From NCBI GenBank assembly GCA_000091205.1, contig AP006501.2: a stretch of 64,000 nucleotides of DNA, one strand, 5' to 3'. This stretch comes from Cyanidioschyzon merolae (taxonomy: Eukaryota). Both the position numbers and the translations under genes were made by a program. Below, piece by piece: positions 1 to 64,000 of this stretch; positions within the stretch are counted from its first letter, which is position 1; each line of letters opens with the position of its first letter. Below the pieces are notes generated by a model. The model ran no database searches. It saw nothing but the letters and a program-made list of their open reading frames with translations, and was not told the origin of the DNA.

Positions 1-1062
1 CATCTTGTCGCGGGTCACCGAATACGCGATCGCGATCAGCATCAAAACGAGCATCTATGATACTGCACCGGATTTTCAAATAACACGGCTCACATTGCAG
101 TCTTCGCTTGGGCATAATGGTTCCCTGGAACGACCATCCGCGTGCCGAGCGTACCATGGGTGCCCAGAGCGGCGCTTAGAATGCTGGTTCGTATGCTGCA
201 CCAAGACGAAACGACTTTGGCGTACTCTTGAGGTCCTCGGCTCGAGGGCGAACCCCCGGGTACCTCGTCGTCAGGCAACGGAGCCATGACCACTCGATTT
301 GCGACGCGGTCGTAGCTGCTCTGACACGCTGACGCATCGAACGGAGCGTATGGTAGCGATCCCAGTGCCAATGGAACCGAAGCTGCTCGAGTGCCGCGCG
401 ACTACGCGAGCTTTCATGGTGGACCACGGGCTGCTGGTGCGCGCTGTTGTTTTCGGGCCCGAAGAGAATTCATTGATTGGTGCATTGCGTTCCTTTTTAA
501 CAACGAGTCCGTTCCTCTATATTTCCAGCGAGAATTGGCGCTGCGAGATGGTTTCTTTTGAACAGCTCTCTTGAATCAGGCCGAGCTCGGTTGGCCCAAT
601 CGCTCCCCGGAAAATGAAGGACGCTTCGATGCGGCCCCCGGTTCTGGTGCTGCGGTGAAATCGTCTGCGGCTGCAGAACCGGCCGTAGACACCATTGTGA
701 AGCCCAGTAACCAGCGCTGGCGTCGTTCAAAACTCAATGGACATAAAGATACAGGGTCGTGTCACCGGTCTGATGGTAGTGCTTTCCAAAATGCGTCGCG
801 AGGTCGAGACTCACCTGTAGCAACTCCTTGGCATCACGAGAAGCATGGATCTCGCGGAGCGTCTGGCCTCGGGTGACGGCTGTAACGGACGCACATCCAT
901 CGCAACTGGTGCAGATGGATCCAGCGGACGCGTATCCTTGGCCTGAGGCCATCGGCGCGCGCCTCGCACTGTTGCCGAGTCATCCTCGGCATCGGTATGC
1001 ATGTCCACTGACGTCCGGGTCTTGAGGGCGAACCTGTGCGGCAGTACGCGCAGCACAACCGC

Positions 1063-1584
1063 TCAAGTAGCCGGCTGAAGCCGGATACAGTGATCCAGAC
1101 TCCCGTCGCAACCGCTGTAGTAGTAGCGTATCGCTTGTCTGCCCGTTGCATACGCACACGATACGCGTCCGTCAAAACAGAAGAAATACTCGCTTCCCGA
1201 GCGCAGCACCGACACCGTCAAGTTGTACTGCCGCGTATCGGGTAAATCAATAGCTTCTTCCAGCCCCAGTACGAGCAAGTTGCATCCCCCGGAGGCTGTG
1301 TATGAACAGTTCCGAAACTCCGCCGAGCTAGAGCTTTCCGCTGCACACGCGAGCTCCGTCTTCGTGCAGTGCAGGTCCCAGGTGTCAAAGTTCAGGTGCG
1401 AGTCGGGTAAGGCAAACGTCGTGACGTTCGCGTCCGACAGACGCAAAAGCGTCAAGTCCTGTTCCGTCAGGGAATCAAAAAAAGGCAACACTGGGCGCGC
1501 TCCTTCAATATGAGTACATAAAAAGCTCAGAAAAAACACCAAGTAAACCGTAATTATCGCAAAGCGTCCAATATGCCTATGCAT
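1063..1584 (-). CDS. hypothetical small secreted/membrane Cys-containing protein (173 aa)
   Basis: Complete ORF whose ATG I verified at 1582-1584 (cat on the + strand). It has an N-terminal hydrophobic segment (IITVYLVFFLSFLC). I recognise no homology. Confidence 0.2.
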   Translation of the reverse strand: MHRHIGRFAIITVYLVFFLSFLCTHIEGARPVLPFFDSLTEQDLTLLRLSDANVTTFALPDSHLNFDTWDLHCTKTELACAAESSSSAEFRNCSYTASGGCNLLVLGLEEAIDLPDTRQYNLTVSVLRSGSEYFFCFDGRVSCAYATGRQAIRYYYSGCDGSLDHCIRLQPAT

Positions 1585-2399
1585 GATACGCTATACGTGC
1601 ACAAGTCAAATGAATTCGATCGTCAAGACCAATATCGTGTACGCAATGGATCCGAAACAATGCACCACGAAAGGCGCTCTCGATACATGGCACGCTCAGG
1701 CGCCCAATTTGGTACCACGCGATCCGAGCACGCGCGGAGGCGTCCCCCACGGATCGGCGTCCTGCATTTGTCGAGACGCCACGAAACGAATGGGCGCACT
1801 CGTTGCAGGACAATTTTGTGATCGTGGACACGGGCGAGGCGTGCGTCGCGGATCGCCTGGGACCCTCAGTCGAATGCGTGCGTGTGGTGTGTGGGTTCAG
1901 GTTGTGATCGTCGACACGGGCGATTTTTGGAGCGAGAATTTATACGCACCAGGGATCCCTGATTGCGCGATAGAACGTCAGCGATCGGGAACGCGTCCGT
2001 CGATCCGCCAGCCCCCGAGTTCCAGTGTCCCTAGTAGACCGCGCGGGGTTTCTGATCATTTCGTTGATTCCTCTGTGCGCCGAGTCTGCGATGAGTGCCC
2101 GTGATGGCAGGTGTAGCGTCGGTGCGGACGCTGCACGGAGATGCAGTCGTTTTTTGCCATGCCCGTTAGGGCATCGTCTTGAGGTGTCGTGCACTCGAAA
2201 AGGGAGTCGGGTCTCTCTCCTTCGAACTGTTATCGAAGCGTGTGCGTGTGCAGACCTGATTTCGCGGGACAAGACGTGGGAGACAACTCGTTCGTTCACG
2301 TAAATGCATGGCGGAAACGAGTTACGCCTCTGCAGTCGTGTGTGGAATGAGTTGACGGCACGTGATGCGGGCCCATACGGCGCATTCGACCTGTGTGAA

Positions 2400-2880
2400 G
2401 CTACACGGTTCGCTGGACTTGCGTTCTGATGCGTTTCGCTGGACTCCGCACCTAAAAGGCAGAATATGAGTTTGGTGGCCACCAGCGAGCGTTGCGACTC
2501 GGTTGGAGACCCGCGAGCGGCCAGGGCTACACCAGGCGTGAGCGGTCACCCGTCATCCTCGAAAGGAACATCCAGAAGCTGCAGTCCCTCGAAGAAGCAG
2601 CTGCCTTCCCTATGTTAACACAGGCACTGTAAGCGTGCCAGCGTTTCAGTGTTCCTGTCCCTACAGTAGGACCAGTGTGATTTCCCGTGTGCATGCAGCG
2701 TTCCGATACGGCATGAAGGCGGTGCTAGCCAGAACGCACCGACGCGCATGCTGGCGAGCCAGTGGCTAGCTCGAGCATGCTCCGGGGATTCCAGCACCTC
2801 CCACAAGCACTTGCGGGTCCATGCTAGGCCCTAGTCCCGGTACAGAGTCCAACTAGCGCTGAAGACTCGAATTTTTTTCT
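2400..2880 (+). repeat. dispersed repeat family 1, copy A (~480 bp, non-coding)
   Basis: Roughly 70% identical to 7485-7965. Shared blocks include ttcgctggac...gagtttg...actcggtt.gagacc, gcactgtaagc, cagtgtgatt.cc, ggtgct.gccagaa, attccagc.cctcccac.ag.acttgc and tcccggta.agagtc.a. The segment has no coherent ORF. Confidence 0.55.
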
Positions 2881-4023
2881 TCTTTGGTGTTCCCACTGTT
2901 TTTCTTGGACCATACATTGGAGTCGTCGTGAGCCTTCCCTGTTCATGAGAGAACGATTGGAGGCTATCCTCGGCGAGGAGCCGCTTCGTTCAAACCTGCA
3001 TCGATCTTGCCCAGGTACTCTTGTAATGCTTTGGAGCAGATATAGTGATTCGGTCGAAGCAGATGCGCGTGCTGGGGTGGTATAGTCCAAATGCACACTC
3101 GGCACTTGGTCGCCATCGCATCTATCTAAGGTCCATTTAGTTCACGTCCAAGCGCTAGGGAACCGGGCGTTGGGCTCTGTACCGAGCATCCTGCCATGAT
3201 TCGTATCGTCCTGCTGGCAGCGGTCTGTATACACGAAGCGATTGCGGGGTTCAGGGCGGACCACGAGGCGCCCCAGGTCGCTGCCTGTACGTTACACGTC
3301 CCGAATGCCGTGGTACAGCTGCATGCGGACACCGCGAGGTCCGGCAGGATGTACGATACACGTCCTGAATACCCTGGTACAGCTGAATACGGACATCGCG
3401 GGGTCAGACAGCAGCATGCGCGCGAGCGCTATGCACCTCTTCATCTTGATGATCATCTCGCCCAGATGCTCGATAGCAACCGGCGTCGATACTAGGCAAA
3501 CTCTCCGGTTACAGGCGGCTTTCGGAATTTCCTTCCCATAGGCAAGCGCCACGAGCGGTCGCGGAAACGCTGTGAATGGCCGTGAGTGACCATGACCCGG
3601 AACTTGGATGCATCGATATCCATCTCTCGACGATCTGCCTAGGCACTGACTTGTTGCATTCTTTCAGCGAATGCTTCCGGGCACGGCGCCAGCAATACGA
3701 CAGCATCAATGAGTACGAGCCTCGCGATGCAGTCTTCATAACGATGCCCCTCTTGATCCCTGTATTATGGATCTCCGAGGTCCATCCACTGAAGCTCCGT
3801 TCCGCATTGCCAGCACCGATCTCGATGACTGGCCTTGAAGGTATTTTGAAAAAGCGCGGGGGTGCCGGACCGCCCTCAAACATTCCTCGACAAGCGCGCG
3901 CTCCCGATGCGCACGATCGCTCCAAAGCCGAAACGACGATGTGCGTACTCGCGTTTCTCCTTCGAAACCGGCTGGGACTTGCATGTGCGCTCCCAATCGC
4001 TTGAGCGGCATCATCCCCAGCAT

Positions 4024-5181
4024 ATGATAAGCGACAAACCCGCAGCAGTGGTAGACTTTGGTACAGGCTATGTGAAAGCTGGCTTCGCAGGCGACACGAA
4101 GCCTCGGGTTGTCCTCCCGAACTGTGTCGGACGTCCGTTCGCAAAGGCCGCAGCCGAGCCTTTTGTTGCCCGGAGCGGCGGCAGTGCGCTCGTCGTTGGA
4201 GACCAGGCGCTCAATAAGCGAGCGACAGGCCTCGCCCTCACATACCCGCTGCAGAATGGAATCGTCCAGGACTGGGAAGCCGCAGAAGCCGTATGGTCGC
4301 ATCTCTTCAGCGTGGAACTTGGGATAGACCCGCAACAGCACCCGGTGCTCTGTACCGAGGCTCCACTCAACCCGCGACGCAATCGAGAACAACTCGCAAC
4401 ACTTGTCTTTGAAGCGTTTGGTGTACCTGCTTTCTTCATGGTCGTTCAGGCGGTGCTCGCGCTTTACGCAACCGGTCGAACCACGGGTGCTGTGTTGGAC
4501 CTCGGCGACGGGGTCACCCATGTCGTTCCGGTTTACGACGGATACTGTCTACCACACGCGGTGCGGCGTTTGAACCTCGCCGGACGCGACCTAACAGACT
4601 TGGCAGCAAAGCTTCTCAATAGCGAGTGCGGTTTATCGACGCATAGTCGACCTTCTGTGGTGCGAGAGATCGCACGACAAGTCAAAGAGCAGCATTGTTA
4701 TGTTGCTCCCGATTGGGAAGCCGAGAACCACCGCTTTCAGCAGGATCCAGACGCATTTCTCCGTCGCTATCTCCTTCCTGATGGGCAAGAGTTAGCGTTC
4801 AAAGAGTTGAGGTTTACGGTTCCGGAGTGTTTGTTTCAGCCGGCGCTCATGGGTATGGATGCGCCTGGCATTCACGAGCTGCTCTTGGACGCCATCCAGA
4901 AATGCGACGTCGATCTGCGACGCAGCCTCTACGGCGGTATTGTGCTGAGTGGTGGTTCCAGCCTGTTTCCCGGCTTACCGGAGCGCCTCCACGCTGAGCT
5001 TGCAAAGCAGATTCCCGGCGCTGGGGTCCAAACCAAGATCGTAGCAGGGCCTGATCGCCGGTTTGCGGTGTTTCAGGGTGGTGCAGTGCTTGCCGGACTC
5101 GATACTTTCGAGCAGATGTGGATTACACGTGCCGAATACGATGAATTCGGGCCGCAGATTGTTCATCGAAAATGCCTGTAG
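4024..5181 (+). CDS. actin-family protein (divergent actin / Arp1-like), 385 aa
   Basis: First ATG verified at 4024 (MISDKPAAVVDFGTGYVKAGFAGD). Actin phosphate-binding loops are present (VDFGTGYVKAGFAGD, LDLGDGVTHVVPVYDGY). The C-terminus is actin-like (MWITRAEYDEFGPQIVHRKCL). It aligns along the whole length of actin at roughly 45-50% identity by eye. Confidence 0.8.
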   Translation: MISDKPAAVVDFGTGYVKAGFAGDTKPRVVLPNCVGRPFAKAAAEPFVARSGGSALVVGDQALNKRATGLALTYPLQNGIVQDWEAAEAVWSHLFSVELGIDPQQHPVLCTEAPLNPRRNREQLATLVFEAFGVPAFFMVVQAVLALYATGRTTGAVLDLGDGVTHVVPVYDGYCLPHAVRRLNLAGRDLTDLAAKLLNSECGLSTHSRPSVVREIARQVKEQHCYVAPDWEAENHRFQQDPDAFLRRYLLPDGQELAFKELRFTVPECLFQPALMGMDAPGIHELLLDAIQKCDVDLRRSLYGGIVLSGGSSLFPGLPERLHAELAKQIPGAGVQTKIVAGPDRRFAVFQGGAVLAGLDTFEQMWITRAEYDEFGPQIVHRKCL

Positions 5182-5799
5182 AAGAGCCTGTCTTGAAGTT
5201 TCCGCTATTGCTTCATACCGGGAGCGGGCATCTTTGAACAAGCGTTTCGATACCAGTCAACATGCGGAGACCTCGATGAAGCGCACCGCACGCTGAACGG
5301 TGCTTCTGACGACGAATCCTCGCTTCGACGTGGAGCGCTGCTGCAGGCTGCTGCATGTCGACAAGTGGTGCAATCTATCGGACGTTGTGTGCAGAGGCGC
5401 GTCACGAGCCCAGTGCGCAACTGCACGCGCCTAGCAAGATGCGCATTCGCGTGCTCGAAAGCTTTCCTCCCAGAAGCGTTTCATCCAGGATCTTGTCAGG
5501 CAACTGGAACATCAGAAGCGCAGCGTCGGATTCGTCATCGAGAGTTCGGCACAGAAATCAGGCTCCAGCAGCCGGGTACTTTGGGTGATTCGCCTACGTG
5601 AGTGCCTGTCAGCGTTCGTGCCTACCAGCTCATCTGCGTGTCTATCTAGCCTACGTGTCTAGCCTACGTGTCTGTCTTCATGCGTGCACGCATGCACGCT
5701 TATTATGGAATGCAACATCCATACCTGTGGTCCAAATTCTAGTCAGACTTGCGCAAACAATTGCCATGGACATGAATGTCAGATTCAAGCAGGTTCTCT

Positions 5800-7104
5800 C
5801 TAGATGAAGATATACAGCAAAAACTCAAGGTAGAATACGTTCCATATTCCCTTGTAGTACGTTCGCAACGCTTCGAGGTTCTCTGGTCCCAGGCGCATCA
5901 AGCGCCCATGAACCTGCGTTAAAAAGTACCAGCTCAATGCTAAATGTCCGAAACCGAAAACCCAGACGCGAAAGTGAAACCGAGCCTCCGGCATTAAGGA
6001 TATAGCTGCAACGCCTACGAGCATGGAAGAGAGCGTTGCTGACGCCATACGCGCCACCTTGGCGACGCCCAGCCTACTCGCAAACGTCGGCACCTGATGC
6101 AGTCGGTCACCGTGCACGTCCGGTAGGTCTTTGGTGACCGCGATGACCCCCGCAAACACCGACATGATCATAATGAACAGACGCAGCGCTGGTGTCCAGG
6201 AAAGATTCAGACGGAGCGCCTCTTTGGTGGCGACGTAGACTCCGATGTTCAACAAAAGACCACGGACACAGGCAATGGTGAGCGCAGCCAACAACGGCAC
6301 GTTACGCCATCGAAAGGGAGGTACGCTGTACAGCGCGCCTATCGTCGTACCGACTAGATAAAGACCTAGAATCGTGCGAGAGAAATGGCGGTAAACGATC
6401 CACACGCCCAGCGCGATGGATGCGATACAGAGCATCCATGCTTGCTTGGTCGTCATCATCCCAGCCGCCAGCGGTAAAAAAGGTTTATTGACGCGGTCCA
6501 CGTCACGGTCATAGATTTGATTGATGCCAACAATAAACGCGTTGCCGAGCACGAGAGCAAAGATTCCCCAGAGAGCCTTGGGCACCAGCGTCCAGTCCAG
6601 ACTCACTAGGATACCCGTAAGCGTTCCGAGAAACTCGGACCCCAGCCTCCCTGCCGGAACGAGACTTCCAGCTGATGATTTCGACCGTGCCAACAGCTGT
6701 TCCCTAGAGTCTATAATAGCGCGAATGCAGCCGGTTAACGCAGCGAGAAAGGTCCCTCGCACGGTGTGCGGTCGAGTGAACGCGTACAACGCTGCGAACC
6801 GTCGTTCAAACGAAAGCCACAGCTGCGCAGATCCGTTTTTATCCCCTACTTGGTCAATGTGTCCCTCTCGTGCTACACTAAGACCGGCACTGGCACCGGT
6901 TCCGGCACTCGCGTTGCCAGACTCGGACGCGGGCGCACTTGCGTAGAGCCGACGCAGTACGTCTCCGCTCCGTTTTGGTGTAGTGCGACACGCGAACCTC
7001 ACTTGGTCGCCACAGAAACCTGCCCGTCGATGCAACTTAAGACCAACATGCTTCAGACCCGCTCGCTCGACCTGGAGGCAACGTCCGCTCACGGCAAGGA
7101 ACAT
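5800..7104 (-). CDS. UbiA-family homogentisate prenyltransferase (phytyl/solanesyl-transferase-like; tocopherol or plastoquinone biosynthesis), 434 aa
   Basis: ATG verified at 7104. It carries the UbiA Asp-rich motif in the HPT/HST form NQIYDRDVDRVNKPFLPLAAG. The downstream half is multi-pass hydrophobic, and the ~150-aa N-terminal extension fits an organellar presequence. Confidence 0.7.
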   Translation of the reverse strand: MFLAVSGRCLQVERAGLKHVGLKLHRRAGFCGDQVRFACRTTPKRSGDVLRRLYASAPASESGNASAGTGASAGLSVAREGHIDQVGDKNGSAQLWLSFERRFAALYAFTRPHTVRGTFLAALTGCIRAIIDSREQLLARSKSSAGSLVPAGRLGSEFLGTLTGILVSLDWTLVPKALWGIFALVLGNAFIVGINQIYDRDVDRVNKPFLPLAAGMMTTKQAWMLCIASIALGVWIVYRHFSRTILGLYLVGTTIGALYSVPPFRWRNVPLLAALTIACVRGLLLNIGVYVATKEALRLNLSWTPALRLFIMIMSVFAGVIAVTKDLPDVHGDRLHQVPTFASRLGVAKVARMASATLSSMLVGVAAISLMPEARFHFRVWVFGFGHLALSWYFLTQVHGRLMRLGPENLEALRTYYKGIWNVFYLEFLLYIFI

Positions 7105-7484
7105 GAGCTTGACAAGCTCGTGTTCCCAGCGTCCCAGGGTATGCTGGCTGCGGGATCACGGTGAGCGCAGCGCGCCGCGCAGCGTCGGTGCGGGCGCTGC
7201 ATGTAGACAGAACGGCTTTTCTAGACTGCAGAGGGCGTTGGCTCGAGGGGTGCTTCACCCGACGTAGAGTCGGAATTCATCATCATGATACGATCAGAAA
7301 GTCTGCGGATGCAGGCTTGTCTTCGCTGCACGGCACGCTGGAGAAACTTGGTTGTTAGGATGAATTCTGGGAGCCGCCTCTCTCCTTCGTGCTCCTGCAA
7401 GGAATGCGTTGTTGTTGGTTGGCAATGCGGGTTTGTGGTTGACACCCACCCACAGTGGGTAGGCGCAGAAAGCGCACTGTGCCC

Positions 7485-7965
7485 GTGTACGCATCCGCTT
7501 CGCTGGACCTGCTGCCTAGAAGGTAGCATGTGAGTTTGTTCGCCACTCATGAGCGCTGAGACTCGGTTAGCGGACCATCAGTTGCCAGTGCTACACTCAA
7601 AGTGATTGTCCGGCCTTCGCCTATCACGGTGATGCCCAGCTGCTGGTGTCCTTCAAGCAGCTCGCTGCGCTCCTGCTTCCAGCGCGGGCACTGTAAGCCT
7701 AACTATGTCAGCGTGTCGGGGATCTCGTTTCCACAGCAGGGACAGTGTGATTCCCAGAGTGATTCCAGTGTTCCTATGCGGCTTAGAGCCGGTGCTGCTA
7801 GTCAGAAGCCACCAACGCGGATTTTCGCGAGCCACTGAGTACCTCGAGCAAGTCCCGGGAATTCCAGCGCCTCCCACCAGTACTTGCATGTGTATGCGAG
7901 GTTGTAGTTCCGGTATAGAGTCAAGCCAGCGTCTCGACGCTTGCGCTTATCCGCGTCTGCTGTAG
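7485..7965 (+). repeat. dispersed repeat family 1, copy B
   Basis: Homologous to 2400-2880 in the same orientation. It lies upstream of the homogentisate prenyltransferase start codon. Confidence 0.55.
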
Positions 7966-8552
7966 ACCACGGATGCGATTTCTGGACACAAAATTATGGC
8001 TTGGAGGCAAGTGCTCTAGCTTTGGACATGGCTATGTACGCACAGACGCCGCCCCTTGTCATGAATTGCAGGATTCTTTGTGTTCCGGGTAAGCGCGATC
8101 CTCACCATAACGTACCGGTCACTCCACTCCCGGGTTCAGCGGTATCTGCAATGACGCGGATACCGGGACAGCACGCTGCACAACAATGCGACGCATCGCT
8201 GTTGGTATCTGTCGACAGCCAGTGCTGCGCATGCACTACTTGTATGAGCGCTCGCAAAATGAAAGCCACCCCCTGCGTCAGCCGGATACGGCCACGGGAT
8301 GTACTGTTTAGGAAAAGAGGTCGTTCGTATCCGGTTATGGTTCTCCATCCGATCTGGGTCGCGATCGCAGCTTCCAGAATTCCGCGCCCTACAAAGCTAT
8401 GATGTCCTGGAATCGCTGGAATGAATTTCGTCAATTGGCTCCACAGCACAAAACCAATCGTTTTTTTCAGCATCCCGCAGCACGATCGAACCATTCGAAG
8501 ATACCGTACAGATACACCTGTCTGGTGCCGAACGTGTCCGAGACGTTACGCC

Positions 8553-9284
8553 TCAGACCAGTGCGTAGAGTACTGTGAGGTTTTCGAGTGCGGCCCTCAT
8601 GCCTGGCGGGATCGACTCATGATGCGAGACGTCAGAATACGTCCATACCGAACTCAGCACTGACAGCGTGATCAGCAGCGCGACCCAGAAGCGCCAATCA
8701 CGAGAAACCTCTCTCCAGGTAGGTGTTCTCGCTCTAAACTGCGACCATAGTTGGCGCACTCGGGCAGAGCTGCGTGTCCAGACGGTTGGCGCCGGCCGTT
8801 CCCGGGGCAGCTGGCTCCAGTCGATTTTTCCCTCACTCACGAACGCCTTCCATTCTTCGTTCCAGTCGATCAAGCTTTTTGGTACTTGATGTTGTGGATT
8901 GCGCTGTGGTATGCTTCCGCCGGTATTGCCGGTTTTATCGGCAGGCGCACCGCCTGCGTTCGAGTTGTCCTCGGACTCGTGCCGCGCTCTATCCGGCTGT
9001 CCAGCCAGGCACGTGAGCAGTCGTCTTCGTTCTTGCACACCGTGACAGGCGACTCTGCGGGGCAACGCAAAGCGTGCTCCAGACGTTGAGCGAGTAGCGC
9101 TGCGGTTGCGGGCCCGCTGCGCCAGCGCAGGCGCTGGTGGTGAAGGGCGCGCGACCAGGAACCGCACGCTCGAGCTCGCTCCCGTCGTAAACGCAACCGA
9201 GCGCTCCGGGTTCCGCGAACACTCCTGCCCAAACGTTACCTCTTGACCCTGAGTACTCATCCGCCGAAACGTGTGCAACTTCAT
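8553..9284 (-). CDS. hypothetical protein with C-terminal transmembrane anchor (243 aa)
   Basis: ATG verified at 9282-9284. There is a C-terminal hydrophobic stretch (WVALLITLSVLSSVWTY). No family is recognised and the composition is basic and Arg-rich, so the gene call is weak. Confidence 0.2.
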   Translation of the reverse strand: MKLHTFRRMSTQGQEVTFGQECSRNPERSVAFTTGASSSVRFLVARPSPPAPALAQRARNRSATRSTSGARFALPRRVACHGVQERRRLLTCLAGQPDRARHESEDNSNAGGAPADKTGNTGGSIPQRNPQHQVPKSLIDWNEEWKAFVSEGKIDWSQLPRERPAPTVWTRSSARVRQLWSQFRARTPTWREVSRDWRFWVALLITLSVLSSVWTYSDVSHHESIPPGMRAALENLTVLYALV

Positions 9285-12200
9285 CGATAAGCAGTTGCTG
9301 CGTGCGATCGCTGCAACGCTACACCAACGTACAGAGGTGAACGTCTATCATAGAATCTGACGCTACACACCAGTGCAGAGACTGATGCGTCCCAGGCGTT
9401 CGCGCGTTCGATCTCGAAAACGATGACTGTTATGTGCTGTTATATCCGTAGATGTCCAGCCAAAATTTTTTCAACTCGAGACTGCTCCACCCATTCTGTG
9501 GTGGATGGCAGGCGATCGACTCCACAATGCAATGTATCGTACAGATCATAGACGAAATCTCTCTAGGATGTATTCTGTGCGAAACTGTGCAAGGAGGACT
9601 GTATTTCTTGTTCAGGTGAGTCATATCATAGTGCTTAGATGGTTGAGGATTACTGAAAGGCACATGTAGATGCGCTTTGCGCAAAAAATATTATGAAAGA
9701 CTGCTCATCGTCAATGATAGAAAACGAACCGTTGATCAGCATATGGAAAGTAAAACCAACGATCGTAGACACAGCAAGTGTCTCTGTTTCTCAACAGCTT
9801 GTTCACGTGGTACTCAAAACACTGGGGTACAGTCACAACAAAGTCCGCGTTCACGCACGACTCTCTTCCACAGAAATCGCAGCGACAGCGTTCCTGAAAC
9901 GTCGCGATCGCTATGATACAGAGAAACGTCGGTTATTTTTTTCAGTGTATGAGACTTGCTTCAGAGGATACGGTCGGAACGTCCATGGGTATTTGCAGAG
10001 AGGGAGCCCGTTGTGTCTATGACCGAACTCGAAGAGATACAGGTTATCATCTTCTATTCTAGCAGCAGTGGATCCATTTGGTGGCCTCAGTTTCGCTTGT
10101 AAAGAAGTCTCGTAGAACAGCAGCAATGCTGTCGACTCGTTAAAGACTTTTCCCCGGACCTCTGGCGACGTTCTTCTACTGTACAACGTAGAATTTCAGC
10201 ATTCACTTTGCGTTTGGGCTTTTCCGGATTCTATCGGGGTGCAGCTGCTTTTCACTCTTCCGTCCTCTCCGAGATTCAACGCTATAAAGAGGAGTGGTTT
10301 CTATGGTGAAACGCGTTGATCGGTCCATTGTACGAATCGCCGAGGCGTTCAGGACACGGTGACGCCAGGGCACATTTTGTCTGTCTGCCGCGAGTGCCTC
10401 TCCCGCTGCGAAATTCCTCACCCGAGTGCTTAAAGAGGTGCATTCATTTTCAAAAATAAAAATCCAAGAGAAGGCTATACACATGCAAACTGGGTATTCA
10501 GGAGTGCCATCATCACTGGATTTGACGAAGAAAACAGTAAACAAGGCCAATCCCAGAGGAACAGGAGAAGACCAAGAAGCACAAGCCGGAGGCCTGACGT
10601 CAATGGCCGCAAGAAGGACCACAGTACAACGAGATCGTAGTGAAAACCTGTCTTTTCGGGTATTTCGAGGATCCGTGCAAACAAAAGTTGCGAAATGGCC
10701 ATCAGAAACCGTGTCGAGTCGTGCGCCATGAGTTTTATGGACGCCTCTTCAGGCCGAATGCATTTGGTTAAGGTCATGCAACGCGACGTGACGGGCATCA
10801 AAATGGGCGAGGTTCCAGTGGAGTCTCTCGACCAGATCTTCATTCGCCACTTGATGTTTCGCACAGGGCAAACGTCGAGGAGAAATGAACGAGTGCATGC
10901 CATTCACGAAAATGACGCCGAATATCGCTTCGACGGTGCTCGACACAAGCTTGACTCGTGTATTTAAGAATACGGGGCGATCAAGTACCTCATGAACCCG
11001 AAGAACCATTTGACTATGACCCTTGAACGCATCATCATACGCTTCATGTTTGCACTCTACCCGGGCCACTCTCGCATCGGGACATGGGCCATCATCATCG
11101 GCATTACGAACGATCGCCAGCATGAACGGGAGATCGAATTCATCGACAAGAAGACACCGCGCAGGAGAAAGAATGAGGACTCTGTGATCTGTGCCGCTAT
11201 TCAAGAGCACCGTGCGGTCTTGGGGCTGGTCAATCCAGCAGAATAGGTATCCGATATGAAAAAGAAAGATGTTATCCTCTCATCCTGCGTTATTTCGTGT
11301 TTCTGAGTCGAGAACTCGAATGCAAAGCCGAAATATAGCAGAGTGTGGGAAAAATAGTGACGGGGAAACGGAAGGCTGCGCTTCTGGGGAAACGCTTCAA
11401 CGTGGTTCCAATGTGCAACATCAAGTCACATATCGTGACTATCTACTCCAGAGTCCTGCACGGCATCATGAGGCAGCTCTACCCGGAGTTCAATCGACGG
11501 AAGATAGAGCTCACCGGTGAAAACCGGGAGACTCATTGGAAGAGTATCTTCGATTGCAAACGTCTGAAAACGAGCAAGAAAAAGGTATTCGCGGGCAGGA
11601 TCGAGACCGATGGGGTCTCCATACGTGTACACTACCAGCGGTTGAAGGCGGGTCGTCCTATTGTGTCCACGGCTTCGCCGTGGCGAACCATGAAGATGAG
11701 AAGGAGGTGGATCCTGCGACGCAGTGACCTATCCCTGGATAGGTCACTGCGTCACTATCAACCCGAAGCACAAACCGAACACGAATATCCATGCACACAG
11801 ACGTCGCCAACGTTGCATTCTAACAGCAAGCATCCGAAGCGCAACCTCTTCATCATCATCGTAACACCCCGCGGTGTCTCGATTCGACACAGACCAGGCG
11901 TCGTTTTCATACTGGCGGTTGAGCGCAGCGACAGAGGCTTTTATGTTGCGTGCGAGACGCACCGAGGCCCGCAGCACCCATCCCCAGGGCGTGTACTGCA
12001 AAGCGAACTGTAAACCGCGCTGCGAGGCATCCGATGCGAAGCACCCGAACACAGGCCCCCGGCACCTGAGCACCCTGGAATCCGCTCAAATATGTCCAGT
12101 TCGAATCGGTACCTCTGGGTGCGCTCGCACCGACACCATGTACCCGTTGGGCAGCAGGATCCCCGCAGACACTCGTTTACGACCAGTATCTACGATAAAC

Positions 12201-12728
12201 GCGCCATCGACGAAAAAAAGCAGTTTCAGAGATACAGTGTGTTCCGCTGTTGAACGTTGCAGCGACAAGCAGGATGCACAGTGCGGAGATAGCGCGGATG
12301 CCTCGTCGTCATCGTCGTCGTCGCCGTCGCCGTTACCTGCCCTATGCAGACAACAACAAGCACCGTACAACATCGAGACTCGCACACACCAGCGAGCGGT
12401 GTGTCTTCTGGTTTCACACACCCATACGCGCGCTGTGCTGCACGGTCATCGCCTTCGCGCCGTTCGCCAGGGACCCCAGACAAGCCGCGGTTGCTGCGGG
12501 AGCGCTCCCGTGTCCGCTGCAGTGGGTCAGCGTCCGCCAATCGTCCCGCAAGCATCCGCTTTTGGCGGTTTTTTCGATGCTCCCCTGCTGTCCGTTTAAG
12601 CAGGGGCCTCCAATGCATCATCCATTCCACCCAGTTACACTCTTTTCGTGAAAACGAGGTGTTCTTCATTATACCTGCATCCAGGGCACGTGCAACGGCC
12701 GCTCGACACCTTGTAGCTACGCAGATAC

Positions 12729-14876
12729 CTATGACACAAACTGACGGCGATCTTGTTCGTCACGCTTCCCATGCGGGTTGCTCGCCCGAAATCGTTGCCC
12801 TGAAGCAAGCCGTTTCCGAATGAGGTCTTTCAGGCGATCGCGATTCTTCCACTCATCTCCAAATCCGCCACCGCCTCCGCGTCGTCGAATTTTCTTCGCT
12901 CTCTCGAGGACGTCGAGACAGATGCGCGGCGGTGCACTGAAGCCGAAGCTTTTCGCCACCGCCGCAATGTCGAGCTCGTGCACATTGAATACATCTTTCA
13001 TGGAGTGACTCGCATACGCTTGGAGGTAGGAACGGAATCCGTCCCGCGCAGATTTCTGAAGATAGTAATTGCCTTCAACTAATTTTTCCAGCTGGGTCTG
13101 AATATCAGCAAGTTTCTCTTTGGGAAACTCGTACTCGTTCAGAGGCACTTTGGCATCGCGCAGATGCTGCAGAAACCCGACTTCCGATGGCAACAGAAAG
13201 AGAATCGCCCGTCCGCGACCATGAACGCCTCGAGCGGTGCGCCCCACCCGGTGGATGTACTCTTTCGGCTCGTCCGGTGGGTCGTACTGCACAATCCAGT
13301 CGACGGCGGGAATATCGAGACCACGCGCAGCTACGTCCGTGCATAAGAGTGTGGCGTGCTCACGCCGAGCGAACTCGAAGAACGTCGATGTTCGCTTGCT
13401 CTGTTTCTGTTTCCCGTGCAGATCCAGAACAGGGACGTCTATATAGTTCAAAAGCTCGGCATAGAATTTCACTCCGTTGCAGGAAGACATGAAGACGATG
13501 ATCTTCTTGCGCTGATTGCGCTTCAAGAACGTGAACAGCAAGCGGAAACGCTGCTCGCTGGGCACAATCGTGAAGCCCTGCTGCAGGCCCTCAACGGTGG
13601 CAACAGGCTGTTCTGCGTCGATACCCAGATGAAGCGGTTTCTGCTGAAAACTTACTTTGGCCAGATCCTCCACTTTGGTTGTTTGAGTTGCGGAAAAGAG
13701 CATTGTCTGCCGGGTCTTTGGCAGTATTCGCAGAATTTCATGCATCTCCTCTTCAAATCCGATTTCCAAGCAGCGATCCGCTTCATCAATCACGAGAAAG
13801 CGAAGGTGCTCAAAAACAAAGCCCCGTGTGGACTGTAGATGGTCCAGCAAACGCCCAGGCGTCGCAACGAGAATATTTGTACCGTTGATGAGCTTTTCAG
13901 CTTCGGTTCGGCGGTTTGCACCACCCATGACGATCGCTCGGGTCTGGTGATGATGTGAAGCAAGATCGTGAAGCACCCCAAAGATCTGCATCGCCAGCTC
14001 GCGGGTAGGCGCGATGATGATCGCACCAGTGCCATTACGCGGCATCCACTTGGCCTTGTACAGCAATTCAACAATGGGGATCAGAAATGCGAGCGTCTTA
14101 CCGGAACCTGTTCGCGCAGAAGCGAGAATATCTCGACCAGACAGCGCTAGCGGGATCGCTCGCGCCTGAATCTCTGTCATCCTTGCGAAACCCATTTCCT
14201 CAATGCCTCGTAGCGTCGGCTCGGATAGCGGCAGTGAATCGAAACGATGAGGTGTCAGAAGGCCTGAACTCGGTTTCGGTTGCTCCTGTTCCGAGGCGTG
14301 CTCCGACGATAAGCTCTGTAACGCAGGAGACGACTTCTGTGTCACCTCTGGGCAGGGTCTGGCCAGAGGCTCCATCTCGTGCACTGTTGCTCGCGAGGAT
14401 GCAACCTCTTCATCTGCGGGCGTTCTTGCTGCAGCGTTCTGAAGCTCGGTTTCCATCACCGGAGCTGGCGTCCGCAACTCTGCACGTTGTAACTCACATA
14501 TCGAAACCCCCGCGTCTTCATTCGGGTTCCCAGCAGCTGCGTTGGTTGACGCGGAGGCCGACTTCACCGACTCGGAGCAGCGTTCGCGCTTGGCGTGCAA
14601 CTGATCGGTGAAAGTCGCAGCCTGCGTGCGCGTTCTGGATGAACCGTAAGCGCCAGCGTTCCTCGCGACGACTTGTGCCGCACCAGAAGCAGGCCTGCTC
14701 GCGGTGCTCGTCAAGCGCTCCGTCGCGCTAACAGAAGATACGTCAGCGTCGCGAGCGAGCAAGTCGCTGTGACAAGCACGAGGGCGCTCTCGCGCCGATC
14801 GCTTCCGGCTCGCGACTACGTCCGCCTGCTGCTTCCGTTTGCTGTTCTCGCTTGCGTGCCGGATCCGACTTTTCAT
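12729..14876 (-). CDS. DEAD-box ATP-dependent RNA helicase, Has1/DDX18-like (715 aa from first ATG)
   Basis: The ORF 12729-14960 starts at GTG, and the first ATG is at 14874-14876. Motifs present are the Q motif region ([26 protein letters not shown]), motif I ([14 protein letters not shown]), DEAD (VIDEADR), SAT, and HRVGRTARG. There is a long low-complexity N-terminus and a Lys/Arg-rich C-terminus. Confidence 0.88.
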
Positions 14877-15240
14877 ACCTATAGAGGAGCGATCCTCCGG
14901 TTCGCTGCTGAGTTCTGTCGATAGATCCACAAAAGAGGTTGACTCCGAAGGCGCACACACTCCACACTACACCGCAAGCTCGCTACGAAACGTGCAGTAC
15001 CGTTGCCTTGGACAACAATGCTCGTATGCAACGAACAAAAGAACACCTGGATACCCACGACGCTGCTCGATCTCGTGAAATGAAACACGCCTTGTTGGCA
15101 CTTCGTGAACGTGTACCCCAGGAACTAGGCCTATCGCTCGACTTGTTGTACCAGGTGTGTAGACGCACTGCGCCAGCAGCAGCGGCAGCAGCAGTCGGCG
15201 CTCCTGGCAGATGATGCAGCGCGTCCGATCGTGGCATAAC

Positions 15241-15272
<32 letters not shown>
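15241..15272. repeat. (CAG/GCA)10 microsatellite in the divergent promoter between the helicase and uL22 genes
   Basis: gcagcagcagcagcagcagcagcagcagcagc read directly. It is flanked by further imperfect CAG units at 15170-15200. Confidence 0.9.
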
Positions 15273-15273
<1 letters not shown>

Positions 15274-15395
15274 GTACAGGTCGTACTCGTGTTTGTACTA
15301 GTCGTGTGTTACCAGGGTAGGCCACACCCAAGACGCTGTGGGGTAGGTACACTTGCACTGCAGTTCGAGGTATGGTAAACAGGAGCTAGGTCACA

Positions 15396-16142
15396 ATGCT
15401 GGCGTGCTTTCGCTGTCTGGTATGGTTTCGAGTTTGTTCTGCGTCTGGCGTACTGCGGCGAACGCTGCGTCAGCGCTTTTGCGCAACAACGTCCGGTACG
15501 ATCGGCAGTAGTAGTAGTGCTGGTCAAGTGACAACGGAGCCAGCTGCGTCCACCAATGTCCAACGCTCTGGGTCTAGTCAAATCGAGGGAACGCAGCAGA
15601 CAGCTCCGCGAACTGCATCTGCAGTTGCGCGTCAAGTGAAGATATCCCATCGCAAACTGAACGTCGTCTGCAGCTTGGTCCGTCGACTCTCGGTATCCGA
15701 GGCGGAGCGACAGTTGGCGGTTTGTAGGAAGAAGGGTGCGCGAATCCTCCTCAAGCTGCTGCACCAGGCAATGGCGAACGCGCGGAACAACCACCAGATG
15801 GACCTGGCTCGCACGTTTGTCCGTGAGAGCTTCGTCGGCAAAGGGCAGTGTTTTAAGATTCTGCGGCCGTGGCACGGGAAAGGCCGATTTGCGTTTCACG
15901 AGAAAAAATACAGCCACGCGACCATCATTCTGGAGGAAGCTAATGCAGCGCAGGACTCTAGTCGATCAAGAGATACCCGGGATACAGGACGGGGATTCAG
16001 TTGGAGCGCTCACCGGAAGGCCGTCAAAGGAGAGCGTCCTCTGCCGCCGCTGCCTGCCGTATGGAATCTGACTGTAGATCCGTCAGGAATCTACCGAAAC
16101 ACGCATCGCGAGCCCGATGATACGAATCAATCCCGTGGATAG
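15396..16142 (+). CDS. organellar ribosomal protein uL22 (L22 family), 248 aa
   Basis: ATG verified at 15396. It contains a uL22 core (ISHRKLNVVCSLVRRLSVSEAERQLAVCRKKGARILLKLLHQAMANARNNH...FKILRPWHGKGRFAFHEKKYSHATIIL). An N-terminal ~80-aa extension resembles a targeting peptide. Confidence 0.65.
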   Translation: MLACFRCLVWFRVCSASGVLRRTLRQRFCATTSGTIGSSSSAGQVTTEPAASTNVQRSGSSQIEGTQQTAPRTASAVARQVKISHRKLNVVCSLVRRLSVSEAERQLAVCRKKGARILLKLLHQAMANARNNHQMDLARTFVRESFVGKGQCFKILRPWHGKGRFAFHEKKYSHATIILEEANAAQDSSRSRDTRDTGRGFSWSAHRKAVKGERPLPPLPAVWNLTVDPSGIYRNTHREPDDTNQSRG

Positions 16143-18252
16143 CGTCCGAGCTAGGCACAACTTGACGCGCACGGTACGGAACAGTGATTGCGTTCCAGGC
16201 TGCAATCAGATGAGGCTGCTCGTTTAGCCACACCTGGCGAAGAATTGGGTTGAGGTTGCTCTGCGGGATCTTTTAACGCTACTTTCAATCCGTGGGCTTC
16301 CTGTATCACGAAACATTACCGACCATCCGCGAAGCGCTGGTCGGCATCGTGTGTGCGAACGATGCGCGACACGCGTATGAGACGAAAATGGAACACTGAA
16401 TAGCTCGCTCTGTTCCTGCCTTTCAATTTTTTGGCTTTCTTAGATGTGCAGCAATAGGTGCTTATGGATGCATATCTAGTTTAAGGATGCTCGCTGCTCT
16501 ATTCGTAGTGGCGCCGTCCACTCGGTGGCGCTGGAATTCGTTACGTCACCGGAATCAAGATGATTCGCAACGCCTTTGAATGAGGGTTCGTAAAAGTACC
16601 GATATCTTTATACAATGCATACATATGAGACTCCGATACTCAACTTAACTCTCGAGTAGTGTGCTCAGATCGCGCATTCTGCGAGTTTTCGATCTATCTG
16701 TTTCAAGCAACTCGCGGGCGGGGGATTTCGTGCTGCTAGACGGAAGGGGAAATGTGCTCGAGGTTGTCCCTAGACAACATGTTGAAAAACTCCTTCTTAA
16801 GGTTCACTGAACTTGTCACATCAGAAAATCGATTTCATTCGAAAGAGAAAATGTCCTCCGGTCATAGGCCATGAGCGAGACGGCGTTCCATAGCAGCACT
16901 ACGTATATAACAGAATACGCTCGGAGAAGCCCACGGGTCTTCTGTTCTGTACGATAGGGGATGGTGGACTCGGACTTTAGCCACCACAACGATCGCTTGG
17001 AATGGAATGTGCGAAACTGCTATGCACGAGGGCGGCCTAGACGCATCCAAATTAGTCGTCTTGTTCTCTAGCCTGGATATTCCACCGGGTGCTTGTTTCA
17101 TCGAGAACAGCATCACTTGCTACAAATCCCTTATCAAATGGAACAGATTGCGCTTCATCATAGGGTACTAGACTGAATGCGGAAACCAAGCAGAGCATTC
17201 GCGGGTGCCTGCGGTGGTCTTCAAAGGCATCTGGCGAGCAATGAGGGACACGTTTCCGCGGCACGTTCGAGTTCTCGGAGGAGGACGAGGAGGAGGAGGA
17301 CGATGAGGAGGGCATGCGACGAAAACGCGGGAATATATGACAACACCCAGGTGTCATAGCTCTGAAGCGCGTCCCCGAGTTGTCCACAAAGGAGTTTGTA
17401 GATCGCAGCTTCCGCCTATGCATGACATGCGTTGACAACAGCCGGAAGCGACTTTATCGAGAATTTCACACTGTCATCAGCATCTTGCGACGGATGACTA
17501 CAGAGCTGGGGGTAAACGAGCGAGGGTCGTACTGAAAACCGGAAATGAGCGTGAGGAGATGAAGCCAGTGCGGGGAAAAAATCGCAAATGCTGATGCTGG
17601 TATCAGTGAGAAGAGACCCAGACTTTTACATACGCGCCCGTTTCAACAAAGCGGACCTTTTCATCTCTATACTGACACAGGTTTAGATCCGCGCATATGA
17701 GGCCGCGGAGCAGGTTGCTGACTTTGTTGCTGACTCGTCCACGCTACGGCTTGTGGAGGCAGCATAAACGATCCGCTCTGCGAAACGATCCGCGACGCCA
17801 CCTGTGCGTCTCAGGCACCAAGTAGCAGGTTCACAACACGGTGCCGAGCCCGTGGGGCATCTGCGGCTTGCCACTCGGCCAATGTATGACGCCAACTGTA
17901 CGTTCAACGAGTGATGCCAAACGTATCCGACATCGGATGTCTGCGCACCGGTAGTTCTCTTTGATAGGGCAGCGCAACACGGGTCGCACCAGCGAGCGGA
18001 CGTTCATCCGGTGTACATATGCAAGTGCGCGAATGTGGAGGTTGCAGTTAGAGGCACGTTCATTTCACAAGCCACGGAGCTATGCGCACAGATGGTGTAA
18101 TTCTCCTGGTACAAAAGATACGGACCGGAACTGTCCGTAACATATCCTTCAGATGCATGCAATTACACGACAAACGAAGCGCCGTCATCCGTCGTGATTC
18201 ATCTTCATTCATGCACAAGGTCTTCGCGCTCTTTTCGCGCTTTCGTAGGCGC

Positions 18253-19362
18253 TCACGCGGTAGGTTCACCATTTGGCCCCGGGCCCTGAGTTCCCCCGTC
18301 TGACCAAGGACGAATTGCTTCCTGAGTGTTGTCTTCGTTGGTTCCTGGCTCATTCGCTTCTTCCTCTTGCCACAAGTATACGGATCCTTCCAGCGCAGGC
18401 ACCGTTTGCAGAGCCATCTGTGCACGAAGGTACGCCATGAACCATTCAACACCGCTGCGGAGACGCTCCAGATGAAGAGCCGGCTGGCGCCCGCGTAGAG
18501 GCTGGAGCGTCCCTAGTCCCAGGATCGACTCGACGAGCGGGCGCAAGCGCAGGCGCGTGTGTTGGATGTTATCCAACGCGTGCTGCTCAACCCACCCGTC
18601 CAAGTTTAAATAGTACATCGAATATCCCTCAAGCTGGCGGATTCTCGTTTCCTCCTCCCAGGAGGTGCTCTCCTGCCACCCGGGGGCGTCCTGCTCGGGT
18701 CGGAGCCGGAAAGCGCCCAAACCCAGAAGAGGGACCCAGCGCCGTAAACGCCCACGCATGATCCATCGAATGTAAACGGTTCCCTCGCGCTCGTCATGGA
18801 AGAGTGATGTAATTTCAATGGAGCGCTCCGAAAATAGAAGCTTCCCGTGTAAACGAAGCACCCAGAAAACGGCTTTGTATGCACCGAGTCCTTGCAGGAC
18901 GTTTCCTGAAGTGCGGTCCACCAGCGTGATTGTCGGCGAGTATACTTCAAAGTTTGGATCTCGTTCAAAAAGGTGGGGATAGTCCGAACGTAAGGTCTCT
19001 ATTACAGTGCCAGCGTTCGCTGCGTAGTCTGGGGAGCGCTTGTTCCGCTGGTCCCTCTGGGTGTCACGATCCTCTGACAGCCCCGGAAACGGGAACCACT
19101 TGCTGCACACAAGACTCCGTGTCCCCTTCGGTTGCCGCTTTCCATTTACCGAAAAACGGGGTCTGTTTGTCGGTCGCTGACGGCTGCCTTGGTCGTTCAC
19201 CGAGTGTCCCAGCCAGTCGGAGACGCCCGCGCAGGTGACGTCGCGACGCACCCATCGAACGCTCGGCGACAGAGAAGTTTTTCCTGTGGCTGCTCCTCGT
19301 TCCAGGCCCCACCACGCAGGATATGCGCAAAAATTCAGACCTCTGTAGTCCAAAGGATTCAT
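18253..19362 (-). CDS. DUF2358-like protein (plant/cyanobacterial-type conserved domain), 369 aa
   Basis: First ATG at 19360-19362; the listed ORF started at GTG. The central region matches the DUF2358 pattern as I recall it: LRSDYPHLFERDPNFEVYSPTITLVD...GLGAYKAVFWVLRLHGKLLF...IRWIMRGRLR...YYLNLDGWVEQHALDNI. Confidence 0.4.
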   Translation of the reverse strand: MNPLDYRGLNFCAYPAWWGLERGAATGKTSLSPSVRWVRRDVTCAGVSDWLGHSVNDQGSRQRPTNRPRFSVNGKRQPKGTRSLVCSKWFPFPGLSEDRDTQRDQRNKRSPDYAANAGTVIETLRSDYPHLFERDPNFEVYSPTITLVDRTSGNVLQGLGAYKAVFWVLRLHGKLLFSERSIEITSLFHDEREGTVYIRWIMRGRLRRWVPLLGLGAFRLRPEQDAPGWQESTSWEEETRIRQLEGYSMYYLNLDGWVEQHALDNIQHTRLRLRPLVESILGLGTLQPLRGRQPALHLERLRSGVEWFMAYLRAQMALQTVPALEGSVYLWQEEEANEPGTNEDNTQEAIRPWSDGGTQGPGPNGEPTA

Positions 19363-20399
19363 ATTGGTGTTCGAAACGAGCACACAGCGCAGTCACTCTT
19401 TTCCGGGTGGCACTCGTGCGCAATCCCAACAGTAGTCTAATTGCGCGAGTGCTCTCCTGCTGCGAAACACGTAGAGGTTCACAAAGAGCGTGCAGGAATC
19501 AGGTGAATCTGGCAGCAAAGTGTCAAATTATTCCATGGTTATACATTAAAGTCCAGAACGTTTTGCGGCATGGTGTAGAGGCGGCGCAGTGGCATCTATC
19601 TGCGTAACGGCACCTAATTGAATATCTAGGGCTCAAACTATATTAAATGGACAGTATGGGTACACATGTGGCGAGACGCTCGTAGACGGCATCCGAGCAA
19701 TGGAACGAGCTCAGGACGCTGACTCCTCGCTAGACACGAAAAATTTAGGTCGCTTTCCCCTGTGATCAATACCAGCCTATGCTGGTCTTTTCTGCGGCTG
19801 CATCCTTTGCTACGCTCTTACATCCGGTTTTCAATACCCTGGGTGGTACGTTCCCTTCAGACAGTTGTGAGCAGATGAAGGATGATCACGGCAGTGTCGT
19901 AGTCCCGAAATCGCTGCTCTTCGCTGTTGTCGTCGAATGTCATGTACACGTGCAAGTTGCGATCTGCACTGTGCTTGCCATATTCGTCTCCTTTGGACAC
20001 AGCCTCGGTGCGCTGTTCGATGCGGTGACACGCGATTTTGGCCAAATGGTCTAATACGTTCGCAACGCAAACGTCCTCCTTTGAATGCCACTCTGTTTCA
20101 CGTGCACGCTTGCTGCATCGCTTGGTACATGCCTCTGGTGGATACAGGAGGCCGCTCTCGAAACCGTTCTCGGTTTCCACGCCCGGCGCCGCACGCTACC
20201 GTCACGAGCTTCTTCTGCGCAATCCAATCGAAGGGTACGCTGGCTGCCGCACACCCAAGCGCACGCTGTCCCGTTCGATAACGCACGATCCGCTTGCCTC
20301 AACGGCCCTGATGACGCTCTAGATAGCGCTAAACCATTGAGAACAGACTGGATTTTGTAGGATTATCTGTATTCTTTTGTCTGCGGTTTTCCTAATAGA

Positions 20400-20880
20400 T
20401 GAAAATCAATGGAACGTCCACTGTCCGTGATGAAACATGCACCAGTGCGATCATCCAGGATGGAGAGCAAGTCGACACACTTCGATTCGTCTACGCTCCA
20501 TTCTTGGAAAGCAGTGACGTACTCTCCACTGGAAGCGATTGATGCGAAGGCTGATATCCGAGTCCAAGACGCTTTCCGCTGCAAACAGGCAGCACGAGCG
20601 CCTTAGAGACCGAATCCCACGAAAGGCGGCATCCTGTTTTGGATTGCTATTTTGGCGATGGACACAGCGAAAGGTTTTTTTATGTTTCAGTCGGAATCGA
20701 TGATTTGACGTGACCGATTCAGTGAACTTTCCGCGTGCGCTGTTGCACAAGTCTTCGAGAGACAAAGCAGCGTTTCTTGTTTTGTCGTCAGTCCAGCGAT
20801 GCGAAATGCTGCGCCCGCGAATTTCCATGAAACAGAAAGATCGATAACTTGAAGAATGCGTGCAGTGAGCATGCTACTCG
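20400..20880 (+). repeat. dispersed repeat family 2, copy 1 (~500 bp, non-coding)
   Basis: Shares ordered blocks with 34460-34990 and 45580-46095: gatgaaacatg, gtgacgtactctccactggaagcgattg, ttgacgtgaccgattcagtgaac, and gcgatgcgaaatgctgcgcccgcga...aacagaaagatcgataacttgaagaatgcgtg. Confidence 0.55.
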
Positions 20881-22914
20881 TAAAAAGAGGAGAAGCGTGG
20901 AGGCTTCTACGAACACATTTGATAATGCTATCGATTATTTTATGAATAGTCTCTCGGGGCCGCGCAGTTCCGCTGGAGGTGAGAGAAGACAACTCATATT
21001 TCTCTACCTGTTCTACAGTGCAAATCTCCAAACGATGCCAATTTCATCACAGACAATATAGCGTTCCACAACTCCTATATGGAAAGGGATTGCGTGTGCA
21101 TGCGCGGGCACCGGACGGAAGAACTGCCGCAGGAATCGCCTAGAAGAAGCCTGTGAACGTCGGGTCCGGCCCCGGGTGCGGCAATGGTGCAGGGCATCAA
21201 GAGTAGGATCCTATATCTGTCTAGGGCATATGTAGACGAACGAAGAGAGTGTACACATGCAACAGGCCAGTCTAAGTCGGAGGATAAGGTGTCATGGAAG
21301 CATGGGAATACCCGATTAGAGCCAATTGTCACCGCTATGAAGGGCGCACCCAGGCTGTATACAAAGAAGATGAAAATGGTAAGCAAAGCGTAGCTCGTAA
21401 CTTTTCTATCTTCATGAAATGCTTGCTAAGCAGCCGGACGCAGCGATCCCGGACTTGAACACAAGGCAATCAACGTGCTTCAACTGCTGGCATGGGCACT
21501 GGAGGGACTGAAGAAATCACCACGTTTGAAGCAGGATACAACGGCCAGGGAAAAGCAGTCGCATAGGCAGGCGTTGATGCCAGTGTGAGGGGATACAAGC
21601 TTTGGCGTACGGGCATCAGCCTGGAGACCCGCCCCATTCTATGCCACCACTGGTGCCGACAGCACATGCGTCACTGCGAAGCGCCCGATCATTTCCCTGT
21701 GAAGCAAATCGAAAGCATCTAACCAAGTAGACATGTTCCCGAAAGCATCAGAAGATCATATGTTGGATTCGCGAGTTCCATCGTCTGTGCATAGACGAAT
21801 GCAGCGACAGCGACATCGCCCAAAAGCCTCCTATCCAACGCTACCGGATATGAGGACTCGTACCATGCGCGGCAACAGCAGCACTGTCCTACAAACGGTT
21901 TCCCATGGTATGAACCAAATCCAACGAGACCCCTCCTGCACGTGTCCGTGAGAACAAGCTTGTCTCGCCAGGGAACCGTGGTCCGTACGAGGCATTCCTT
22001 GACAGAGGTCTGGGACGATTGCGTGCGTGCTGGTCCAAGTGCTGCCGACACCGCCGCTTTTCTGTGTCCATATTTGACATGGTTCGGGCGAGTGGGTCAC
22101 GGGTTGGAGTCGGCTGCGCTCCTCACAAAACGGCCTCAGACCACGTACTGGTTACACCGTGTGCAGACGTTCAGCTCCCGATGAACGCTGCAGGCAGGCC
22201 ACCAGCAGCGCTTTCTGGGGTGTGTAGCCCTGCTCGAGCGAAAACACGTCACCTCCCGGGAAGGCCGCTAATCTTTCGCGCAAGCACTCCGTACCTCAGC
22301 GCACTACCAGGGGTCTTTTTTTGACGTCAAGTATACCGCCCAGTCCAGCGCCTTCAACCCGACGGCGAGCGTACCCTGGCGATATTGCGAAAGCCTCGTC
22401 CTACCGTTGCACTCGAGACCTGGAGCGGTTGAGTTGCGTCCCAGCCAAAGTTCTCTCCGTACGACGTCTCAGCACGATGCTGCCACTGAAAGCAGCAGTC
22501 AATCAAACAGCAAGTCCAGGTCCGATGCGACACCTGTGCTATCCGCAACAGCAACGTACTCGGCACATCCCAACAATGTCGACACGTACTCTGAGCACTA
22601 GCACGCTCAACTTTACCATATACAATAGATCTCGCTCGTACACAAGTCCTAGTGATGCGTCCCAGAGTGAAACGCCCTTCACACGAGCGTCAGCAGCAAC
22701 GCGGACTCGCCTTCTGCGGTGCCTGCGCTCGGCGGCGAAGGGGTACCCTCAACTCAACGCCTGGTGGCATCTTCCGTTTCCATACGCATTCAAAGCGAGT
22801 GTTCTTGTCTACAAGCGTACTCGCTTGGACGTTGTTCTTTTGCTTTGGAAGCTGCGTCTCTACAAAGCACTTTGTGAGCACCAGGGGCGCAAGATCTGCA
22901 CTCGGTACCGACTC

Positions 22915-25851
22915 ATGGACGACCAAGACAACGTCCCGCGGAAGGCACGGCGAACTGCGGCAGCGAGTGCTGACGACCGAGCCCAACCCAGCGGGAGCGT
23001 TGCAATCACAGATACGGACAACACCGGAAACACTACACCCAGCGCTCAAAGCGTAGATCTCTCAGAGAATCTCATGGACTCGATTCCTCGGCGAGAGAAA
23101 CAGCATATGGAAAAGCAGTCTGCTCCGGGTACCGCGGGTGCAGAAACGCTCGACTACGAGGTGCCGTTGGATAGCCCGTCGCTGCGCTGGCCAGAGAAGA
23201 CGCTCTCCAGCACACGAGCTCAAGAGCTAGAACGAACACTGGCGGCGGAGCCCTGGAACGCAGACGCCTGGATAGCGCTGGTAGAGGAGGCCCAGCGTCA
23301 CCCGCTGACGGAGGCCAAGGCGGTCTACGAACGCGCACTTCACCGGTTCCCGACAGGTGCACGCCTCTGGAAACTCTACCTTGAGCACCTCATTCGGGAA
23401 CAAGCCTTTCCTGAAGCCGAGAAGCGATTCGCTTACGCGCTTCCTCGCTGTTACAGTGTTGAGTTGTGCCAGCTCTATCTGCACTATCTGCGCACCGTAA
23501 AAAAGGCGCCTATCAGCGTTCTCATCGACGCGTTCGAGTATGTGACTGCGCTTTTGCCATACGAACCAGCAAGCGCAAGTCTCTGGAACGACTACATCGC
23601 GCTGCTAATGGCGGTGCCCATACGCAACGCTCATGATGGTGCACAGAGAAACCGCTTGTTGCGAAGCGTGTTGCAGCGAGCTGTGACCCTTCCGTTGCAC
23701 AACCTGGATGCGTTCTGGCGACAATTCGAGCAGTTTGAATCAAGTCAGGGAAAAAGCGGCTCCAGTCATGCATCCGTGGCGACACAACCTTTCCATGGGG
23801 CCTTTCTTCGGGCCCGAGCTGAGGCCCGTGGCCGACGAGCTCGCCGCGAGCACCTCCAGCTCCAGGCGCTGGCGGTTCCTCCGCGACGCGGAGCCGGCAT
23901 CATGGAACAAGCAAAGCGCTGGGCAAAGTACATCCGGGGCGAAGAGGCGAATCCGCACGAGCTCTCCGCTGCTGAACTAGAAGCGCGACTTCGATTCGCC
24001 CATGAGCAGCGGCTTGTCTACATGTATCGCATGCCGGACGCCTGGTTGGAGTATGCGCTCTATCTCGCACATCGCGATGACGGCAACCTGGTGCGCAGCT
24101 ACCCAGAGGCTATTGCGGTGCTGGAGCGAGCAGAACGTGCGCTTCCCGATTGCCTCCTAGTCTATTTCACCCTTGCCCGCCTTTACGAGGAGCTGGATGT
24201 TGAAATTGCTCGTATCGCCGGACAGCAGAAACGCAAGCGCGAGTATTTGCAGGAGGAAATAGAGAGACTCGGGGGATCTCGTCTCTCGAATGATGACGAA
24301 GCTGTGGGCGCTCCCGACGAGCGACCCAGTGACGCTGACCCCGACCAGAGCAACGGTGACGACACCGGCAGCGGCAGCCGCGAGTCGCACATAGCTTCCG
24401 CTCGGCAGTCTGGGTCGCCAAAGCATGGAAGCGGCGCCTCATTGGCGCCCAGCACCGATACAAAAACAGCAGCGACAGAGGCTCAGTCGGAAAGAGACGC
24501 ACCAGCAGCGTCCAAGTCTAGCGGTGCACCAGCGAGCACTGAAGCTGCCGCTACCGGCACCAAGGCGGATACGCACAGTGAAGGCATCGGCAGTCGAGCA
24601 ACCGCCGTCTACGAACGATTGCTTGCACGTGAAAATCTGGATGCAGTCCAACGCACTCATGCCTACATAGAGTACATGTGGTTTAGTCGACGTGTTCTCG
24701 GGGTGTCGGCTGCTCGGTCTATCTTCCGACGGGCGCGCCACGACCCTCGCTGTGCAGATATCGACGCGCTGCCCAACCTCTACCTCGCAGCAGCGACTCT
24801 AGAGACGTATTGCAATCACGAGTCGGGTGTTGCCAAACGTATTTTTGAGCTTGGACTGCGTCACTTGCCGGATTCGACGGAGATGGCGCTGTGCTATTTC
24901 GATTACCTGTGGCAGCGAAACGATGGCAATGAACTGCGCATGTTGATTGGGCGGCTCCTGCAGACAACGCTCCCAGACGATGCCAAGCTGCTGCTCTGTG
25001 ATCGCTGGTTGTCCTTTGAGGCACGCTACGGGAGCGGTGGACTGCAAGGTCTGCGCCTCGCTGAAGCCGAGCGAAAACGCCTGTTCAGCGAGCGGCAACC
25101 GTCGCGCCTCAATGACCTCCTGTTCTATACCTCGTTCCTGCAAAATGTTCCATTGAATGACGACGAACGGGCCCTCATCGAGCAAAACACCAGTGATTCC
25201 AAGTCGGGTTCGCTGGCGGAAGCGCCTCAACGGGACGCAGGTTTCGTCCCCGGCGGCATCATTCCATCCAGTGCGCTGCTCTACGCGCTCGGTTCGAATA
25301 GGCCACAGGCATCGTCCGCGCGTCGACCAGATGACGCAGTTATCGAAGCAGGGCAACCTGTACGCAAGGGAGCCGCTCGTGCCGAGCGAAAAGCACCATC
25401 GCCGGCTGTGGAGAACATCCCGGAGAAGCTGACGCTCGAGGAGGGTCTCGCACGCCTCGTGGGAGCACTGCCACCAGCGCTATTGCAGAGCGCCCCACCG
25501 AACCCCGACTTTGTAATCAGACATTTATTGCGGTTACCAGCGAGCTTTCAAGATCTTGCAGTCTTCAACGGCGGTCGCGAGCTCGACTCGAATGCCGCTG
25601 GACGTCGTCCAGGGCGGGACAAGGAGCGTCCAAGTCGCTCCAGTGGCGACACCTATCCGAGTCGCACTGCTGATGCGAGTCCTGTGCCATTCGCTGAAAG
25701 TCGCCTGTTTCAGCGGTTGCAGCGTGCTCGACAACAAACAAGTCGTGCTCCTCGACCGGACGCTTACGGCTCCGGGACAGACGCAGCGCCTGCTTCGATG
25801 CAAGCACCACCACCGACCCGCGATATCTATCGCAGTCGTCACCGGGGCTGA
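22915..25851 (+). CDS. cleavage stimulation factor subunit 3 (CstF-77 / Rna14 / Suppressor-of-forked) with HAT repeats, 978 aa from ATG 22915
   Basis: The HAT/TPR region aligns with CstF-77: WNADAWIALVEEAQRHPLTEAKAVYERALHRFPTGARLWKLYLEHLIREQAFPEAEKRF...LCQLYLHYLRTVKK, and this continues through the HAT repeats. The listed ORF begins at TTG 22321. The in-frame ATGs are at 22474, 22915 and 23074, and I chose 22915. The C-terminus is a long low-complexity tail. Confidence 0.8.
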   Translation: MDDQDNVPRKARRTAAASADDRAQPSGSVAITDTDNTGNTTPSAQSVDLSENLMDSIPRREKQHMEKQSAPGTAGAETLDYEVPLDSPSLRWPEKTLSSTRAQELERTLAAEPWNADAWIALVEEAQRHPLTEAKAVYERALHRFPTGARLWKLYLEHLIREQAFPEAEKRFAYALPRCYSVELCQLYLHYLRTVKKAPISVLIDAFEYVTALLPYEPASASLWNDYIALLMAVPIRNAHDGAQRNRLLRSVLQRAVTLPLHNLDAFWRQFEQFESSQGKSGSSHASVATQPFHGAFLRARAEARGRRARREHLQLQALAVPPRRGAGIMEQAKRWAKYIRGEEANPHELSAAELEARLRFAHEQRLVYMYRMPDAWLEYALYLAHRDDGNLVRSYPEAIAVLERAERALPDCLLVYFTLARLYEELDVEIARIAGQQKRKREYLQEEIERLGGSRLSNDDEAVGAPDERPSDADPDQSNGDDTGSGSRESHIASARQSGSPKHGSGASLAPSTDTKTAATEAQSERDAPAASKSSGAPASTEAAATGTKADTHSEGIGSRATAVYERLLARENLDAVQRTHAYIEYMWFSRRVLGVSAARSIFRRARHDPRCADIDALPNLYLAAATLETYCNHESGVAKRIFELGLRHLPDSTEMALCYFDYLWQRNDGNELRMLIGRLLQTTLPDDAKLLLCDRWLSFEARYGSGGLQGLRLAEAERKRLFSERQPSRLNDLLFYTSFLQNVPLNDDERALIEQNTSDSKSGSLAEAPQRDAGFVPGGIIPSSALLYALGSNRPQASSARRPDDAVIEAGQPVRKGAARAERKAPSPAVENIPEKLTLEEGLARLVGALPPALLQSAPPNPDFVIRHLLRLPASFQDLAVFNGGRELDSNAAGRRPGRDKERPSRSSGDTYPSRTADASPVPFAESRLFQRLQRARQQTSRAPRPDAYGSGTDAAPASMQAPPPTRDIYRSRHRG

Positions 25852-27007
25852 TGTCGTGCTTCGACCAGGGACCCGCTATGCTTGCTATCTTGTTGCTGGG
25901 GACATTTTACTGGGGCGCACACACACGCCCACACACAAACATATAGGTTCACCAAAGGACCCTGGGTGCCGGAAGCTGTGCGCCAACAAGCTGGTCACAG
26001 CACCAACAACATCAATATCAAAAATAGCTGCTGCTTTTGCTCGTTCCATTGACACGTTCGACAAAAGCGCGAGCAAGGTCCGCAGCATGTCGCCCGTAGC
26101 AACGAGAACACCCGAGAAAAGCCGTACGACGCACGGTGTTGCAGAGCGGCACGAAAACTGGTAAACGAGCCAACCGAAAGGCAGCGCTCTCTGACTCGAG
26201 CGTTGAACACGTAGACCTCTGCTCGGTTTCAGATGGCAGTAGTCGAACTCGTCAGAGACTCTGATCTCTTCTGAGTTTCCAGCTGCGACCTCAGTCGACG
26301 CGCCAGCCTCACATAGGGCTCGGTGGGGCTCGCACGCTGCTCCAAGCACTGCGCTTGGCACTGGAGCGCACCGGTCACTTCTGGTGTGCAGACGGCGTTA
26401 CCAGCCGGTGTCCGCCAAAGTTACAGACTGACCCTCTGAACCAGTCTCGTTTGATGGATGAGCACTCTAGATGTCAACAAACCTACGAGTTGCATACGAT
26501 CGTGCAGCACGGGAACGCCAACACTCACTGAACGCACCTCCGTCACTTGTTGCGAGCAGCAGTGCCGAGTGTACTCCAGATTCTTAACCTCATCAAAGTG
26601 CACAAGACCTTTCACCCAATCTAAACCAGTGTCTCTGTTATGGGACTCAAACACCGTTCAGGTCGCTAGCAGCGTGTCCTTGGACAGCGTCCCGCAGCAC
26701 CTCCTTCTTCCAACCCTGGACGGGCGTTATGGCTTGCTGCCCAACGCTAGCCGATACACGACTGACCAGAAGCAGCGCACCTGTTGTTGCACCGCTGGCT
26801 TTGGCTAGTGAGCGCAGATCCCAGGTCAGGAGGTTTGTGCGAGCTTCATCTAGATAGCTGGTGACGTGTACGTGACCTGTCCTAGTCGCAAGTTCCCGCC
26901 GTTTTGGAGCAGAGGTTCCAGTCGCTGTGTGCAGGCGTCCAGGACGTCGACCTGCAGTGCAGGCGCCAGGAGCAGCGAGCGCTCCAAAAGAACTACGGGA
27001 AGCGTTG

Positions 27008-27880
27008 ATGGAGCTTGCATCACCAACGTACTTGCCGGAAGAAGACACCAGGAATGAGGATGATGACCTTGATGGTGACGAAGGAACAACCCTTGAACGG
27101 GGCGTCGATTTACCGGCACCGCCACTTCCTCGTGCGACGTACTGGCTTCGTGGCTCTTGGCGATCGGTGCTGGGAGATGCGCCCTTCGGGGACGCGTGGC
27201 TTGCTGAGTGGAGTGCCTGGGCCGCAGCTCCCACAGCAGCGACACCGGCTCCACCGGGAACTTCAGCAGCACTGCCAGCGCAACCGCCCTCGACAGAGGA
27301 AAAGCCGCCTGCCGCTGGAGCATCGGCGTCGGCATTGGCAGCAGCAGCAGCAGCAGCAGTGGACGCTACCAGCCCGGAACGACTGGTCCAAGAGGCACGT
27401 TCGCTGTTGCGAGCGTGGTTTCAAGAGTATCGACACGGCCTTGAGCTTTTAGAAGAGACGCGTACTCCATCACCGGACGCTCGCCAGGCGCTGCACCAGA
27501 CATGGACTTTATGCGACGGCATGCTTCGGGCTCTCGTGCAGCGCTTGAACGCGCTTCGTGCCTGGCAGGCAGCGCTCCAGCTCGTATACCTGTCCATGGA
27601 TCAAGTCGAGGCTATGCGTCACCAAGTGGAAAAGATTCGATACGAGCGTGCGCAAAGAGCTGCATCCACATGCGCCGGGGACCAGCAAGTCTCCATAGCA
27701 GCCGCCGCTGACGAAGCACAGACAACGTGCGCAAACGTCTGCCAGCAGCAAGCCGTGCTCCATGAGCAAGCACCAGTGGCGAAAAACGCGGCAACAGAGG
27801 CGTTGCTCGCAACCGCCGAGTTGCGAATGATCGAGAAGCTGCAAGAGATTGCTCGTCAGTTTCCAGATGTAACCGAATGA
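27008..27880 (+). CDS. hypothetical Ala-rich / coiled-coil protein (290 aa)
   Basis: The ORF 26927-27880 starts at GTG, with the first ATG at 27008. It has an acidic N-terminus, a poly-Ala tract and a helical C-terminal half, and no recognised family. Its 3' end overlaps the 3' end of the convergent condensin gene by 25 nt. Confidence 0.3.
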   Translation: MELASPTYLPEEDTRNEDDDLDGDEGTTLERGVDLPAPPLPRATYWLRGSWRSVLGDAPFGDAWLAEWSAWAAAPTAATPAPPGTSAALPAQPPSTEEKPPAAGASASALAAAAAAAVDATSPERLVQEARSLLRAWFQEYRHGLELLEETRTPSPDARQALHQTWTLCDGMLRALVQRLNALRAWQAALQLVYLSMDQVEAMRHQVEKIRYERAQRAASTCAGDQQVSIAAAADEAQTTCANVCQQQAVLHEQAPVAKNAATEALLATAELRMIEKLQEIARQFPDVTE

Positions 27881-30849
27881 CCAGAATAGGGCGAGCAAGA
27901 GCCAGCACGCGGTATGGATGCAGTTTCGTTTGAGGCGACATTCCCCGCACAGACACTAGATGCGGAACAGTCGTGAGGGGTATCGTCCAGCGATTCACTG
28001 CATCCAGCGGTTGCCAAGAGCTCCCGAATTCGGTTCTCAAAGCGGTCCAAGAGTCGCCTGAGCAGAGCGCTCACCGGCTCTGTCATGGCACTCTGCACGA
28101 GACGTTCCACGGTCGCCACGGTCTGTAACGAATCAGTGTCGGATAGGACCTGTGGTAGCACCAGATGCTGCAGCAGCCGAGCACAAGCGATGGCAAACTC
28201 GGAACGAGGCTCCACGAGGATCTCGTTCAGCATTGCGATTGCTAGTCGGAGGTGGACGTTTCCGTCACCAGCAACGGTGGCTGTTTGACCCTGCGCTCCA
28301 GCGTGGATGCGTTGTTCGGATTCAGTGCTCAGCGCCCGATACGGATCGAGCAGAAACAGCAGGTACTGGCCAGCCTGCACTGGCGAAACAGTGGCCAGCG
28401 GATTGTCTTTGGGACTTTTCACGAGCACGCGCAAAGTCGGTAGGAACGCGTGCTCGAAGGCGTAGCGATGCTCTGGGTCACCTGTGAGGCAGATAGCTGG
28501 GAAGAAGACTGCTAGACACTGTCTTAGAGCGACGTTATCCGCTGTGGATGGTGTGAAGAACAAAAGGAGGAGCCGCTTGATGAGCTCCGCATCGGGCGCG
28601 AGACGCCGCAAAAAGATAAGCTTTGCAAAGCCCTCGACCACCGTTCCCTGGAGGGCGTCTGTATCCGCTGCAGTGAGCAGGCTGCACAGCCTATCCAGGA
28701 GCACTTGGCGGGGACTCGTCGTCGTCGTCGTCTCGAGGACGGCAGTGCTGGATTCTCCTGAGATTTCGGAGCAGTCTGGTGCTGTGCCCTCTTCGGAAGC
28801 GTGGGTGCACAGCCAATCGAAGAGCGCTCGCAAGGCAGCCAGACGCACCGCCTCGACGTCATGTTCAGCGACGTGGAGCAGGAGCAGCGAATGCTGCATC
28901 GACAGCTGACCGCTTCGGTCTATGAGCCCCGCCAGACCGAGGACGCGCATAGCGGTTAAGCGTTGGGAACTGTCCTCACTCGTGACATGGTGCAAGGTGC
29001 AAACCGACAGAAGCGTTACCAGCAGGGGCATGAACGTCTGCACAATGGCATTCAAGTCCCTGGACAAGACGCTGCGGGCGTTTGCGGCCTGGGAATGGCG
29101 AAGCAGGTGTCGTTGCTCGAGGCCGCTCTGATACCGGAGCAGTGCCTGTAGAAGCGCTTCAGAGAGCGCCAAGCAGGAGTGTTTTCCGGTGACATCGGGG
29201 TCCTCGTCGGCCTCGGCGGTGCTATGCAGCCCCGCTACAAGTTCTGTCACCAGACGAGTCGTTTCCTGAACGTTTGCTTGCGCACGAAACAGAACTTCGA
29301 GCGCCAACTGGAGCTCCTCTGGACCGAGTCTTGGCGAGCGAATCAGGGCTTCCATCGTTCGTAAGAGCAAGCGGCGCCCTGCTTCATCGCTCATGTCCAG
29401 GGTCCGAAGCACCTTCAACAGCATTCGCACGACGAAGGCGTACGACCGAGGCTCCGCAGCATCGCGCGCTGTTTCAGAAGCACGGCAGACACTCGTTGAG
29501 CAGGGCGAATGCGCAGCGTGCATCCCCAAAGGACTAGTGTCGACAACCTCCGTACGGGCATGTTGGTGGTAGTAGTCCAGTGCTGCGCAGAGATCGGTGA
29601 TGCACGGCAACAAGCTGGCTGCCAACTGGGGCCAGAGGGAGCGCTCCAGGTTGCGTGCTTTCCAGGCAGTGATCTGTGCACAGACGTAGGCGACTGCTGC
29701 TCGTTCTGCGTTCAACTCATTCAGATCTATCTGCGACACGGATTGCTCGATCTGTTCTTCAGTACTTTGGCAACTAGACTGCACTTCGGCTGCGAAACGA
29801 CGAACCAGTCGGAAACAGTCGGCATCCGGACAACTGACAAGCATCTGAACAAGCGCTGGTAAAACCGGCGTCTCGTGTACCTCGACATCGAGGAGCTGCA
29901 GCAGGTCGGTTAAGCGGCCTTTGCAGACGCATTCCAGCCATGATTTCCGCAGCATCTCTTCGAGACACGCTTTCTTCACTTCCATGCTGCGATCGGAGAG
30001 GCCACAGCGGAGCAGTTCCACCCGCTGCGCAATGCTCAACATCTTTGGGTTGACACGCTGCGCGAAAATCTTCTGGTATACCAAGAGCCGGATACTAGCG
30101 TCTACATCCCTGGCCCGCGATACGACTGCGTCTACCAGCGATGGATGCAATGCGGTCGCGAGCTGGAGAAGCGCTGCTTTGCGTACCGAAGCGCTCGGGT
30201 CACGACTGACGAGCCGTTCGAACACACCAAGCAACTCTTCATCCAATGTTTGTACCTGACGGAGGTGCAGGGTGTGCAACGCAATCAAAGCCTGGGCTCG
30301 CACGACGGGGACACGGTCACGTGTACGCTCGAGCAGCGCCCGCGAGACCTTGGTCATGCTGGCGCGGTCGTGGGAAAGCCACTCGCCCACGTGCTGTACG
30401 ATAGAGATAATGGCTTGGCAGCTTCTATATCGCACTGCCTTATCTTGAGCTGCAAGTAAACGAGTGAAGAACGTGAGCATTTCTTTAACAAAGTCCACGC
30501 CGCCCGGGATATTCTCCTTGTCTCGGGGTTCATCCGTTGGACGTTCCTTCGACGTTTGAAGAGCTAGCGTTCCGATCAAGTCGAAAATCCGCTCAACCCT
30601 GGTATCCTTGTTGTAGACGACCAGGCACCGCTTCAAGAGCTCAAACAATACACATAAACTGCCTGTTGCGTCCACGTCCCAGACCGCCTTCAAAGCCTGG
30701 GAGCTGTCTCGTGTACTGCTATCACTGAGGGTCACCGTCTCCAGAACCTGGATGATGCGCTCCCTCAAGGCCTCATTAGCAGCACGCTCCGTAGGCGCCG
30801 ATGTCGAGCGCGCAGCGGTTGCCGCAACCCGCGAGCTTAGGCGAGCCAT
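27856..30849 (-). CDS. condensin complex subunit 3 (CAP-G / Cnd3 / Ycg1), HEAT-repeat protein, 997 aa
   Basis: ATG verified at 30847-30849. It aligns with NCAPG across the conserved HEAT blocks (AVRYRSCQAIISIV...; SIAQRVELLRCGLSDRSMEVKKACLEEMLRKSWLE against human SIAQRVMLLQQGLNDRSDAVKQAMQKHLLQGWLR; VEGFAKLIFLRRL...LRQCLAVFFPAIC...FEHAFLPTL). Confidence 0.88.
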   Translation of the reverse strand: MARLSSRVAATAARSTSAPTERAANEALRERIIQVLETVTLSDSSTRDSSQALKAVWDVDATGSLCVLFELLKRCLVVYNKDTRVERIFDLIGTLALQTSKERPTDEPRDKENIPGGVDFVKEMLTFFTRLLAAQDKAVRYRSCQAIISIVQHVGEWLSHDRASMTKVSRALLERTRDRVPVVRAQALIALHTLHLRQVQTLDEELLGVFERLVSRDPSASVRKAALLQLATALHPSLVDAVVSRARDVDASIRLLVYQKIFAQRVNPKMLSIAQRVELLRCGLSDRSMEVKKACLEEMLRKSWLECVCKGRLTDLLQLLDVEVHETPVLPALVQMLVSCPDADCFRLVRRFAAEVQSSCQSTEEQIEQSVSQIDLNELNAERAAVAYVCAQITAWKARNLERSLWPQLAASLLPCITDLCAALDYYHQHARTEVVDTSPLGMHAAHSPCSTSVCRASETARDAAEPRSYAFVVRMLLKVLRTLDMSDEAGRRLLLRTMEALIRSPRLGPEELQLALEVLFRAQANVQETTRLVTELVAGLHSTAEADEDPDVTGKHSCLALSEALLQALLRYQSGLEQRHLLRHSQAANARSVLSRDLNAIVQTFMPLLVTLLSVCTLHHVTSEDSSQRLTAMRVLGLAGLIDRSGQLSMQHSLLLLHVAEHDVEAVRLAALRALFDWLCTHASEEGTAPDCSEISGESSTAVLETTTTTSPRQVLLDRLCSLLTAADTDALQGTVVEGFAKLIFLRRLAPDAELIKRLLLLFFTPSTADNVALRQCLAVFFPAICLTGDPEHRYAFEHAFLPTLRVLVKSPKDNPLATVSPVQAGQYLLFLLDPYRALSTESEQRIHAGAQGQTATVAGDGNVHLRLAIAMLNEILVEPRSEFAIACARLLQHLVLPQVLSDTDSLQTVATVERLVQSAMTEPVSALLRRLLDRFENRIRELLATAGCSESLDDTPHDCSASSVCAGNVASNETASIPRAGSCSPYSGHSVTSGN

Positions 30850-31824
30850 CGGTACGCAATGTGTCGCTCACTGGCACTTCTGGGTGTCCGGAACTAGTGT
30901 GCAACTTTGACAGCAAGCCGCGCCCCGAGACTCTCGGTACCCTGCTCTCGAACAGTGACAAGTCCGAGAAGCGCTGTAGCTGTTCTAGGTCACGCGATGC
31001 GAAGTGTACGGTGGCTCGGTGCTGCTGCACCCTAACGCGCGTCAGCGTCATCCGGCGGCAGGCACCGCGTAGCGCTTCCGTCGATCTCGAGCGGGAATTC
31101 AAATCGACGTGGTCGACATGGGAGCATCCGATCACTTGTAGAAATATATGGAAATCTTTGAACTAATCGTAACGCTCGATGCGCCCGTCGATCTTCCTGT
31201 CGTGCGTGCGTCTGGGGCGCATCGCTGGGGCGAGCGCCGCGCGTGCTGTCTGAAAAACCGTGGAATGCGCCACGTAACACTTTGGACGATTTTAGGTTTC
31301 GGCTGTACGGCCAGTCTGGAACGCTCCTCCTAAGAAGGAGAGGCTCGCTGTATTCAGCGACTTGTGTATTCGTGCGTCGAACGTGCCGCAGGCGCCTCAA
31401 GGGGGCAAGGAGTTGCGTATAATACACCCAGCGGGTGTCTATGTGAGGTGTGATGCAGCGCTAATGAGCCTTGGTAGCGCGTCGGCATGACGTACGGGCC
31501 TTGGTGCCTTCGGAAGTTGCCCGCTTGGTCGCTCCGTGCGCCGTTTCGGTACCGTGTGTCGGGCATGCCGCGCTCGCTTCCAAACCGACACAGGCGCGTC
31601 GCTATCGGGATTCACGCACCGTGTGGTCGATTGGGCATCGGGTCGATCTATGATGATGCTAGGTGCGTTTCCAGGGAGCCTAGCGATTTGATCGCGACCT
31701 AATCTAGCCAGACGTTCGATTGTCCGCTGATTCTACGCAAGCTTGTATACGCAGCATGGATTGGCACATCATCGTAGGTGCGGTCGCAGCCGCGTTGCTG
31801 TCCCTGTGCAGGGTCCGTGTCCTC

Positions 31825-33375
31825 TCAGGTTGTGTATTCGGCATTGATTCGCACGTAATCGTAGCTGAGGTCGCATCCCCATGCTAGCCCCATGCCGGGT
31901 CCTTGTCCGACCCGGATTTCGAACGTCACCGTATCAGCAGCGGTGTTGTAGGTTTCGGCGTTCTTGCCAGCGGCCGCGGCATCAGCAAGGTATCTACGCG
32001 CAGCCTCGGCGTCGTAGGGCACCGGTTGACCCGCAGTCATTAGCTGATGCGGTCCGAGCGCGATCTCCAGATGCATTGGGTCGAATGGAACGCCAGCCCG
32101 GCCTAGGGCCGCAGCAACCCGTCCCCAGTTCGGGTCTTTTCCGAAGACAGCAGCTTTGCACAGCGCTGAGCTCGCGACGCAACGAGCCAGTTGCCTCGCC
32201 TCTGCGTCGGAGCGGGCACCACTAACGCGCACCTCCAGCAGAACATTGGCGCCTTCTCCGTCACGCGCAATCGCCTTGGCGCAGTGCTGCAAAACTGCAG
32301 TTAACAAATCCCGTATCACTCGGTACTCTATACTCCGTTCATCGTCGGGAATCGAGACACCAGCTGCACCATTCGCAAGTCCAAGCAGCGTATCATTCGT
32401 GCTGGTGTCGCCGTCAACTGTGATCTGGTTAAAAGACTGGTCTGCAGCATTCCGGAGTAGCTTCTGCCACGTAGTGCTCTTCATTTCCGCATCTGTTGTG
32501 GCAAATGCAAGCATGGTCGCCATATTTGGGTGGATCATGCCGCTGCCTTTGGCCATGGCACCGACTCGTATCCGCCTTCCGTCCGGCATGAACGCTTCGC
32601 CGGCGATGTGCTTCGGAACAAGATCCGTCGTCATGATCGCCCGAGCAGCAAGCGTACCGCCTATGGAGGACGCATCCGCACGGCTCACTAGTTCGACAAT
32701 TCGTGGCACTGCGTCAAGCAGCAAATCCATAGGAATGCGCTTGCCGATGACGCCCGTAGAGGCAAGAAGCACAGCGGCCGGTGATATTTTCAACGATCTC
32801 GCCACCGCTTCGGCAGTCTGCTGGGCATCGATGTCACCGGCAGTGCCCGTTGCAGCGTTCGCCTGACCAGAGTTGATCAGAATTGCCTGCACCCGCTGAT
32901 CCGCTTGCGCCAACTGCGCTCGACAAAAGCGAACAGGCGCAGCGGCAAGAACTGACTGCGTGAAGACCCCTGCTGCAATACACGGCAGCGGAGAGTAGAG
33001 AAGCGCCAGATCGGGCGCGCCACTTGGTTTCAAACCAGCTGCCATCGCTGCCGCCCGGAACCCTTCCGGTGTCGTTACCGAGCCGTCTCGCAGGAACCGA
33101 AACGACTCATGCAAGGCCGGCTCTACTCGCTGTTGCAAGCACAAGCGCTGCGGTGGTAGAAGCCCGCGTCTGATGTATGAAAGGTTCCGAGCAGGCGCAA
33201 GTTTTCGGTGGTATTGGATGAATCGCGGCTCGGCTTGGACGAAACGTCTTTGGAAAGCAGGCACGGGGCTAACCACGAACGCCATCGAACCAGAAACACC
33301 ATAGTACCGTTCGCGATCGAATCCAGCTGTCTCTGCGGAAGTGGACCGGTACGGCCTAAACACCAGATCGCACAT
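31825..33375 (-). CDS. argJ: arginine biosynthesis bifunctional protein ArgJ (glutamate N-acetyltransferase / ornithine acetyltransferase) with N-terminal organellar presequence, 516 aa
   Basis: The listed ORF starts at GTG 33450, with the first ATG at 33373-33375. The ArgJ core is present (GFRAAAMAAGLKPSGAPDLALLYS, ...TMLAFATTDAEM..., ITVDGDTSTNDT). The protein runs about 120 aa longer than ArgJ at its N-terminus, and that extra stretch is Arg-rich. Confidence 0.88.
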   Translation of the reverse strand: MCDLVFRPYRSTSAETAGFDRERYYGVSGSMAFVVSPVPAFQRRFVQAEPRFIQYHRKLAPARNLSYIRRGLLPPQRLCLQQRVEPALHESFRFLRDGSVTTPEGFRAAAMAAGLKPSGAPDLALLYSPLPCIAAGVFTQSVLAAAPVRFCRAQLAQADQRVQAILINSGQANAATGTAGDIDAQQTAEAVARSLKISPAAVLLASTGVIGKRIPMDLLLDAVPRIVELVSRADASSIGGTLAARAIMTTDLVPKHIAGEAFMPDGRRIRVGAMAKGSGMIHPNMATMLAFATTDAEMKSTTWQKLLRNAADQSFNQITVDGDTSTNDTLLGLANGAAGVSIPDDERSIEYRVIRDLLTAVLQHCAKAIARDGEGANVLLEVRVSGARSDAEARQLARCVASSALCKAAVFGKDPNWGRVAAALGRAGVPFDPMHLEIALGPHQLMTAGQPVPYDAEAARRYLADAAAAGKNAETYNTAADTVTFEIRVGQGPGMGLAWGCDLSYDYVRINAEYTT

Positions 33376-34459
33376 GTTCTTGATTATTGGTATATTTCGT
33401 GAATATGAGTCAGCGTGTGTCCTATGTAGCGATGAGAGAAGCGAGCGCACACCCAGATCAGCGTACCGATTTGGTCAGTGGAGGGATAAGCCGCGCTTTG
33501 GCCTGTTGGTCAACGACACCAGCACCGTTACGTACGGATGCAGATCTATGATAGCGCAGGCTCCCTAGTTCCGGTCACCGTTCACGAACGGACCCCAGCA
33601 GCGGAGTGAGCAGTGCTTCGCTGGGTGGCCCCCCCCCCTCTGCGCACAACAACTCCGCCACCACTGCTACCGCGACTACCAGTTCGACGTTCCGCACGAA
33701 GGAATGATGGCAGGAAGCAGCGTACGCGAGGCAATGGCCTTGCTCGTGGCTACTGGACCGCGCTCAATCAGGAGTCCCAACGGACGCGTGTCCTTTAATT
33801 AACGAAATTTATAGTCTGATCCCATTTCCTGCGATGAACTTGTCGAAAGCCCAAAGTGAGCAGATCTTCCACTTTTTCGACTATAGGTGAGAACACGAGA
33901 ATTCGGTGGCTTTTCTGACGGTCACGAACACCAGCCTCTGTGGGCCCAATGTCTACGGCGGCTTCCCGCTCCTGTCGCTTATCTCGGGGTTTCATGGAGC
34001 AGGTATCTCTTGTTCCTGCAGTATCGTTTTCCGCTGAAGAAGGATGCGGATCGCAACGTTAAAATCCTTAGTTCGCTGCTTCAAAATGTCGTTCATGCAT
34101 TTGATACAGTGACGAAAGTTGTGATCCATGCTTCGCTTGCAATGCTCGTGTTCTATATAGAAAGCCACCTTGCGCCCTTCGGAGCGTAACTCTTCACTGT
34201 GGTCAGAACTTCCCACAAGTGTGCACCAGAACGCGTGCTCCGCTTCCTCCCCAACCTCGGAGGACTTCTCTGTGGCGCCTGGACGCCTGCTTCTTCACTG
34301 GGCAAGTGCTCTTAACGGGTACAGAGGGCTCCCCTCGATGCCCTCATCGGCTCCCGCCCCAATTACCGTACCGTTCGATCAGAGGCTCCGCCTTACTGGC
34401 GCTCTGGGCGAGTACGCTGTTCGCTGCACGCACAATAGCTCGCTGCTAAATTCGACAGA

Positions 34460-34990
34460 GGATCGGTGGAATACAGTGATGTCCTTGATGAAACATGTTC
34501 CTTAAGAAAAAAATCGAGGCTGGAGAACAAATCGAGAATTTTCGATCCGATTACGCTCCCGTTGTACACAGCGGTGACGTAGTCTCCACTGGAAGCGATT
34601 GCGTTGGTGAACACAGACCGAGTTCAAGACCCGCTAACCATCTAAACAGAAGAAGCGCAAGCCTCTGAGAGCATCCCACATGAGATGTATCGAGTGCATG
34701 GGGGTTCCGTTTCGCTGACGGCCATACAACGAAGAACATTGAAATTTCGAGCGGAGCAGAGGATTTAACGTGACCATTTCAGTGAAAGCTCGGTATGAGC
34801 TTGTAAACGAGTCGTCGATGGACGACACCAAGCTCTTCTACGTTTGAATTCATCGGTGCGAATTGCTGCGCCCACGATCCAGCTAGAAGCAGAAGATCTT
34901 AGGCTTGAAGCGTGGGTGATCCTCGCTTGCTAAGCGCGATCAACGGAGAACAGCGGAGGTTTGTATATATTATCTGGATGATTGTATCTT
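34460..34990 (+). repeat. dispersed repeat family 2, copy 2
   Basis: Homologous to 20400-20880 and 45580-46095. It lies in the divergent intergenic region between argJ (-) and the HPR gene (+). Confidence 0.55.
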
Positions 34991-35874
34991 TCATCTCACG
35001 AAACCGTCGCTCGAGGGCATCGCGAATCATTCTGTTTCCGATGACCTAACAAATTCCAGCGGCTACGATTCGAATGCGTCACTTCGAAAAGACATCCGGG
35101 AATCTTAAAGCCAGGTATGAATCCATTAGCCCGTATTCCTGTACATAGATCGCAGAGCATATAGGTCTCAAAGCGGTCGGGAAAAATCTCATGGCCAGAA
35201 CGGAGCATGCTAGATAGTGTTCGATTGTAATCGGATACGAATGCAGCGCCGTCTGCCAATCCAGGGCGACCAACTGCGGATGCTTGCTGCTGAACCGCGC
35301 CCTGGTGCATGTTTCTTCAAGCATGTACTCGGTTGCTTCGGTTTTGAAACCGCGAGAGCGCAGCAGCCACCGTCACTGGCTTCTATATCAATTACGAAGC
35401 TGCACTGCTGCATCAGACTCCGCACTCGAGCGCCATATGCCTCTGTATAGGTTTCCATACGCTAGCGAATACGACAAGGGAAATAGCGCCTCGAGCAGGC
35501 ATCTGCAAGGCCCTTCGGCGCCCTGAAGACGCCCGCAACCGCTTCTTTTTGTTTTCGCGTTGTAGGAGGTGCACCGAAAACGCTGGACCCCATCGGGATC
35601 GCATGAACAAACCATGATCCCCAAAGACAAGTTTCGGGTACCGTTGCCGGAGCTTGAAGGATCAGCGGCAGCGGCACACCAGGTGCTTCCCTGAATCCCG
35701 GTGTTTCGCGTCTGTACCCCAGGTGATCCCTGATTCCATGCATCCATCCTACACCAGATCGAGAATATCGAACGCTCGGCCCAGGACCTGCGCTCGTGAT
35801 GCAGGAATCGAGTCCATATATGTACAGCTCTGTATAGTATCTTTGATCTGGCCTGCTGTGCAACACGAGCGCTG

Positions 35875-37107
35875 ATGCACAACCACCAGTTGAGCATTGG
35901 CGTCAGTAGCTGCGGCTTGCAACTTCGGCGAACGCTCATGGCTCGACTGCAGTGGAGGACCTTTAATTCAAACGGTAGACATCGCGTAGTGGTGACCAAA
36001 CCACTTGTTGGTGAAAACTGGTTGGAAACGCTTCTAGCGGCGGACTGTCGGGTCGACCAGTGTCTCAGCGAGCGCATCCTGTCGCGCGCCGAGCTTCGAG
36101 ACGCTATCGGGAGTCGCTGCGACGGCGTCGTTGGCCAGTTGACCGAACCCTGGGATGAAGAGCTGTTTCGGGCCCTCAAGTCAGCTGGTGGAAAAGTCTA
36201 CTCGAACGTCGCAGTTGGCTTCGACAATGTTGACGTATCGGCGGCGACACGGCACGGGATTGCTGTCGGGAACACACCTGGCGTGCTCACAGAGACCACC
36301 GCGGAAATGGCAGTGGCGCTGACGTTCGCCGCTGGCCGGCGCCTGGTGGAAGCGGACGCATTCATGCGGGCAGGCAAGTACAAAGGCTGGTTGCCTACCA
36401 TGTTTCTGGGAAAACTATTCTACGGCAAGACACTGGGCATCATTGGTGCAGGCCGGATTGGGTCCGTATACGCGCTAACGATGGCACGCGGCTGTCACAT
36501 GGACGTCGTTTACTACGACCAGTTTCAGAATGAACAACTGGAACGCAAAGTGAGGGAGACTGGTTCATTATACCAGCAGCTTGGCGAACGATGTATATCC
36601 ATTCGACGCGCTGAGACGGTAGAGGAGCTGCTCGAGGCAGCCGATGTTGTCTCATTGCATACAGTTTTGGATGCGAGCACGCGCCATATGATTAATAACG
36701 AGCGCTTGCGGCTCATGAAAAAAGACGCTGTTTTGGTTAACTGTGGCCGAGGCCCCTTGATCGATGAACGTGCCTTGGTCCAACACTGTCGCGAGCATCC
36801 CGATTTCCGCGTCGGCTTGGATGTCTTCGAGAACGAGCCCAAAATGGCACCTGGTCTTGCGAGTCTTCCGAACGTCGTCGTTGTGCCGCATATTGCCTCA
36901 GCAACTGTATGGACACGCACGGGCATGAGCACCCTGGCGGCTGCGAATGTGGCTGGGATTATTCGCGGTGATCCAGTTTGGAACCAACCGGACGTGTTGG
37001 CTTTCGTGGATGCCCCCAGTGTCGCCGCGATGCCGCGGGCAGCGCCCAGCATTGTGAATGCCAAAGAGCTAGGCTTACCACAGTACAAACAAATGAGTCG
37101 CCTCTAG
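35875..37107 (+). CDS. D-isomer-specific 2-hydroxyacid dehydrogenase, plant-type hydroxypyruvate/glycerate reductase (HPR-like), 410 aa
   Basis: ATG verified at 35875. The N-terminus resembles HPR1 (GRHRVVVTKPL). The NAD-binding motif GKTLGIIGAGRIGSVYA is present, together with catalytic-region motifs (VNCGRGPLIDERALVQH..., VVVPHIASAT). Confidence 0.8.
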   Translation: MHNHQLSIGVSSCGLQLRRTLMARLQWRTFNSNGRHRVVVTKPLVGENWLETLLAADCRVDQCLSERILSRAELRDAIGSRCDGVVGQLTEPWDEELFRALKSAGGKVYSNVAVGFDNVDVSAATRHGIAVGNTPGVLTETTAEMAVALTFAAGRRLVEADAFMRAGKYKGWLPTMFLGKLFYGKTLGIIGAGRIGSVYALTMARGCHMDVVYYDQFQNEQLERKVRETGSLYQQLGERCISIRRAETVEELLEAADVVSLHTVLDASTRHMINNERLRLMKKDAVLVNCGRGPLIDERALVQHCREHPDFRVGLDVFENEPKMAPGLASLPNVVVVPHIASATVWTRTGMSTLAAANVAGIIRGDPVWNQPDVLAFVDAPSVAAMPRAAPSIVNAKELGLPQYKQMSRL

Positions 37108-37413
37108 TATCTGTGGTGTCGTTGCACGCTGCGCATAGCAGGGAACTGCAATATCCGCACGGGCTACGGAGATCGCGCACGTTTGCATCCATTCACAGGG
37201 TGCAGGGATACGATCCCCGAAAGTGCTTCTTCTGAGGCCCATACCCGGTTCCAAGATGGAACGATTTTGCACGTAACAATTGCGTACGCGAACTGATCCC
37301 GTAAAGAGGCACAAGCAAACCCAAAGCGAGCGGTGTTTTCAAAATACCCTGCGACAGGGGTCCTTCAAGACCCGTGACCTTTCGCTTGCTCACGTATCCG
37401 GGACCGCCGATTA

Positions 37414-38154
37414 CTAGATTCCGCAGCAGGTGCAGAATGTTCTCCAGCAGCTGGCCAGATAACATAGCACAATCACAGCCAATGCAACGGTGCAGGTCAC
37501 TGCAAGCACGAACCAGTCGTGGCGGAACGCTTCATTGATCGGCTCGGCGCAACCGCGTCCCGCGTTCAACTCTTCGCTTGTTCGACACGATCCGCCGGTG
37601 CTTATGCCCGGGCAATACTGAACGTCCGGATTCGATGTTGAGCACTGGTTTGCGTTGTAACCGGCACACCCATAATGGAGCTCCTGGGAGCACACGAACC
37701 GGGGATTACTCTGCACAGTCATGAGCCAGCTGTTGCTGGATATATTGTTCGAACCGTTCGGCCCGGTCGTTCCGTATGCGTACCAAGCGATCACACACAG
37801 CGCCCCAAGGAAGAGGAAAGCCAAAAGTAAGACAAGATTATACAAGAAATAAAACAATTTTCCGAGGCAGCACTTGGCTGCGCAGTGCGCGAGTACACCA
37901 AGAGCCCCGATGCCAATCAGTACCGCACCAGCAACGATGTACAGCCAGGCATTACGGGCCACTGACCCGACAAGTGGGTTGGTCTGTTTGTACTGACTGT
38001 ATGCAGAAAACGCGTTCCCGCGCTGATCCAAAGCTCCGACGGCAAGAACAACCACCCCAGCCAAAATAAAAAGAATATTCGCCACGAATAGGAAGCAGTT
38101 GACCAGCTTCGTATCCGCGAAACAGATTCCGCCCCGGCCGGTGCCTTTACCCAT
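37414..38154 (-). CDS. tetraspanin-like four-transmembrane protein (246 aa)
   Basis: ATG verified at 38152-38154. There are four predicted hydrophobic helices. A Cys-rich loop lies between helices 3 and 4 (ELHYGCAGYNANQCSTS...CPGISTGGSCRTS). The juxtamembrane CCLGK resembles tetraspanin palmitoylation sites. Confidence 0.45.
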   Translation of the reverse strand: MGKGTGRGGICFADTKLVNCFLFVANILFILAGVVVLAVGALDQRGNAFSAYSQYKQTNPLVGSVARNAWLYIVAGAVLIGIGALGVLAHCAAKCCLGKLFYFLYNLVLLLAFLFLGALCVIAWYAYGTTGPNGSNNISSNSWLMTVQSNPRFVCSQELHYGCAGYNANQCSTSNPDVQYCPGISTGGSCRTSEELNAGRGCAEPINEAFRHDWFVLAVTCTVALAVIVLCYLASCWRTFCTCCGI

Positions 38155-38420
38155 GACAGCACGTGACCGAACGTCGGTAAACGAAGGGACGCTTTAAGGT
38201 GCCGGTGCTTCGAAGAAATCCGGCAACAGGTAGACTCCCTGGGTTTCCAAGTTGGGACGGTTTCGAGCTCCCCGCGAGGCGATACAAAGGGGATGCGTAC
38301 CCGGGCGACACTGCGGCGCAGGCGCCATTTCGCTGCGCTCTCCAGGGACGGGAACGGGCCACCAGCGGACATGGACCATGTTCGTGTCCGTGTGATGTGC
38401 GCTGTCCATTCGTTGGCAAG

Positions 38421-38745
38421 GCGACACCGTGCCATGTCTGTATTGTACAGGATCGGCGCATTGATGCAGCATATCCGTAGGGGCGACCCCGCGCTATGTC
38501 TGTATTGTACAGGATCGGTGCATTGATGCAGCATATCCGTAGGGGCGACCCCGCGCCATGTCTGTATTGTACAGGATCGGTGCATTGATGCAGCATATCC
38601 GTAGGGGCGACACCGCGCTATGTCTGTATTGTACAGGATCGGTGCATTGATGCAGCATATCCGTAGGGGCGACACCGCGCCATGTCTGTATGGTACAGTA
38701 TCGGTGCATTGATGCAGCATATTCGTAGGGGCGACACCGCGCGAT
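38421..38745. repeat. minisatellite: ~5 tandem copies of a 62-bp unit
   Basis: The unit gcgacaccg(c/t)gc(c/t)atgtctgtattgtacaggatcgg(c/t)gcattgatgcagcatatccgtaggg starts at about 38421, 38483, 38545, 38607 and 38669, and a partial sixth copy decays near 38745. It begins 267 bp upstream of the tetraspanin-like gene ATG. Confidence 0.9.
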
Positions 38746-38875
38746 TCGTACGCAGCAGCGCAGCTCGTACGCCGATTCCCCCCGCCGCACCACGGCATAC
38801 ATTGAAAACTTCGTCACTCTGAGCAGCGTTCGTACGGGCGCTGTAGGCACTCACTGAATGTTCGGTACACAGTCA

Positions 38876-39079
<204 letters not shown>

Positions 39080-39395
39080 TTAGCAGTCCACCTTGTCGTT
39101 TTCTTTTTTGAGACCCGAGCACCTTCCCCAAAATAAACGAAGCGCTGCCCTGAGCGGTTTGCATTCCCACGAACGGCCTCAGCGGGTGTCTCGCATCCCG
39201 TACGCAGTTGCCAGCACCGTTTACGTAACCCGCGATCAAAGAACGCGCCTGGAACATGCGCCGCACACCGCACGCTCGTCGAGAGACGCAGGGACGACGA
39301 CAAAGCACCCAACCAGCACAGCAAACACGCAGTAGCCGCAGAAACTGTCCATTACAACCAGGTTTACACTAGTTACGAACACCGTAAATCCATTT

Positions 39396-41936
39396 CTAAA
39401 GCTTATCGTAAAAGTTCGAAATATCCGGCACACTCTCCTTGAGGCCTTTGCGCAAGCGCGTCGCTTTGCAGAAATCATACGCCAAGTTGCCGGTTTCCAG
39501 CGGGGATCCCGGGACCAGCTCCCAGTGCGAGAACATCATTTGAGGAAAGGCCTGGCCTGACGTTGCTGAACGCAGCTCAGCGGTGAACCCAAATGATTCC
39601 ACAACCGGGAGGTAGGCCTTGAGGATCCAGAGTGGCGTTCCCGCACGCTGTTGTTCCTCCGTGACCATACCCCGCTTTCGCGAGAAGAGACCGTAGATGG
39701 AGCCCACCGCTTGCTCTGGGCAGGTGATATCGACGAGGAACATTGGCTCAAATAGGCGCGGTTTCGCTAGCAGCTGTGCACCGTAGAGGCACCGCCGACA
39801 CGTCGGGATGATTTGACCACCACCCCGATGGATCGCATCTGCATGGAGCGTCACATCAACCAGGTTGAAACCGATGTTGCGCATGGGCTCCTCACAGAGG
39901 ACACCCTCCTTGCATGCCCACTGCATCGCTGCAACGCAAGAGTCCTTGATTTCATTCAGGAATTGGACGGCTTTGGTGCGATCCATGAAAAGATTCGGGC
40001 CGGTCGTATCCGGGGCGAAGCACCAAATTCGACGGGCGGCGTCCTCGTCCATGTTGTATTCATCCTTCAGGATTTTCGCCCGAGCCTTGGGTTCGTCGCG
40101 TGGTGTTATCTTGCCCTCGTCAATGGCTTGTGCAACACCTTCGGGCAGTGGATCGGCGTAGATATAGAGACGATTGTGCTTATTCGGAGACTTGGACAGA
40201 CAGACGGCCGTGTTCAGCGGATCAGGAACCCCTTCGACAGTCTCGCGGTAGCTGACCACCGGGTTGCCTACGCGGATCTCCGCGCCATTCATAAAGTCCT
40301 CCTGGAGATCCTTCAGACATATCTCTAAATGCAGCTCTCCGGCGCCTGCGATGATGTGCTCGCCACTCTCCTCCATGGTAACCTCAACCAGTGGATCGGA
40401 TTTGGCCAAGCGCTTCAGTCCTTCCACAAGTTTGGGCAGATCACTCGGATTCTTGGGTTCAACGGCGACGCGAACAACAGGCGAAACCGAGTATTTCATG
40501 TTCTTGATGGGAAAAGCGCTCTCCTCGTCCGTGATCGTCCCTGACTTGACCAGAAATTGATCCACACCAACGAGTCCGACAGTGTTACCAGCGGGAACGG
40601 AGTCGACGGCTTCGGTGCGTCGGCCCATCATCAGCAAGGTTCGCTGGATATTCTTCACCGCCAGGTCCTTCTTCTCACCTGGTTCATAGTTTGGTCCGTA
40701 GATACGCACCTTCATGCCTGTGCGAATTGTCCCTGAGAAGACTCTTCCAAAAGCCACAAAGCGACCCTTGTCGGAGGCCGGCACCATCTTGCTCACGTAC
40801 AGCATCAGTGGCCCTTTCGGATCACAGTTGCGCATCGCCGTTGCAGCAACGTCATCCATTGGACCCTCGTACAACAACTCTGTGCGGTACTTTTGGGCCT
40901 TCACAGGTGACGGCAAGTGCGTCACAATCATTTCCAAGAGTGCCTGGTCTGCTGGGAGCCACTTTTGCAGTACGCGCTTCATCAATGGCTTCTGACGTAG
41001 CTGTTTGTCGTCGTTTGTCAGCGACACGTCTAATCCGGAGAGCAGCTTTTCAAGGGCTTCAACTTGGTCCGACATGCACAGCTCGATGATCTTCTTCACC
41101 GGTTTGATCACAAACTCGCAGAAGGCCCGTTCCAGCTGCTCGCCTTCAGCGTCGGTGCTCTTCGTTGTCCACTTCTTTGTCTTGCGGTTGAAATAATTCT
41201 CACCCCAGAGGCGTTGCGTCATTTTCTCTACGTCGACGCCAAACTTCTTAGCATACATCCGTGCGAACCGGGTCAACGTAAACGCCCAGCCATGCAGTCC
41301 AGCGGAAAACGCCACGGTGCCCTTCGCCGGGGACACCTGAACATCGCCAAGAGCAGCGTCTTGGTAAGTAGCAAGGATCACGTTCGCGTTTTCAATCACC
41401 CTACTGAAGGTTTGGTACATTTCCTCTGCCTCGAGTTGCAGTTCCAGAAACGCCCGATCCAGTTTGTTGATCGTCAAGACGGGTTTGATACGCTCAGCGA
41501 GCGCTTGCCGCAACACCGTTTCTGTCTGCACACAAACCCCCTCGACACAGTCTACGACAACAAGCGCACCGTCAGTAACGCGCAGCGCTGCAGTCACCTC
41601 CGAGCTGAAGTCCACGTGGCCCGGGCTGTCGATCAGGTTCACGAGAAAGTCCCGCGAGTCGCCCGAGTCCTTAGGCAGTTCCAGATCCGGGGGATAGTGG
41701 AAAAAAAGGCTGATTCCAGTGCTTTTGATCGTGATACAGCGTTCTTGCTCGTCAGGGCGCGTATCCGTGAGGCGCGTGTCGCCTGCAGCTTCGATCGCTA
41801 TGATACCGGCCGCAGCAACCAGGCTGTCCGTTAACGTCGACTTGCCGTGATCCACGTGCGCAATGACGGACATGTTCCGGATCTGCTCCGGTATGTCCAT
41901 CAAGGACCGGAGCTCGTCAATTGTAAAGTTCACCAT
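39396..41936 (-). CDS. translation elongation factor 2 (eEF2), 846 aa
   Basis: The listed ORF starts at GTG 41996. The ATG at 41934-41936 gives [40 protein letters not shown]..., the canonical eEF2 N-terminus. The diphthamide-region and domain IV motifs are present downstream. Confidence 0.95.
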
Positions 41937-42983
41937 TTTGTCAGCGGAACGTTTAACACAGCGCTGAACCGAGCAGTGCGAGCCGAGCGACGACACCTAA
42001 GGCGAACCTGTCGCAAACGGTTGGTCGACAAGGTGGCGACAAACGCCGACGCCGCCGCGAATGCGGTCGCAGCAGCGCAGCCCCCGAATCCAAACTGGAC
42101 ACGAATGGAAGAACTAGAATATATTAGTATTATCATGGACATATCTAAGGCGCAGCTGTGGACCCGTCAGAAACGACGCGCACGAGGCAGTATCCAGTAC
42201 GATGCATGCACTCTGGACGGAGAGCGAATGGCGCGCTGCTGGGGCACCGACTACTCCTGATAATGGTATGGAATCCATCAGGGGAACGACCAGAAACGAA
42301 ACGCGTCTTTGGCCTTTCACGGCCACATATGGGAGAAGGCACAGTTTCCCGCATGTTTGGCAAATATGCCTTTTGCGCTTTGGATGCCGTGTACTGGATG
42401 AGTTTGCCAGTTTGATGCGCCGTGCGCCGCAGTGGTGATAGCTGGAACTGTCATGGGACCCACGAGGCTCGTGTGCAACGCGATTTTCTGGAACGAAGCA
42501 GGACAGCGCCCGATGCCCGAGCTGTGTCCTTGTCGCCGAGTCCCTTTAGCATATCGCTTCGCGCCGCTGTCGACTAGTGTGCCAGAGTCTAGACGCACGA
42601 AGCTTCCGGTCATTTGGTCGGGCACGCGCCTCGCGCCGACGCTTGCCGAGGCGTCGCAATACCGCTCTGTCTCCGTCGGGCGGTTGCAGCGGCAGCGGTG
42701 CAGTGACCGTCACTGCTGGCGTTTGGGGCGTTCGCGGCATCTAAGCGTCGCGAACGCTGTCTAACTTCCAGTGTTTAGAGCAAATGTGCTCTGGGGCGTG
42801 CTCGGCACCTAACCGTCGCAAACTCGTGTGAAAATTCTACTTGTTTGGGAAACAGGGCTCAACAAGCTGAGGAACACAGGAGCGCATTAGAAAATGCCCC
42901 AGTGTCTCTGGTATTCGGTAGGATACGCGCATCCGAGGGATTCGGGTCAGATGCTGCAATGATCCAACATTGCAAAACCATTG

Positions 42984-43000
42984 CACACACACACACACAC
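42984..43000. repeat. (CA)8 dinucleotide microsatellite
   Basis: cacacacacacacacac read directly in an intergenic region. Confidence 0.8.
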
Positions 43001-43271
43001 GGAAGGAGGCCGCTGTATATACCACGTGAGCAGATACATGCGAGTACGCAGTAGAAACATAGCACTGCATAGAAGGTTTCGGCGTCTCTGTCGGAGGCTG
43101 TGCCGGTGGACACCGGTCGAAGCCCTCCACGTGAAAAACTCAAAAATTTTGTATTGCAGCGCTTTATCCGTCAACGTACACCTTTATCAAGCTCGCCACT
43201 ATTCGTATGAGACACTCTGCGGTGGTCGAGCCGCCCCTCAAGCCACCCATTCAAAAAAATAAGGGCTCCGC

Positions 43272-44513
43272 CTAAATCTTTGCCATGGCTTCCGTAAATC
43301 CGCGCGCCTGCACAGCGTGCTGCTGGTAGTACTCGGCTGCCGCAGCTACACCGGCGCCAAGCTTGAAACCATTGTATCCGCACTCGCGCAGCGTCATTTC
43401 GACGCCAGCAAGCGCGCCCAGTATCGTCAATTCGTTCAAGTCGCCAAGTGAACTGATGCGGAACGCCTTACCGCGCAGACGCATGAGTCCCGCTCCGAGC
43501 GAGAGATTGTATTTCTGGAAGGCAACCTTCACAACTTGGACGCCGTCCACACCTTGTGGTAGCATCACAGTCGTTACGGTGTCTGACTGCAAGCGCGGGT
43601 CGCGGCAGCAGATTTCGAGATTCCACGCTCGTACCGCTCTCCGAACGCCTTCTGCGAGCTTGTGGTGCCGCGCCCACACTTGTTCAAAGCCCTCTTCCTC
43701 GAGCATTTTCACTGCTTCAACGAGACCGTACAACAGGGGCACGCTAGGAGTATAAGGGAAGAATCCATCGACGTTTGAACGCAGATGATCCTGGAACGAC
43801 ATGTATACATGGGGCAGCTTTGCGGTCTTGCTCCGCTCCAGCGCCCTCGGCGACGCACAGACGAAGCCGAGACCCGCTGGCAACATGAGCGCCTTCTGCG
43901 ATCCGGTGACTGCCAGGTCTACACGCCATTCATCGAACTTGAATGGGACTGCACCGATGCTACTTACGCCGTCCACCATGAGCAGTGCCGGATGCTGGTA
44001 CTTGTCCAGCAACCGTCGCACAGCAGGTATGTCGGTGCATACACCGGTCGTTGTTTCGTTGTGTACGACACAGACGGCTTTGATGTCGTGAGCCCGATCG
44101 TTCTGGATCAGTCCCTCCATGCGATCCATGGGGAGGCCTTCGCCCCACTCCACGTCCAGTTCAATGGGCCGCAGGCCCAGACGCTTCATCATATCGATCC
44201 ACAGGTGACTAAACTGACCGAAGCGCACCGAGATGACCTGGTCCTGAGGGTCCAGGCAGTTGGTCAGCGCCGCTTCCCAGCCCAGGGTTCCGGTGCCAGG
44301 GAATATAAACGCGTGCCCTTGACGGCACTGAAAGACTTTCTTGATGGCTTCCAGTGCTGCGAGACCCAGTTTTGGAAAATCGAGCGAGCGGTGGTCCTCA
44401 CTGTTGCGGTGCATAGCATTCTGCACCCGTTGTGGGACGTTCGTCGGACCCGGAACCATTAAAAAGTTCCTTCCATAAGGAACAGGTACGTCTTTCGTCG
44501 TTAGGGGTGCCAT
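43272..44513 (-). CDS. class-V aminotransferase, serine-glyoxylate / alanine-glyoxylate aminotransferase (AGT1/SGAT-like), 413 aa
   Basis: The listed ORF starts at GTG 44561, with the first ATG at 44511-44513. The N-terminus GRNFLMVPGPTNVPQRVQNAM matches plant AGT1 (GRHHLFVPGPVNIPEPVIRAM). The PLP-lysine region is present (VDLAVTGSQKALMLPAGLGF). Confidence 0.8.
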   Translation of the reverse strand: MAPLTTKDVPVPYGRNFLMVPGPTNVPQRVQNAMHRNSEDHRSLDFPKLGLAALEAIKKVFQCRQGHAFIFPGTGTLGWEAALTNCLDPQDQVISVRFGQFSHLWIDMMKRLGLRPIELDVEWGEGLPMDRMEGLIQNDRAHDIKAVCVVHNETTTGVCTDIPAVRRLLDKYQHPALLMVDGVSSIGAVPFKFDEWRVDLAVTGSQKALMLPAGLGFVCASPRALERSKTAKLPHVYMSFQDHLRSNVDGFFPYTPSVPLLYGLVEAVKMLEEEGFEQVWARHHKLAEGVRRAVRAWNLEICCRDPRLQSDTVTTVMLPQGVDGVQVVKVAFQKYNLSLGAGLMRLRGKAFRISSLGDLNELTILGALAGVEMTLRECGYNGFKLGAGVAAAAEYYQQHAVQARGFTEAMAKI

Positions 44514-45579
44514 TGCAAGTGAATTGGTACTCGAGAGGCAGCGATAAACAAGCGGTTCCACAAAGCGTTACGCCTCAGACACAGGTCGCAAACTCGTCAC
44601 AAACGCAACGTGGCCAGCGACAGCACGACCTATATTGCAAGTATGAGGTTGAAAATAGTAAGTGCGCTCAAGAATGCGTGAATTCGTCCACACCAGAAAG
44701 CTACTACTGAGAGGCAACGCGCTCGTAGTCGTACGGTGCACTGAAGCGCTGAGCGACCAATACCCGGCATCAGCGCATCCCAACGCGCTGCGATTTCGGA
44801 GAGCGCGCGCGTGCCCTGCACCTGCGCGGATCATCCCTTCAGCCGCCTCCTGCAGGGGCGCGTCCACGTATGTGTGCGTGCATGCACGCATGCATGCATG
44901 CGTACACGCTGCGCTTTCAGCGTGATTCGCTCGTAGAGGCCGGGTGCAGCATGGATGCCGGCGGCTAGCCTGCAGATACGCCTCGTTCGGATTGAAATCG
45001 AACGGATCAACTCACCGAACACGTGCGTACACATCAAAGAGTTTGGGTCATCGCATGGTGGTTAATATAAGGTGTGGAAGGATATGTCTGCGACTGATGC
45101 CTTTTCCTCTCTGTTGCCTCGGGCTTTAAATAGGTAGGGCTCGTCTGGCTCTGAAGCTCTGTAGTCAGTAGTTGAAGGGTGTTGATGGCAGCGTGCTTTT
45201 CGATATCGTTGCTTCGAGACGTTGTTGACGTATTTCAGGCACACTTAGAGATTGCGATGCACGCTTCGCGTGCATTTCCATCTTGGTCGAATACAGACGC
45301 AGTGCACCCTCGGTCGCTGTGACGCTTGGATGTCGCGAGGTGTTCCAGTACCTTCGCCACGCACCTGCTTTCTCCGTGCGTGGCCGCGTTGCGCGCGAAC
45401 GCTTGCTTCATCGCTCGGCACATGTCCTTGACGGGCATCTTATGATCCCGTCAGTGCGCTCCTCCGTTTCCGCGCCCGATGCCGTACCCTAAGATCACGG
45501 GCTTCTTTTGGACGATGCTATTGTCCAAGACTCTACCCGCTGCACACACGAGTGCATGCTGTCCCATTCGATGGAGGAT

Positions 45580-46095
45580 TTCTGGAAGCCGATGCTCTCC
45601 ATGATGAACCAAGTACCGGAATGACATTCGATACTGGAGAACGAGTCGAGAAACTTGGATCGTTTCATGCTACCTGCATACGGGGCGCTGTCAGACTCTC
45701 TACTCGATGCGCTCGCTGCGGTGACTAGATTCCCAGTGCAGGACCCTTTACCATGCGAACAGAAGAGACGGCATCGTCTGGGTGTACATTTCCTGAATGA
45801 TGTCAAGCTGCCGTCGAATGCTGTTTCGTGAATGCATACGCAGAGTGAGGAGGATTTGCGTTTTTAACGGAATCGGTTATTTGGCAACATGAATTCAGTG
45901 AGGTTTCAGCACAACCTGGTGAGCAAGTCGTAACGCGACGACGCGCGAGCATCTGTACGCTTCAATCCAGCGGCACGAATCGCTGCACCTACGAGTTGCC
46001 TTGAAACAGAAGATCTTATGCTTGACGCATGCGTGAATATCATATGCTAGACCTAAGCAATGAAAGACAGCGGATGCGTGTACATATAAACTGGA
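45580..46095 (+). repeat. dispersed repeat family 2, copy 3
   Basis: Homologous blocks include gatgaacc.ag, g.acgaatcgctgcacctacga, acagaagatcttatgcttgacgcatgcgtgaata, and an end shared with copy 2 (...cagcgga.g...gt.tatat...ctgg). It lies in the divergent intergenic region between the SGAT (-) and PP2A-B55 (+) genes. Confidence 0.55.
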
Positions 46096-47041
46096 CGACC
46101 ATATAAATTCCTTTTACGAAACCCGTGCTCAAGTGCGTCTCGAGTCATCTTGATTTCGATGTCGCAATGAATTCCACCAGCAAACATTCGAAGCATCCAC
46201 ACCGACAAGACGACCGAGAATCCCATACCTATATATGAGTCCATAAACTCTTATTGCCGTACTTGGAATGTCATGGATGTACGTTTCAGGAAAAAAAATT
46301 CGAGAGGCCGGCATCTATCTTGAGCAGTTCACTACTGAATTTCAGGCGGACGCGGGTATCGCCACAGGGTCCGGGATTCTATCTGACCAGTTTGTCCAGT
46401 TTTTGACGCATTGCAAATGCTCTTCGAGATCTCCCTCACATCCAGGACAAGCTGCCACTTTCTGGAAAAAACAGACAACATCTCTCTCTGGATCGGCGAC
46501 CTGCGAGACGTTCCCCCCGCGGCGACACAAAAGTGTAACGCAAGAAGCAGATTATACTCTAAGCGTTTCCTGGGAAAAACTTGAGACGCTTTGTCAAGGT
46601 GGCACTATCTGTACTTTTCCTGAAGGGCAGCGTGACCCCCGACGCTCCAGTGAAAGTTGTGGGACGGTGAGTTTGCACTCTAGAGGGGTGCGCGTTCGTG
46701 ATCCGTGCCTCCCCGAGCACGTACCAGTACTCGGCGCTCGAGAAGCGCACTGAACACCAGTCTTGTTCGCGCCTCGAGCCTGATACCAGAGCGAGTTCGC
46801 GGAACCAGCGTGGTGCGCGAAGGGTTGCTCCAGGGTTTCAAGAAGCTGCAAAAGTTCACGCAGAGCCAGGAAGTGGCGTTTGCGTTTGTCCAAGGACAAG
46901 TGGGACAGGTTGTTCTGTTTGCGCCAAAGAGCTGCTGTGCGCCGAGCGAGCGAAACTGTTTTCTCGAAAGTGGCTGCATTATTGGACTAGAAACATACTC
47001 GGGAAAAGCAGCTTCCGGGTCGCGCGCTGCTTCTCTAAACC

Positions 47042-49294
47042 ATGAACGGTGCTGGCGAGATCTTCGACGACCTTACACACTACCGTTTTGCGCAAGCGTT
47101 TGGTGAGCGAGCAACCGCAGAGGTGCCACAGGAAGTGGACCTGATATCAGCCGTTCAGTTCAGTAGAACTGGGGACCTGATCGCGACCGGAGACAAAGGC
47201 GGTCGTGTGGTTATCCTGCAGCGCATTGATGCCGGTCGCGGAGAGGCGTTGCGAAGAGAACAGGTTGCTCGGGCGACGCGTCGATCTCGGTTGGTACAAC
47301 GAGAAACAAGTCGCATCCGAGGTAACAGCAGTAGTTGCTCCAGTCAGGGACGGCTTTCAACTGGTCTGTCACCGGTTCCGATTCCACGTTCACCGCGTAT
47401 CGCCGTGGTGGGCCCCCGCTGGTCCGGCAGCCACAGTAATGGCTCGTATCGACGTGGATCGCTCGACCGGAGTCACCTGTCGAACTGCCACAAGCTGTCC
47501 CGCCTACAAGGCACGCGTGCCCGAGAATCCTACCTAGACGACTCGGGCGGAGAGCATGAGAGCGACTCGAGCGAAAGTAGTGCTAGTGAATCAAGCACCT
47601 CCTCCTCGGATGAGCGGTCATCAGCGGCGAGCACGATGGAAATGGTCTCTCCGCCGGCTGGCGTCAGCCATGGTGCCAACGGCGATGTTGACCTAGAGCT
47701 CAACGAATGTGACGTGCTCATGACGTCGTGTGCGGACGTTGACGACCGTGCCTTTCAGGAGCGCTCGCGAACACACCTCCTCGATGCGCTGCCGGGAATT
47801 CGATCGACTCCTCATGTCCCGCTGGATGACGAGGTCTGGGACGACCGCGAGCGGGCATCCGACGGTCGCAATGCAGATGGAGACGATGGCTTGCGACCAG
47901 ATAGATCACGGATTCCCGCATTTGTACCGGAGTATCGATTCTGGACGCAGTTTCAGTCTCATGAACCGGAATTCGACTACCTCAAGTCACTTGAAATTGA
48001 GGAGAAAATCAATCAAATTCGATGGTGTCGCGATGTATCCGGTGCGTACCGGCTCCTGACTACCAACGATAAGACAATTAAGTTGTGGCGCGTGTTCGAG
48101 CGTCAAGTACGACAGCTTGTGAGTTTCGATAACCAGACTGGCGAAGCCGATACGCGACCAGAATCACATCAAGCGTTGAGGCATCACGATGCGTCTGCAG
48201 ATCCGAGCAGCGCCATCCGGGGTCTCGTAGAGAGGCCTGCAGAGGACTCAAGCGGTCTTGCGTCCGCAGGAATCATTGCGGGTCGCAACGTATGTCTACC
48301 ACGTCTACGCCGCGCCGGCTCTATGGTGATTGCGGTCCCGAAACGGATATTCTCGAATGCGCACGCCTACCACATCAATTCCATATCATTGAATAGTGAT
48401 GAAGAGACCTTCCTCTCGGCAGATGATTTGCGAATTAATATCTGGAATCTAGAAAACTGTAGCACTGGTTTCAATGTCGTGGACATCAAGCCCGAGAACA
48501 TGGAAGACTTGACGGAGGTCATCACTGCAGCGGAATTCCATCCGCATCACTGCAATCTTTTCCTTTACAGCAGCAGTCGCGGTGTTTTGAAACTATGCGA
48601 CTTGCGAGTGCGAGCGCTATGTGATCAGTCGTGTCGCGAGTACGAGGAGCCGGAGGATCCCGCCAATCGCAGTTTTTTCAGCGAAATCATTGCATCCACG
48701 AGCGATGTGACTTTTTCACATTCGGGTCGGTACGTGCTTGCGCGTGACTACATGACGCTGAAGCTCTGGGACATCAACATGGAGAAGCGACCACTTCTCA
48801 CCATTCCCGTGCACGAATCGTTGCGTTCGCGCCTATGCGAACTCTACGAGAACGACTGCATTTTCGACAAGTTTCAGTGCGCTTTCAGCGCGGATGATGC
48901 CAGCGTTCTCACCGGCTCCTACGGGAACCAGTTCCAGGTCTACTCGAGCAAAAGTGGACGAGGCCTCTGTTACGAAGCCAGTGTTGACTTTGTAAGCAGC
49001 GGACGCCCGCCTCGACTGCTCTTTCCCAACGGAATGAGCTGTAGCATTGAAACCATGACCGATGCATCCGGTAGCATGGGCGGGGTGTCGTCGTCGCCGC
49101 CGCTCCTGTCCGCGAGCGGCCTCGGACCAACGATAAGCAGCGGCGTGCCTCCGGAGCCACTGTTGCCCACGCAGAGCCCCAACGCACGAAGGGTACTTCA
49201 CGTCGCAGCGCACCCGCTCGAGAATATTGCGGCCGTCGCTGCAGGTCCTGCGCTCTATCTCTACAACGCCGTCTTGTCACCGTGCTTTCTCTGA
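47042..49294 (+). CDS. protein phosphatase 2A regulatory subunit B (B55/PR55, WD40) with a ~230-aa low-complexity insertion, 750 aa
   Basis: ATG verified at 47042. Conserved B55 blocks are DLISAVQFSRTGDLIATGDKGGRVVILQ, FQSHEPEFDYLKSLEIEEKINQIRW...LLTTNDKTIKLWRV, and the C-terminal VLHVAAHPLENIAAVAAGPALYLY. A stop-free Ser/Asp-rich segment at about 47222-47918 is inserted between the first two blocks. Confidence 0.88.
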   Translation: MNGAGEIFDDLTHYRFAQAFGERATAEVPQEVDLISAVQFSRTGDLIATGDKGGRVVILQRIDAGRGEALRREQVARATRRSRLVQRETSRIRGNSSSCSSQGRLSTGLSPVPIPRSPRIAVVGPRWSGSHSNGSYRRGSLDRSHLSNCHKLSRLQGTRARESYLDDSGGEHESDSSESSASESSTSSSDERSSAASTMEMVSPPAGVSHGANGDVDLELNECDVLMTSCADVDDRAFQERSRTHLLDALPGIRSTPHVPLDDEVWDDRERASDGRNADGDDGLRPDRSRIPAFVPEYRFWTQFQSHEPEFDYLKSLEIEEKINQIRWCRDVSGAYRLLTTNDKTIKLWRVFERQVRQLVSFDNQTGEADTRPESHQALRHHDASADPSSAIRGLVERPAEDSSGLASAGIIAGRNVCLPRLRRAGSMVIAVPKRIFSNAHAYHINSISLNSDEETFLSADDLRINIWNLENCSTGFNVVDIKPENMEDLTEVITAAEFHPHHCNLFLYSSSRGVLKLCDLRVRALCDQSCREYEEPEDPANRSFFSEIIASTSDVTFSHSGRYVLARDYMTLKLWDINMEKRPLLTIPVHESLRSRLCELYENDCIFDKFQCAFSADDASVLTGSYGNQFQVYSSKSGRGLCYEASVDFVSSGRPPRLLFPNGMSCSIETMTDASGSMGGVSSSPPLLSASGLGPTISSGVPPEPLLPTQSPNARRVLHVAAHPLENIAAVAAGPALYLYNAVLSPCFL

Positions 49295-49371
49295 TACCGA
49301 CACGAGCGTCCCCCACGAGTAAACCGCCGGTGTCTATCCGAAACTCTTCGAATCTGGAGCCCGGACGCTGT

Positions 49372-49608
49372 TCACAAAGGAACGTTGAAACCCTCTGCCC
49401 GAAGGCAGGCTTTGTGGGCTTCAATGAGGTCGCGGCACGCTTCTTCACCGCGCTCCGCGATGCACGAGTCGCGAGCCTGCTTTGTCTCTGGACACGCACA
49501 ACAGATTTTCTTTTTAGGCTTCGGGTTCCCGTCGTGGTTACCAGCTTCACTTGCTTCTGCCCTATAAGGTGCGCTGCTCGTTTTTAGATCTGCGTGATCG
49601 TCGTTCAT
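49372..49608 (-). CDS. COX17: cytochrome c oxidase copper chaperone COX17 (78 aa)
   Basis: ATG verified at 49606-49608. It has the COX17 signature [43 protein letters not shown] (CCxC copper site plus twin Cx9C). It lies 78 bp from the B55 stop, tail to tail. Confidence 0.82.
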
Positions 49609-49790
49609 ACCGTTCCAACTCCCTAAGCGTATAGTGCGTCAACGTGAACGACGCTGGAGAGCGCTGCGCAACTCGCTCAGTAGCAACCGTCCCGGTGTGC
49701 GTTTCGTGGAACGCGCACCACTGCAACATATCCACTTTAGTCCATGTTTCTGCTTTTGCAGCTGCTACAACGTGCTCGTTGACTCTCTGT

Positions 49791-49792
<2 letters not shown>

Positions 49793-49832
<40 letters not shown>

Positions 49833-49840
49833 CAGGTGCT
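49793..49840. repeat. (GCT)~15 trinucleotide microsatellite in the divergent COX17 / phosphatase promoter region
   Basis: tcgctgctgctgctgctgctgctgctgctgctgctgctgctgcttc read directly. Confidence 0.9.
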
Positions 49841-50436
49841 CGTTCGTCCTTCATCTGCTACAGCTGCTAGTAATTCATAGGACGATTTGGTCAATTTCCG
49901 CAAGCGACTTGTACGCGGCTTGCGCCAAAACTATGTTGCTTTGGACCTGAGGTCCTGCTGAGGCCGCGTACCCTTCGGTAGCTGGGCGTGGACGTTTTCG
50001 CTGGTACCCGCTGCTCTATTTTATTTTCCAGCAGGTGATTCTTTCATTCCTGCTGTGCGCCAGATAAGCGTTCCGAACCGGTTGCTGTGCCTGCGAGAAC
50101 GGGTGCGTGTTTGCGTGTGCTCTAGGTACAGACGACGCGCGTTTTCGGTTTCTTGGACGGAAGACTGTCGTTGTACGAGCGGTAGCACCTGGAAGCGCTA
50201 TTCAAGACGCGAAGCCGACGTGCCTTTCAGTTTTTTACCGTTGCCGCGCAGTCTGAGGCAACGTCCAGGCTGACACGTGTTTACCGGAACAGACGCGAGT
50301 CTCTTCGGCTCGAAAGCTGCTTCCAGTTGACGCAGGTTTGAATATAGGCAAGGCGGTGTCGCAAGCGATAAGAGACTCGGGCGCAGGTTGTACGAGGCGG
50401 GTCCCGTTGCACCGCTTTCGCACATAGCACAGTACC

Positions 50437-50940
50437 ATGGATGGGGTCTTGATCCCGCCGCTGAACTTTTCCATGGCAGCACCGGGTATCTACCGCTCGG
50501 GTTATCCGAACTCCATGAATCATGCGTTCATGAAAAAGCTTCAGCTGAAAACGATTCTGTACCTCTGCCCTGAGGATTACAGTGAGGCAAACACCGCCTG
50601 GTGTCGCGCGCACAATGTTCAGATTGTTCAATGTGGCATTCTACCGAACAAAGAGCCCTTTCAATTCATACCCGAGGACGTGGTCGCGGATGCATTGCGA
50701 GTGCTCTTGGACTGTCGCAATCATCCGATATTGATGCACTGCAATTCAGGGAAACATCGATCGGGTGTAGTCATTGGCACGCTGCGGAAAATGCAGGGTT
50801 GGAGCCTCACCTCGATTTTTGATGAATACAGACGATTTGCTGGCAGCAAAGTTCGCATCCTGGACCAGCAGTTCATTGAACTTTTTCGTATAGAGTCTGT
50901 GACCTATGATAAAGAATATGCGCCGCGCTGGTTGCGTTGA
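50437..50940 (+). CDS. plant-and-fungi atypical dual-specificity phosphatase (PFA-DSP / Siw14 / Oca family, Tyr_phosphatase_2), 167 aa
   Basis: ATG verified at 50437. It matches the family N-terminus (LIPPLNFSMAAPGIYRSGYP) and carries the catalytic P-loop HCNSGKHRSG and the trailing WSLTSIFDEYRRFAG segment. Confidence 0.8.
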   Translation: MDGVLIPPLNFSMAAPGIYRSGYPNSMNHAFMKKLQLKTILYLCPEDYSEANTAWCRAHNVQIVQCGILPNKEPFQFIPEDVVADALRVLLDCRNHPILMHCNSGKHRSGVVIGTLRKMQGWSLTSIFDEYRRFAGSKVRILDQQFIELFRIESVTYDKEYAPRWLR

Positions 50941-52357
50941 GCGTCAATGAAAAATGGAGCAACTTGGTGAATCCGTTTCGTTCGTTCGGAACTGTGTGGC
51001 CCTCGGTGGCCGCACCTGATCGCACCTCGTCGACTTTTGCTCGGAGCGTGCGCCCCGCACAAACGCCGCATGTGTCAACAACTGCTGTGTCGTACGTGAA
51101 TAGCGCTGCGTTCTTTAATATCAGAATCTGAAGATCGCAGTTATTCGTCTCCGATTGGAGATATGATCCGCGACGCTGCATGTCAAGTAGACAGCGAACG
51201 AGCCTGGTGGATGGGCGTCTATCCGGCGACGGTTCCGGCTTTCCGAACTTGCATCGATTTTCGTATCAAAGATGAAACACCGGCAGTATATGCTTTGTGC
51301 TACTCGAACATGGTGAGGTTGTATCGATTAAAGTTTCGAGGAATGTTCCGCGTAAAACGGCGATATTGCGACAATCGCTCGTAGTGAACATCCAAAGTTT
51401 GGGTCTTCCACGAACCTGCTTACGAATGCGCAGCGAGCCCAGCGCGGGCCAGTGCGCTAATGGAGGCTCGATGTCGCCCTGAGGCTGTGCAGGAGATTTC
51501 TGGCCTGTCTGAAAGGCCACGGAGACTCTGGACGCTAACAGGAAAAGTTGCTACCGCCACGGTCTGGAGCGAAGAATACAGCGGCTCGTTGGATGCATTG
51601 CAAACGACCGGTAAAAGCAGGAGAATTTTGGAAAAGGCGCTTGGTGGCGCGGGCTCGAAATGAATCTGCGGACCTGGGTCGATCCTGAATGAGAGGCATG
51701 CCCCAGTTCAAGCGTATTCTATTGAGGCACGTTGCGAAGCGGACTCGAAGTGAGTCCACGGACACAAGTCGAGGACCAGAAGCGCACCAGTCCTTATTTC
51801 ATTGGATTCGATCGAGGCAACGAGCAAGCTGACGGCCCAGAAGCCCTCGCTGACGTATGCACGGTCTGTCCTGCTCGCTGCCGTAGTATGCGAACCAGGT
51901 GCGCTGTATATCTCGTTGCATAAAACGCACACAACACATGCTTATCGTATCGCTTGTGCGCTCGATAAGTAAACCACGCGATAGATCTATATCTTTGAGT
52001 TCAGCTGCGACCGGACCGAGTCGAGCAGGTCCCCACGGCTGTGATCCAGCCTCTGCACCGAGGTTTCCGTAAACCCCGAGGTACGCGAACGCGTTGCCCT
52101 CGCGGTGACCTGGGATCCGCCTTTGGGTGTGCAAAATGTGCTGTGGAATCCAGATTTACGTATATATGTATATATATGTATATTAATGGACATAACATGG
52201 CTATTATCGACAGGGTTCCGCGTATGACCGCCAACCTGGCCGCGCTCACACAAACGCATGTTCGCGCCCTCCTTGGTAAATGTCGGCAGTATACTGCGCT
52301 CGCACCGAGACGGGTCGACGTAAACGCTTCACGATCTTTCATAGGAAGAAAACGCAG

Positions 52358-53227
52358 ATGCTTACCTCTTTGCACTGGGTCACCAGTTCAATTTGGTGGA
52401 CAGTCCTGGTCCTGCTATTGGCAGCGACGCTCACGAACGCAGCGTCGTCGGTGGATCAGGCCGCGTACCCTCCGCTGGTACCATCACGAGGGCGCACGCT
52501 TGCCGTCACGTTCGATAAGCTGGGCAACGCCTCTGCCGGCGAGAACAGCGTTGCAGATTCCGCGGAGCGTTCCCGAGACGCCGCAGTGTTGCTGTTCCGG
52601 AGACAGGTCCATCCGCCTTGCAAAGAAGCGATTGTTGTACTTGGCGGCAGTGTCAGCGGCGTACCACTTGTAGACCAGAAAACTTCACAGATCGAGTACG
52701 AAGTCGTTAATCTCGGTAGGAACACGGCAACGGATATCCGCATCTATGAATATGACGCCAACTTCCCCGTTGTGGCTTTCGAAAGAAAAAACTGGCCAAA
52801 AGAGAAGACTGGACCAGCCTCTTCCGAACGCCCCGGTGAGTATGTGTTATTCGAGTTGCCGACCTTGTTACCCGGTGAGCGTTTTACCCGGAATCTGAGC
52901 ATCGTCCCACATACCTATAGAGCTGGTGCAGCAGAAGCGGCGTTGTTTGAGGCACCCTCTTTTATAGAGCCAGTGCACGTGTATAAGCTGCACCCCGCAA
53001 GGCTCACCTACCGGATCGGTAAACAAGGTGCGCAGCGAACCGGCTTTAGTTCTACGGAAAGTTATCTGGTGGTGGAGAGCGCTCGCGGCTTTGATCGTCG
53101 AGCCCTGTGGCATCCCAAAGCCTGGGTGGTCTACCTCGGAGGCGTGGGGCTCCTCGGGGTTGTTCCCTGGATGAGCGCCTATTTTGGCACCAAGCAGGCC
53201 GGGGCGCGTCCGCCTCGGACGACATAG
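52358..53227 (+). CDS. translocon-associated protein subunit beta (TRAP-beta / SSR2)-like type I membrane protein, 289 aa from signal-peptide ATG
   Basis: The listed ORF begins at ATG 52280, but the ATG at 52358 opens a signal peptide (MLTSLHWVTSSIWWTVLVLLLAATLTNA). The lumenal domain has SSR2-like blocks (LVDQKTSQIEYEVVNLGRNTATDIRIYEYDANFP against [37 protein letters not shown]). An FDRR motif sits just before the C-terminal transmembrane helix, as in SSR2. Confidence 0.45.
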   Translation: MLTSLHWVTSSIWWTVLVLLLAATLTNAASSVDQAAYPPLVPSRGRTLAVTFDKLGNASAGENSVADSAERSRDAAVLLFRRQVHPPCKEAIVVLGGSVSGVPLVDQKTSQIEYEVVNLGRNTATDIRIYEYDANFPVVAFERKNWPKEKTGPASSERPGEYVLFELPTLLPGERFTRNLSIVPHTYRAGAAEAALFEAPSFIEPVHVYKLHPARLTYRIGKQGAQRTGFSSTESYLVVESARGFDRRALWHPKAWVVYLGGVGLLGVVPWMSAYFGTKQAGARPPRTT

Positions 53228-56200
53228 CATGGTCCGTTGAGAGGCCAAGAGCCAGACTGAGAATTACAGTTCGAGTATGCCCTTCAAACGTTGACGTGGA
53301 GATTTGTCAAGTTCCGATATATGCCGCTGTGTATTGCACGTGTAGTCCGACGTTGGACGAGCAAAATTCCTCACGGTGATTATCAGATTACACTGAATTT
53401 GCGCGATTCCATAAACAGGTGGTGATGCTGTCAACCAGGGGCGCGACGTTGGCGCTCACAAGTCGTACCCGGAGCGTCTTCGCCCTGGGAGTGCTCAAAA
53501 CGGAGCGAAAGTTCGCGCATAGAGACAGTCTGTGAGCCAGAACTTTTTGAAATGACGGACTGAGGCGGGCCACGCAGTTGCTGCAGGCGACATCAATGCA
53601 GGGCAGCAAGCGCTGAGACTTGCCATCGTGATTCAAGGCCGAACATGGATCCACGGTACTTTTCGGGATCCTCGATCAAGGCCCATTCGAATATATCGTC
53701 GATCCATTATTCGTTATCGGTGGGTATTACCACTTACAGTCCACTGGCTTGTGCTGGGTTTACGCTAGTCGACCTGTCGCCATTGCCTGGTGATAGCGCA
53801 TTCTAAACGGGTGACTGCAGACACAGTGGCCCTTTTGCTGGCACCAACGACGCTGTTTCGGGCATACTGCGAACGTGCACCCATTGACCAGCAGAGCGGG
53901 AACGTTGCATGATCGCATTGTGATCACCGAAAGCAAGTCTGAGTTGCTGCTAATGGCAAACACAGGGGATCTGAAGCGGAATGGTCAGAGAGTCCCCGCG
54001 ACGCCGATACTAATCTCGCACTCGGGGATCCCTGTTTGTAGTCTTTCACAACAATGGTGTTCCACTTTCAGGTCCGTGTCACGAAACGCTTTTTCGCGGT
54101 TAGTAGCAGAAGCGTTCGGGGTGCATTCATTTTGAAGAAATGAAAAATCGGATGGAAAGGTTTGGCCGTGCAAGTCGAGGATCCCAGAGGGCGGACATCG
54201 CCTGGTCGCGGATAAAAGAGGAGAATTCCTCTTCTCGCTGGCCATCAAGCGAAGAAGAGCCAGTGACGAAGAAGCAGTTGGCGGCAGATACGCGAGAAAA
54301 GGTGTTTGTCCGACGCGATGATGACGAGACTATTGTGGCATAGAGTGGACGAGTTCCAGCAATGCTTGCATTGGTGCGTACCACCAATGCCCATGCCTGC
54401 ACGGCGTTCGTGAACTGGTACGTCAACGCCGCCATCAATTATCAGGAGGTGTGCGGTGCTGAAGATGAGACCCGAGCAGCTGACGCGATCCACGTTTATG
54501 GGACAGCCTCTGAGACTCGTACTTTGCTGGGATAAAACCTGAAAACGATAGCAGGTGGCAGGTCAAAAAACTGAACGGACTTGAGTCATCGTGGCGGTCG
54601 CCTCCACTGGAGGGCGGGTCACAGCTTTGCGCGAATGGAGCACAGACGGATCGACGTGTCTCGACTTGATCTCCAGCCGGGATTCTCCGTCCGCTACTTG
54701 TTTCATCGTGGACAATATCGTGTTCCACGAATGCTTCATCAAATGGAAAAACGAGTGCGTACGTGTACAGCAGACAGACTACTCACCAAAAGGATCGTCC
54801 AGAACAAGTCCGTGATCATCGAGTACAGCACTGGGCGCGGAAACCGAGGACTACATTGAGGTGAGCCTTCTGTACCCGTCCATGGCTTGTAATGAGCGAT
54901 GAAGTGAGCGTTCACGCGCCACAGGGCAGCACTCGGAGGAGCATGTATGCGGGACGTGTATGGGACCACCGGACTGGCGTCAGGTGTCATCGTTGCGACA
55001 GCCGCACCGATACCCCGGAGAAGCAAGATGAAAATGGCATGCGAAGCGCAGATCGCAACGTCCTCCTGTGCCTGGAATGCCTCGCGAACAGCCGTAATCG
55101 TCGAAATCCGGACTTGGACGCCGCTTTTAACATCCTTTGACCGCGATCAACGGAACTGGAGCGTGAGATCCGTGCGTTAAAGTCTAGATATAAAGGAGAG
55201 CACAAGACAGTCGTTCCAAAAAAAGCCGCAAAAACCTGATATGTACCAGACTAGATAGAGACCCAAACCAAAGTCTGTTTGCGCGACTTGGGAAACCTGG
55301 TCTATTCTATATTCACATGGATGGAAACGTTCAGGAATATGGATCGGCAGCGAGAACGATCTCGTGGGAACCGCACCTCACGAGACGCAGAGAGCAGTCC
55401 GCTCGAGTCGCGCTGCACGCTCACAACGACGATGCAGATGCTCAGAGCGGACTCGGGTTGACATGACTCGAGCCCTGTACGCCCTCTACGCCTATCTCGC
55501 ACAGAGATGCCCGCAACCTAATCAGGGTCATCCACTCCATCGCGCGAAACGCCCATGAATTTCTCGACCAGATTTGCTTCGATCGCTTCAGTATCGCTGG
55601 CTCGTTCGCGTGCATCACGGAACGTCTTCATTTTCTGCGGGTATGCATCGCACGAGCGGGGACTGCGGTTATCGGGCCGCTCCTACTCTCCATTTTATCG
55701 CAAAGGCGTCCTGTCACCGTGCGTCGAAGGCTGCAGAACGCACAGTGCCGGCTGCAACTGCCTCTGTTGCGCTCGGCAAGCGCCCATTCGCTTCATCCAC
55801 GAAACCCCTGTTCCTAGAGAGCGTTCTGGACTGGGTGTACTGGACCTTCAAGACGTCTTTGGCAAATGCACGATCGCTGCCCTCGTGACCCACATCGTTT
55901 GCGCATTCGGGAGCGTCTGACTCCATGCATTCATTCCGCGAAACGTTAGACCAGGTACCTCAATCGATGCGTATGATACCAGGCGATGGCCAATAACAAC
56001 GTCCTTCTAAGCGATGAGGTCTGCGCAGACACCGCACCACGGCTGGAGCACGTGCATCCTACAAACACATAGACATGCGACCAGGTGCTTTTGCCGCGAA
56101 ACAATCTCGTAACTGCCTTGCAGCGTTCATTCGTTCCTTCGCTGGGTAGCGACGCTCGCTGTAGCTTACAGGGTGCGTTGGGTCTGATTTCGGCAGGTGA

Positions 56201-56428
56201 AGCAGGTTATCTACCAGTTTGGGTTTGTCTGGTTTGGTCTCCACGGGAGGCAAGCCCGGGGCCTGTTCCGCCAAGCGCACCTGGAAGAGGGTCCGTGGTT
56301 GGGCACGGAGGGCGCTCCCGAGGTCACTACGGCACGGTTGTGGATCGCACGACTACATTTGAGCGTTTGCCAGCGGACCCTGCGAAGCCGGTAAACCTCT
56401 CGCCAGAATCAGACCGACAGCTGACTCC

Positions 56429-57514
56429 ATGGGGTCGCTCAGCTCCTGGTTTGCCGCGCCACGCGCACTTCGGTGGACCCGTCTCTGGCTCACGCTGTTG
56501 ATCGTTTTACTCGGGGTGCACCTTCGGACAGATGCGGCACTACCTGTGGCAGAAGTTGCCAGCGGTGACGGCACCTCGGAGAGCGGGAGCTCTGGAACGC
56601 AACCGAACGTGCCTGTACGTGTTCAGCTTCCGTTGGAAGCGAAACGGCAGTCGCTCGAGCGAGAACGCGCTGAACTCCTCAGAGACGCCCAGCTTGGCCG
56701 CCTTAGCCTCCGGGATCCAGCAGTCCAGGAAAAGCTGCGCAAGCTGAACGAGGGCTTGCTCCGATTGCAACCGTTGATACGGAGAAACCCTGCAAATGCG
56801 GAGAGCGAACAACGCCCGAACTCGGGGCCGCCTCCAGACCACGGAACCCAGTCCGGGGAGCATCGACATCGACCACATGAGCTCGGCGAGGAACTCGCCA
56901 TCGAGTGCTTGACACCGGACCTCAGCAGCTGGGAACCGATGCAGTGTCGCAACCAACAAGATCCAGTTGTTATTCGCTTTGGTCTGGATACGGATTTCCA
57001 GTGCAGCTGGCCACTCGAGAGCGATGCTGCATACACACTCTTGCGTGATGCACTAGCCATGCAGCGCGCTATTCACTGCCGTGTGCCGCTGGACAACGAG
57101 CTATCCGCGGGACACTTGCGTTTTTTCGCTCCAGTAACGATCACGCTCTGGGGCATTGCCGAGGGCTCTCATCTCCATGTGAATACTCATGTGAACTTCG
57201 TTTTCCATGCCCACCGGGGATACATTCTAGGTGCAGCAGCGTATTCTGTGCGAGATCATTTTCAGATTGTACAGCCTGGTGGTGTACTACAGCTTCATGG
57301 CAAAGTTCACTGGTTTGACGGCCACGCGTTTGTGCCGTACGTTCACGAACCTTTCCGCCTGCCGCCAGCGGCGGCGCGTCGTCTGACCAGTGCCGTACTG
57401 GCATTGTGGCTTTCAACGCTCGTGCTCAGCGGAGTCGTGTTCACGCTATTCTACAAGAAAGTACTGAAAGTGCGTTTGATTCGTCGACTTGACCCCACGT
57501 TTAAAGCTGAATAG
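56429..57514 (+). CDS. hypothetical membrane protein (N-terminal signal/anchor, C-terminal TM helix), 361 aa
   Basis: ATG verified at 56429. It has an N-terminal hydrophobic segment (LWLTLLIVLLGV) and a C-terminal helix (LALWLSTLVLSGVVFTLF), and no recognised family. The stop is TAG at 57512-57514. Confidence 0.4.
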   Translation: MGSLSSWFAAPRALRWTRLWLTLLIVLLGVHLRTDAALPVAEVASGDGTSESGSSGTQPNVPVRVQLPLEAKRQSLERERAELLRDAQLGRLSLRDPAVQEKLRKLNEGLLRLQPLIRRNPANAESEQRPNSGPPPDHGTQSGEHRHRPHELGEELAIECLTPDLSSWEPMQCRNQQDPVVIRFGLDTDFQCSWPLESDAAYTLLRDALAMQRAIHCRVPLDNELSAGHLRFFAPVTITLWGIAEGSHLHVNTHVNFVFHAHRGYILGAAAYSVRDHFQIVQPGGVLQLHGKVHWFDGHAFVPYVHEPFRLPPAAARRLTSAVLALWLSTLVLSGVVFTLFYKKVLKVRLIRRLDPTFKAE

Positions 57515-57518
57515 GTCT

Positions 57519-58736
57519 ATGCAGAGCGAAGGCACTGTTTACCGGCACCGAGCGCGTTGCACGCTGTTTGTCGGGGTCGCTGCTCCGTTCGGACTATGCA
57601 CCACGAAGAGGCACCTAGGGCTCCTTTCGGCACAACGGCCGAGTCAACGGTATCTGCGTTCAGGCCTGGGTCCTGTGGACAGCTCCATGGGGTCTCGCAG
57701 CAGCGCTCGAGTGTCGGCGGCGCTGGTACACGACACTCGCTGGGGAGTCGGTACGAGCGCTGCGCAGCCGAGGGTATCAGAAACGATCTTGTCACGAGGA
57801 CTGGCGACGATTTTTTCGCTTCTGCTCTGGCAAGACTTGCAGGATACGGCAGCGTATGCGGCAGAGCATACCAGGACGCAAGCACGAGCTCAGTGGGTGA
57901 ACCACCACACCGAGGAAGCGACGCGCTGGGGATCGTTACCCCTGCTTGCGGACTCAACACAGCCCCAGGGTCAAGACGGGAACCTGTCAACCAAACTTCT
58001 CCCTGATGTTGTGGATACCGACGGTCAACCGCGTGTCATTCTTGATCTGGCTCGAGCTCTGAGCTCCTTCGAATATGAGCAGCTGCGCACTCGAATCCAC
58101 CACATCGAGGCTACCACTGGATACCGGGTTCGTATTCTGACACAACGCTTTGAAACGGTTGGGCGAGCGATCAGCAGCTATTTCGGGTTACAGGATCAAC
58201 GGAGTATACTCATTGTGCTCGATGAGCGGAGCGGCAATGTGCTCAATTTTCGCGTTGGTGATCAAGTTACAGCGCGTTTTCCGTCCTCGTTCTGGCTGGA
58301 GTTACAGGGACGGTACGGCAATCAGTTTTACGTACGAGAGCACGGCGAGTACGGTGTGCTGGATGCCTGCATTCGGGCGATGGAGACTTGTCTCCAAGAT
58401 GGGCGTATCTGCCGCTTTGTACCTGGATTCGGACGCGATCAGTGGGCACTAAGTTTTCTCATGTCACTTCTCGGAGGGGCGGTGATCGGGTTTACGGCAC
58501 GCACCCCACAGGACGGGAAAGAGGCGAGTACGCCGAACTGGCGCTGGGTTCTGGTGTTCTCCCCGCTCTGGGCGATATTTCTAGTCTCGTTCGGCACACT
58601 ACCGATTGTGGCACGAGAGGGCTGGTGGAATCGCGACCTCATCGCGAACTGGGCTGGAGCTGTTCTCGTGGCAACCGCGTTTTGGTACGCCATTCCGCGT
58701 GTGTTTCCGAATGGCCCCGGGGATCGTGCTCGCTGA
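57519..58736 (+). CDS. TPM-domain protein (TLP18.3 / Psb32 / MOLO-1 founding family) with C-terminal membrane segments, ~405 aa
   Basis: The listed ORF starts at TTG 57489 and the first ATG is at 57519; a later candidate is ATG 57687. A TPM-like core is present (TTGYRVRILTQRFETVGRAISSYFGLQDQRSILIVLDERSGNVLNFRVGDQV...). The N-terminal extension resembles a transit peptide and the C-terminus has hydrophobic helices. Confidence 0.5.
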   Translation: MQSEGTVYRHRARCTLFVGVAAPFGLCTTKRHLGLLSAQRPSQRYLRSGLGPVDSSMGSRSSARVSAALVHDTRWGVGTSAAQPRVSETILSRGLATIFSLLLWQDLQDTAAYAAEHTRTQARAQWVNHHTEEATRWGSLPLLADSTQPQGQDGNLSTKLLPDVVDTDGQPRVILDLARALSSFEYEQLRTRIHHIEATTGYRVRILTQRFETVGRAISSYFGLQDQRSILIVLDERSGNVLNFRVGDQVTARFPSSFWLELQGRYGNQFYVREHGEYGVLDACIRAMETCLQDGRICRFVPGFGRDQWALSFLMSLLGGAVIGFTARTPQDGKEASTPNWRWVLVFSPLWAIFLVSFGTLPIVAREGWWNRDLIANWAGAVLVATAFWYAIPRVFPNGPGDRAR

Positions 58737-59904
58737 CCTCCTTCGTACCGTGAACGTCTCGCTCGAGTGCGATCACCTGCAAGGTGTATCAGCGGGGTTC
58801 GGGGGGCGTTCTCGATATGCAGTGGTGAAATCGCATACGGCATGGTAGGTCATGCATCGCAGTCTGTATAGGATGGTGTCGAGTGGACGCTGAATTGCTG
58901 CGGTTGGCGTTCACTGTTCTCCAGGTGCTCCAGAAGGTGCACGCCAACACAGCGTTGGGTATTGCGCTGGTGCGTATGCTGCCGGTAAGCGTGCGCTCGT
59001 CGAAAAAGCGGGACTTGTGAAAGGCATCCACGTGGAAAGCGTTCATGTGCATATACGAAAGATGCCGTGAAACAGAATACGTTTGCGCTTCCATGCTATA
59101 TAACGGGTCCATGAGCACAGCGGCATCATCATCATCTGTACAGAGCATGCCGGAGTGTCCGCAGCAGGAGACGTGACACGCTTTCTGGTCCTTGCACGGG
59201 AGCAAGCGCTTGCCATGGAATCATCGTATCTACAGGAGTGCGCTCGAATACGAGTAGCTGTGCGTATGGCTGGCAGCGTACGCCGTTGTACGACCCTCGA
59301 AACACAAATGAAAGCGTCTCCTTCACATACATTTGCACACGATTCTGATTTGAACGTATTTGGCGCACGAGTTTCAGACAGGCTCGGTGACCCTGCGTCT
59401 TGAGCGCGTGTCAACGCTATCGTCTTTCAGGGCGAACGACTGGCATGACGCCAGTAGCGGAGTCGGGTTCAGCGGTCGTCATGGCGCACAGATTCATCCG
59501 GCGGTGCATGAACGCCAGGTACGCACCAGGAAGAGATAGAGCGGATCATTCGTGCAATGGAGCTGAGGCTAGCACCATTTGATGCAGCCAGTGGTTTGCG
59601 AAATGCGATTCTACGCATGCACCGAATGGTATCGGTCGAGGTCTGTTTCAACCGCACGGCATAGAGCAGGTCCAACGATAGTGTCGAGCGCGCGGAGCCT
59701 GCAACGCGATGTCCGGCACCGAGAGGCATGACACAGAGCGTGCCAGGCGCGGTATAAAAACGCAACTGCTGACTTGAGTCTGCTGTTTGGCCTTGCAACA
59801 GATCCATTCGGTGCTCGGTCGCAATCATTCATTTGGCAAGGTTTCCTCTGACCCCAGTCATCGTGACCTTTGCATCGCGCGTGAGTGCTGCGGTCTCTTA
59901 GCGC

Positions 59905-60660
59905 TCAGAAAAACAGACGCTTGGGAACAGTCATCGGCAAATAGATACGCGGCGGCCTGTATCGCATATCTGCATACGCAATAGGTCTTGGATGCATTGT
60001 CACCGTTGTAGGGTTTTCGTCACCGAAACTGAAACGAGTGCTAAGCGCGTCCCACTCTTCGCGAAAGCTCCCTGCGAGCGACGCCAGCGATATACCCCGA
60101 GCGGTTGGCTCGACATCGCACCAGGGAGCGGGCAACAGGTCACCCGGGGAACGGGGCACCTGGCAGTTCGGGACACCTCGACTGAGAGCAAGCGTCCGAC
60201 TCAGCGCCTTGTAAAACTCGTCCAGCCCAGCACACATCTGCGCCTCAATGTCCAACCGGGCTGCGTGCGGGTAAAAGGCACTCTCAACAAACGGTAGAAC
60301 TTGACACTCCAGGTGGTTGTGCGAGCTCCAGAACCAGTCCGCGAGCACCCGTAACTCGCCTAGCGCCGACAAGGGCACCTCAAACGCTCGTAAAGTCACG
60401 CTTGGTTGTGGTGTCCATACGAATACCAACCGTTGTAGTGTCAGGAAGCATTCACCGACGCCAAAGAGTTCGAGACTACAACACAGCTCTTGGGTACTCG
60501 AGTTGGCGGCAGGCTGGGCACGCAGCCGAAAGCTCACAGTCGTCTCTCGATAAACAAGCAGGTCAGGGTTACCGAGCTCTCTCGAGGCACCACGTCCGTC
60601 AGCGTTGTGTGCTGGTGTCACCTGCCCGGTTGCTAGCGGAAGCAACGGGTTCAAGGCCAT
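59905..60660 (-). CDS. hypothetical protein (251 aa)
   Basis: ATG verified at 60658-60660. The composition looks globular and no family is recognised. It is divergent from the large RRM-protein ORF that opens 36 nt away. Confidence 0.3.
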   Translation of the reverse strand: MALNPLLPLATGQVTPAHNADGRGASRELGNPDLLVYRETTVSFRLRAQPAANSSTQELCCSLELFGVGECFLTLQRLVFVWTPQPSVTLRAFEVPLSALGELRVLADWFWSSHNHLECQVLPFVESAFYPHAARLDIEAQMCAGLDEFYKALSRTLALSRGVPNCQVPRSPGDLLPAPWCDVEPTARGISLASLAGSFREEWDALSTRFSFGDENPTTVTMHPRPIAYADMRYRPPRIYLPMTVPKRLFF

Positions 60661-60800
60661 ACCCGAGAAGGTCCATAACCCGGGGAGGCGTGTAGCTTGC
60701 CCCGCGAGTCTCGCTACAGAGACGCCGTTCCGGATGTGCGACGCCGCCTCCTTGGTGCAAAGGGTCCCGTTTAGGAAAGTTTCGCAGCGAAGGGTACCCT

Positions 60801-63800
60801 ATGCCGAGAACAGGCTCGGACAGGACAAAATTGAGTGACACTTTATCAGGGACACCTCAAGCAGAGAGAACTGTGCGGCGCTCCTGTCGTCTGGCCCAGA
60901 AAACTGGTCTCGAGCCGGTGGTACCACCAACGACAAGTGACAGGGTGCGAAGCGCACGAACGGAGTCGTCGAGTGATCCTAGCTCGGAGCCTGATAAAGA
61001 GCCAAGCTCTTTGAAAGTCTGTCAAAGGCAACGCGCTGGTAACAGAGGTACTGTGTCGCAGAAAGATGGTGCTTCGGAGACGGAGCAGGCGCCTGTCGCA
61101 CCAGTAGAGACGCCGGTGCGCCTACCAGTCGTCCGCCGACGATCCCGGCGAGTGCAAGCCGCAAAAGATGTTCCAGTTAGTGAACCAGAAACCGCAACAT
61201 CGAAGGAGCACCAGACGGCACGAGACAGTGCGGCTCCAGGCATGCACCATAGCGCGAATAACGCAAACATACCCTCAGCGCAAGCAGGTTCAGCCTCCGT
61301 AGCTTTTGCACAGACCACGCGCAAGGTATTCCCGACTGAGGAGCCTGCTTCAGATTCCAGACACCCAGCATCAGCATCAGCAGAATCAGCATCAGCATCA
61401 GCAGAATCAGCATCAGCAGAAGAGCGTACACCTGCAATTTCGGCGAATGCGTCTGTGCTGGGGACTGGAGCGCCTACCTCCCCATCAAATGGGGTGCTTG
61501 CCCCTGACTACAGACGTTCAGCATCCACACGAGACCGCCGGTTGTCGGAGCAAGTCGACAGCGCACGCCCCAGGGCGGAATGGCTTCGCGAGGCGCCGCC
61601 ATTATCAGATGCTTGCCCTTCGTTACAGCAGCCTACAGCGCAATGGAATCGATCCCAGCGGAAACGTGACCCATGCTCCGATTCACTGGGAACATCCGGC
61701 TCGCCTTCGAGACGCCGTCGCGTGATCAACACAGCGAGAGCGTCAGAACGGGTTACCTCTTCGACATCAGTGCCACCTACACCGACATTGTCACCGGCTA
61801 GTACTCAGGCGCTGGCCGCTAGTGCGGCATCCACGGCAGATACAGGATACACTGCAGCAGGCAAGCTCGATGAGCGCTGCGCTCTGTCAGCGAGTACCGA
61901 TGATGGCGGCGACGTACCTGCACACCGTCCATGTTCATCGACAGCGCCTGCCTATCGGGATGCATCAGAGCGGCCAGCGGAAAAGCGCTGCTCCACCGAC
62001 GTCCGCGAATATCGCTCCGGGCATGCAGCGTCGACCTGGAATGCAGCACATGGACGTGCCGCTGGCTTGGTGCCGCATTCATCCCAGAATTCGGCTACGC
62101 AGTCAGCAGCAGCAGCAGCAGCAGCACAGGTATCGCACCCAGTTGCTCCAAAGATGCGCAATCAAGGATCTAGGTGTCTGTCCGAGCACGCTCAAAGTGA
62201 GTCTTCTCCCGATCTGCGTGAGATGGTATTGAAGCAGCGCATCCGAAGAGCGCTCGCGAGTGTACGAGAACCTTTGCCAACGACAGCAGGGGACACAGGT
62301 GCGGAACCAGCGCTCAGCGATGCTTCATGTGCGCGCTTTCCCGTCCAGCAGTCTACGACAGTTTATGCGGATGCTCGTTCACAGATGTCGTGTGCCTCAG
62401 GTCTGGACAGGCCCCATGGGCGCTCGTCGAATCAGCAGCACCAGCACGAGCACCATCAACAGCAACTGCGGATTCGCCAAAGTTCGCCACAGAGCCAGGT
62501 TGCGCGTGATGCTCACAGGTGTGCTGGCGCTGGCCCGCTCGAGCACCAGTTCCGTAGCCGTAATTGCACCCCAGATGACAGGCACTCGAGTCACCGTGAA
62601 TCTCCGCAGCGAAAGCGAATGCCAAATGAGCGGTCTGCAATGATCGCTCAAGCACCTGTTCGTGCAGTCTTTCCAGCGCAAGGCACGGCACTGGTAGACC
62701 CGCATGCATCGAAACCGCTCCTCATGGCATCGAAACATGAATGGGCGTTGATGGCAAGTGCGAAGAAAGCGAGCCCATCCCCGATGCCGCTTCGAGCTCA
62801 CGTGCCTGCCGCAACTGAACCACGTGAGCACTACAGACCGCCGGATATCGGGCGCGTTGCCGATGAAGCCGCCAAACTGGTCAAGGCTGCTGCTGCTGCT
62901 GGTGCTGGTGTTGCTGGTGGTGGTGGTGCTTCCACTGAGGCGGAGCCCCCGGCCCGGATGGCCACGAGAGCCGCCCTCGGTGTTGCAGCGCATTCTTCGG
63001 ACGCTGAAGCAGAGCTGCTCTGCATGCTGTGGCTGCATGGTCCGGATGTGTCGAGTCAGCCAGCTCGACGGCTAATCCTGCGGAACCTGCCTCCTTCAAC
63101 AAATGAGCACGACCTGTATAGCTATCTGGTGCACGTCATGGCGGCTACATGTTGTTTCGCCTACGATTATATCGGATGGCATCAACGGTTTGCGCATTGG
63201 CATGCAAAGCAACGTCGAGCTGCTGGTATGCTCGCTGCAGCAGGCCGATACAGACAGCAGAGCGAACGGCTTCCGGAGCGGAACGACGCTCGGGGTCCCG
63301 GTGTCAATGAATCCTCAAGAGGCCAAGCTCAGAGCAGTCTTCTGCGGGAGCTTCGTTTAACGCCCGTCTGGGAACTGCAGGTGCTTTGGAAAAGTCGCAC
63401 CGCCTTTGTCGAGTGTCTCACTGTCCAGGAAACGACTGGCCTGGTGCAGTTGAGCGGTTTGCTCTTCCAGGGATACCAAATAGTGATCTCGCGACCGCGT
63501 GAATTCGACGCGGAACTCTGGTTGAGCTCGAATCCACTTCCAGCGGAAGCAGCTGAGGCTCTGCGACTGCCTCCAGCTCGTTTTCACCGAGCCGCTGTGG
63601 CGGAGAGTCAAATGAGCCCCAACGTTTGGCCTGCATCCGATTCACGGACACCAGCAGGAGCGTTTTACGGCCATATCCGCGGCATTCCTCTTCATCTCAC
63701 CGAATATACGATGATTCAGTGGTTACGCACAGCGCTGGTCGGTTGGCCGTGGCAGCTCAGTGCGTTTCATTTGGCCAGAGAGGGGCGCTCAGGCCTGAGT

Positions 63801-64000
63801 CGGGGCTTTGCGCACTTCCGCCTGGATCGATGCAGAGCCGCAGACTGCACCTCGTTGGACCAGGGCGTCACAAATGCGACGCAAGCAGCTTCTGAGATGC
63901 GCACCGTTGCGTCAGAGCGTCTCGCAACAGTGGATCCCGAAGTGGAACGCCTTGTCGAGCATCTGCGTTCGCATCTGCTACCAGGGCTCTCACGTCCGCT
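60801..64000 (+). CDS. large RNA-binding protein with low-complexity N-terminal ~700 aa and RBM5/RBM10/SUA-like RRM(s); 3' partial (continues beyond window)
   Basis: This ORF is not in the supplied track. In the frame whose codons begin at positions divisible by 3, I checked every taa/tag/tga from 60696 (after TAG 60693-60695) to 64000 and none is in frame. That makes at least 1101 codons. The first ATG is at 60801 and another is at 61242. C-terminal RRM signatures are ARRLILRNLPPSTNEHDLYSYL...KSRTAFVECLTVQE...LLFQGYQIVISRP and GHIRGIPLHLTEYTMIQWL...LAREGRSGLSRGFAHFRLDRCRAADCTS. The second compares well with RBM5 RRM1 (IMLRGLP...TE.DI...SGQSRGFAFVEF). Confidence 0.6.
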   Translation, partial: MPRTGSDRTKLSDTLSGTPQAERTVRRSCRLAQKTGLEPVVPPTTSDRVRSARTESSSDPSSEPDKEPSSLKVCQRQRAGNRGTVSQKDGASETEQAPVAPVETPVRLPVVRRRSRRVQAAKDVPVSEPETATSKEHQTARDSAAPGMHHSANNANIPSAQAGSASVAFAQTTRKVFPTEEPASDSRHPASASAESASASAESASAEERTPAISANASVLGTGAPTSPSNGVLAPDYRRSASTRDRRLSEQVDSARPRAEWLREAPPLSDACPSLQQPTAQWNRSQRKRDPCSDSLGTSGSPSRRRRVINTARASERVTSSTSVPPTPTLSPASTQALAASAASTADTGYTAAGKLDERCALSASTDDGGDVPAHRPCSSTAPAYRDASERPAEKRCSTDVREYRSGHAASTWNAAHGRAAGLVPHSSQNSATQSAAAAAAAQVSHPVAPKMRNQGSRCLSEHAQSESSPDLREMVLKQRIRRALASVREPLPTTAGDTGAEPALSDASCARFPVQQSTTVYADARSQMSCASGLDRPHGRSSNQQHQHEHHQQQLRIRQSSPQSQVARDAHRCAGAGPLEHQFRSRNCTPDDRHSSHRESPQRKRMPNERSAMIAQAPVRAVFPAQGTALVDPHASKPLLMASKHEWALMASAKKASPSPMPLRAHVPAATEPREHYRPPDIGRVADEAAKLVKAAAAAGAGVAGGGGASTEAEPPARMATRAALGVAAHSSDAEAELLCMLWLHGPDVSSQPARRLILRNLPPSTNEHDLYSYLVHVMAATCCFAYDYIGWHQRFAHWHAKQRRAAGMLAAAGRYRQQSERLPERNDARGPGVNESSRGQAQSSLLRELRLTPVWELQVLWKSRTAFVECLTVQETTGLVQLSGLLFQGYQIVISRPREFDAELWLSSNPLPAEAAEALRLPPARFHRAAVAESQMSPNVWPASDSRTPAGAFYGHIRGIPLHLTEYTMIQWLRTALVGWPWQLSAFHLAREGRSGLSRGFAHFRLDRCRAADCTSLDQGVTNATQAASEMRTVASERLATVDPEVERLVEHLRSHLLPGLSRP

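What the first reader, a model, noticed from the sequence alone, without database searches (positions are those of the whole stretch)
57480..57530. Two same-strand protein genes separated by only 4 nt (membrane protein stop TAG 57512-57514; TPM-domain protein ATG 57519)
In a eukaryotic nuclear genome two independent genes almost never abut this closely. The possibilities are that the downstream TPM/TLP18.3-like gene is transcribed from a promoter inside the upstream coding region, or that the pair is co-transcribed as a dicistronic mRNA. A sequencing frameshift could have split one fused gene, but both halves look complete with their own targeting and transmembrane segments. Otherwise the TPM gene really starts at the later ATG 57687.
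Basis: seen in the sequence. Interest (0 to 1): 0.55.

Follow-up and report, generated by a model that had tools for sequence, protein, structure and literature searches.

The report
Two red-alga genes four bases apart

Summary
ORF1 (56429-57514) ends in TAG at 57512-57514. After the spacer GTCT, ATG 57519 opens ORF2 (to 58736).

The window is C. merolae 10D chromosome 19. The public annotation already holds both proteins as read here: CMS435C (361 aa) and BAM82993.1 (405 aa).

A sequencing frameshift is excluded. At least 23 independent metagenome contigs carry the same junction.

ORF1 belongs to an uncharacterised, eukaryote-wide family of type I membrane proteins. ORF2 is a cyanobacterium-derived thylakoid-lumen TPM protein of the Sll1071/LMTP1/TLP26 type, not TLP18.3 proper.

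Two other deep lineages keep TAG, then 1 or 4 nt, then ATG. One of them has no other possible start codon. So 57519, not 57687, is the likely start.

The expression mechanism is unresolved. I favour overlapping transcription units:
- ORF2's mRNA would start inside ORF1's last 150-220 nt.
- ORF1's mRNA would end at its only UAAA signal (57502) or read through ORF2.

Leaky scanning and a TURBS-like element are not supported. Termination-reinitiation on a bicistronic mRNA remains possible. Bicistronic transcripts have already been reported in relatives. Interest is moderate to low.

The parts
56429..57514 (+). ORF1 = CMS435C (BAM82992.1 / XP_005539028.1), 361 aa. It is a type I membrane protein of an uncharacterised eukaryote-wide family: signal-like segment at residues 16-41, membrane anchor at residues 318-346, conserved C-terminus ...DPTFKAE.
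57380..57466 (+). C-terminal membrane segment of ORF1 (residues 318-346)
   Evidence: hydropathy
57298..57518 (+). 221-nt stretch without any ATG at the 3' end of ORF1. An ORF2 mRNA starting here would have 57519 as its first AUG. This is the inferred zone of an internal transcription start.
   Evidence: The control lineage L014 has a similar ATG-free tail, so this fits the model but does not prove it.
57502..57505 (+). The only sense-strand TAAA (UAAA, the C. merolae poly(A) signal) in ORF1, 13 nt from the end of the CDS. It is the candidate poly(A) signal for a monocistronic ORF1 mRNA cleaved at about 57508-57540.
   Evidence: PMC8831791
57512..57514 (+). ORF1 stop codon TAG (TAG in W, L012 and L013; TGA in L014)
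57515..57518 (+). 4-nt spacer GTCT (A in L012, GAAC in L013). It places ORF2 in the +1 frame.
57519..58736 (+). ORF2 = BAM82993.1 / XP_005539029.1 / UniProt M1VM58, 405 aa. It is a membrane-docked thylakoid-lumen TPM-domain protein of the Sll1071/LMTP1/TLP26 type.
57519..57866 (+). Inferred bipartite presequence (residues 1 to about 116): a basic, acid-poor stromal part, then a hydrophobic lumen-transfer segment at residues 89-104 (57783-57830)
   Evidence: inference; no targeting predictor was available
57687..57689 (+). Alternative in-frame ATG (Met57). Its context CTCCATGGGGTC is the same as that of the ORF1 start.
58041..58427 (+). TPM domain core (residues 175-303), including the conserved Cys pair C291/C298
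58443..58694 (+). Three C-terminal hydrophobic segments of ORF2 (residues 309-328, 343-365, 374-392)
59755..59758 (+). Next sense-strand TAAA after 57502, 1019 nt past the ORF2 stop. It is a candidate shared 3' end for ORF2 mRNA and for read-through ORF1-ORF2 RNA.

Best explanation
These are two genuine, separately translated nuclear genes of Cyanidioschyzon merolae 10D (chromosome 19). They abut head to tail. The upstream gene (CMS435C) encodes a host-derived secretory-pathway type I membrane protein. The downstream gene encodes a cyanobacterium-derived thylakoid-lumen TPM protein, whose translation starts at ATG 57519.

The abutment is ancestral to the Cyanidioschyzon/Cyanidiococcus clade. 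A more distant lineage still has a spacer of about 100 nt that holds a poly(A) signal.

Inferred mechanism: the two genes are overlapping transcription units, not a translationally coupled operon.
- The ORF2 mRNA starts from a promoter and transcription start embedded in the last 150-220 nt of the ORF1 coding sequence. That stretch contains no AUG.
- The ORF1 mRNA either ends just past its stop codon, using the UAAA at 57502, or reads through ORF2 to the next UAAA at 59755. The read-through RNA would be bicistronic but would be translated efficiently only for ORF1.

Shown: gene identities, the reality and conservation of the junction, and the start codon. Inferred: the transcript ends and how ORF2 is translated.
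For: - Identity and annotation: exact matches to BAM82992.1 and BAM82993.1 of C. merolae 10D on a contig of 1,282,939 bp.
- The junction is real: at least 23 independent contigs carry it, and there is no SNP between 56873 and 57910.
- Unrelated origins. ORF1 has 186 homologues, including Cyanophora, Ceratiomyxa, Fabomonas and a chytrid, and they end at the same C-terminus. ORF2's closest non-red-algal relatives are cyanobacterial proteins of about 265 aa, and it matches PDB 9H70 (Chlamydomonas LMTP1) at E = 2.6e-24.
- Start at 57519. L012 (Cyanidiococcus) has TAG-A-ATG and L013 has TAG-GAAC-ATG, each with the frame open from that ATG. L013 has no other Met before the TPM domain. ORF1 is only 62-72% identical between these lineages and the presequences only 20-35%. 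Presequence length from the abutting ATG is similar in all three (about 105-115 aa). Starting at Met87 in L012 would leave only a signal-like segment.
- Against translation from a shared mRNA by leaky scanning: ORF1 is 1086 nt and has 12 ATG trinucleotides against 13.9 expected.
- No UGGGA motif, no conserved RNA structure, and the junction folds less stably than shuffled sequence, z = +1.88.
- Poly(A) signals: sense TAAA is depleted in coding sequence (0.5 per kb against 1.5 per kb). ORF1's only copy lies 13 nt from its end. UAAA is the C. merolae signal in more than 90% of cases, 3-35 nt before cleavage (PMC8831791).
- Read-through and overlapping transcription appear widespread in C. merolae: a genome-wide screen of convergent intergenic regions kept only 39 loci with a read-free stretch of more than 10 bp (PMC12874030).
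Against: - No transcript data were available, so no transcription start or 3' end is shown.
- I found no excess synonymous conservation and no GC3 dip at the ORF1 3' end that would mark an embedded promoter.
- The ATG-free tail also occurs in the control lineage L014.
- L012 and L013 have no UAAA between ORF1 and the 3' part of ORF2. There ORF1 transcripts probably are bicistronic. Bicistronic Iso-Seq transcripts are reported for about 10% of Cyanidiococcus genes (PMC9812998).
- The spacer has stayed at 1-4 nt in three deep lineages, while the adjoining presequence accumulated indels. Translational coupling would predict this; independent transcription does not.
Confidence: 0.55

Rival explanations
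1. The pair is a functional bicistronic mRNA with termination-reinitiation. Both genes are transcribed from the ORF1 promoter. Ribosomes that terminate at TAG 57512-57514 reinitiate at AUG 57519, 4 nt away. Selection for this coupling keeps the spacer at 1-4 nt.
For: - Stop-start distances of 4, 1 and 4 nt are conserved in three deep lineages, although the flanking sequence is saturated with change.
- L012 and L013 have no UAAA between the ORFs.
- The junction region is unusually unstructured.
- Bicistronic transcripts are reported in Cyanidium, Cyanidiococcus and Galdieria, with the mechanism undetermined (PMC9812998, Supplementary Note 8).
Against: - Reinitiation efficiency in eukaryotes falls with upstream ORF length (established knowledge; discussed in PMC11291117). 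ORF1 has 361 codons.
- There is no TURBS motif-1 (UGGGA) within 200 nt upstream, no conserved structure, and no extra synonymous constraint at the ORF1 3' end.
- The two proteins are functionally unrelated and go to different compartments (ER/secretory pathway versus plastid). An ORF1 mRNA would be recruited to the ER (inference).
- W carries a UAAA at the very end of ORF1.
Confidence: 0.2
2. In C. merolae itself ORF2 starts at Met57 (ATG 57687). The segment 57519-57686 would then be promoter or 5' UTR, and the abutting ATG an ancestral relic.
For: - The context of ATG 57687 (CTCCATGGGG) is identical to that of the ORF1 start and closer to the weak window consensus (A/x)CC ATG G than that of 57519 (GTCTATGC).
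- The 36 residues between Met57 and the hydrophobic segment could still serve as a short transit peptide.
- Annotators of Cyanidiococcus also chose a downstream Met.
Against: - The abutting ATG and the open frame are conserved in three lineages, and L013 has no alternative Met.
- Met57 of W and Met87 of L012 are not at homologous positions.
- The out-of-frame ATG at 57596 opens a 136-codon ORF across Met57. The transcription start would therefore have to fall within 57597-57686.
- There are 0 SNPs in 57519-57686 against about 2.5 expected at the flanking non-coding rate (weak, p about 0.08).
- Even in this case the promoter would still lie in or abut ORF1.
Confidence: 0.12
3. ORF2 is translated from a bicistronic mRNA by leaky scanning, as in green algae.
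For: The inter-ORF distance is very short. The ORF1 start has no purine at -3.
Against: Eleven internal ATG trinucleotides lie between the ORF1 start and ORF2 (12 in all, 13.9 expected). ORF1 is 1086 nt, against a median of about 290-600 nt for ORF1 of green-algal loci, which are AUG-depleted upstream of ORF2.
Confidence: 0.02
4. The two ORFs form one gene, either split by a sequencing frameshift or joined in vivo by programmed +1 frameshifting at the TAG.
For: ORF2 is in the +1 frame relative to ORF1 in all three abutting lineages, and the stop is always TAG.
Against: - The junction is identical in at least 23 independent assemblies.
- ORF1-family proteins of distant eukaryotes end at the same position with a lysine-containing tail.
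- ORF2 derives from stand-alone cyanobacterial proteins and needs an N-terminal presequence.
- L014 has a spacer of about 100 nt with in-frame stops.
Confidence: 0.02

Closest known systems
Bicistronic/polycistronic nuclear transcripts of Cyanidiophyceae (Cho et al. 2023, Nat Commun, PMC9812998, Supplementary Note 8)
   Same: Same group of organisms. These are co-linear nuclear genes with very short spacers. The orthologous pair in Cyanidiococcus (CCYA06G1907/1908) has no UAAA between the ORFs. The translation mechanism of the downstream ORF is unknown there too.
   Different: That study did not include C. merolae 10D. Its locus list is on Dryad and was not available to me, so whether this pair is on it is unknown. 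Membership is defined by a long read that covers both genes, and I could not test that.
Green-algal polycistronic loci translated by leaky scanning (Gallaher et al. 2021, PMC7896298; PMC11291117)
   Same: Two independent ORFs on one strand of a nuclear genome with a tiny inter-ORF spacer, conserved between species. Some Auxenochlorella loci even overlap stop and start.
   Different: Green-algal ORF1s are short and the sequence upstream of ORF2 is depleted of AUG. Here ORF1 is 1086 nt with the expected number of AUGs.
Viral termination-reinitiation (caliciviruses, influenza B M2/BM2) with a TURBS element
   Same: Stop and start codons lie within a few nucleotides of each other after a long upstream ORF.
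   Different: No UGGGA motif, no conserved structure and no extra synonymous constraint upstream. This is a cellular gene pair, not a viral one.
Overlapping transcription units in compacted eukaryotic genomes (microsporidia, nucleomorphs; from my own knowledge, not checked here)
   Same: Transcription starts and poly(A) sites lie inside neighbouring coding regions. Multigene RNAs arise as by-products.
   Different: C. merolae is not uniformly compact: 3.2 kb of ORF-free DNA lies directly upstream of ORF1. General compaction alone therefore does not explain this junction.
LMTP1/TLP26/Sll1071 (TL15B, PTHR35514) thylakoid-lumen TPM proteins (bioRxiv 10.1101/2024.10.28.620569)
   Same: ORF2 shares the TPM domain (9H70, E = 2.6e-24) and the conserved Cys pair. 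It has C-terminal membrane helices, as Sll1071 and CrTLP26 do.
   Different: The red-algal protein has a presequence of about 115 aa and is encoded 4 nt behind an unrelated gene. No functional data exist for it.

Membership tests
Cyanidiophyceae bicistronic loci (Cho et al. 2023) | A full-length (Iso-Seq) transcript completely covers two or more co-directional gene models | not testable with these tools
   No transcript data were reachable. The Logan contigs L004, L015 and L028 carry SNPs relative to 10D, so I take them to be environmental DNA rather than 10D RNA. The Dryad locus list is not held.
Cyanidiophyceae bicistronic loci (Cho et al. 2023) | No poly(A) signal between the two ORFs (a corollary, not part of their definition) | tested here: inconclusive
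   W has one UAAA 13 nt before the ORF1 stop. L012 and L013 have none before the 3' part of ORF2. L014 has one in its spacer.
Green-algal leaky-scanning polycistrons | Short inter-ORF spacer | tested here: met
   4 nt
Green-algal leaky-scanning polycistrons | Depletion of AUG in the 5' UTR, ORF1 and inter-ORF region upstream of ORF2; short ORF1 | tested here: not met
   12 ATG in 1086 nt against 13.9 expected; the same holds in L012 (14 against 13.6) and L013 (13 against 15.8)
Green-algal leaky-scanning polycistrons | Weak initiation context at ORF1 | tested here: inconclusive
   The ORF1 context is tCC ATG G. It has no -3 purine, but it matches the weak window consensus at -2, -1 and +4, which was derived from only 19 ORFs.
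TURBS-dependent termination-reinitiation | Stop and restart codons overlap or lie within a few nucleotides | tested here: met
   Spacers of 4, 1 and 4 nt
TURBS-dependent termination-reinitiation | Upstream motif 1 (UGGGA) complementary to 18S rRNA helix 26, within about 100 nt | tested here: not met
   No TGGGA in the 200 nt before the stop in W, L012 or L013. Complementarity to the C. merolae 18S rRNA itself was not tested.
TURBS-dependent termination-reinitiation | Conserved secondary structure presenting the motif | tested here: not met
   The RNAalifold consensus is only -8.5 kcal/mol. The single-sequence fold is weaker than shuffles, z = +1.88. With three sequences the power is low.
TPM domain superfamily (PF04536) | Match to the Pfam TPM_phosphatase model above the gathering score | tested here: inconclusive
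   20.4 bits against a cut-off of 22.1, E = 5e-4. Close homologues carry PF04536.
LMTP1/TLP26/Sll1071 (TL15B) subfamily | Sequence homology to a solved member | tested here: met
   PDB 9H70 (CrLMTP1), E = 2.6e-24, residues 129-303
LMTP1/TLP26/Sll1071 (TL15B) subfamily | Conserved cysteine pair after the TPM core | tested here: met
   C291 and C298 are invariant in 12 sequences. The pair is described in bioRxiv 10.1101/2024.10.28.620569.
LMTP1/TLP26/Sll1071 (TL15B) subfamily | C-terminal membrane helices (Sll1071/TLP26 form) | tested here: met
   Three hydrophobic segments at residues 309-392
   phmmer against all PDB chains at E up to 1 returns only 9H70. The solved TLP18.3 structure I recall being in the PDB is not among the hits.

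The most novel reading that the evidence does not exclude
The 1-4 nt stop-start junction is kept by selection because ORF2 is translated by termination-reinitiation after a 361-codon ORF on a cellular bicistronic mRNA, without a recognisable TURBS element. That would be long-ORF translational coupling in a eukaryotic nucleus, conserved across the Cyanidioschyzon/Cyanidiococcus divergence. It could also be the unexplained mechanism behind the bicistronic transcripts reported in Cyanidiophyceae.
Probability: 0.18. Interest if true: 0.75.

Novelty: new member of a known kind. Interest (0 to 1): 0.36.

Why it matters
The translation mechanism behind bicistronic nuclear transcripts in Cyanidiophyceae is explicitly unresolved (Cho et al. 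2023). This pair offers a clean test locus for that question:
- The spacer is minimal and conserved.
- The two proteins are unrelated and easy to tell apart.
- C. merolae can be edited by homologous recombination.

If ORF2 depends on ORF1 translation, this would show long-ORF reinitiation in a cellular eukaryotic mRNA. If it does not, the locus shows that a promoter and a poly(A) signal can sit entirely inside coding sequence in a free-living eukaryote. That matters for annotation: two Cyanidiococcus annotations appear to have truncated the orthologue by 86 codons. It also matters for genome engineering in this organism.

Tried and rejected
- **Transcript evidence from public assemblies.** The short Logan contigs L015 (1544 nt, starting 62 nt before ATG 57519) and L004 looked like possible transcripts. 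They carry SNPs relative to 10D, and a sister run gives a 9-kb contig, so I take them to be environmental DNA.
- **Literature.** There are no hits for CMS435C or CMS436C. The 2007 genome paper says nothing on intergenic distances or overlaps. The locus list of Cho et al. is not held.
- **Embedded cis element at the ORF1 3' end.** Synonymous-site identity there is 0.44-0.54, against 0.45 overall. GC3 of the last 21 codons is not extreme.
- **ATG-free 5' UTR signature.** It is present (156-221 nt) but also occurs in the control lineage.
- **Presequence composition against other reading frames.** It is acid-poor and basic, but the other frames are similar, so the test discriminates only weakly.
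- **Population SNPs by codon position.** There are too few to test coding in 57519-57686.
- **More lineages from metagenomes.** The search found only strain variants.
- **Operon-remnant idea.** Rejected, because ORF1 is a eukaryotic family and not cyanobacterial.
- **ORF1 structure.** pLDDT was 46 with a 5-sequence alignment, so I ran no fold search.
- **Non-coding RNA.** Rfam and tRNA scans around the locus were empty.
Full report
**1. The observation**

The sequence at 57497-57524 reads ACG TTT AAA GCT GAA TAG GTCT ATG CAG. ORF1 runs from 56429 to 57514 (361 aa) and stops at TAG 57512-57514. Four bases later, ATG 57519 opens a frame that stays open to 58736 (405 aa). The next in-frame ATG is at 57687.

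Among non-overlapping ORFs of 150 aa or more in the window, every other same-strand neighbour pair is at least 288 nt apart, and most are 1-3 kb apart (coordinates). The 4-nt spacing is therefore an outlier locally.

**2. Where the window comes from**

Both proteins match Cyanidioschyzon merolae strain 10D exactly:
- ORF1 is CMS435C (BAM82992.1 / XP_005539028.1).
- ORF2 is BAM82993.1 / XP_005539029.1 (UniProt M1VM58).

Both lie on a contig of 1,282,939 bp, which I recall as the size of chromosome 19. The neighbouring genes are eukaryotic: WD40, COX17, a tyrosine phosphatase, TRAP-beta, DPM3 and an RRM protein. The public annotation therefore already has these two models with the 4-nt gap.

**3. 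It is not an artefact**

The same two proteins with the same 4-nt gap are found on at least 23 contigs from many independent hot-spring metagenomes. About 11 strain variants that are 99.5-99.8% identical have SNPs in the flanks. None has a SNP between 56873 and 57910.

**4. What the two genes are**

ORF1 has a signal-like N-terminal segment and one C-terminal membrane anchor. Pfam gives no match. A profile search finds 186 relatives, typically 230-270 aa, with the same architecture and the same C-terminal end. They include Cyanophora, the amoebozoan Ceratiomyxa, the ancyromonad Fabomonas and a chytrid. ORF1 is thus a host-derived, uncharacterised secretory-pathway membrane protein. An AlphaFold model built from a 5-sequence alignment was too poor to use (pLDDT 46).

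ORF2 has a weak Pfam TPM match: 20.4 bits against a cut-off of 22.1. Its nearest relatives outside the Cyanidiales are cyanobacterial TPM proteins of about 265 aa. Its only match among solved structures is 9H70, E = 2.6e-24. That entry is Chlamydomonas LMTP1, a thylakoid-lumen protein of the LMTP1/TLP26/Sll1071 (TL15B) branch that is involved in photosystem II maturation (bioRxiv 10.1101/2024.10.28.620569). ORF2 shares that branch's conserved Cys pair (C291 and C298). It has three C-terminal hydrophobic segments, like Sll1071 and TLP26.

The two genes differ in origin and in destination, so this is not an operon remnant.

**5. Comparative evidence and the start codon**

The gene order WD40, COX17, phosphatase, TRAP-beta, ORF1, ORF2 is conserved in three further lineages:
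- L012: Cyanidiococcus yangmingshanensis, genes CCYA06G1907/1908.
- L013: a contig of 675,726 bp from JGI sample 3300051397.
- L014: a GC-rich, more distant lineage.

ORF1 is 62-72% identical among W, L012 and L013, and about 50% identical to L014. Codon identity at conserved residues is only about 45%, which I read as synonymous sites near saturation.

The junctions are:

| Lineage | Junction |
|---|---|
| W | TAG GTCT ATG |
| L012 | TAG A ATG |
| L013 | TAG GAAC ATG |

In each case the frame is open from that ATG into the TPM domain. The flanking bases and the first 90 codons are almost unrelated between lineages (20-35% identity). The ATG itself has therefore been maintained.

L013 has no other in-frame Met before the TPM domain, so its start must be the abutting ATG. 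In L012 both published annotations start at Met87. That start would leave only a signal-like hydrophobic segment, which by inference is not enough for import into a primary plastid.

From the abutting ATG, all three presequences are about 105-115 aa long. Each is basic and acid-poor and is followed by a hydrophobic lumen-transfer segment. The composition test is weak, because the other reading frames look similar.

L014 has TGA, then a spacer that contains a (CA)n run and a TAAA. Its first in-frame ATG comes 106 nt after the stop.

I conclude that the abutment is ancestral to the Cyanidioschyzon/Cyanidiococcus clade and that 57519 is the start codon (confidence about 0.85).

Met57 cannot be excluded for C. 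merolae itself. Its context CTCCATGGGGTC equals that of the ORF1 start. But an out-of-frame ATG at 57596 would then have to be avoided by the transcription start.

**6. How the pair might be expressed**

*Leaky scanning.* This is the mechanism shown for green-algal polycistrons. It needs a short upstream region depleted of AUG (PMC11291117). Here ORF1 is 1086 nt and has 12 ATG against 13.9 expected. L012 and L013 are similar. I reject leaky scanning.

*Viral-type termination-reinitiation.* The stop-start distance fits. But there is no UGGGA motif within 200 nt. There is no conserved structure: the consensus energy is -8.5 kcal/mol, and the W junction folds less stably than shuffles (z = +1.88). 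Synonymous constraint is not raised at the ORF1 3' end. Reinitiation after 361 codons would be unusual.

*Poly(A) signals.* C. merolae uses UAAA in more than 90% of cases, 3-35 nt before cleavage (PMC8831791).
- In this window sense-strand TAAA is depleted in coding sequence: 0.5 per kb against 1.5 per kb overall.
- None of 19 long ORFs ends in TAA.
- ORF1 has a single TAAA. It lies 13 nt from the end of the CDS, at 57502. The next one on this strand is at 59755, 1019 nt past the ORF2 stop.
- An ORF1 mRNA ending just past its stop is therefore plausible in C. merolae.
- L012 and L013 lack any TAAA until the 3' part of ORF2 or beyond. L014 has one in its spacer. Read-through bicistronic RNA is therefore likely in the relatives. 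This agrees with the 334 polycistronic Iso-Seq transcripts (478 genes) reported for Cyanidiococcus, whose mechanism is undetermined (PMC9812998, Supplementary Note 8).

*An internal transcription start.* The last 221 nt of ORF1 (156 nt in L012, 179 nt in L013) contain no ATG. An mRNA starting there would have the ORF2 AUG as its first AUG. The control L014 shows the same feature, so this only fits the model and does not support it. Read-through and overlapping transcription appear widespread in C. merolae: a genome-wide screen kept only 39 convergent intergenic loci with a read-free stretch of more than 10 bp (PMC12874030).

**7. Verdict on mechanism**

| Explanation | Probability |
|---|---|
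| Overlapping but separate transcription units; any bicistronic read-through RNA serves ORF1 only | about 0.55 |
| True translational coupling by termination-reinitiation; its best argument is the spacer held at 1-4 nt in three deep lineages while the adjacent presequence changed freely | about 0.2 |
| Start at Met57 | about 0.12 |
| Leaky scanning, programmed +1 frameshift fusion, or artefact | a few per cent together |

ORF2 is in the +1 frame and the stop is TAG in all three abutting lineages. A fusion is nevertheless implausible, because ORF1-family proteins end here in distant eukaryotes and ORF2 needs a free N-terminus.

**8. Novelty**

The gene models are already public, and bicistronic transcription in Cyanidiophyceae is published. 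New here are three things: the deep conservation of this particular junction, the argument for the start codon (including a probable 86-codon truncation in two Cyanidiococcus annotations), and the poly(A)-signal pattern. I rate it a new member of a known kind, of moderate to low interest. It would rise sharply if coupling were shown.

Noticed in passing
window 53228-56428: There are 3.2 kb with no ORF of 150 aa or more directly upstream of ORF1, against 1.2-1.3 kb in L012/L013 and 0.3 kb in L014. The genome is therefore not uniformly compact around the 4-nt junction. The region holds a dispersed repeat of about 300 nt (54649-54939). Copies 64-73% identical lie at 45372-45661(-), 34255-34598(-) and 17056-17143(+). 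Rfam and tRNA scans found nothing.
   Followed up: partly
whole window (19 long ORFs): Stop codon usage is TAG 10, TGA 9, TAA 0. Sense-strand TAAA is about 3-fold depleted in coding sequence (0.5 per kb against 1.5 per kb), while antisense TTTA is not. This fits selection against the UAAA poly(A) signal inside genes.
   Followed up: partly
window 27008-27880 (+) and 27856-30849 (-): A 290-aa ORF with no Pfam match and the condensin Cnd3-like gene overlap tail to tail by 25 nt. If the first ORF is a real gene, this is another extreme junction.
   Followed up: no
L012 7079-7336 (Cyanidiococcus yangmingshanensis JANCYV010000006.1): Both public annotations of the ORF2 orthologue (CCYA_CCYA06G1908, 325 aa; F1559_004148, 316 aa) start at Met87. 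Yet the frame is open from an ATG 1 nt after the upstream stop. They probably lack 86 codons of transit peptide.
   Followed up: yes
L019 (JGI24721J26819_10095456) 104-1273: A strain variant of ORF1 carries a 29-aa tandem duplication (NSGPPPDHATQSGEHRHRPHELGEELAIE) in the variable luminal region. The junction is unchanged. It could be a real polymorphism or an assembly artefact.
   Followed up: no
window 57515-57521; L012 7078-7081; L013 7159-7165: ORF2 is in the +1 frame relative to ORF1 in all three abutting lineages (spacers of 4, 1 and 4 nt), and the upstream stop is TAG in all three. This is probably shared ancestry plus one 3-nt indel.
   Followed up: partly
protein P0131 (KAJ3128991.1, Nowakowskiella sp.): A chytrid gene model joins a SARAF domain (store-operated calcium entry regulator, an ER membrane protein) to an ORF1-like domain. 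This is either a merged gene model or a hint at the cellular role of the uncharacterised ORF1 family.
   Followed up: no
window 57557-58006 (+): A 149-aa ORF lies out of frame inside the ORF2 presequence region. Its ATG at 57596 would be the first AUG for any mRNA starting between 57522 and 57595, which bears on the Met57 alternative.
   Followed up: partly

What the first reader, a model, noticed from the sequence alone, without database searches (positions are those of the whole stretch)
60696..64000. Unlisted open reading frame of at least 1101 codons running off the 3' end; encodes an RRM-type RNA-binding protein
The ORF track lists only ORFs with a stop inside the window. By hand-checking every taa/tag/tga between 60696 and 64000 against the frame I found that one + frame is completely open over 3.3 kb. 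The chance of that in random 60%-GC sequence is about 1e-15. The C-terminal part carries two recognisable RRM-like modules. The second resembles RBM5/RBM10/plant SUA RRM1 (RNP2 IRGIPL, RNP1 SRGFAHFRL). The N-terminal ~700 residues are Ser/Ala/Pro/Gln-rich and are built partly from CAGCAT, CAG and GCT microsatellites. This is probably the largest gene in the window and it was invisible to the provided annotation aid. A splicing-regulator-type protein in such an intron-poor genome is also of interest.
Basis: seen in the sequence. Interest (0 to 1): 0.6.

Follow-up and report, generated by a model that had tools for sequence, protein, structure and literature searches.

The report
Red-alga U2AF large-subunit splicing gene
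The open frame is real, but it is the first 1066 codons of an already annotated Cyanidioschyzon merolae gene for a very divergent U2AF65/Mud2-type splicing factor, not an RBM5/RBM10-type regulator; its only unusual feature is a second protein-binding (UHM) domain encoded just past the window's end.

Summary

The window comes from Cyanidioschyzon merolae 10D. From the ATG at 60801 the frame is 1066/1066 identical to BAM82995.1 / XP_005539031.1 (1316 aa), annotated "similar to pre-mRNA splicing factor U2AF large chain". The literature lists a CmMud2/U2AF65 among the factors kept in this alga's reduced spliceosome, which lacks U1.

The family assignment was wrong in detail:
- Pfam RRM_1 finds nothing in the window part, and the full protein has no OCRE or G-patch domain.
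- More sensitive tests show that the two in-window modules are U2AF65 RRM1 and RRM2. hhalign against canonical U2AF large subunits gives 99.6% probability, E = 3.9e-24.
- RRM1 carries a ~76-aa insertion and has lost two of three aromatic RNA-contact residues.

Beyond the window lie two tandem UHM domains; canonical U2AF65 has one. This layout is conserved in Cyanidiococcus, Cyanidium and a third lineage.

The ~740-aa N-terminus is a basic Ala/Ser/Arg/Pro-rich region of low hydrophobicity. Conserved motifs near its start favour ATG 60801.

Verdict: a known gene, mostly ordinary. The tandem UHM is a modestly interesting variant and may not have been described.

The parts
60801..64000 (+). CDS, codons 1-1066 (plus 2 nt) of the C. 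merolae U2AF-large-subunit-like gene (BAM82995.1 / XP_005539031.1, 1316 aa). The CDS continues about 750 nt beyond the window.
   Evidence: 1066/1066 identical to P0010. The frame is open.
60696..60800 (+). In-frame open stretch upstream of the start codon. It is probably 5' UTR or promoter rather than coding sequence, and lies in a ~140-bp divergent intergenic region (60661-60800).
   Evidence: All full-length orthologs and strain variants begin MPR... at the ATG equivalent to 60801. Sequence read.
60876..60902 (+). Conserved N-terminal motif RRSCRLAQK (aa 26-34). It lies between the two candidate ATGs.
   Evidence: P0040 has TLRRSARLAKK at the same position. Cyanidiococcus has RRRSARLAGK in the upstream open frame.
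60801..63017 (+). N-terminal region of about 740 aa: low-complexity, basic, Ala/Ser/Arg/Pro-rich and low in hydrophobic residues. It is RS-like in composition but not a classical RS domain.
   Evidence: Composition A16/S13/R10.5/P9 %, net charge +23, hydrophobic fraction 0.10-0.26. It cannot be aligned between genera except for small islands, yet length and composition are conserved in P0040. Against an environmental strain there are 8 nonsynonymous and 2 synonymous changes and only in-frame indels.
61366..61421 (+). CAGCAT / 21-nt coding microsatellite (ASASAES repeats). Its length varies between strains (9-nt indel).
   Evidence: TRF; indel at 61397 against L001.
62099..62126 (+). GCA x9 microsatellite (poly-Ala), with a 3-nt length polymorphism.
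62211..62246 (+). Conserved island DLREMVLKQRIR (aa 471-482) inside the low-complexity N-terminal region.
   Evidence: Nearly identical in Cyanidiococcus and in P0040, at the equivalent position (aa 476-487).
62886..62928 (+). GCT/GGT microsatellite (AAAAAGAGVAGGGG), with a 3-nt length polymorphism.
63063..63506 (+). RRM1 (aa 755-902), homologous to U2AF65 RRM1. Two of its three RNP aromatic positions are degenerate.
63141..63368 (+). Insertion of about 76 aa in RRM1 between helix a1 and strand b2, where canonical U2AF65 has about 13 aa. Its start, CCF[AS]YDY..W.Q, is conserved across Cyanidiales.
   Evidence: Alignments. Low pLDDT in the model. Conserved in P0039, P0040 and P0047.
63507..63659 (+). 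Inter-RRM linker (aa 903-953). It can be aligned with the U2AF65 linker (PPARF..AA..VS).
   Evidence: hhalign aligned columns. AF2 predicts short helices at pLDDT about 83.
63660..64000 (+). RRM2 (aa 954-1066 of about 1072; the last b-strand lies just past the window). It has a 35-55 aa variable insertion after b3 (63822-63944).
   Evidence: PDB profile search: U2AF65 RRM2 best at 1.4e-3. hhalign runs through RNP1. AF2. RNP aromatic residues retained.
59905..60660 (-). Divergently transcribed neighbour, a 251-aa protein with no known domain. It defines the upstream boundary of the gene.
   Evidence: No Pfam hit. Conserved and syntenic in Cyanidiococcus, tblastn 6e-33.

Best explanation
The frame is the 5' four-fifths of the single-exon C. 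merolae gene for the U2AF large subunit ortholog (U2AF65/U2AF2, yeast Mud2).

Shown here:
- The protein has a ~740-aa basic, low-complexity N-terminus.
- It has a U2AF65-type RRM1-linker-RRM2 unit, which lies in the window.
- Beyond the window it has two tandem U2AF-homology motifs (UHMs).

Inferred from what is established for U2AF65 and Mud2:
- RRM1-RRM2 contact the intron RNA between the invariant ACUAACC branch site and the 3' AG.
- A UHM binds the Trp-containing ULM of the branch-point-binding protein SF1/Msl5, so the two proteins recognise the branch region cooperatively.
- A UHM then contacts SF3b155/Hsh155 to bring in the U2 snRNP.
- The basic N-terminal region plays the part of the RS domain, promoting RNA-RNA annealing.

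Hypothesis: the extra UHM and the degenerate RRM1 shift the protein from RNA reading towards protein bridging, in a spliceosome that lacks U1 and U2AF35. For example, it might hold two ULM partners at once.
For: Identity:
- EF2 and SGAT in the window are exact matches to C. merolae 10D proteins.
- The ORF is 1066/1066 identical to BAM82995.1, 'similar to pre-mRNA splicing factor U2AF large chain'.

Family:
- TIGR01642 U2AF_lg gives E = 2.6e-28 for the full protein and 1.4e-8 for the in-window part alone. The rival CC1 model gives only 1e-9, on the UHM only, and there is no half-pint hit.
- An exhaustive phmmer search of 1.84e9 proteins with the in-window part finds, outside the Cyanidiales, only proteins whose best family is U2AF_lg. 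Five of them score above the curated cut-off.
- The nearest of these are U2AF large subunits from red algae and Rhodelphis.
- hhalign of the in-window profile against canonical U2AF gives 99.6%, E = 3.9e-24, 36% identity over 174 columns.
- Per-module PDB profile searches give U2AF65 RRM1 at 8e-7, U2AF65 RRM2 at 1.4e-3, and the U2AF65 UHM at 1.9e-14 and 3.1e-9.
- AF2 with a 16-sequence alignment gives four RRM-fold domains, mean pLDDT 72.5.
- Foldseek gives U2AF65 RRM1,2-RNA complexes at E = 1.6e-9 with target-normalised TM 0.50.

UHM hallmarks: the R-x-F motif and the acidic helix are invariant in both modules across four Cyanidiales sequences.

Orthologs with the same layout and synteny occur in Cyanidiococcus, in P0040 and in Cyanidium.

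Literature: CmMud2/U2AF65 and CmMsl5 are retained, while U2AF35 and U1 are absent (PMC10158995, PMC4829280). The branch site is an invariant ACUAACC (PMC2483917 and bioRxiv 10.64898/2026.05.17.725761).
Against: - The score is far below NCBIfam's curated cut-off (98.8 vs 310.3 bits).
- Pfam RRM_1 misses both in-window RRMs.
- RRM1 has lost two of three canonical aromatic RNA-contact residues, so pyrimidine-tract binding may be weak or altered.
- No ULM-like tryptophan and no classical RS repeat are found in the N-terminus.
- I could not read the table that gives the accession of the published CmMud2, so its identity with this gene is inferred from the annotation.
- No transcript, proteomic, RNA-binding or protein-binding data were available.
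- The structural model was built from an alignment that contains canonical U2AF sequences, so it is not fully independent of the sequence evidence.
Confidence: 0.88

Rival explanations
1. It is an RBM5/RBM10/plant SUA-type alternative-splicing regulator. Such a protein would have RRMs plus OCRE, zinc-finger and G-patch domains downstream.
For: The RBM10 RRM (2lxi_A) appears as a weak hit to the RRM2 profile, E = 0.042. The RNP1-like SRGFAHF resembles many RRMs.
Against: The full-length protein has no OCRE, G-patch or zinc-finger hit in Pfam, only RRM_1. U2AF65 RRM2 scores better than RBM10 (1.4e-3). No RBM5/10 hit appears in the phmmer search against the PDB. All distant relatives are U2AF_lg.
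Confidence: 0.01
2. It is a Prp24/SART3-like four-RRM U6 snRNP recycling factor, filling the reported absence of a U6-specific protein in C. merolae.
For: It has four RRM-fold domains in series. Yeast Prp24 is the top Foldseek hit by E-value, 8.5e-12. There are weak Prp24 hits to the RRM1 profile, E = 0.04-0.3. Table 1 of PMC4829280 lists 0 U6-specific proteins in C. merolae.
Confidence: 0.02
3. It is the ortholog of another RRM-RRM-UHM splicing factor, RBM39/CAPER (CC1-like) or PUF60 (half-pint), rather than of U2AF65.
For: These proteins share the RRM-RRM-UHM architecture. TIGR01622 SF-CC1 gives E = 1.1e-9. The PUF60 and RBM39 UHMs are among the PDB hits.
Against: The CC1 hit covers only the UHM and scores 37.8 bits against 98.8 for U2AF_lg, and there is no half-pint hit. 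The RRM1 profile hits only U2AF65 RRM1 at significant E. hhalign to canonical U2AF gives 99.6%, including the linker. The nearest relatives are annotated red-algal U2AF large subunits.
Confidence: 0.04
4. The gene is real, but the long N-terminal region is not translated. Translation would start at 61242 or at a later ATG, and the upstream open frame would be a by-product of composition.
For: The N-terminal residues are weakly constrained, with 8 nonsynonymous and 2 synonymous changes against an environmental strain. GC3 is low (0.50) and GC2 high (0.63), unlike typical genes in the window. The region cannot be aligned between genera at BLAST level. No expression data were available.
Against: About 740 codons without a stop are maintained in three lineages, with similar length and composition: net charge +23 and +25, R 10.5%, S 13.3-13.4%. 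All strain indels are in frame. The conserved motifs MPR...RRSxRLAxK (aa 1-34) and DLREMVLKQRIR (aa 471-482) sit at matching positions, and the first lies upstream of ATG 61242. The neighbouring divergent gene leaves only ~140 bp upstream of 60801.
Confidence: 0.12

Closest known systems
Human U2AF65 (U2AF2) and canonical U2AF large subunits (NCBIfam TIGR01642), including those of the red algae Compsopogon and Timspurckia and of Rhodelphis
   Same: RRM1-linker-RRM2 is homologous over 174 columns at 36% identity. There is a C-terminal UHM with an acidic helix and an R-x-F motif. The N-terminal region is basic and Arg/Ser-rich. The expected role is branch-site / 3' splice-site recognition together with SF1.
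   Different: The protein is 1316 aa against about 460-690. It has a ~76-aa insertion in RRM1 and a 35-55-aa insertion in RRM2. Two of three RRM1 RNP aromatic residues are lost. A second UHM follows the first, which no canonical sequence in the alignment has. There is no ULM-type tryptophan for a small subunit. The score is below the family's curated cut-off.
Saccharomyces cerevisiae Mud2
   Same: From general knowledge, not tested here: Mud2 is a highly divergent U2AF65 ortholog in an intron-poor organism with a near-invariant UACUAAC branch site. It has no U2AF35 partner and no U2AF35-binding ULM, and it works through the BBP/Msl5 partnership. The literature names the C. merolae protein CmMud2.
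   Different: Mud2 has a single C-terminal UHM-type RRM and no ~740-aa N-terminal extension. Yeast retains the U1 snRNP, which C. merolae lacks. No Mud2 sequence or structure was compared here.
Other UHM proteins: PUF60, RBM39/CAPER-alpha, SPF45, HTATSF1, U2AF35
   Different: In my own recollection each of these has one UHM per polypeptide, and the literature search found no paper mentioning a tandem or second UHM. Here two UHMs sit in tandem about 10 residues apart.

Membership tests
U2AF large subunit (U2AF65/U2AF2/Mud2; NCBIfam TIGR01642) | Tandem RRM1-linker-RRM2 homologous to that of U2AF65 | tested here: met
U2AF large subunit (U2AF65/U2AF2/Mud2; NCBIfam TIGR01642) | C-terminal UHM (acidic helix A, R-x-F motif, degenerate RNPs) | tested here: met
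U2AF large subunit (U2AF65/U2AF2/Mud2; NCBIfam TIGR01642) | Whole-protein score above the curated family cut-off | tested here: not met
   98.8 bits against a cut-off of 310.3. The ortholog P0040 scores 90.9 bits. U2AF_lg is still the best-scoring family by about 60 bits.
U2AF large subunit (U2AF65/U2AF2/Mud2; NCBIfam TIGR01642) | Nearest relatives outside the clade are bona fide U2AF large subunits of related taxa (orthology) | tested here: met
   Exhaustive search. All ten hits scanned have U2AF_lg as their best family, and five score above the cut-off. They include Compsopogon, Timspurckia and Rhodelphis proteins named U2AF large subunit. No formal phylogeny was made.
U2AF large subunit (U2AF65/U2AF2/Mud2; NCBIfam TIGR01642) | N-terminal RS domain | tested here: inconclusive
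   The N-terminus is basic (net +23), with R 10.5%, S 13.4% and 15 RS/SR dipeptides in 724 aa, but it has no classical RS repeat array.
U2AF large subunit (U2AF65/U2AF2/Mud2; NCBIfam TIGR01642) | ULM (Trp in a basic context) that binds the small subunit U2AF35 | tested here: not met
   No N-terminal Trp has more than 2 basic residues in the preceding 10 positions. This fits the reported absence of U2AF35 in C. merolae.
U2AF large subunit (U2AF65/U2AF2/Mud2; NCBIfam TIGR01642) | Canonical aromatic RNP1/RNP2 residues for pyrimidine-tract binding | tested here: inconclusive
   RRM1: Y/F->I/V in RNP2 and F/Y->T/M in RNP1, with one Phe kept. RRM2: aromatics kept, except F->H in C. merolae only.
U2AF large subunit (U2AF65/U2AF2/Mud2; NCBIfam TIGR01642) | Binds intron 3' regions and SF1/Msl5; required for pre-spliceosome formation | not testable with these tools
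   No binding, CLIP or genetic data were available. The CmMsl5 and CmHsh155 sequences could not be fetched to look for ULMs.
Pfam RRM_1 (PF00076) | HMM hit above the gathering score | tested here: not met
   In-window part: 0 families at E <= 10. The full protein does hit (4.3e-15, 55.8 bits), but only through the two UHMs at about aa 1150-1312, outside the window.
RBM5/RBM10/SUA | OCRE, zinc-finger and G-patch domains downstream of the RRMs; RRMs most similar to RBM5/10 | tested here: not met
   Pfam on the complete 1316-aa protein finds only RRM_1. RBM10 scores E = 0.042 against 1.4e-3 for U2AF65.
CC1-like / RBM39 (TIGR01622) and half-pint / PUF60 (TIGR01645) | Full-length family model is the best hit | tested here: not met
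   SF-CC1 scores 37.8 bits (cut-off 231.65), on the UHM only. Half-pint gives no hit.
Prp24 / SART3 | Four RRMs with Prp24-specific sequence and inter-domain arrangement, including the occluded RRM4 | tested here: not met

The most novel reading that the evidence does not exclude
The U2AF large subunit of the Cyanidiales (Cyanidioschyzon, Cyanidiococcus, Cyanidium) has acquired a second functional UHM, together with an RRM1 that is degenerate for RNA binding and carries a conserved insertion. One polypeptide could then hold two ULM partners at once, for example SF1/Msl5 and SF3b155/Hsh155. That would hard-wire the branch-site hand-over in a spliceosome that has lost U1, U2AF35 and most other early factors. 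A tandem UHM was not mentioned in any paper I could search.
Probability: 0.3. Interest if true: 0.55.

Novelty: already known. Interest (0 to 1): 0.3.

Why it matters
For the genome scan this closes the item. The 'invisible' ORF is an artefact of an ORF lister that needs an in-window stop. The gene is annotated in GenBank/RefSeq as U2AF-large-chain-like, and a CmMud2/U2AF65 is counted among the ~65 splicing proteins of C. merolae.

The biological context still gives it some value. C. merolae and its relatives splice only 39-54 introns, without U1 or U2AF35, and how introns are first recognised there is an open question (PMC10158995). The protein that reads the branch-site / 3' end region is therefore a key player.

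Its conserved peculiarities are concrete, testable handles on that question in a genetically tractable alga:
- a second UHM;
- a conserved insertion in a degenerate RRM1;
- a ~740-aa basic tail.

Tried and rejected
1. **Pfam on the in-window frame:** no hit. This does not show absence of RRMs, because profile and fold tests then found them.
2. **Word-indexed homolog searches:** all three returned only the 90% cluster or the Cyanidiococcus fragment. Candidate selection was probably swamped by low-complexity words. The exhaustive search was what worked.
3. **Single-sequence AlphaFold of aa 718-1313 of P0001 (= aa 721-1316 in BAM82995.1 numbering):** mean pLDDT 35.5. The model is unusable and was discarded.
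5. **afdb50 fold library:** not available, so the wider distribution of the tandem UHM, for example in Galdieria, could not be surveyed.
6. **Intron hypothesis for the frame switch in the Cyanidiococcus ortholog:** three GT..AG candidates keep the frame open. None has the GUAAGU or ACUAAC consensus. One extra T in a T6 run restores the conserved FRLD, and the intact ortholog P0040 reads straight through. I rejected the intron in favour of a homopolymer sequencing error.
7. **Locus tag or accession of the published CmMud2:** Stark et al. 2015 is not held, and no supplements are held for the 2023 review or the 2026 preprint. The searches found nothing.
8. **ULM search in the N-terminus:** no convincing candidate.
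9. **tRNA and Rfam scans of the window:** nothing.
Full report
**1. Observation**

Translating 60696-64000 on the + strand gives 1101 codons with no stop.
- The last in-frame stop is at 60693. The other two + frames have 26 and 43 stops between 60000 and 64000.
- With the region's composition (GC 0.589) the chance of no stop in 1101 codons is about 4e-17. With the stop density seen in the other two + frames it is 5e-9 to 6e-18.
- The ORF lister omits the frame only because it runs off the window.
- The first two in-frame ATGs are at 60801 and 61242.
- The CAGCAT, GCA (= CAG) and GCT microsatellites are present at 61366-61421, 62099-62126 and 62886-62928.

**2. Organism and gene identity**

- The window's EF2 and serine-glyoxylate aminotransferase ORFs are exact matches to Cyanidioschyzon merolae 10D proteins BAM82986.1 and BAM82987.1, on a 1,282,939-bp chromosome.
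- From ATG 60801 the frame is 1066/1066 identical to BAM82995.1 / XP_005539031.1 (P0010, 1316 aa). NCBI and UniProt name it 'similar to pre-mRNA splicing factor U2AF large chain'.
- The CDS therefore continues about 750 nt past the window.
- A JGI metagenome contig (L001) is 99.23% identical over 8.8 kb and contains the whole gene.
- The literature on the reduced C. merolae spliceosome lists U2AF65/Mud2 and Msl5/BBP among the retained factors, and reports U1 and U2AF35 as absent (PMC4829280, PMC10158995).
- I could not retrieve the accession table, so I infer rather than show that 'CmMud2' is this gene.

**3.

- Pfam finds nothing in the in-window translation, even at E <= 10.
- The RRM_1 hits of the complete protein (4.3e-15) lie at about aa 1150-1312, beyond the window.
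- The complete protein has no OCRE, G-patch or zinc-finger domain. This removes the RBM5/RBM10/SUA idea.

**4. What the in-window modules are**

- *NCBIfam.* The full-length U2AF_lg model (TIGR01642) is the best family: 2.6e-28 and 98.8 bits for the whole protein, and 1.4e-8 for the in-window part alone. The CC1-like model reaches only 1e-9, on the UHM, and half-pint/PUF60 gives no hit. All scores are far below the curated cut-off of 310 bits.
- *Exhaustive search.* A phmmer search of 1.84 billion representatives with aa 725-1066 gave only 15 hits at E <= 1e-3. Two are close orthologs. Of the other 13, eight were scanned against NCBIfam and all have U2AF_lg as their best family. Five of them score 322-361 bits, above the cut-off.
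- *Source organisms.* The named hits include the red algae Compsopogon and Timspurckia and the red-algal sister group Rhodelphis.
- *Profile-profile comparison.* The in-window Cyanidiales alignment against canonical U2AF large subunits gives 99.6% probability, E = 3.9e-24 and 36% identity over 174 columns. It spans RRM1, the inter-RRM linker and RRM2 through RNP1.
- *PDB profile searches.* U2AF65 RRM1 scores 8e-7, in two pieces separated by a ~76-residue insertion. U2AF65 RRM2 scores 1.4e-3, with RBM10 only 0.042.
- *RNP residues.* In Cyanidiales RRM1, two of the three canonical aromatic positions are replaced (Y/F->I/V, F/Y->T/M). RRM2 keeps them. Together with the insertions, this explains the Pfam miss.

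**5. Beyond the window: two UHMs**

- Residues 1126-1215 and 1232-1316 each match the U2AF65 UHM best, over its full length (E = 1.9e-14 and 3.1e-9). PUF60, U2AF35, SPF45, RBM39 and HTATSF1 UHMs follow.
- The R-x-F motif and the acidic residues of helix A are invariant in both modules in four Cyanidiales sequences.
- In an alignment with canonical U2AF large subunits, the first UHM aligns with the canonical C-terminal UHM. The second is an extra module that none of the canonical proteins has.

**6. Structure**

- Single-sequence AlphaFold failed (pLDDT 35.5).
- With a 16-sequence alignment the model has mean pLDDT 72.5 and four b-a-b-b-a-b domains at pLDDT about 85-95. Low confidence falls exactly on the RRM1 insertion, the RRM2 insertion and the RRM2-UHM1 linker.
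- Foldseek puts Prp24 first by E-value, but with TM 0.14-0.20. U2AF65 RRM1,2-RNA complexes reach target-normalised TM 0.50.
- The alignment behind the model contains canonical U2AF proteins, so this evidence is supportive rather than independent.

**7. Orthologs and the start codon**

- *Cyanidiococcus yangmingshanensis.* It has the gene in the same neighbourhood. The published models split it. The RRM block and the UHM block are each 54% identical to C. merolae but lie in different frames. The switch sits at a T6 run, and one extra T restores the conserved FRLD and a 935-aa ORF. I read this as a sequencing error, not an intron.
- *P0040.* This is a third lineage: an intact 1323-aa ortholog, 46% identical over aa 718-1316.
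- *P0047.* This is from Cyanidium caldarium. It keeps the start of the RRM1 insertion and both UHMs.
- *The N-terminus.* The ~720-740-residue N-terminus cannot be aligned between genera, but it is conserved in length and composition (R 10.5%, S 13.3-13.4%, net charge +23 and +25). It has two conserved islands at matching positions: MPR...T[VL]RRS[CA]RLA[QK]K at aa 1-34 and DLRE[MI]VLKQRIR at aa 471-482.
- *Start codon.* The first island lies upstream of ATG 61242, and the conserved divergent neighbour (59905-60660, minus strand) leaves only ~140 bp. ATG 60801 is therefore the likely start.
- *Strain comparison.* Against the environmental strain the N-terminal 724 codons show 8 nonsynonymous and 2 synonymous changes and three in-frame microsatellite indels. 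The residues are weakly constrained, but the frame is maintained.

**8. Mechanism**

Shown here: the architecture, which is a basic low-complexity N-terminus, a U2AF65-type RRM1-linker-RRM2 unit and two UHMs.

Inferred from established U2AF65/Mud2 biology:
- The RRMs contact the intron between the invariant ACUAACC branch site (PMC2483917; preprint 10.64898/2026.05.17.725761) and the 3' AG.
- A UHM binds the ULM of SF1/Msl5 for cooperative branch-region recognition, and later contacts SF3b155/Hsh155 to recruit U2.
- The basic N-terminus substitutes for an RS domain.

Hypothesis: the second UHM allows two ULM partners to be held at once. This would compensate for missing early factors in a lineage without U1 or U2AF35.

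**9. Novelty**

- The gene and its family assignment are already in public databases, and a CmMud2/U2AF65 is in the literature.
- No paper in the searchable library mentions a tandem or second UHM.
- The 2023 review of reduced spliceosomes contains no mention of UHM or ULM.
- The 2026 preprint reports six Cyanidiales splicing proteins with 'novel sequence regions' in a supplement I could not read. The architectural peculiarities may or may not be described there.
- Overall this is a known gene and the scan result is ordinary. There is a modestly interesting side observation that is cheap to test.

Noticed in passing
window 22321-25851 (+): A 1176-aa ORF encodes a Suf/CstF-77/Rna14-type HAT-repeat protein (Pfam Suf 8.6e-92). 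It is another mRNA-processing factor and the second-largest ORF in the window.
   Followed up: partly
window 59905-60660 (-): A 251-aa ORF with no Pfam domain is conserved and syntenic in Cyanidiococcus (tblastn 6e-33). Its start lies only ~140 bp from ATG 60801, so the two genes share a very small divergent promoter region.
   Followed up: partly
L002 (Cyanidiococcus yangmingshanensis GCA_013995675.1, VWRR01000007.1) 4800-8807: The U2AF-like gene is split over at least three reading frames. One switch is at a T6 homopolymer (position 7830), and the N-terminal part lies in yet another frame (about 4950-6053). The same assembly's EF2 is also fragmented, and one fragment is mis-named 'pre-tRNA nuclear export protein'. 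Homopolymer errors probably affect many gene models in that assembly.
   Followed up: partly
L001 (JGI metagenome 3300050386, Ga0506592_000145) vs window 55177-64000: This environmental contig is 99.23% identical to strain 10D over 8.8 kb. The coding microsatellites in the gene differ in length by 9, 3 and 3 nt, always in frame. The 90% cluster holds 64 member sequences, and the 15 listed come mostly from JGI metagenomes, so natural C. merolae populations appear to be well sampled.
   Followed up: partly
P0047 (Cyanidium caldarium EukProt EP00166 P002889): The predicted protein has a garbled, Gly/Ala/Arg-rich middle section of about 200 aa where RRM1's second half and RRM2 should be. This looks like a frameshifted or mis-spliced gene model. 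The flanking RRM1 N-half and both UHMs are intact.
   Followed up: no
window 47042-49294 (+): A 750-aa WD40 protein has a long Ser-rich low-complexity insertion (roughly aa 70-330) between WD40 matches. This is another case of low-complexity expansion inside a conserved protein in this genome.
   Followed up: no
window 56429-57514 and 57489-58736 (+): Two consecutive same-strand ORFs overlap by 26 nt as listed; the second is listed from a TTG, so the real overlap may be smaller or absent. They are a 361-aa protein with no domain and a 415-aa protein with a weak TPM-domain hit. The same pair precedes the U2AF-like gene in Cyanidiococcus.
   Followed up: partly
window 1-64000: No tRNA gene (ARAGORN) and no Rfam family at gathering threshold anywhere in the 64 kb. 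The other identifiable genes are ordinary housekeeping genes: EF2, SGAT, ArgJ, condensin Cnd3, an SPB4-like DEAD-box helicase, a UbiA prenyltransferase and TRAP-beta.
   Followed up: yes
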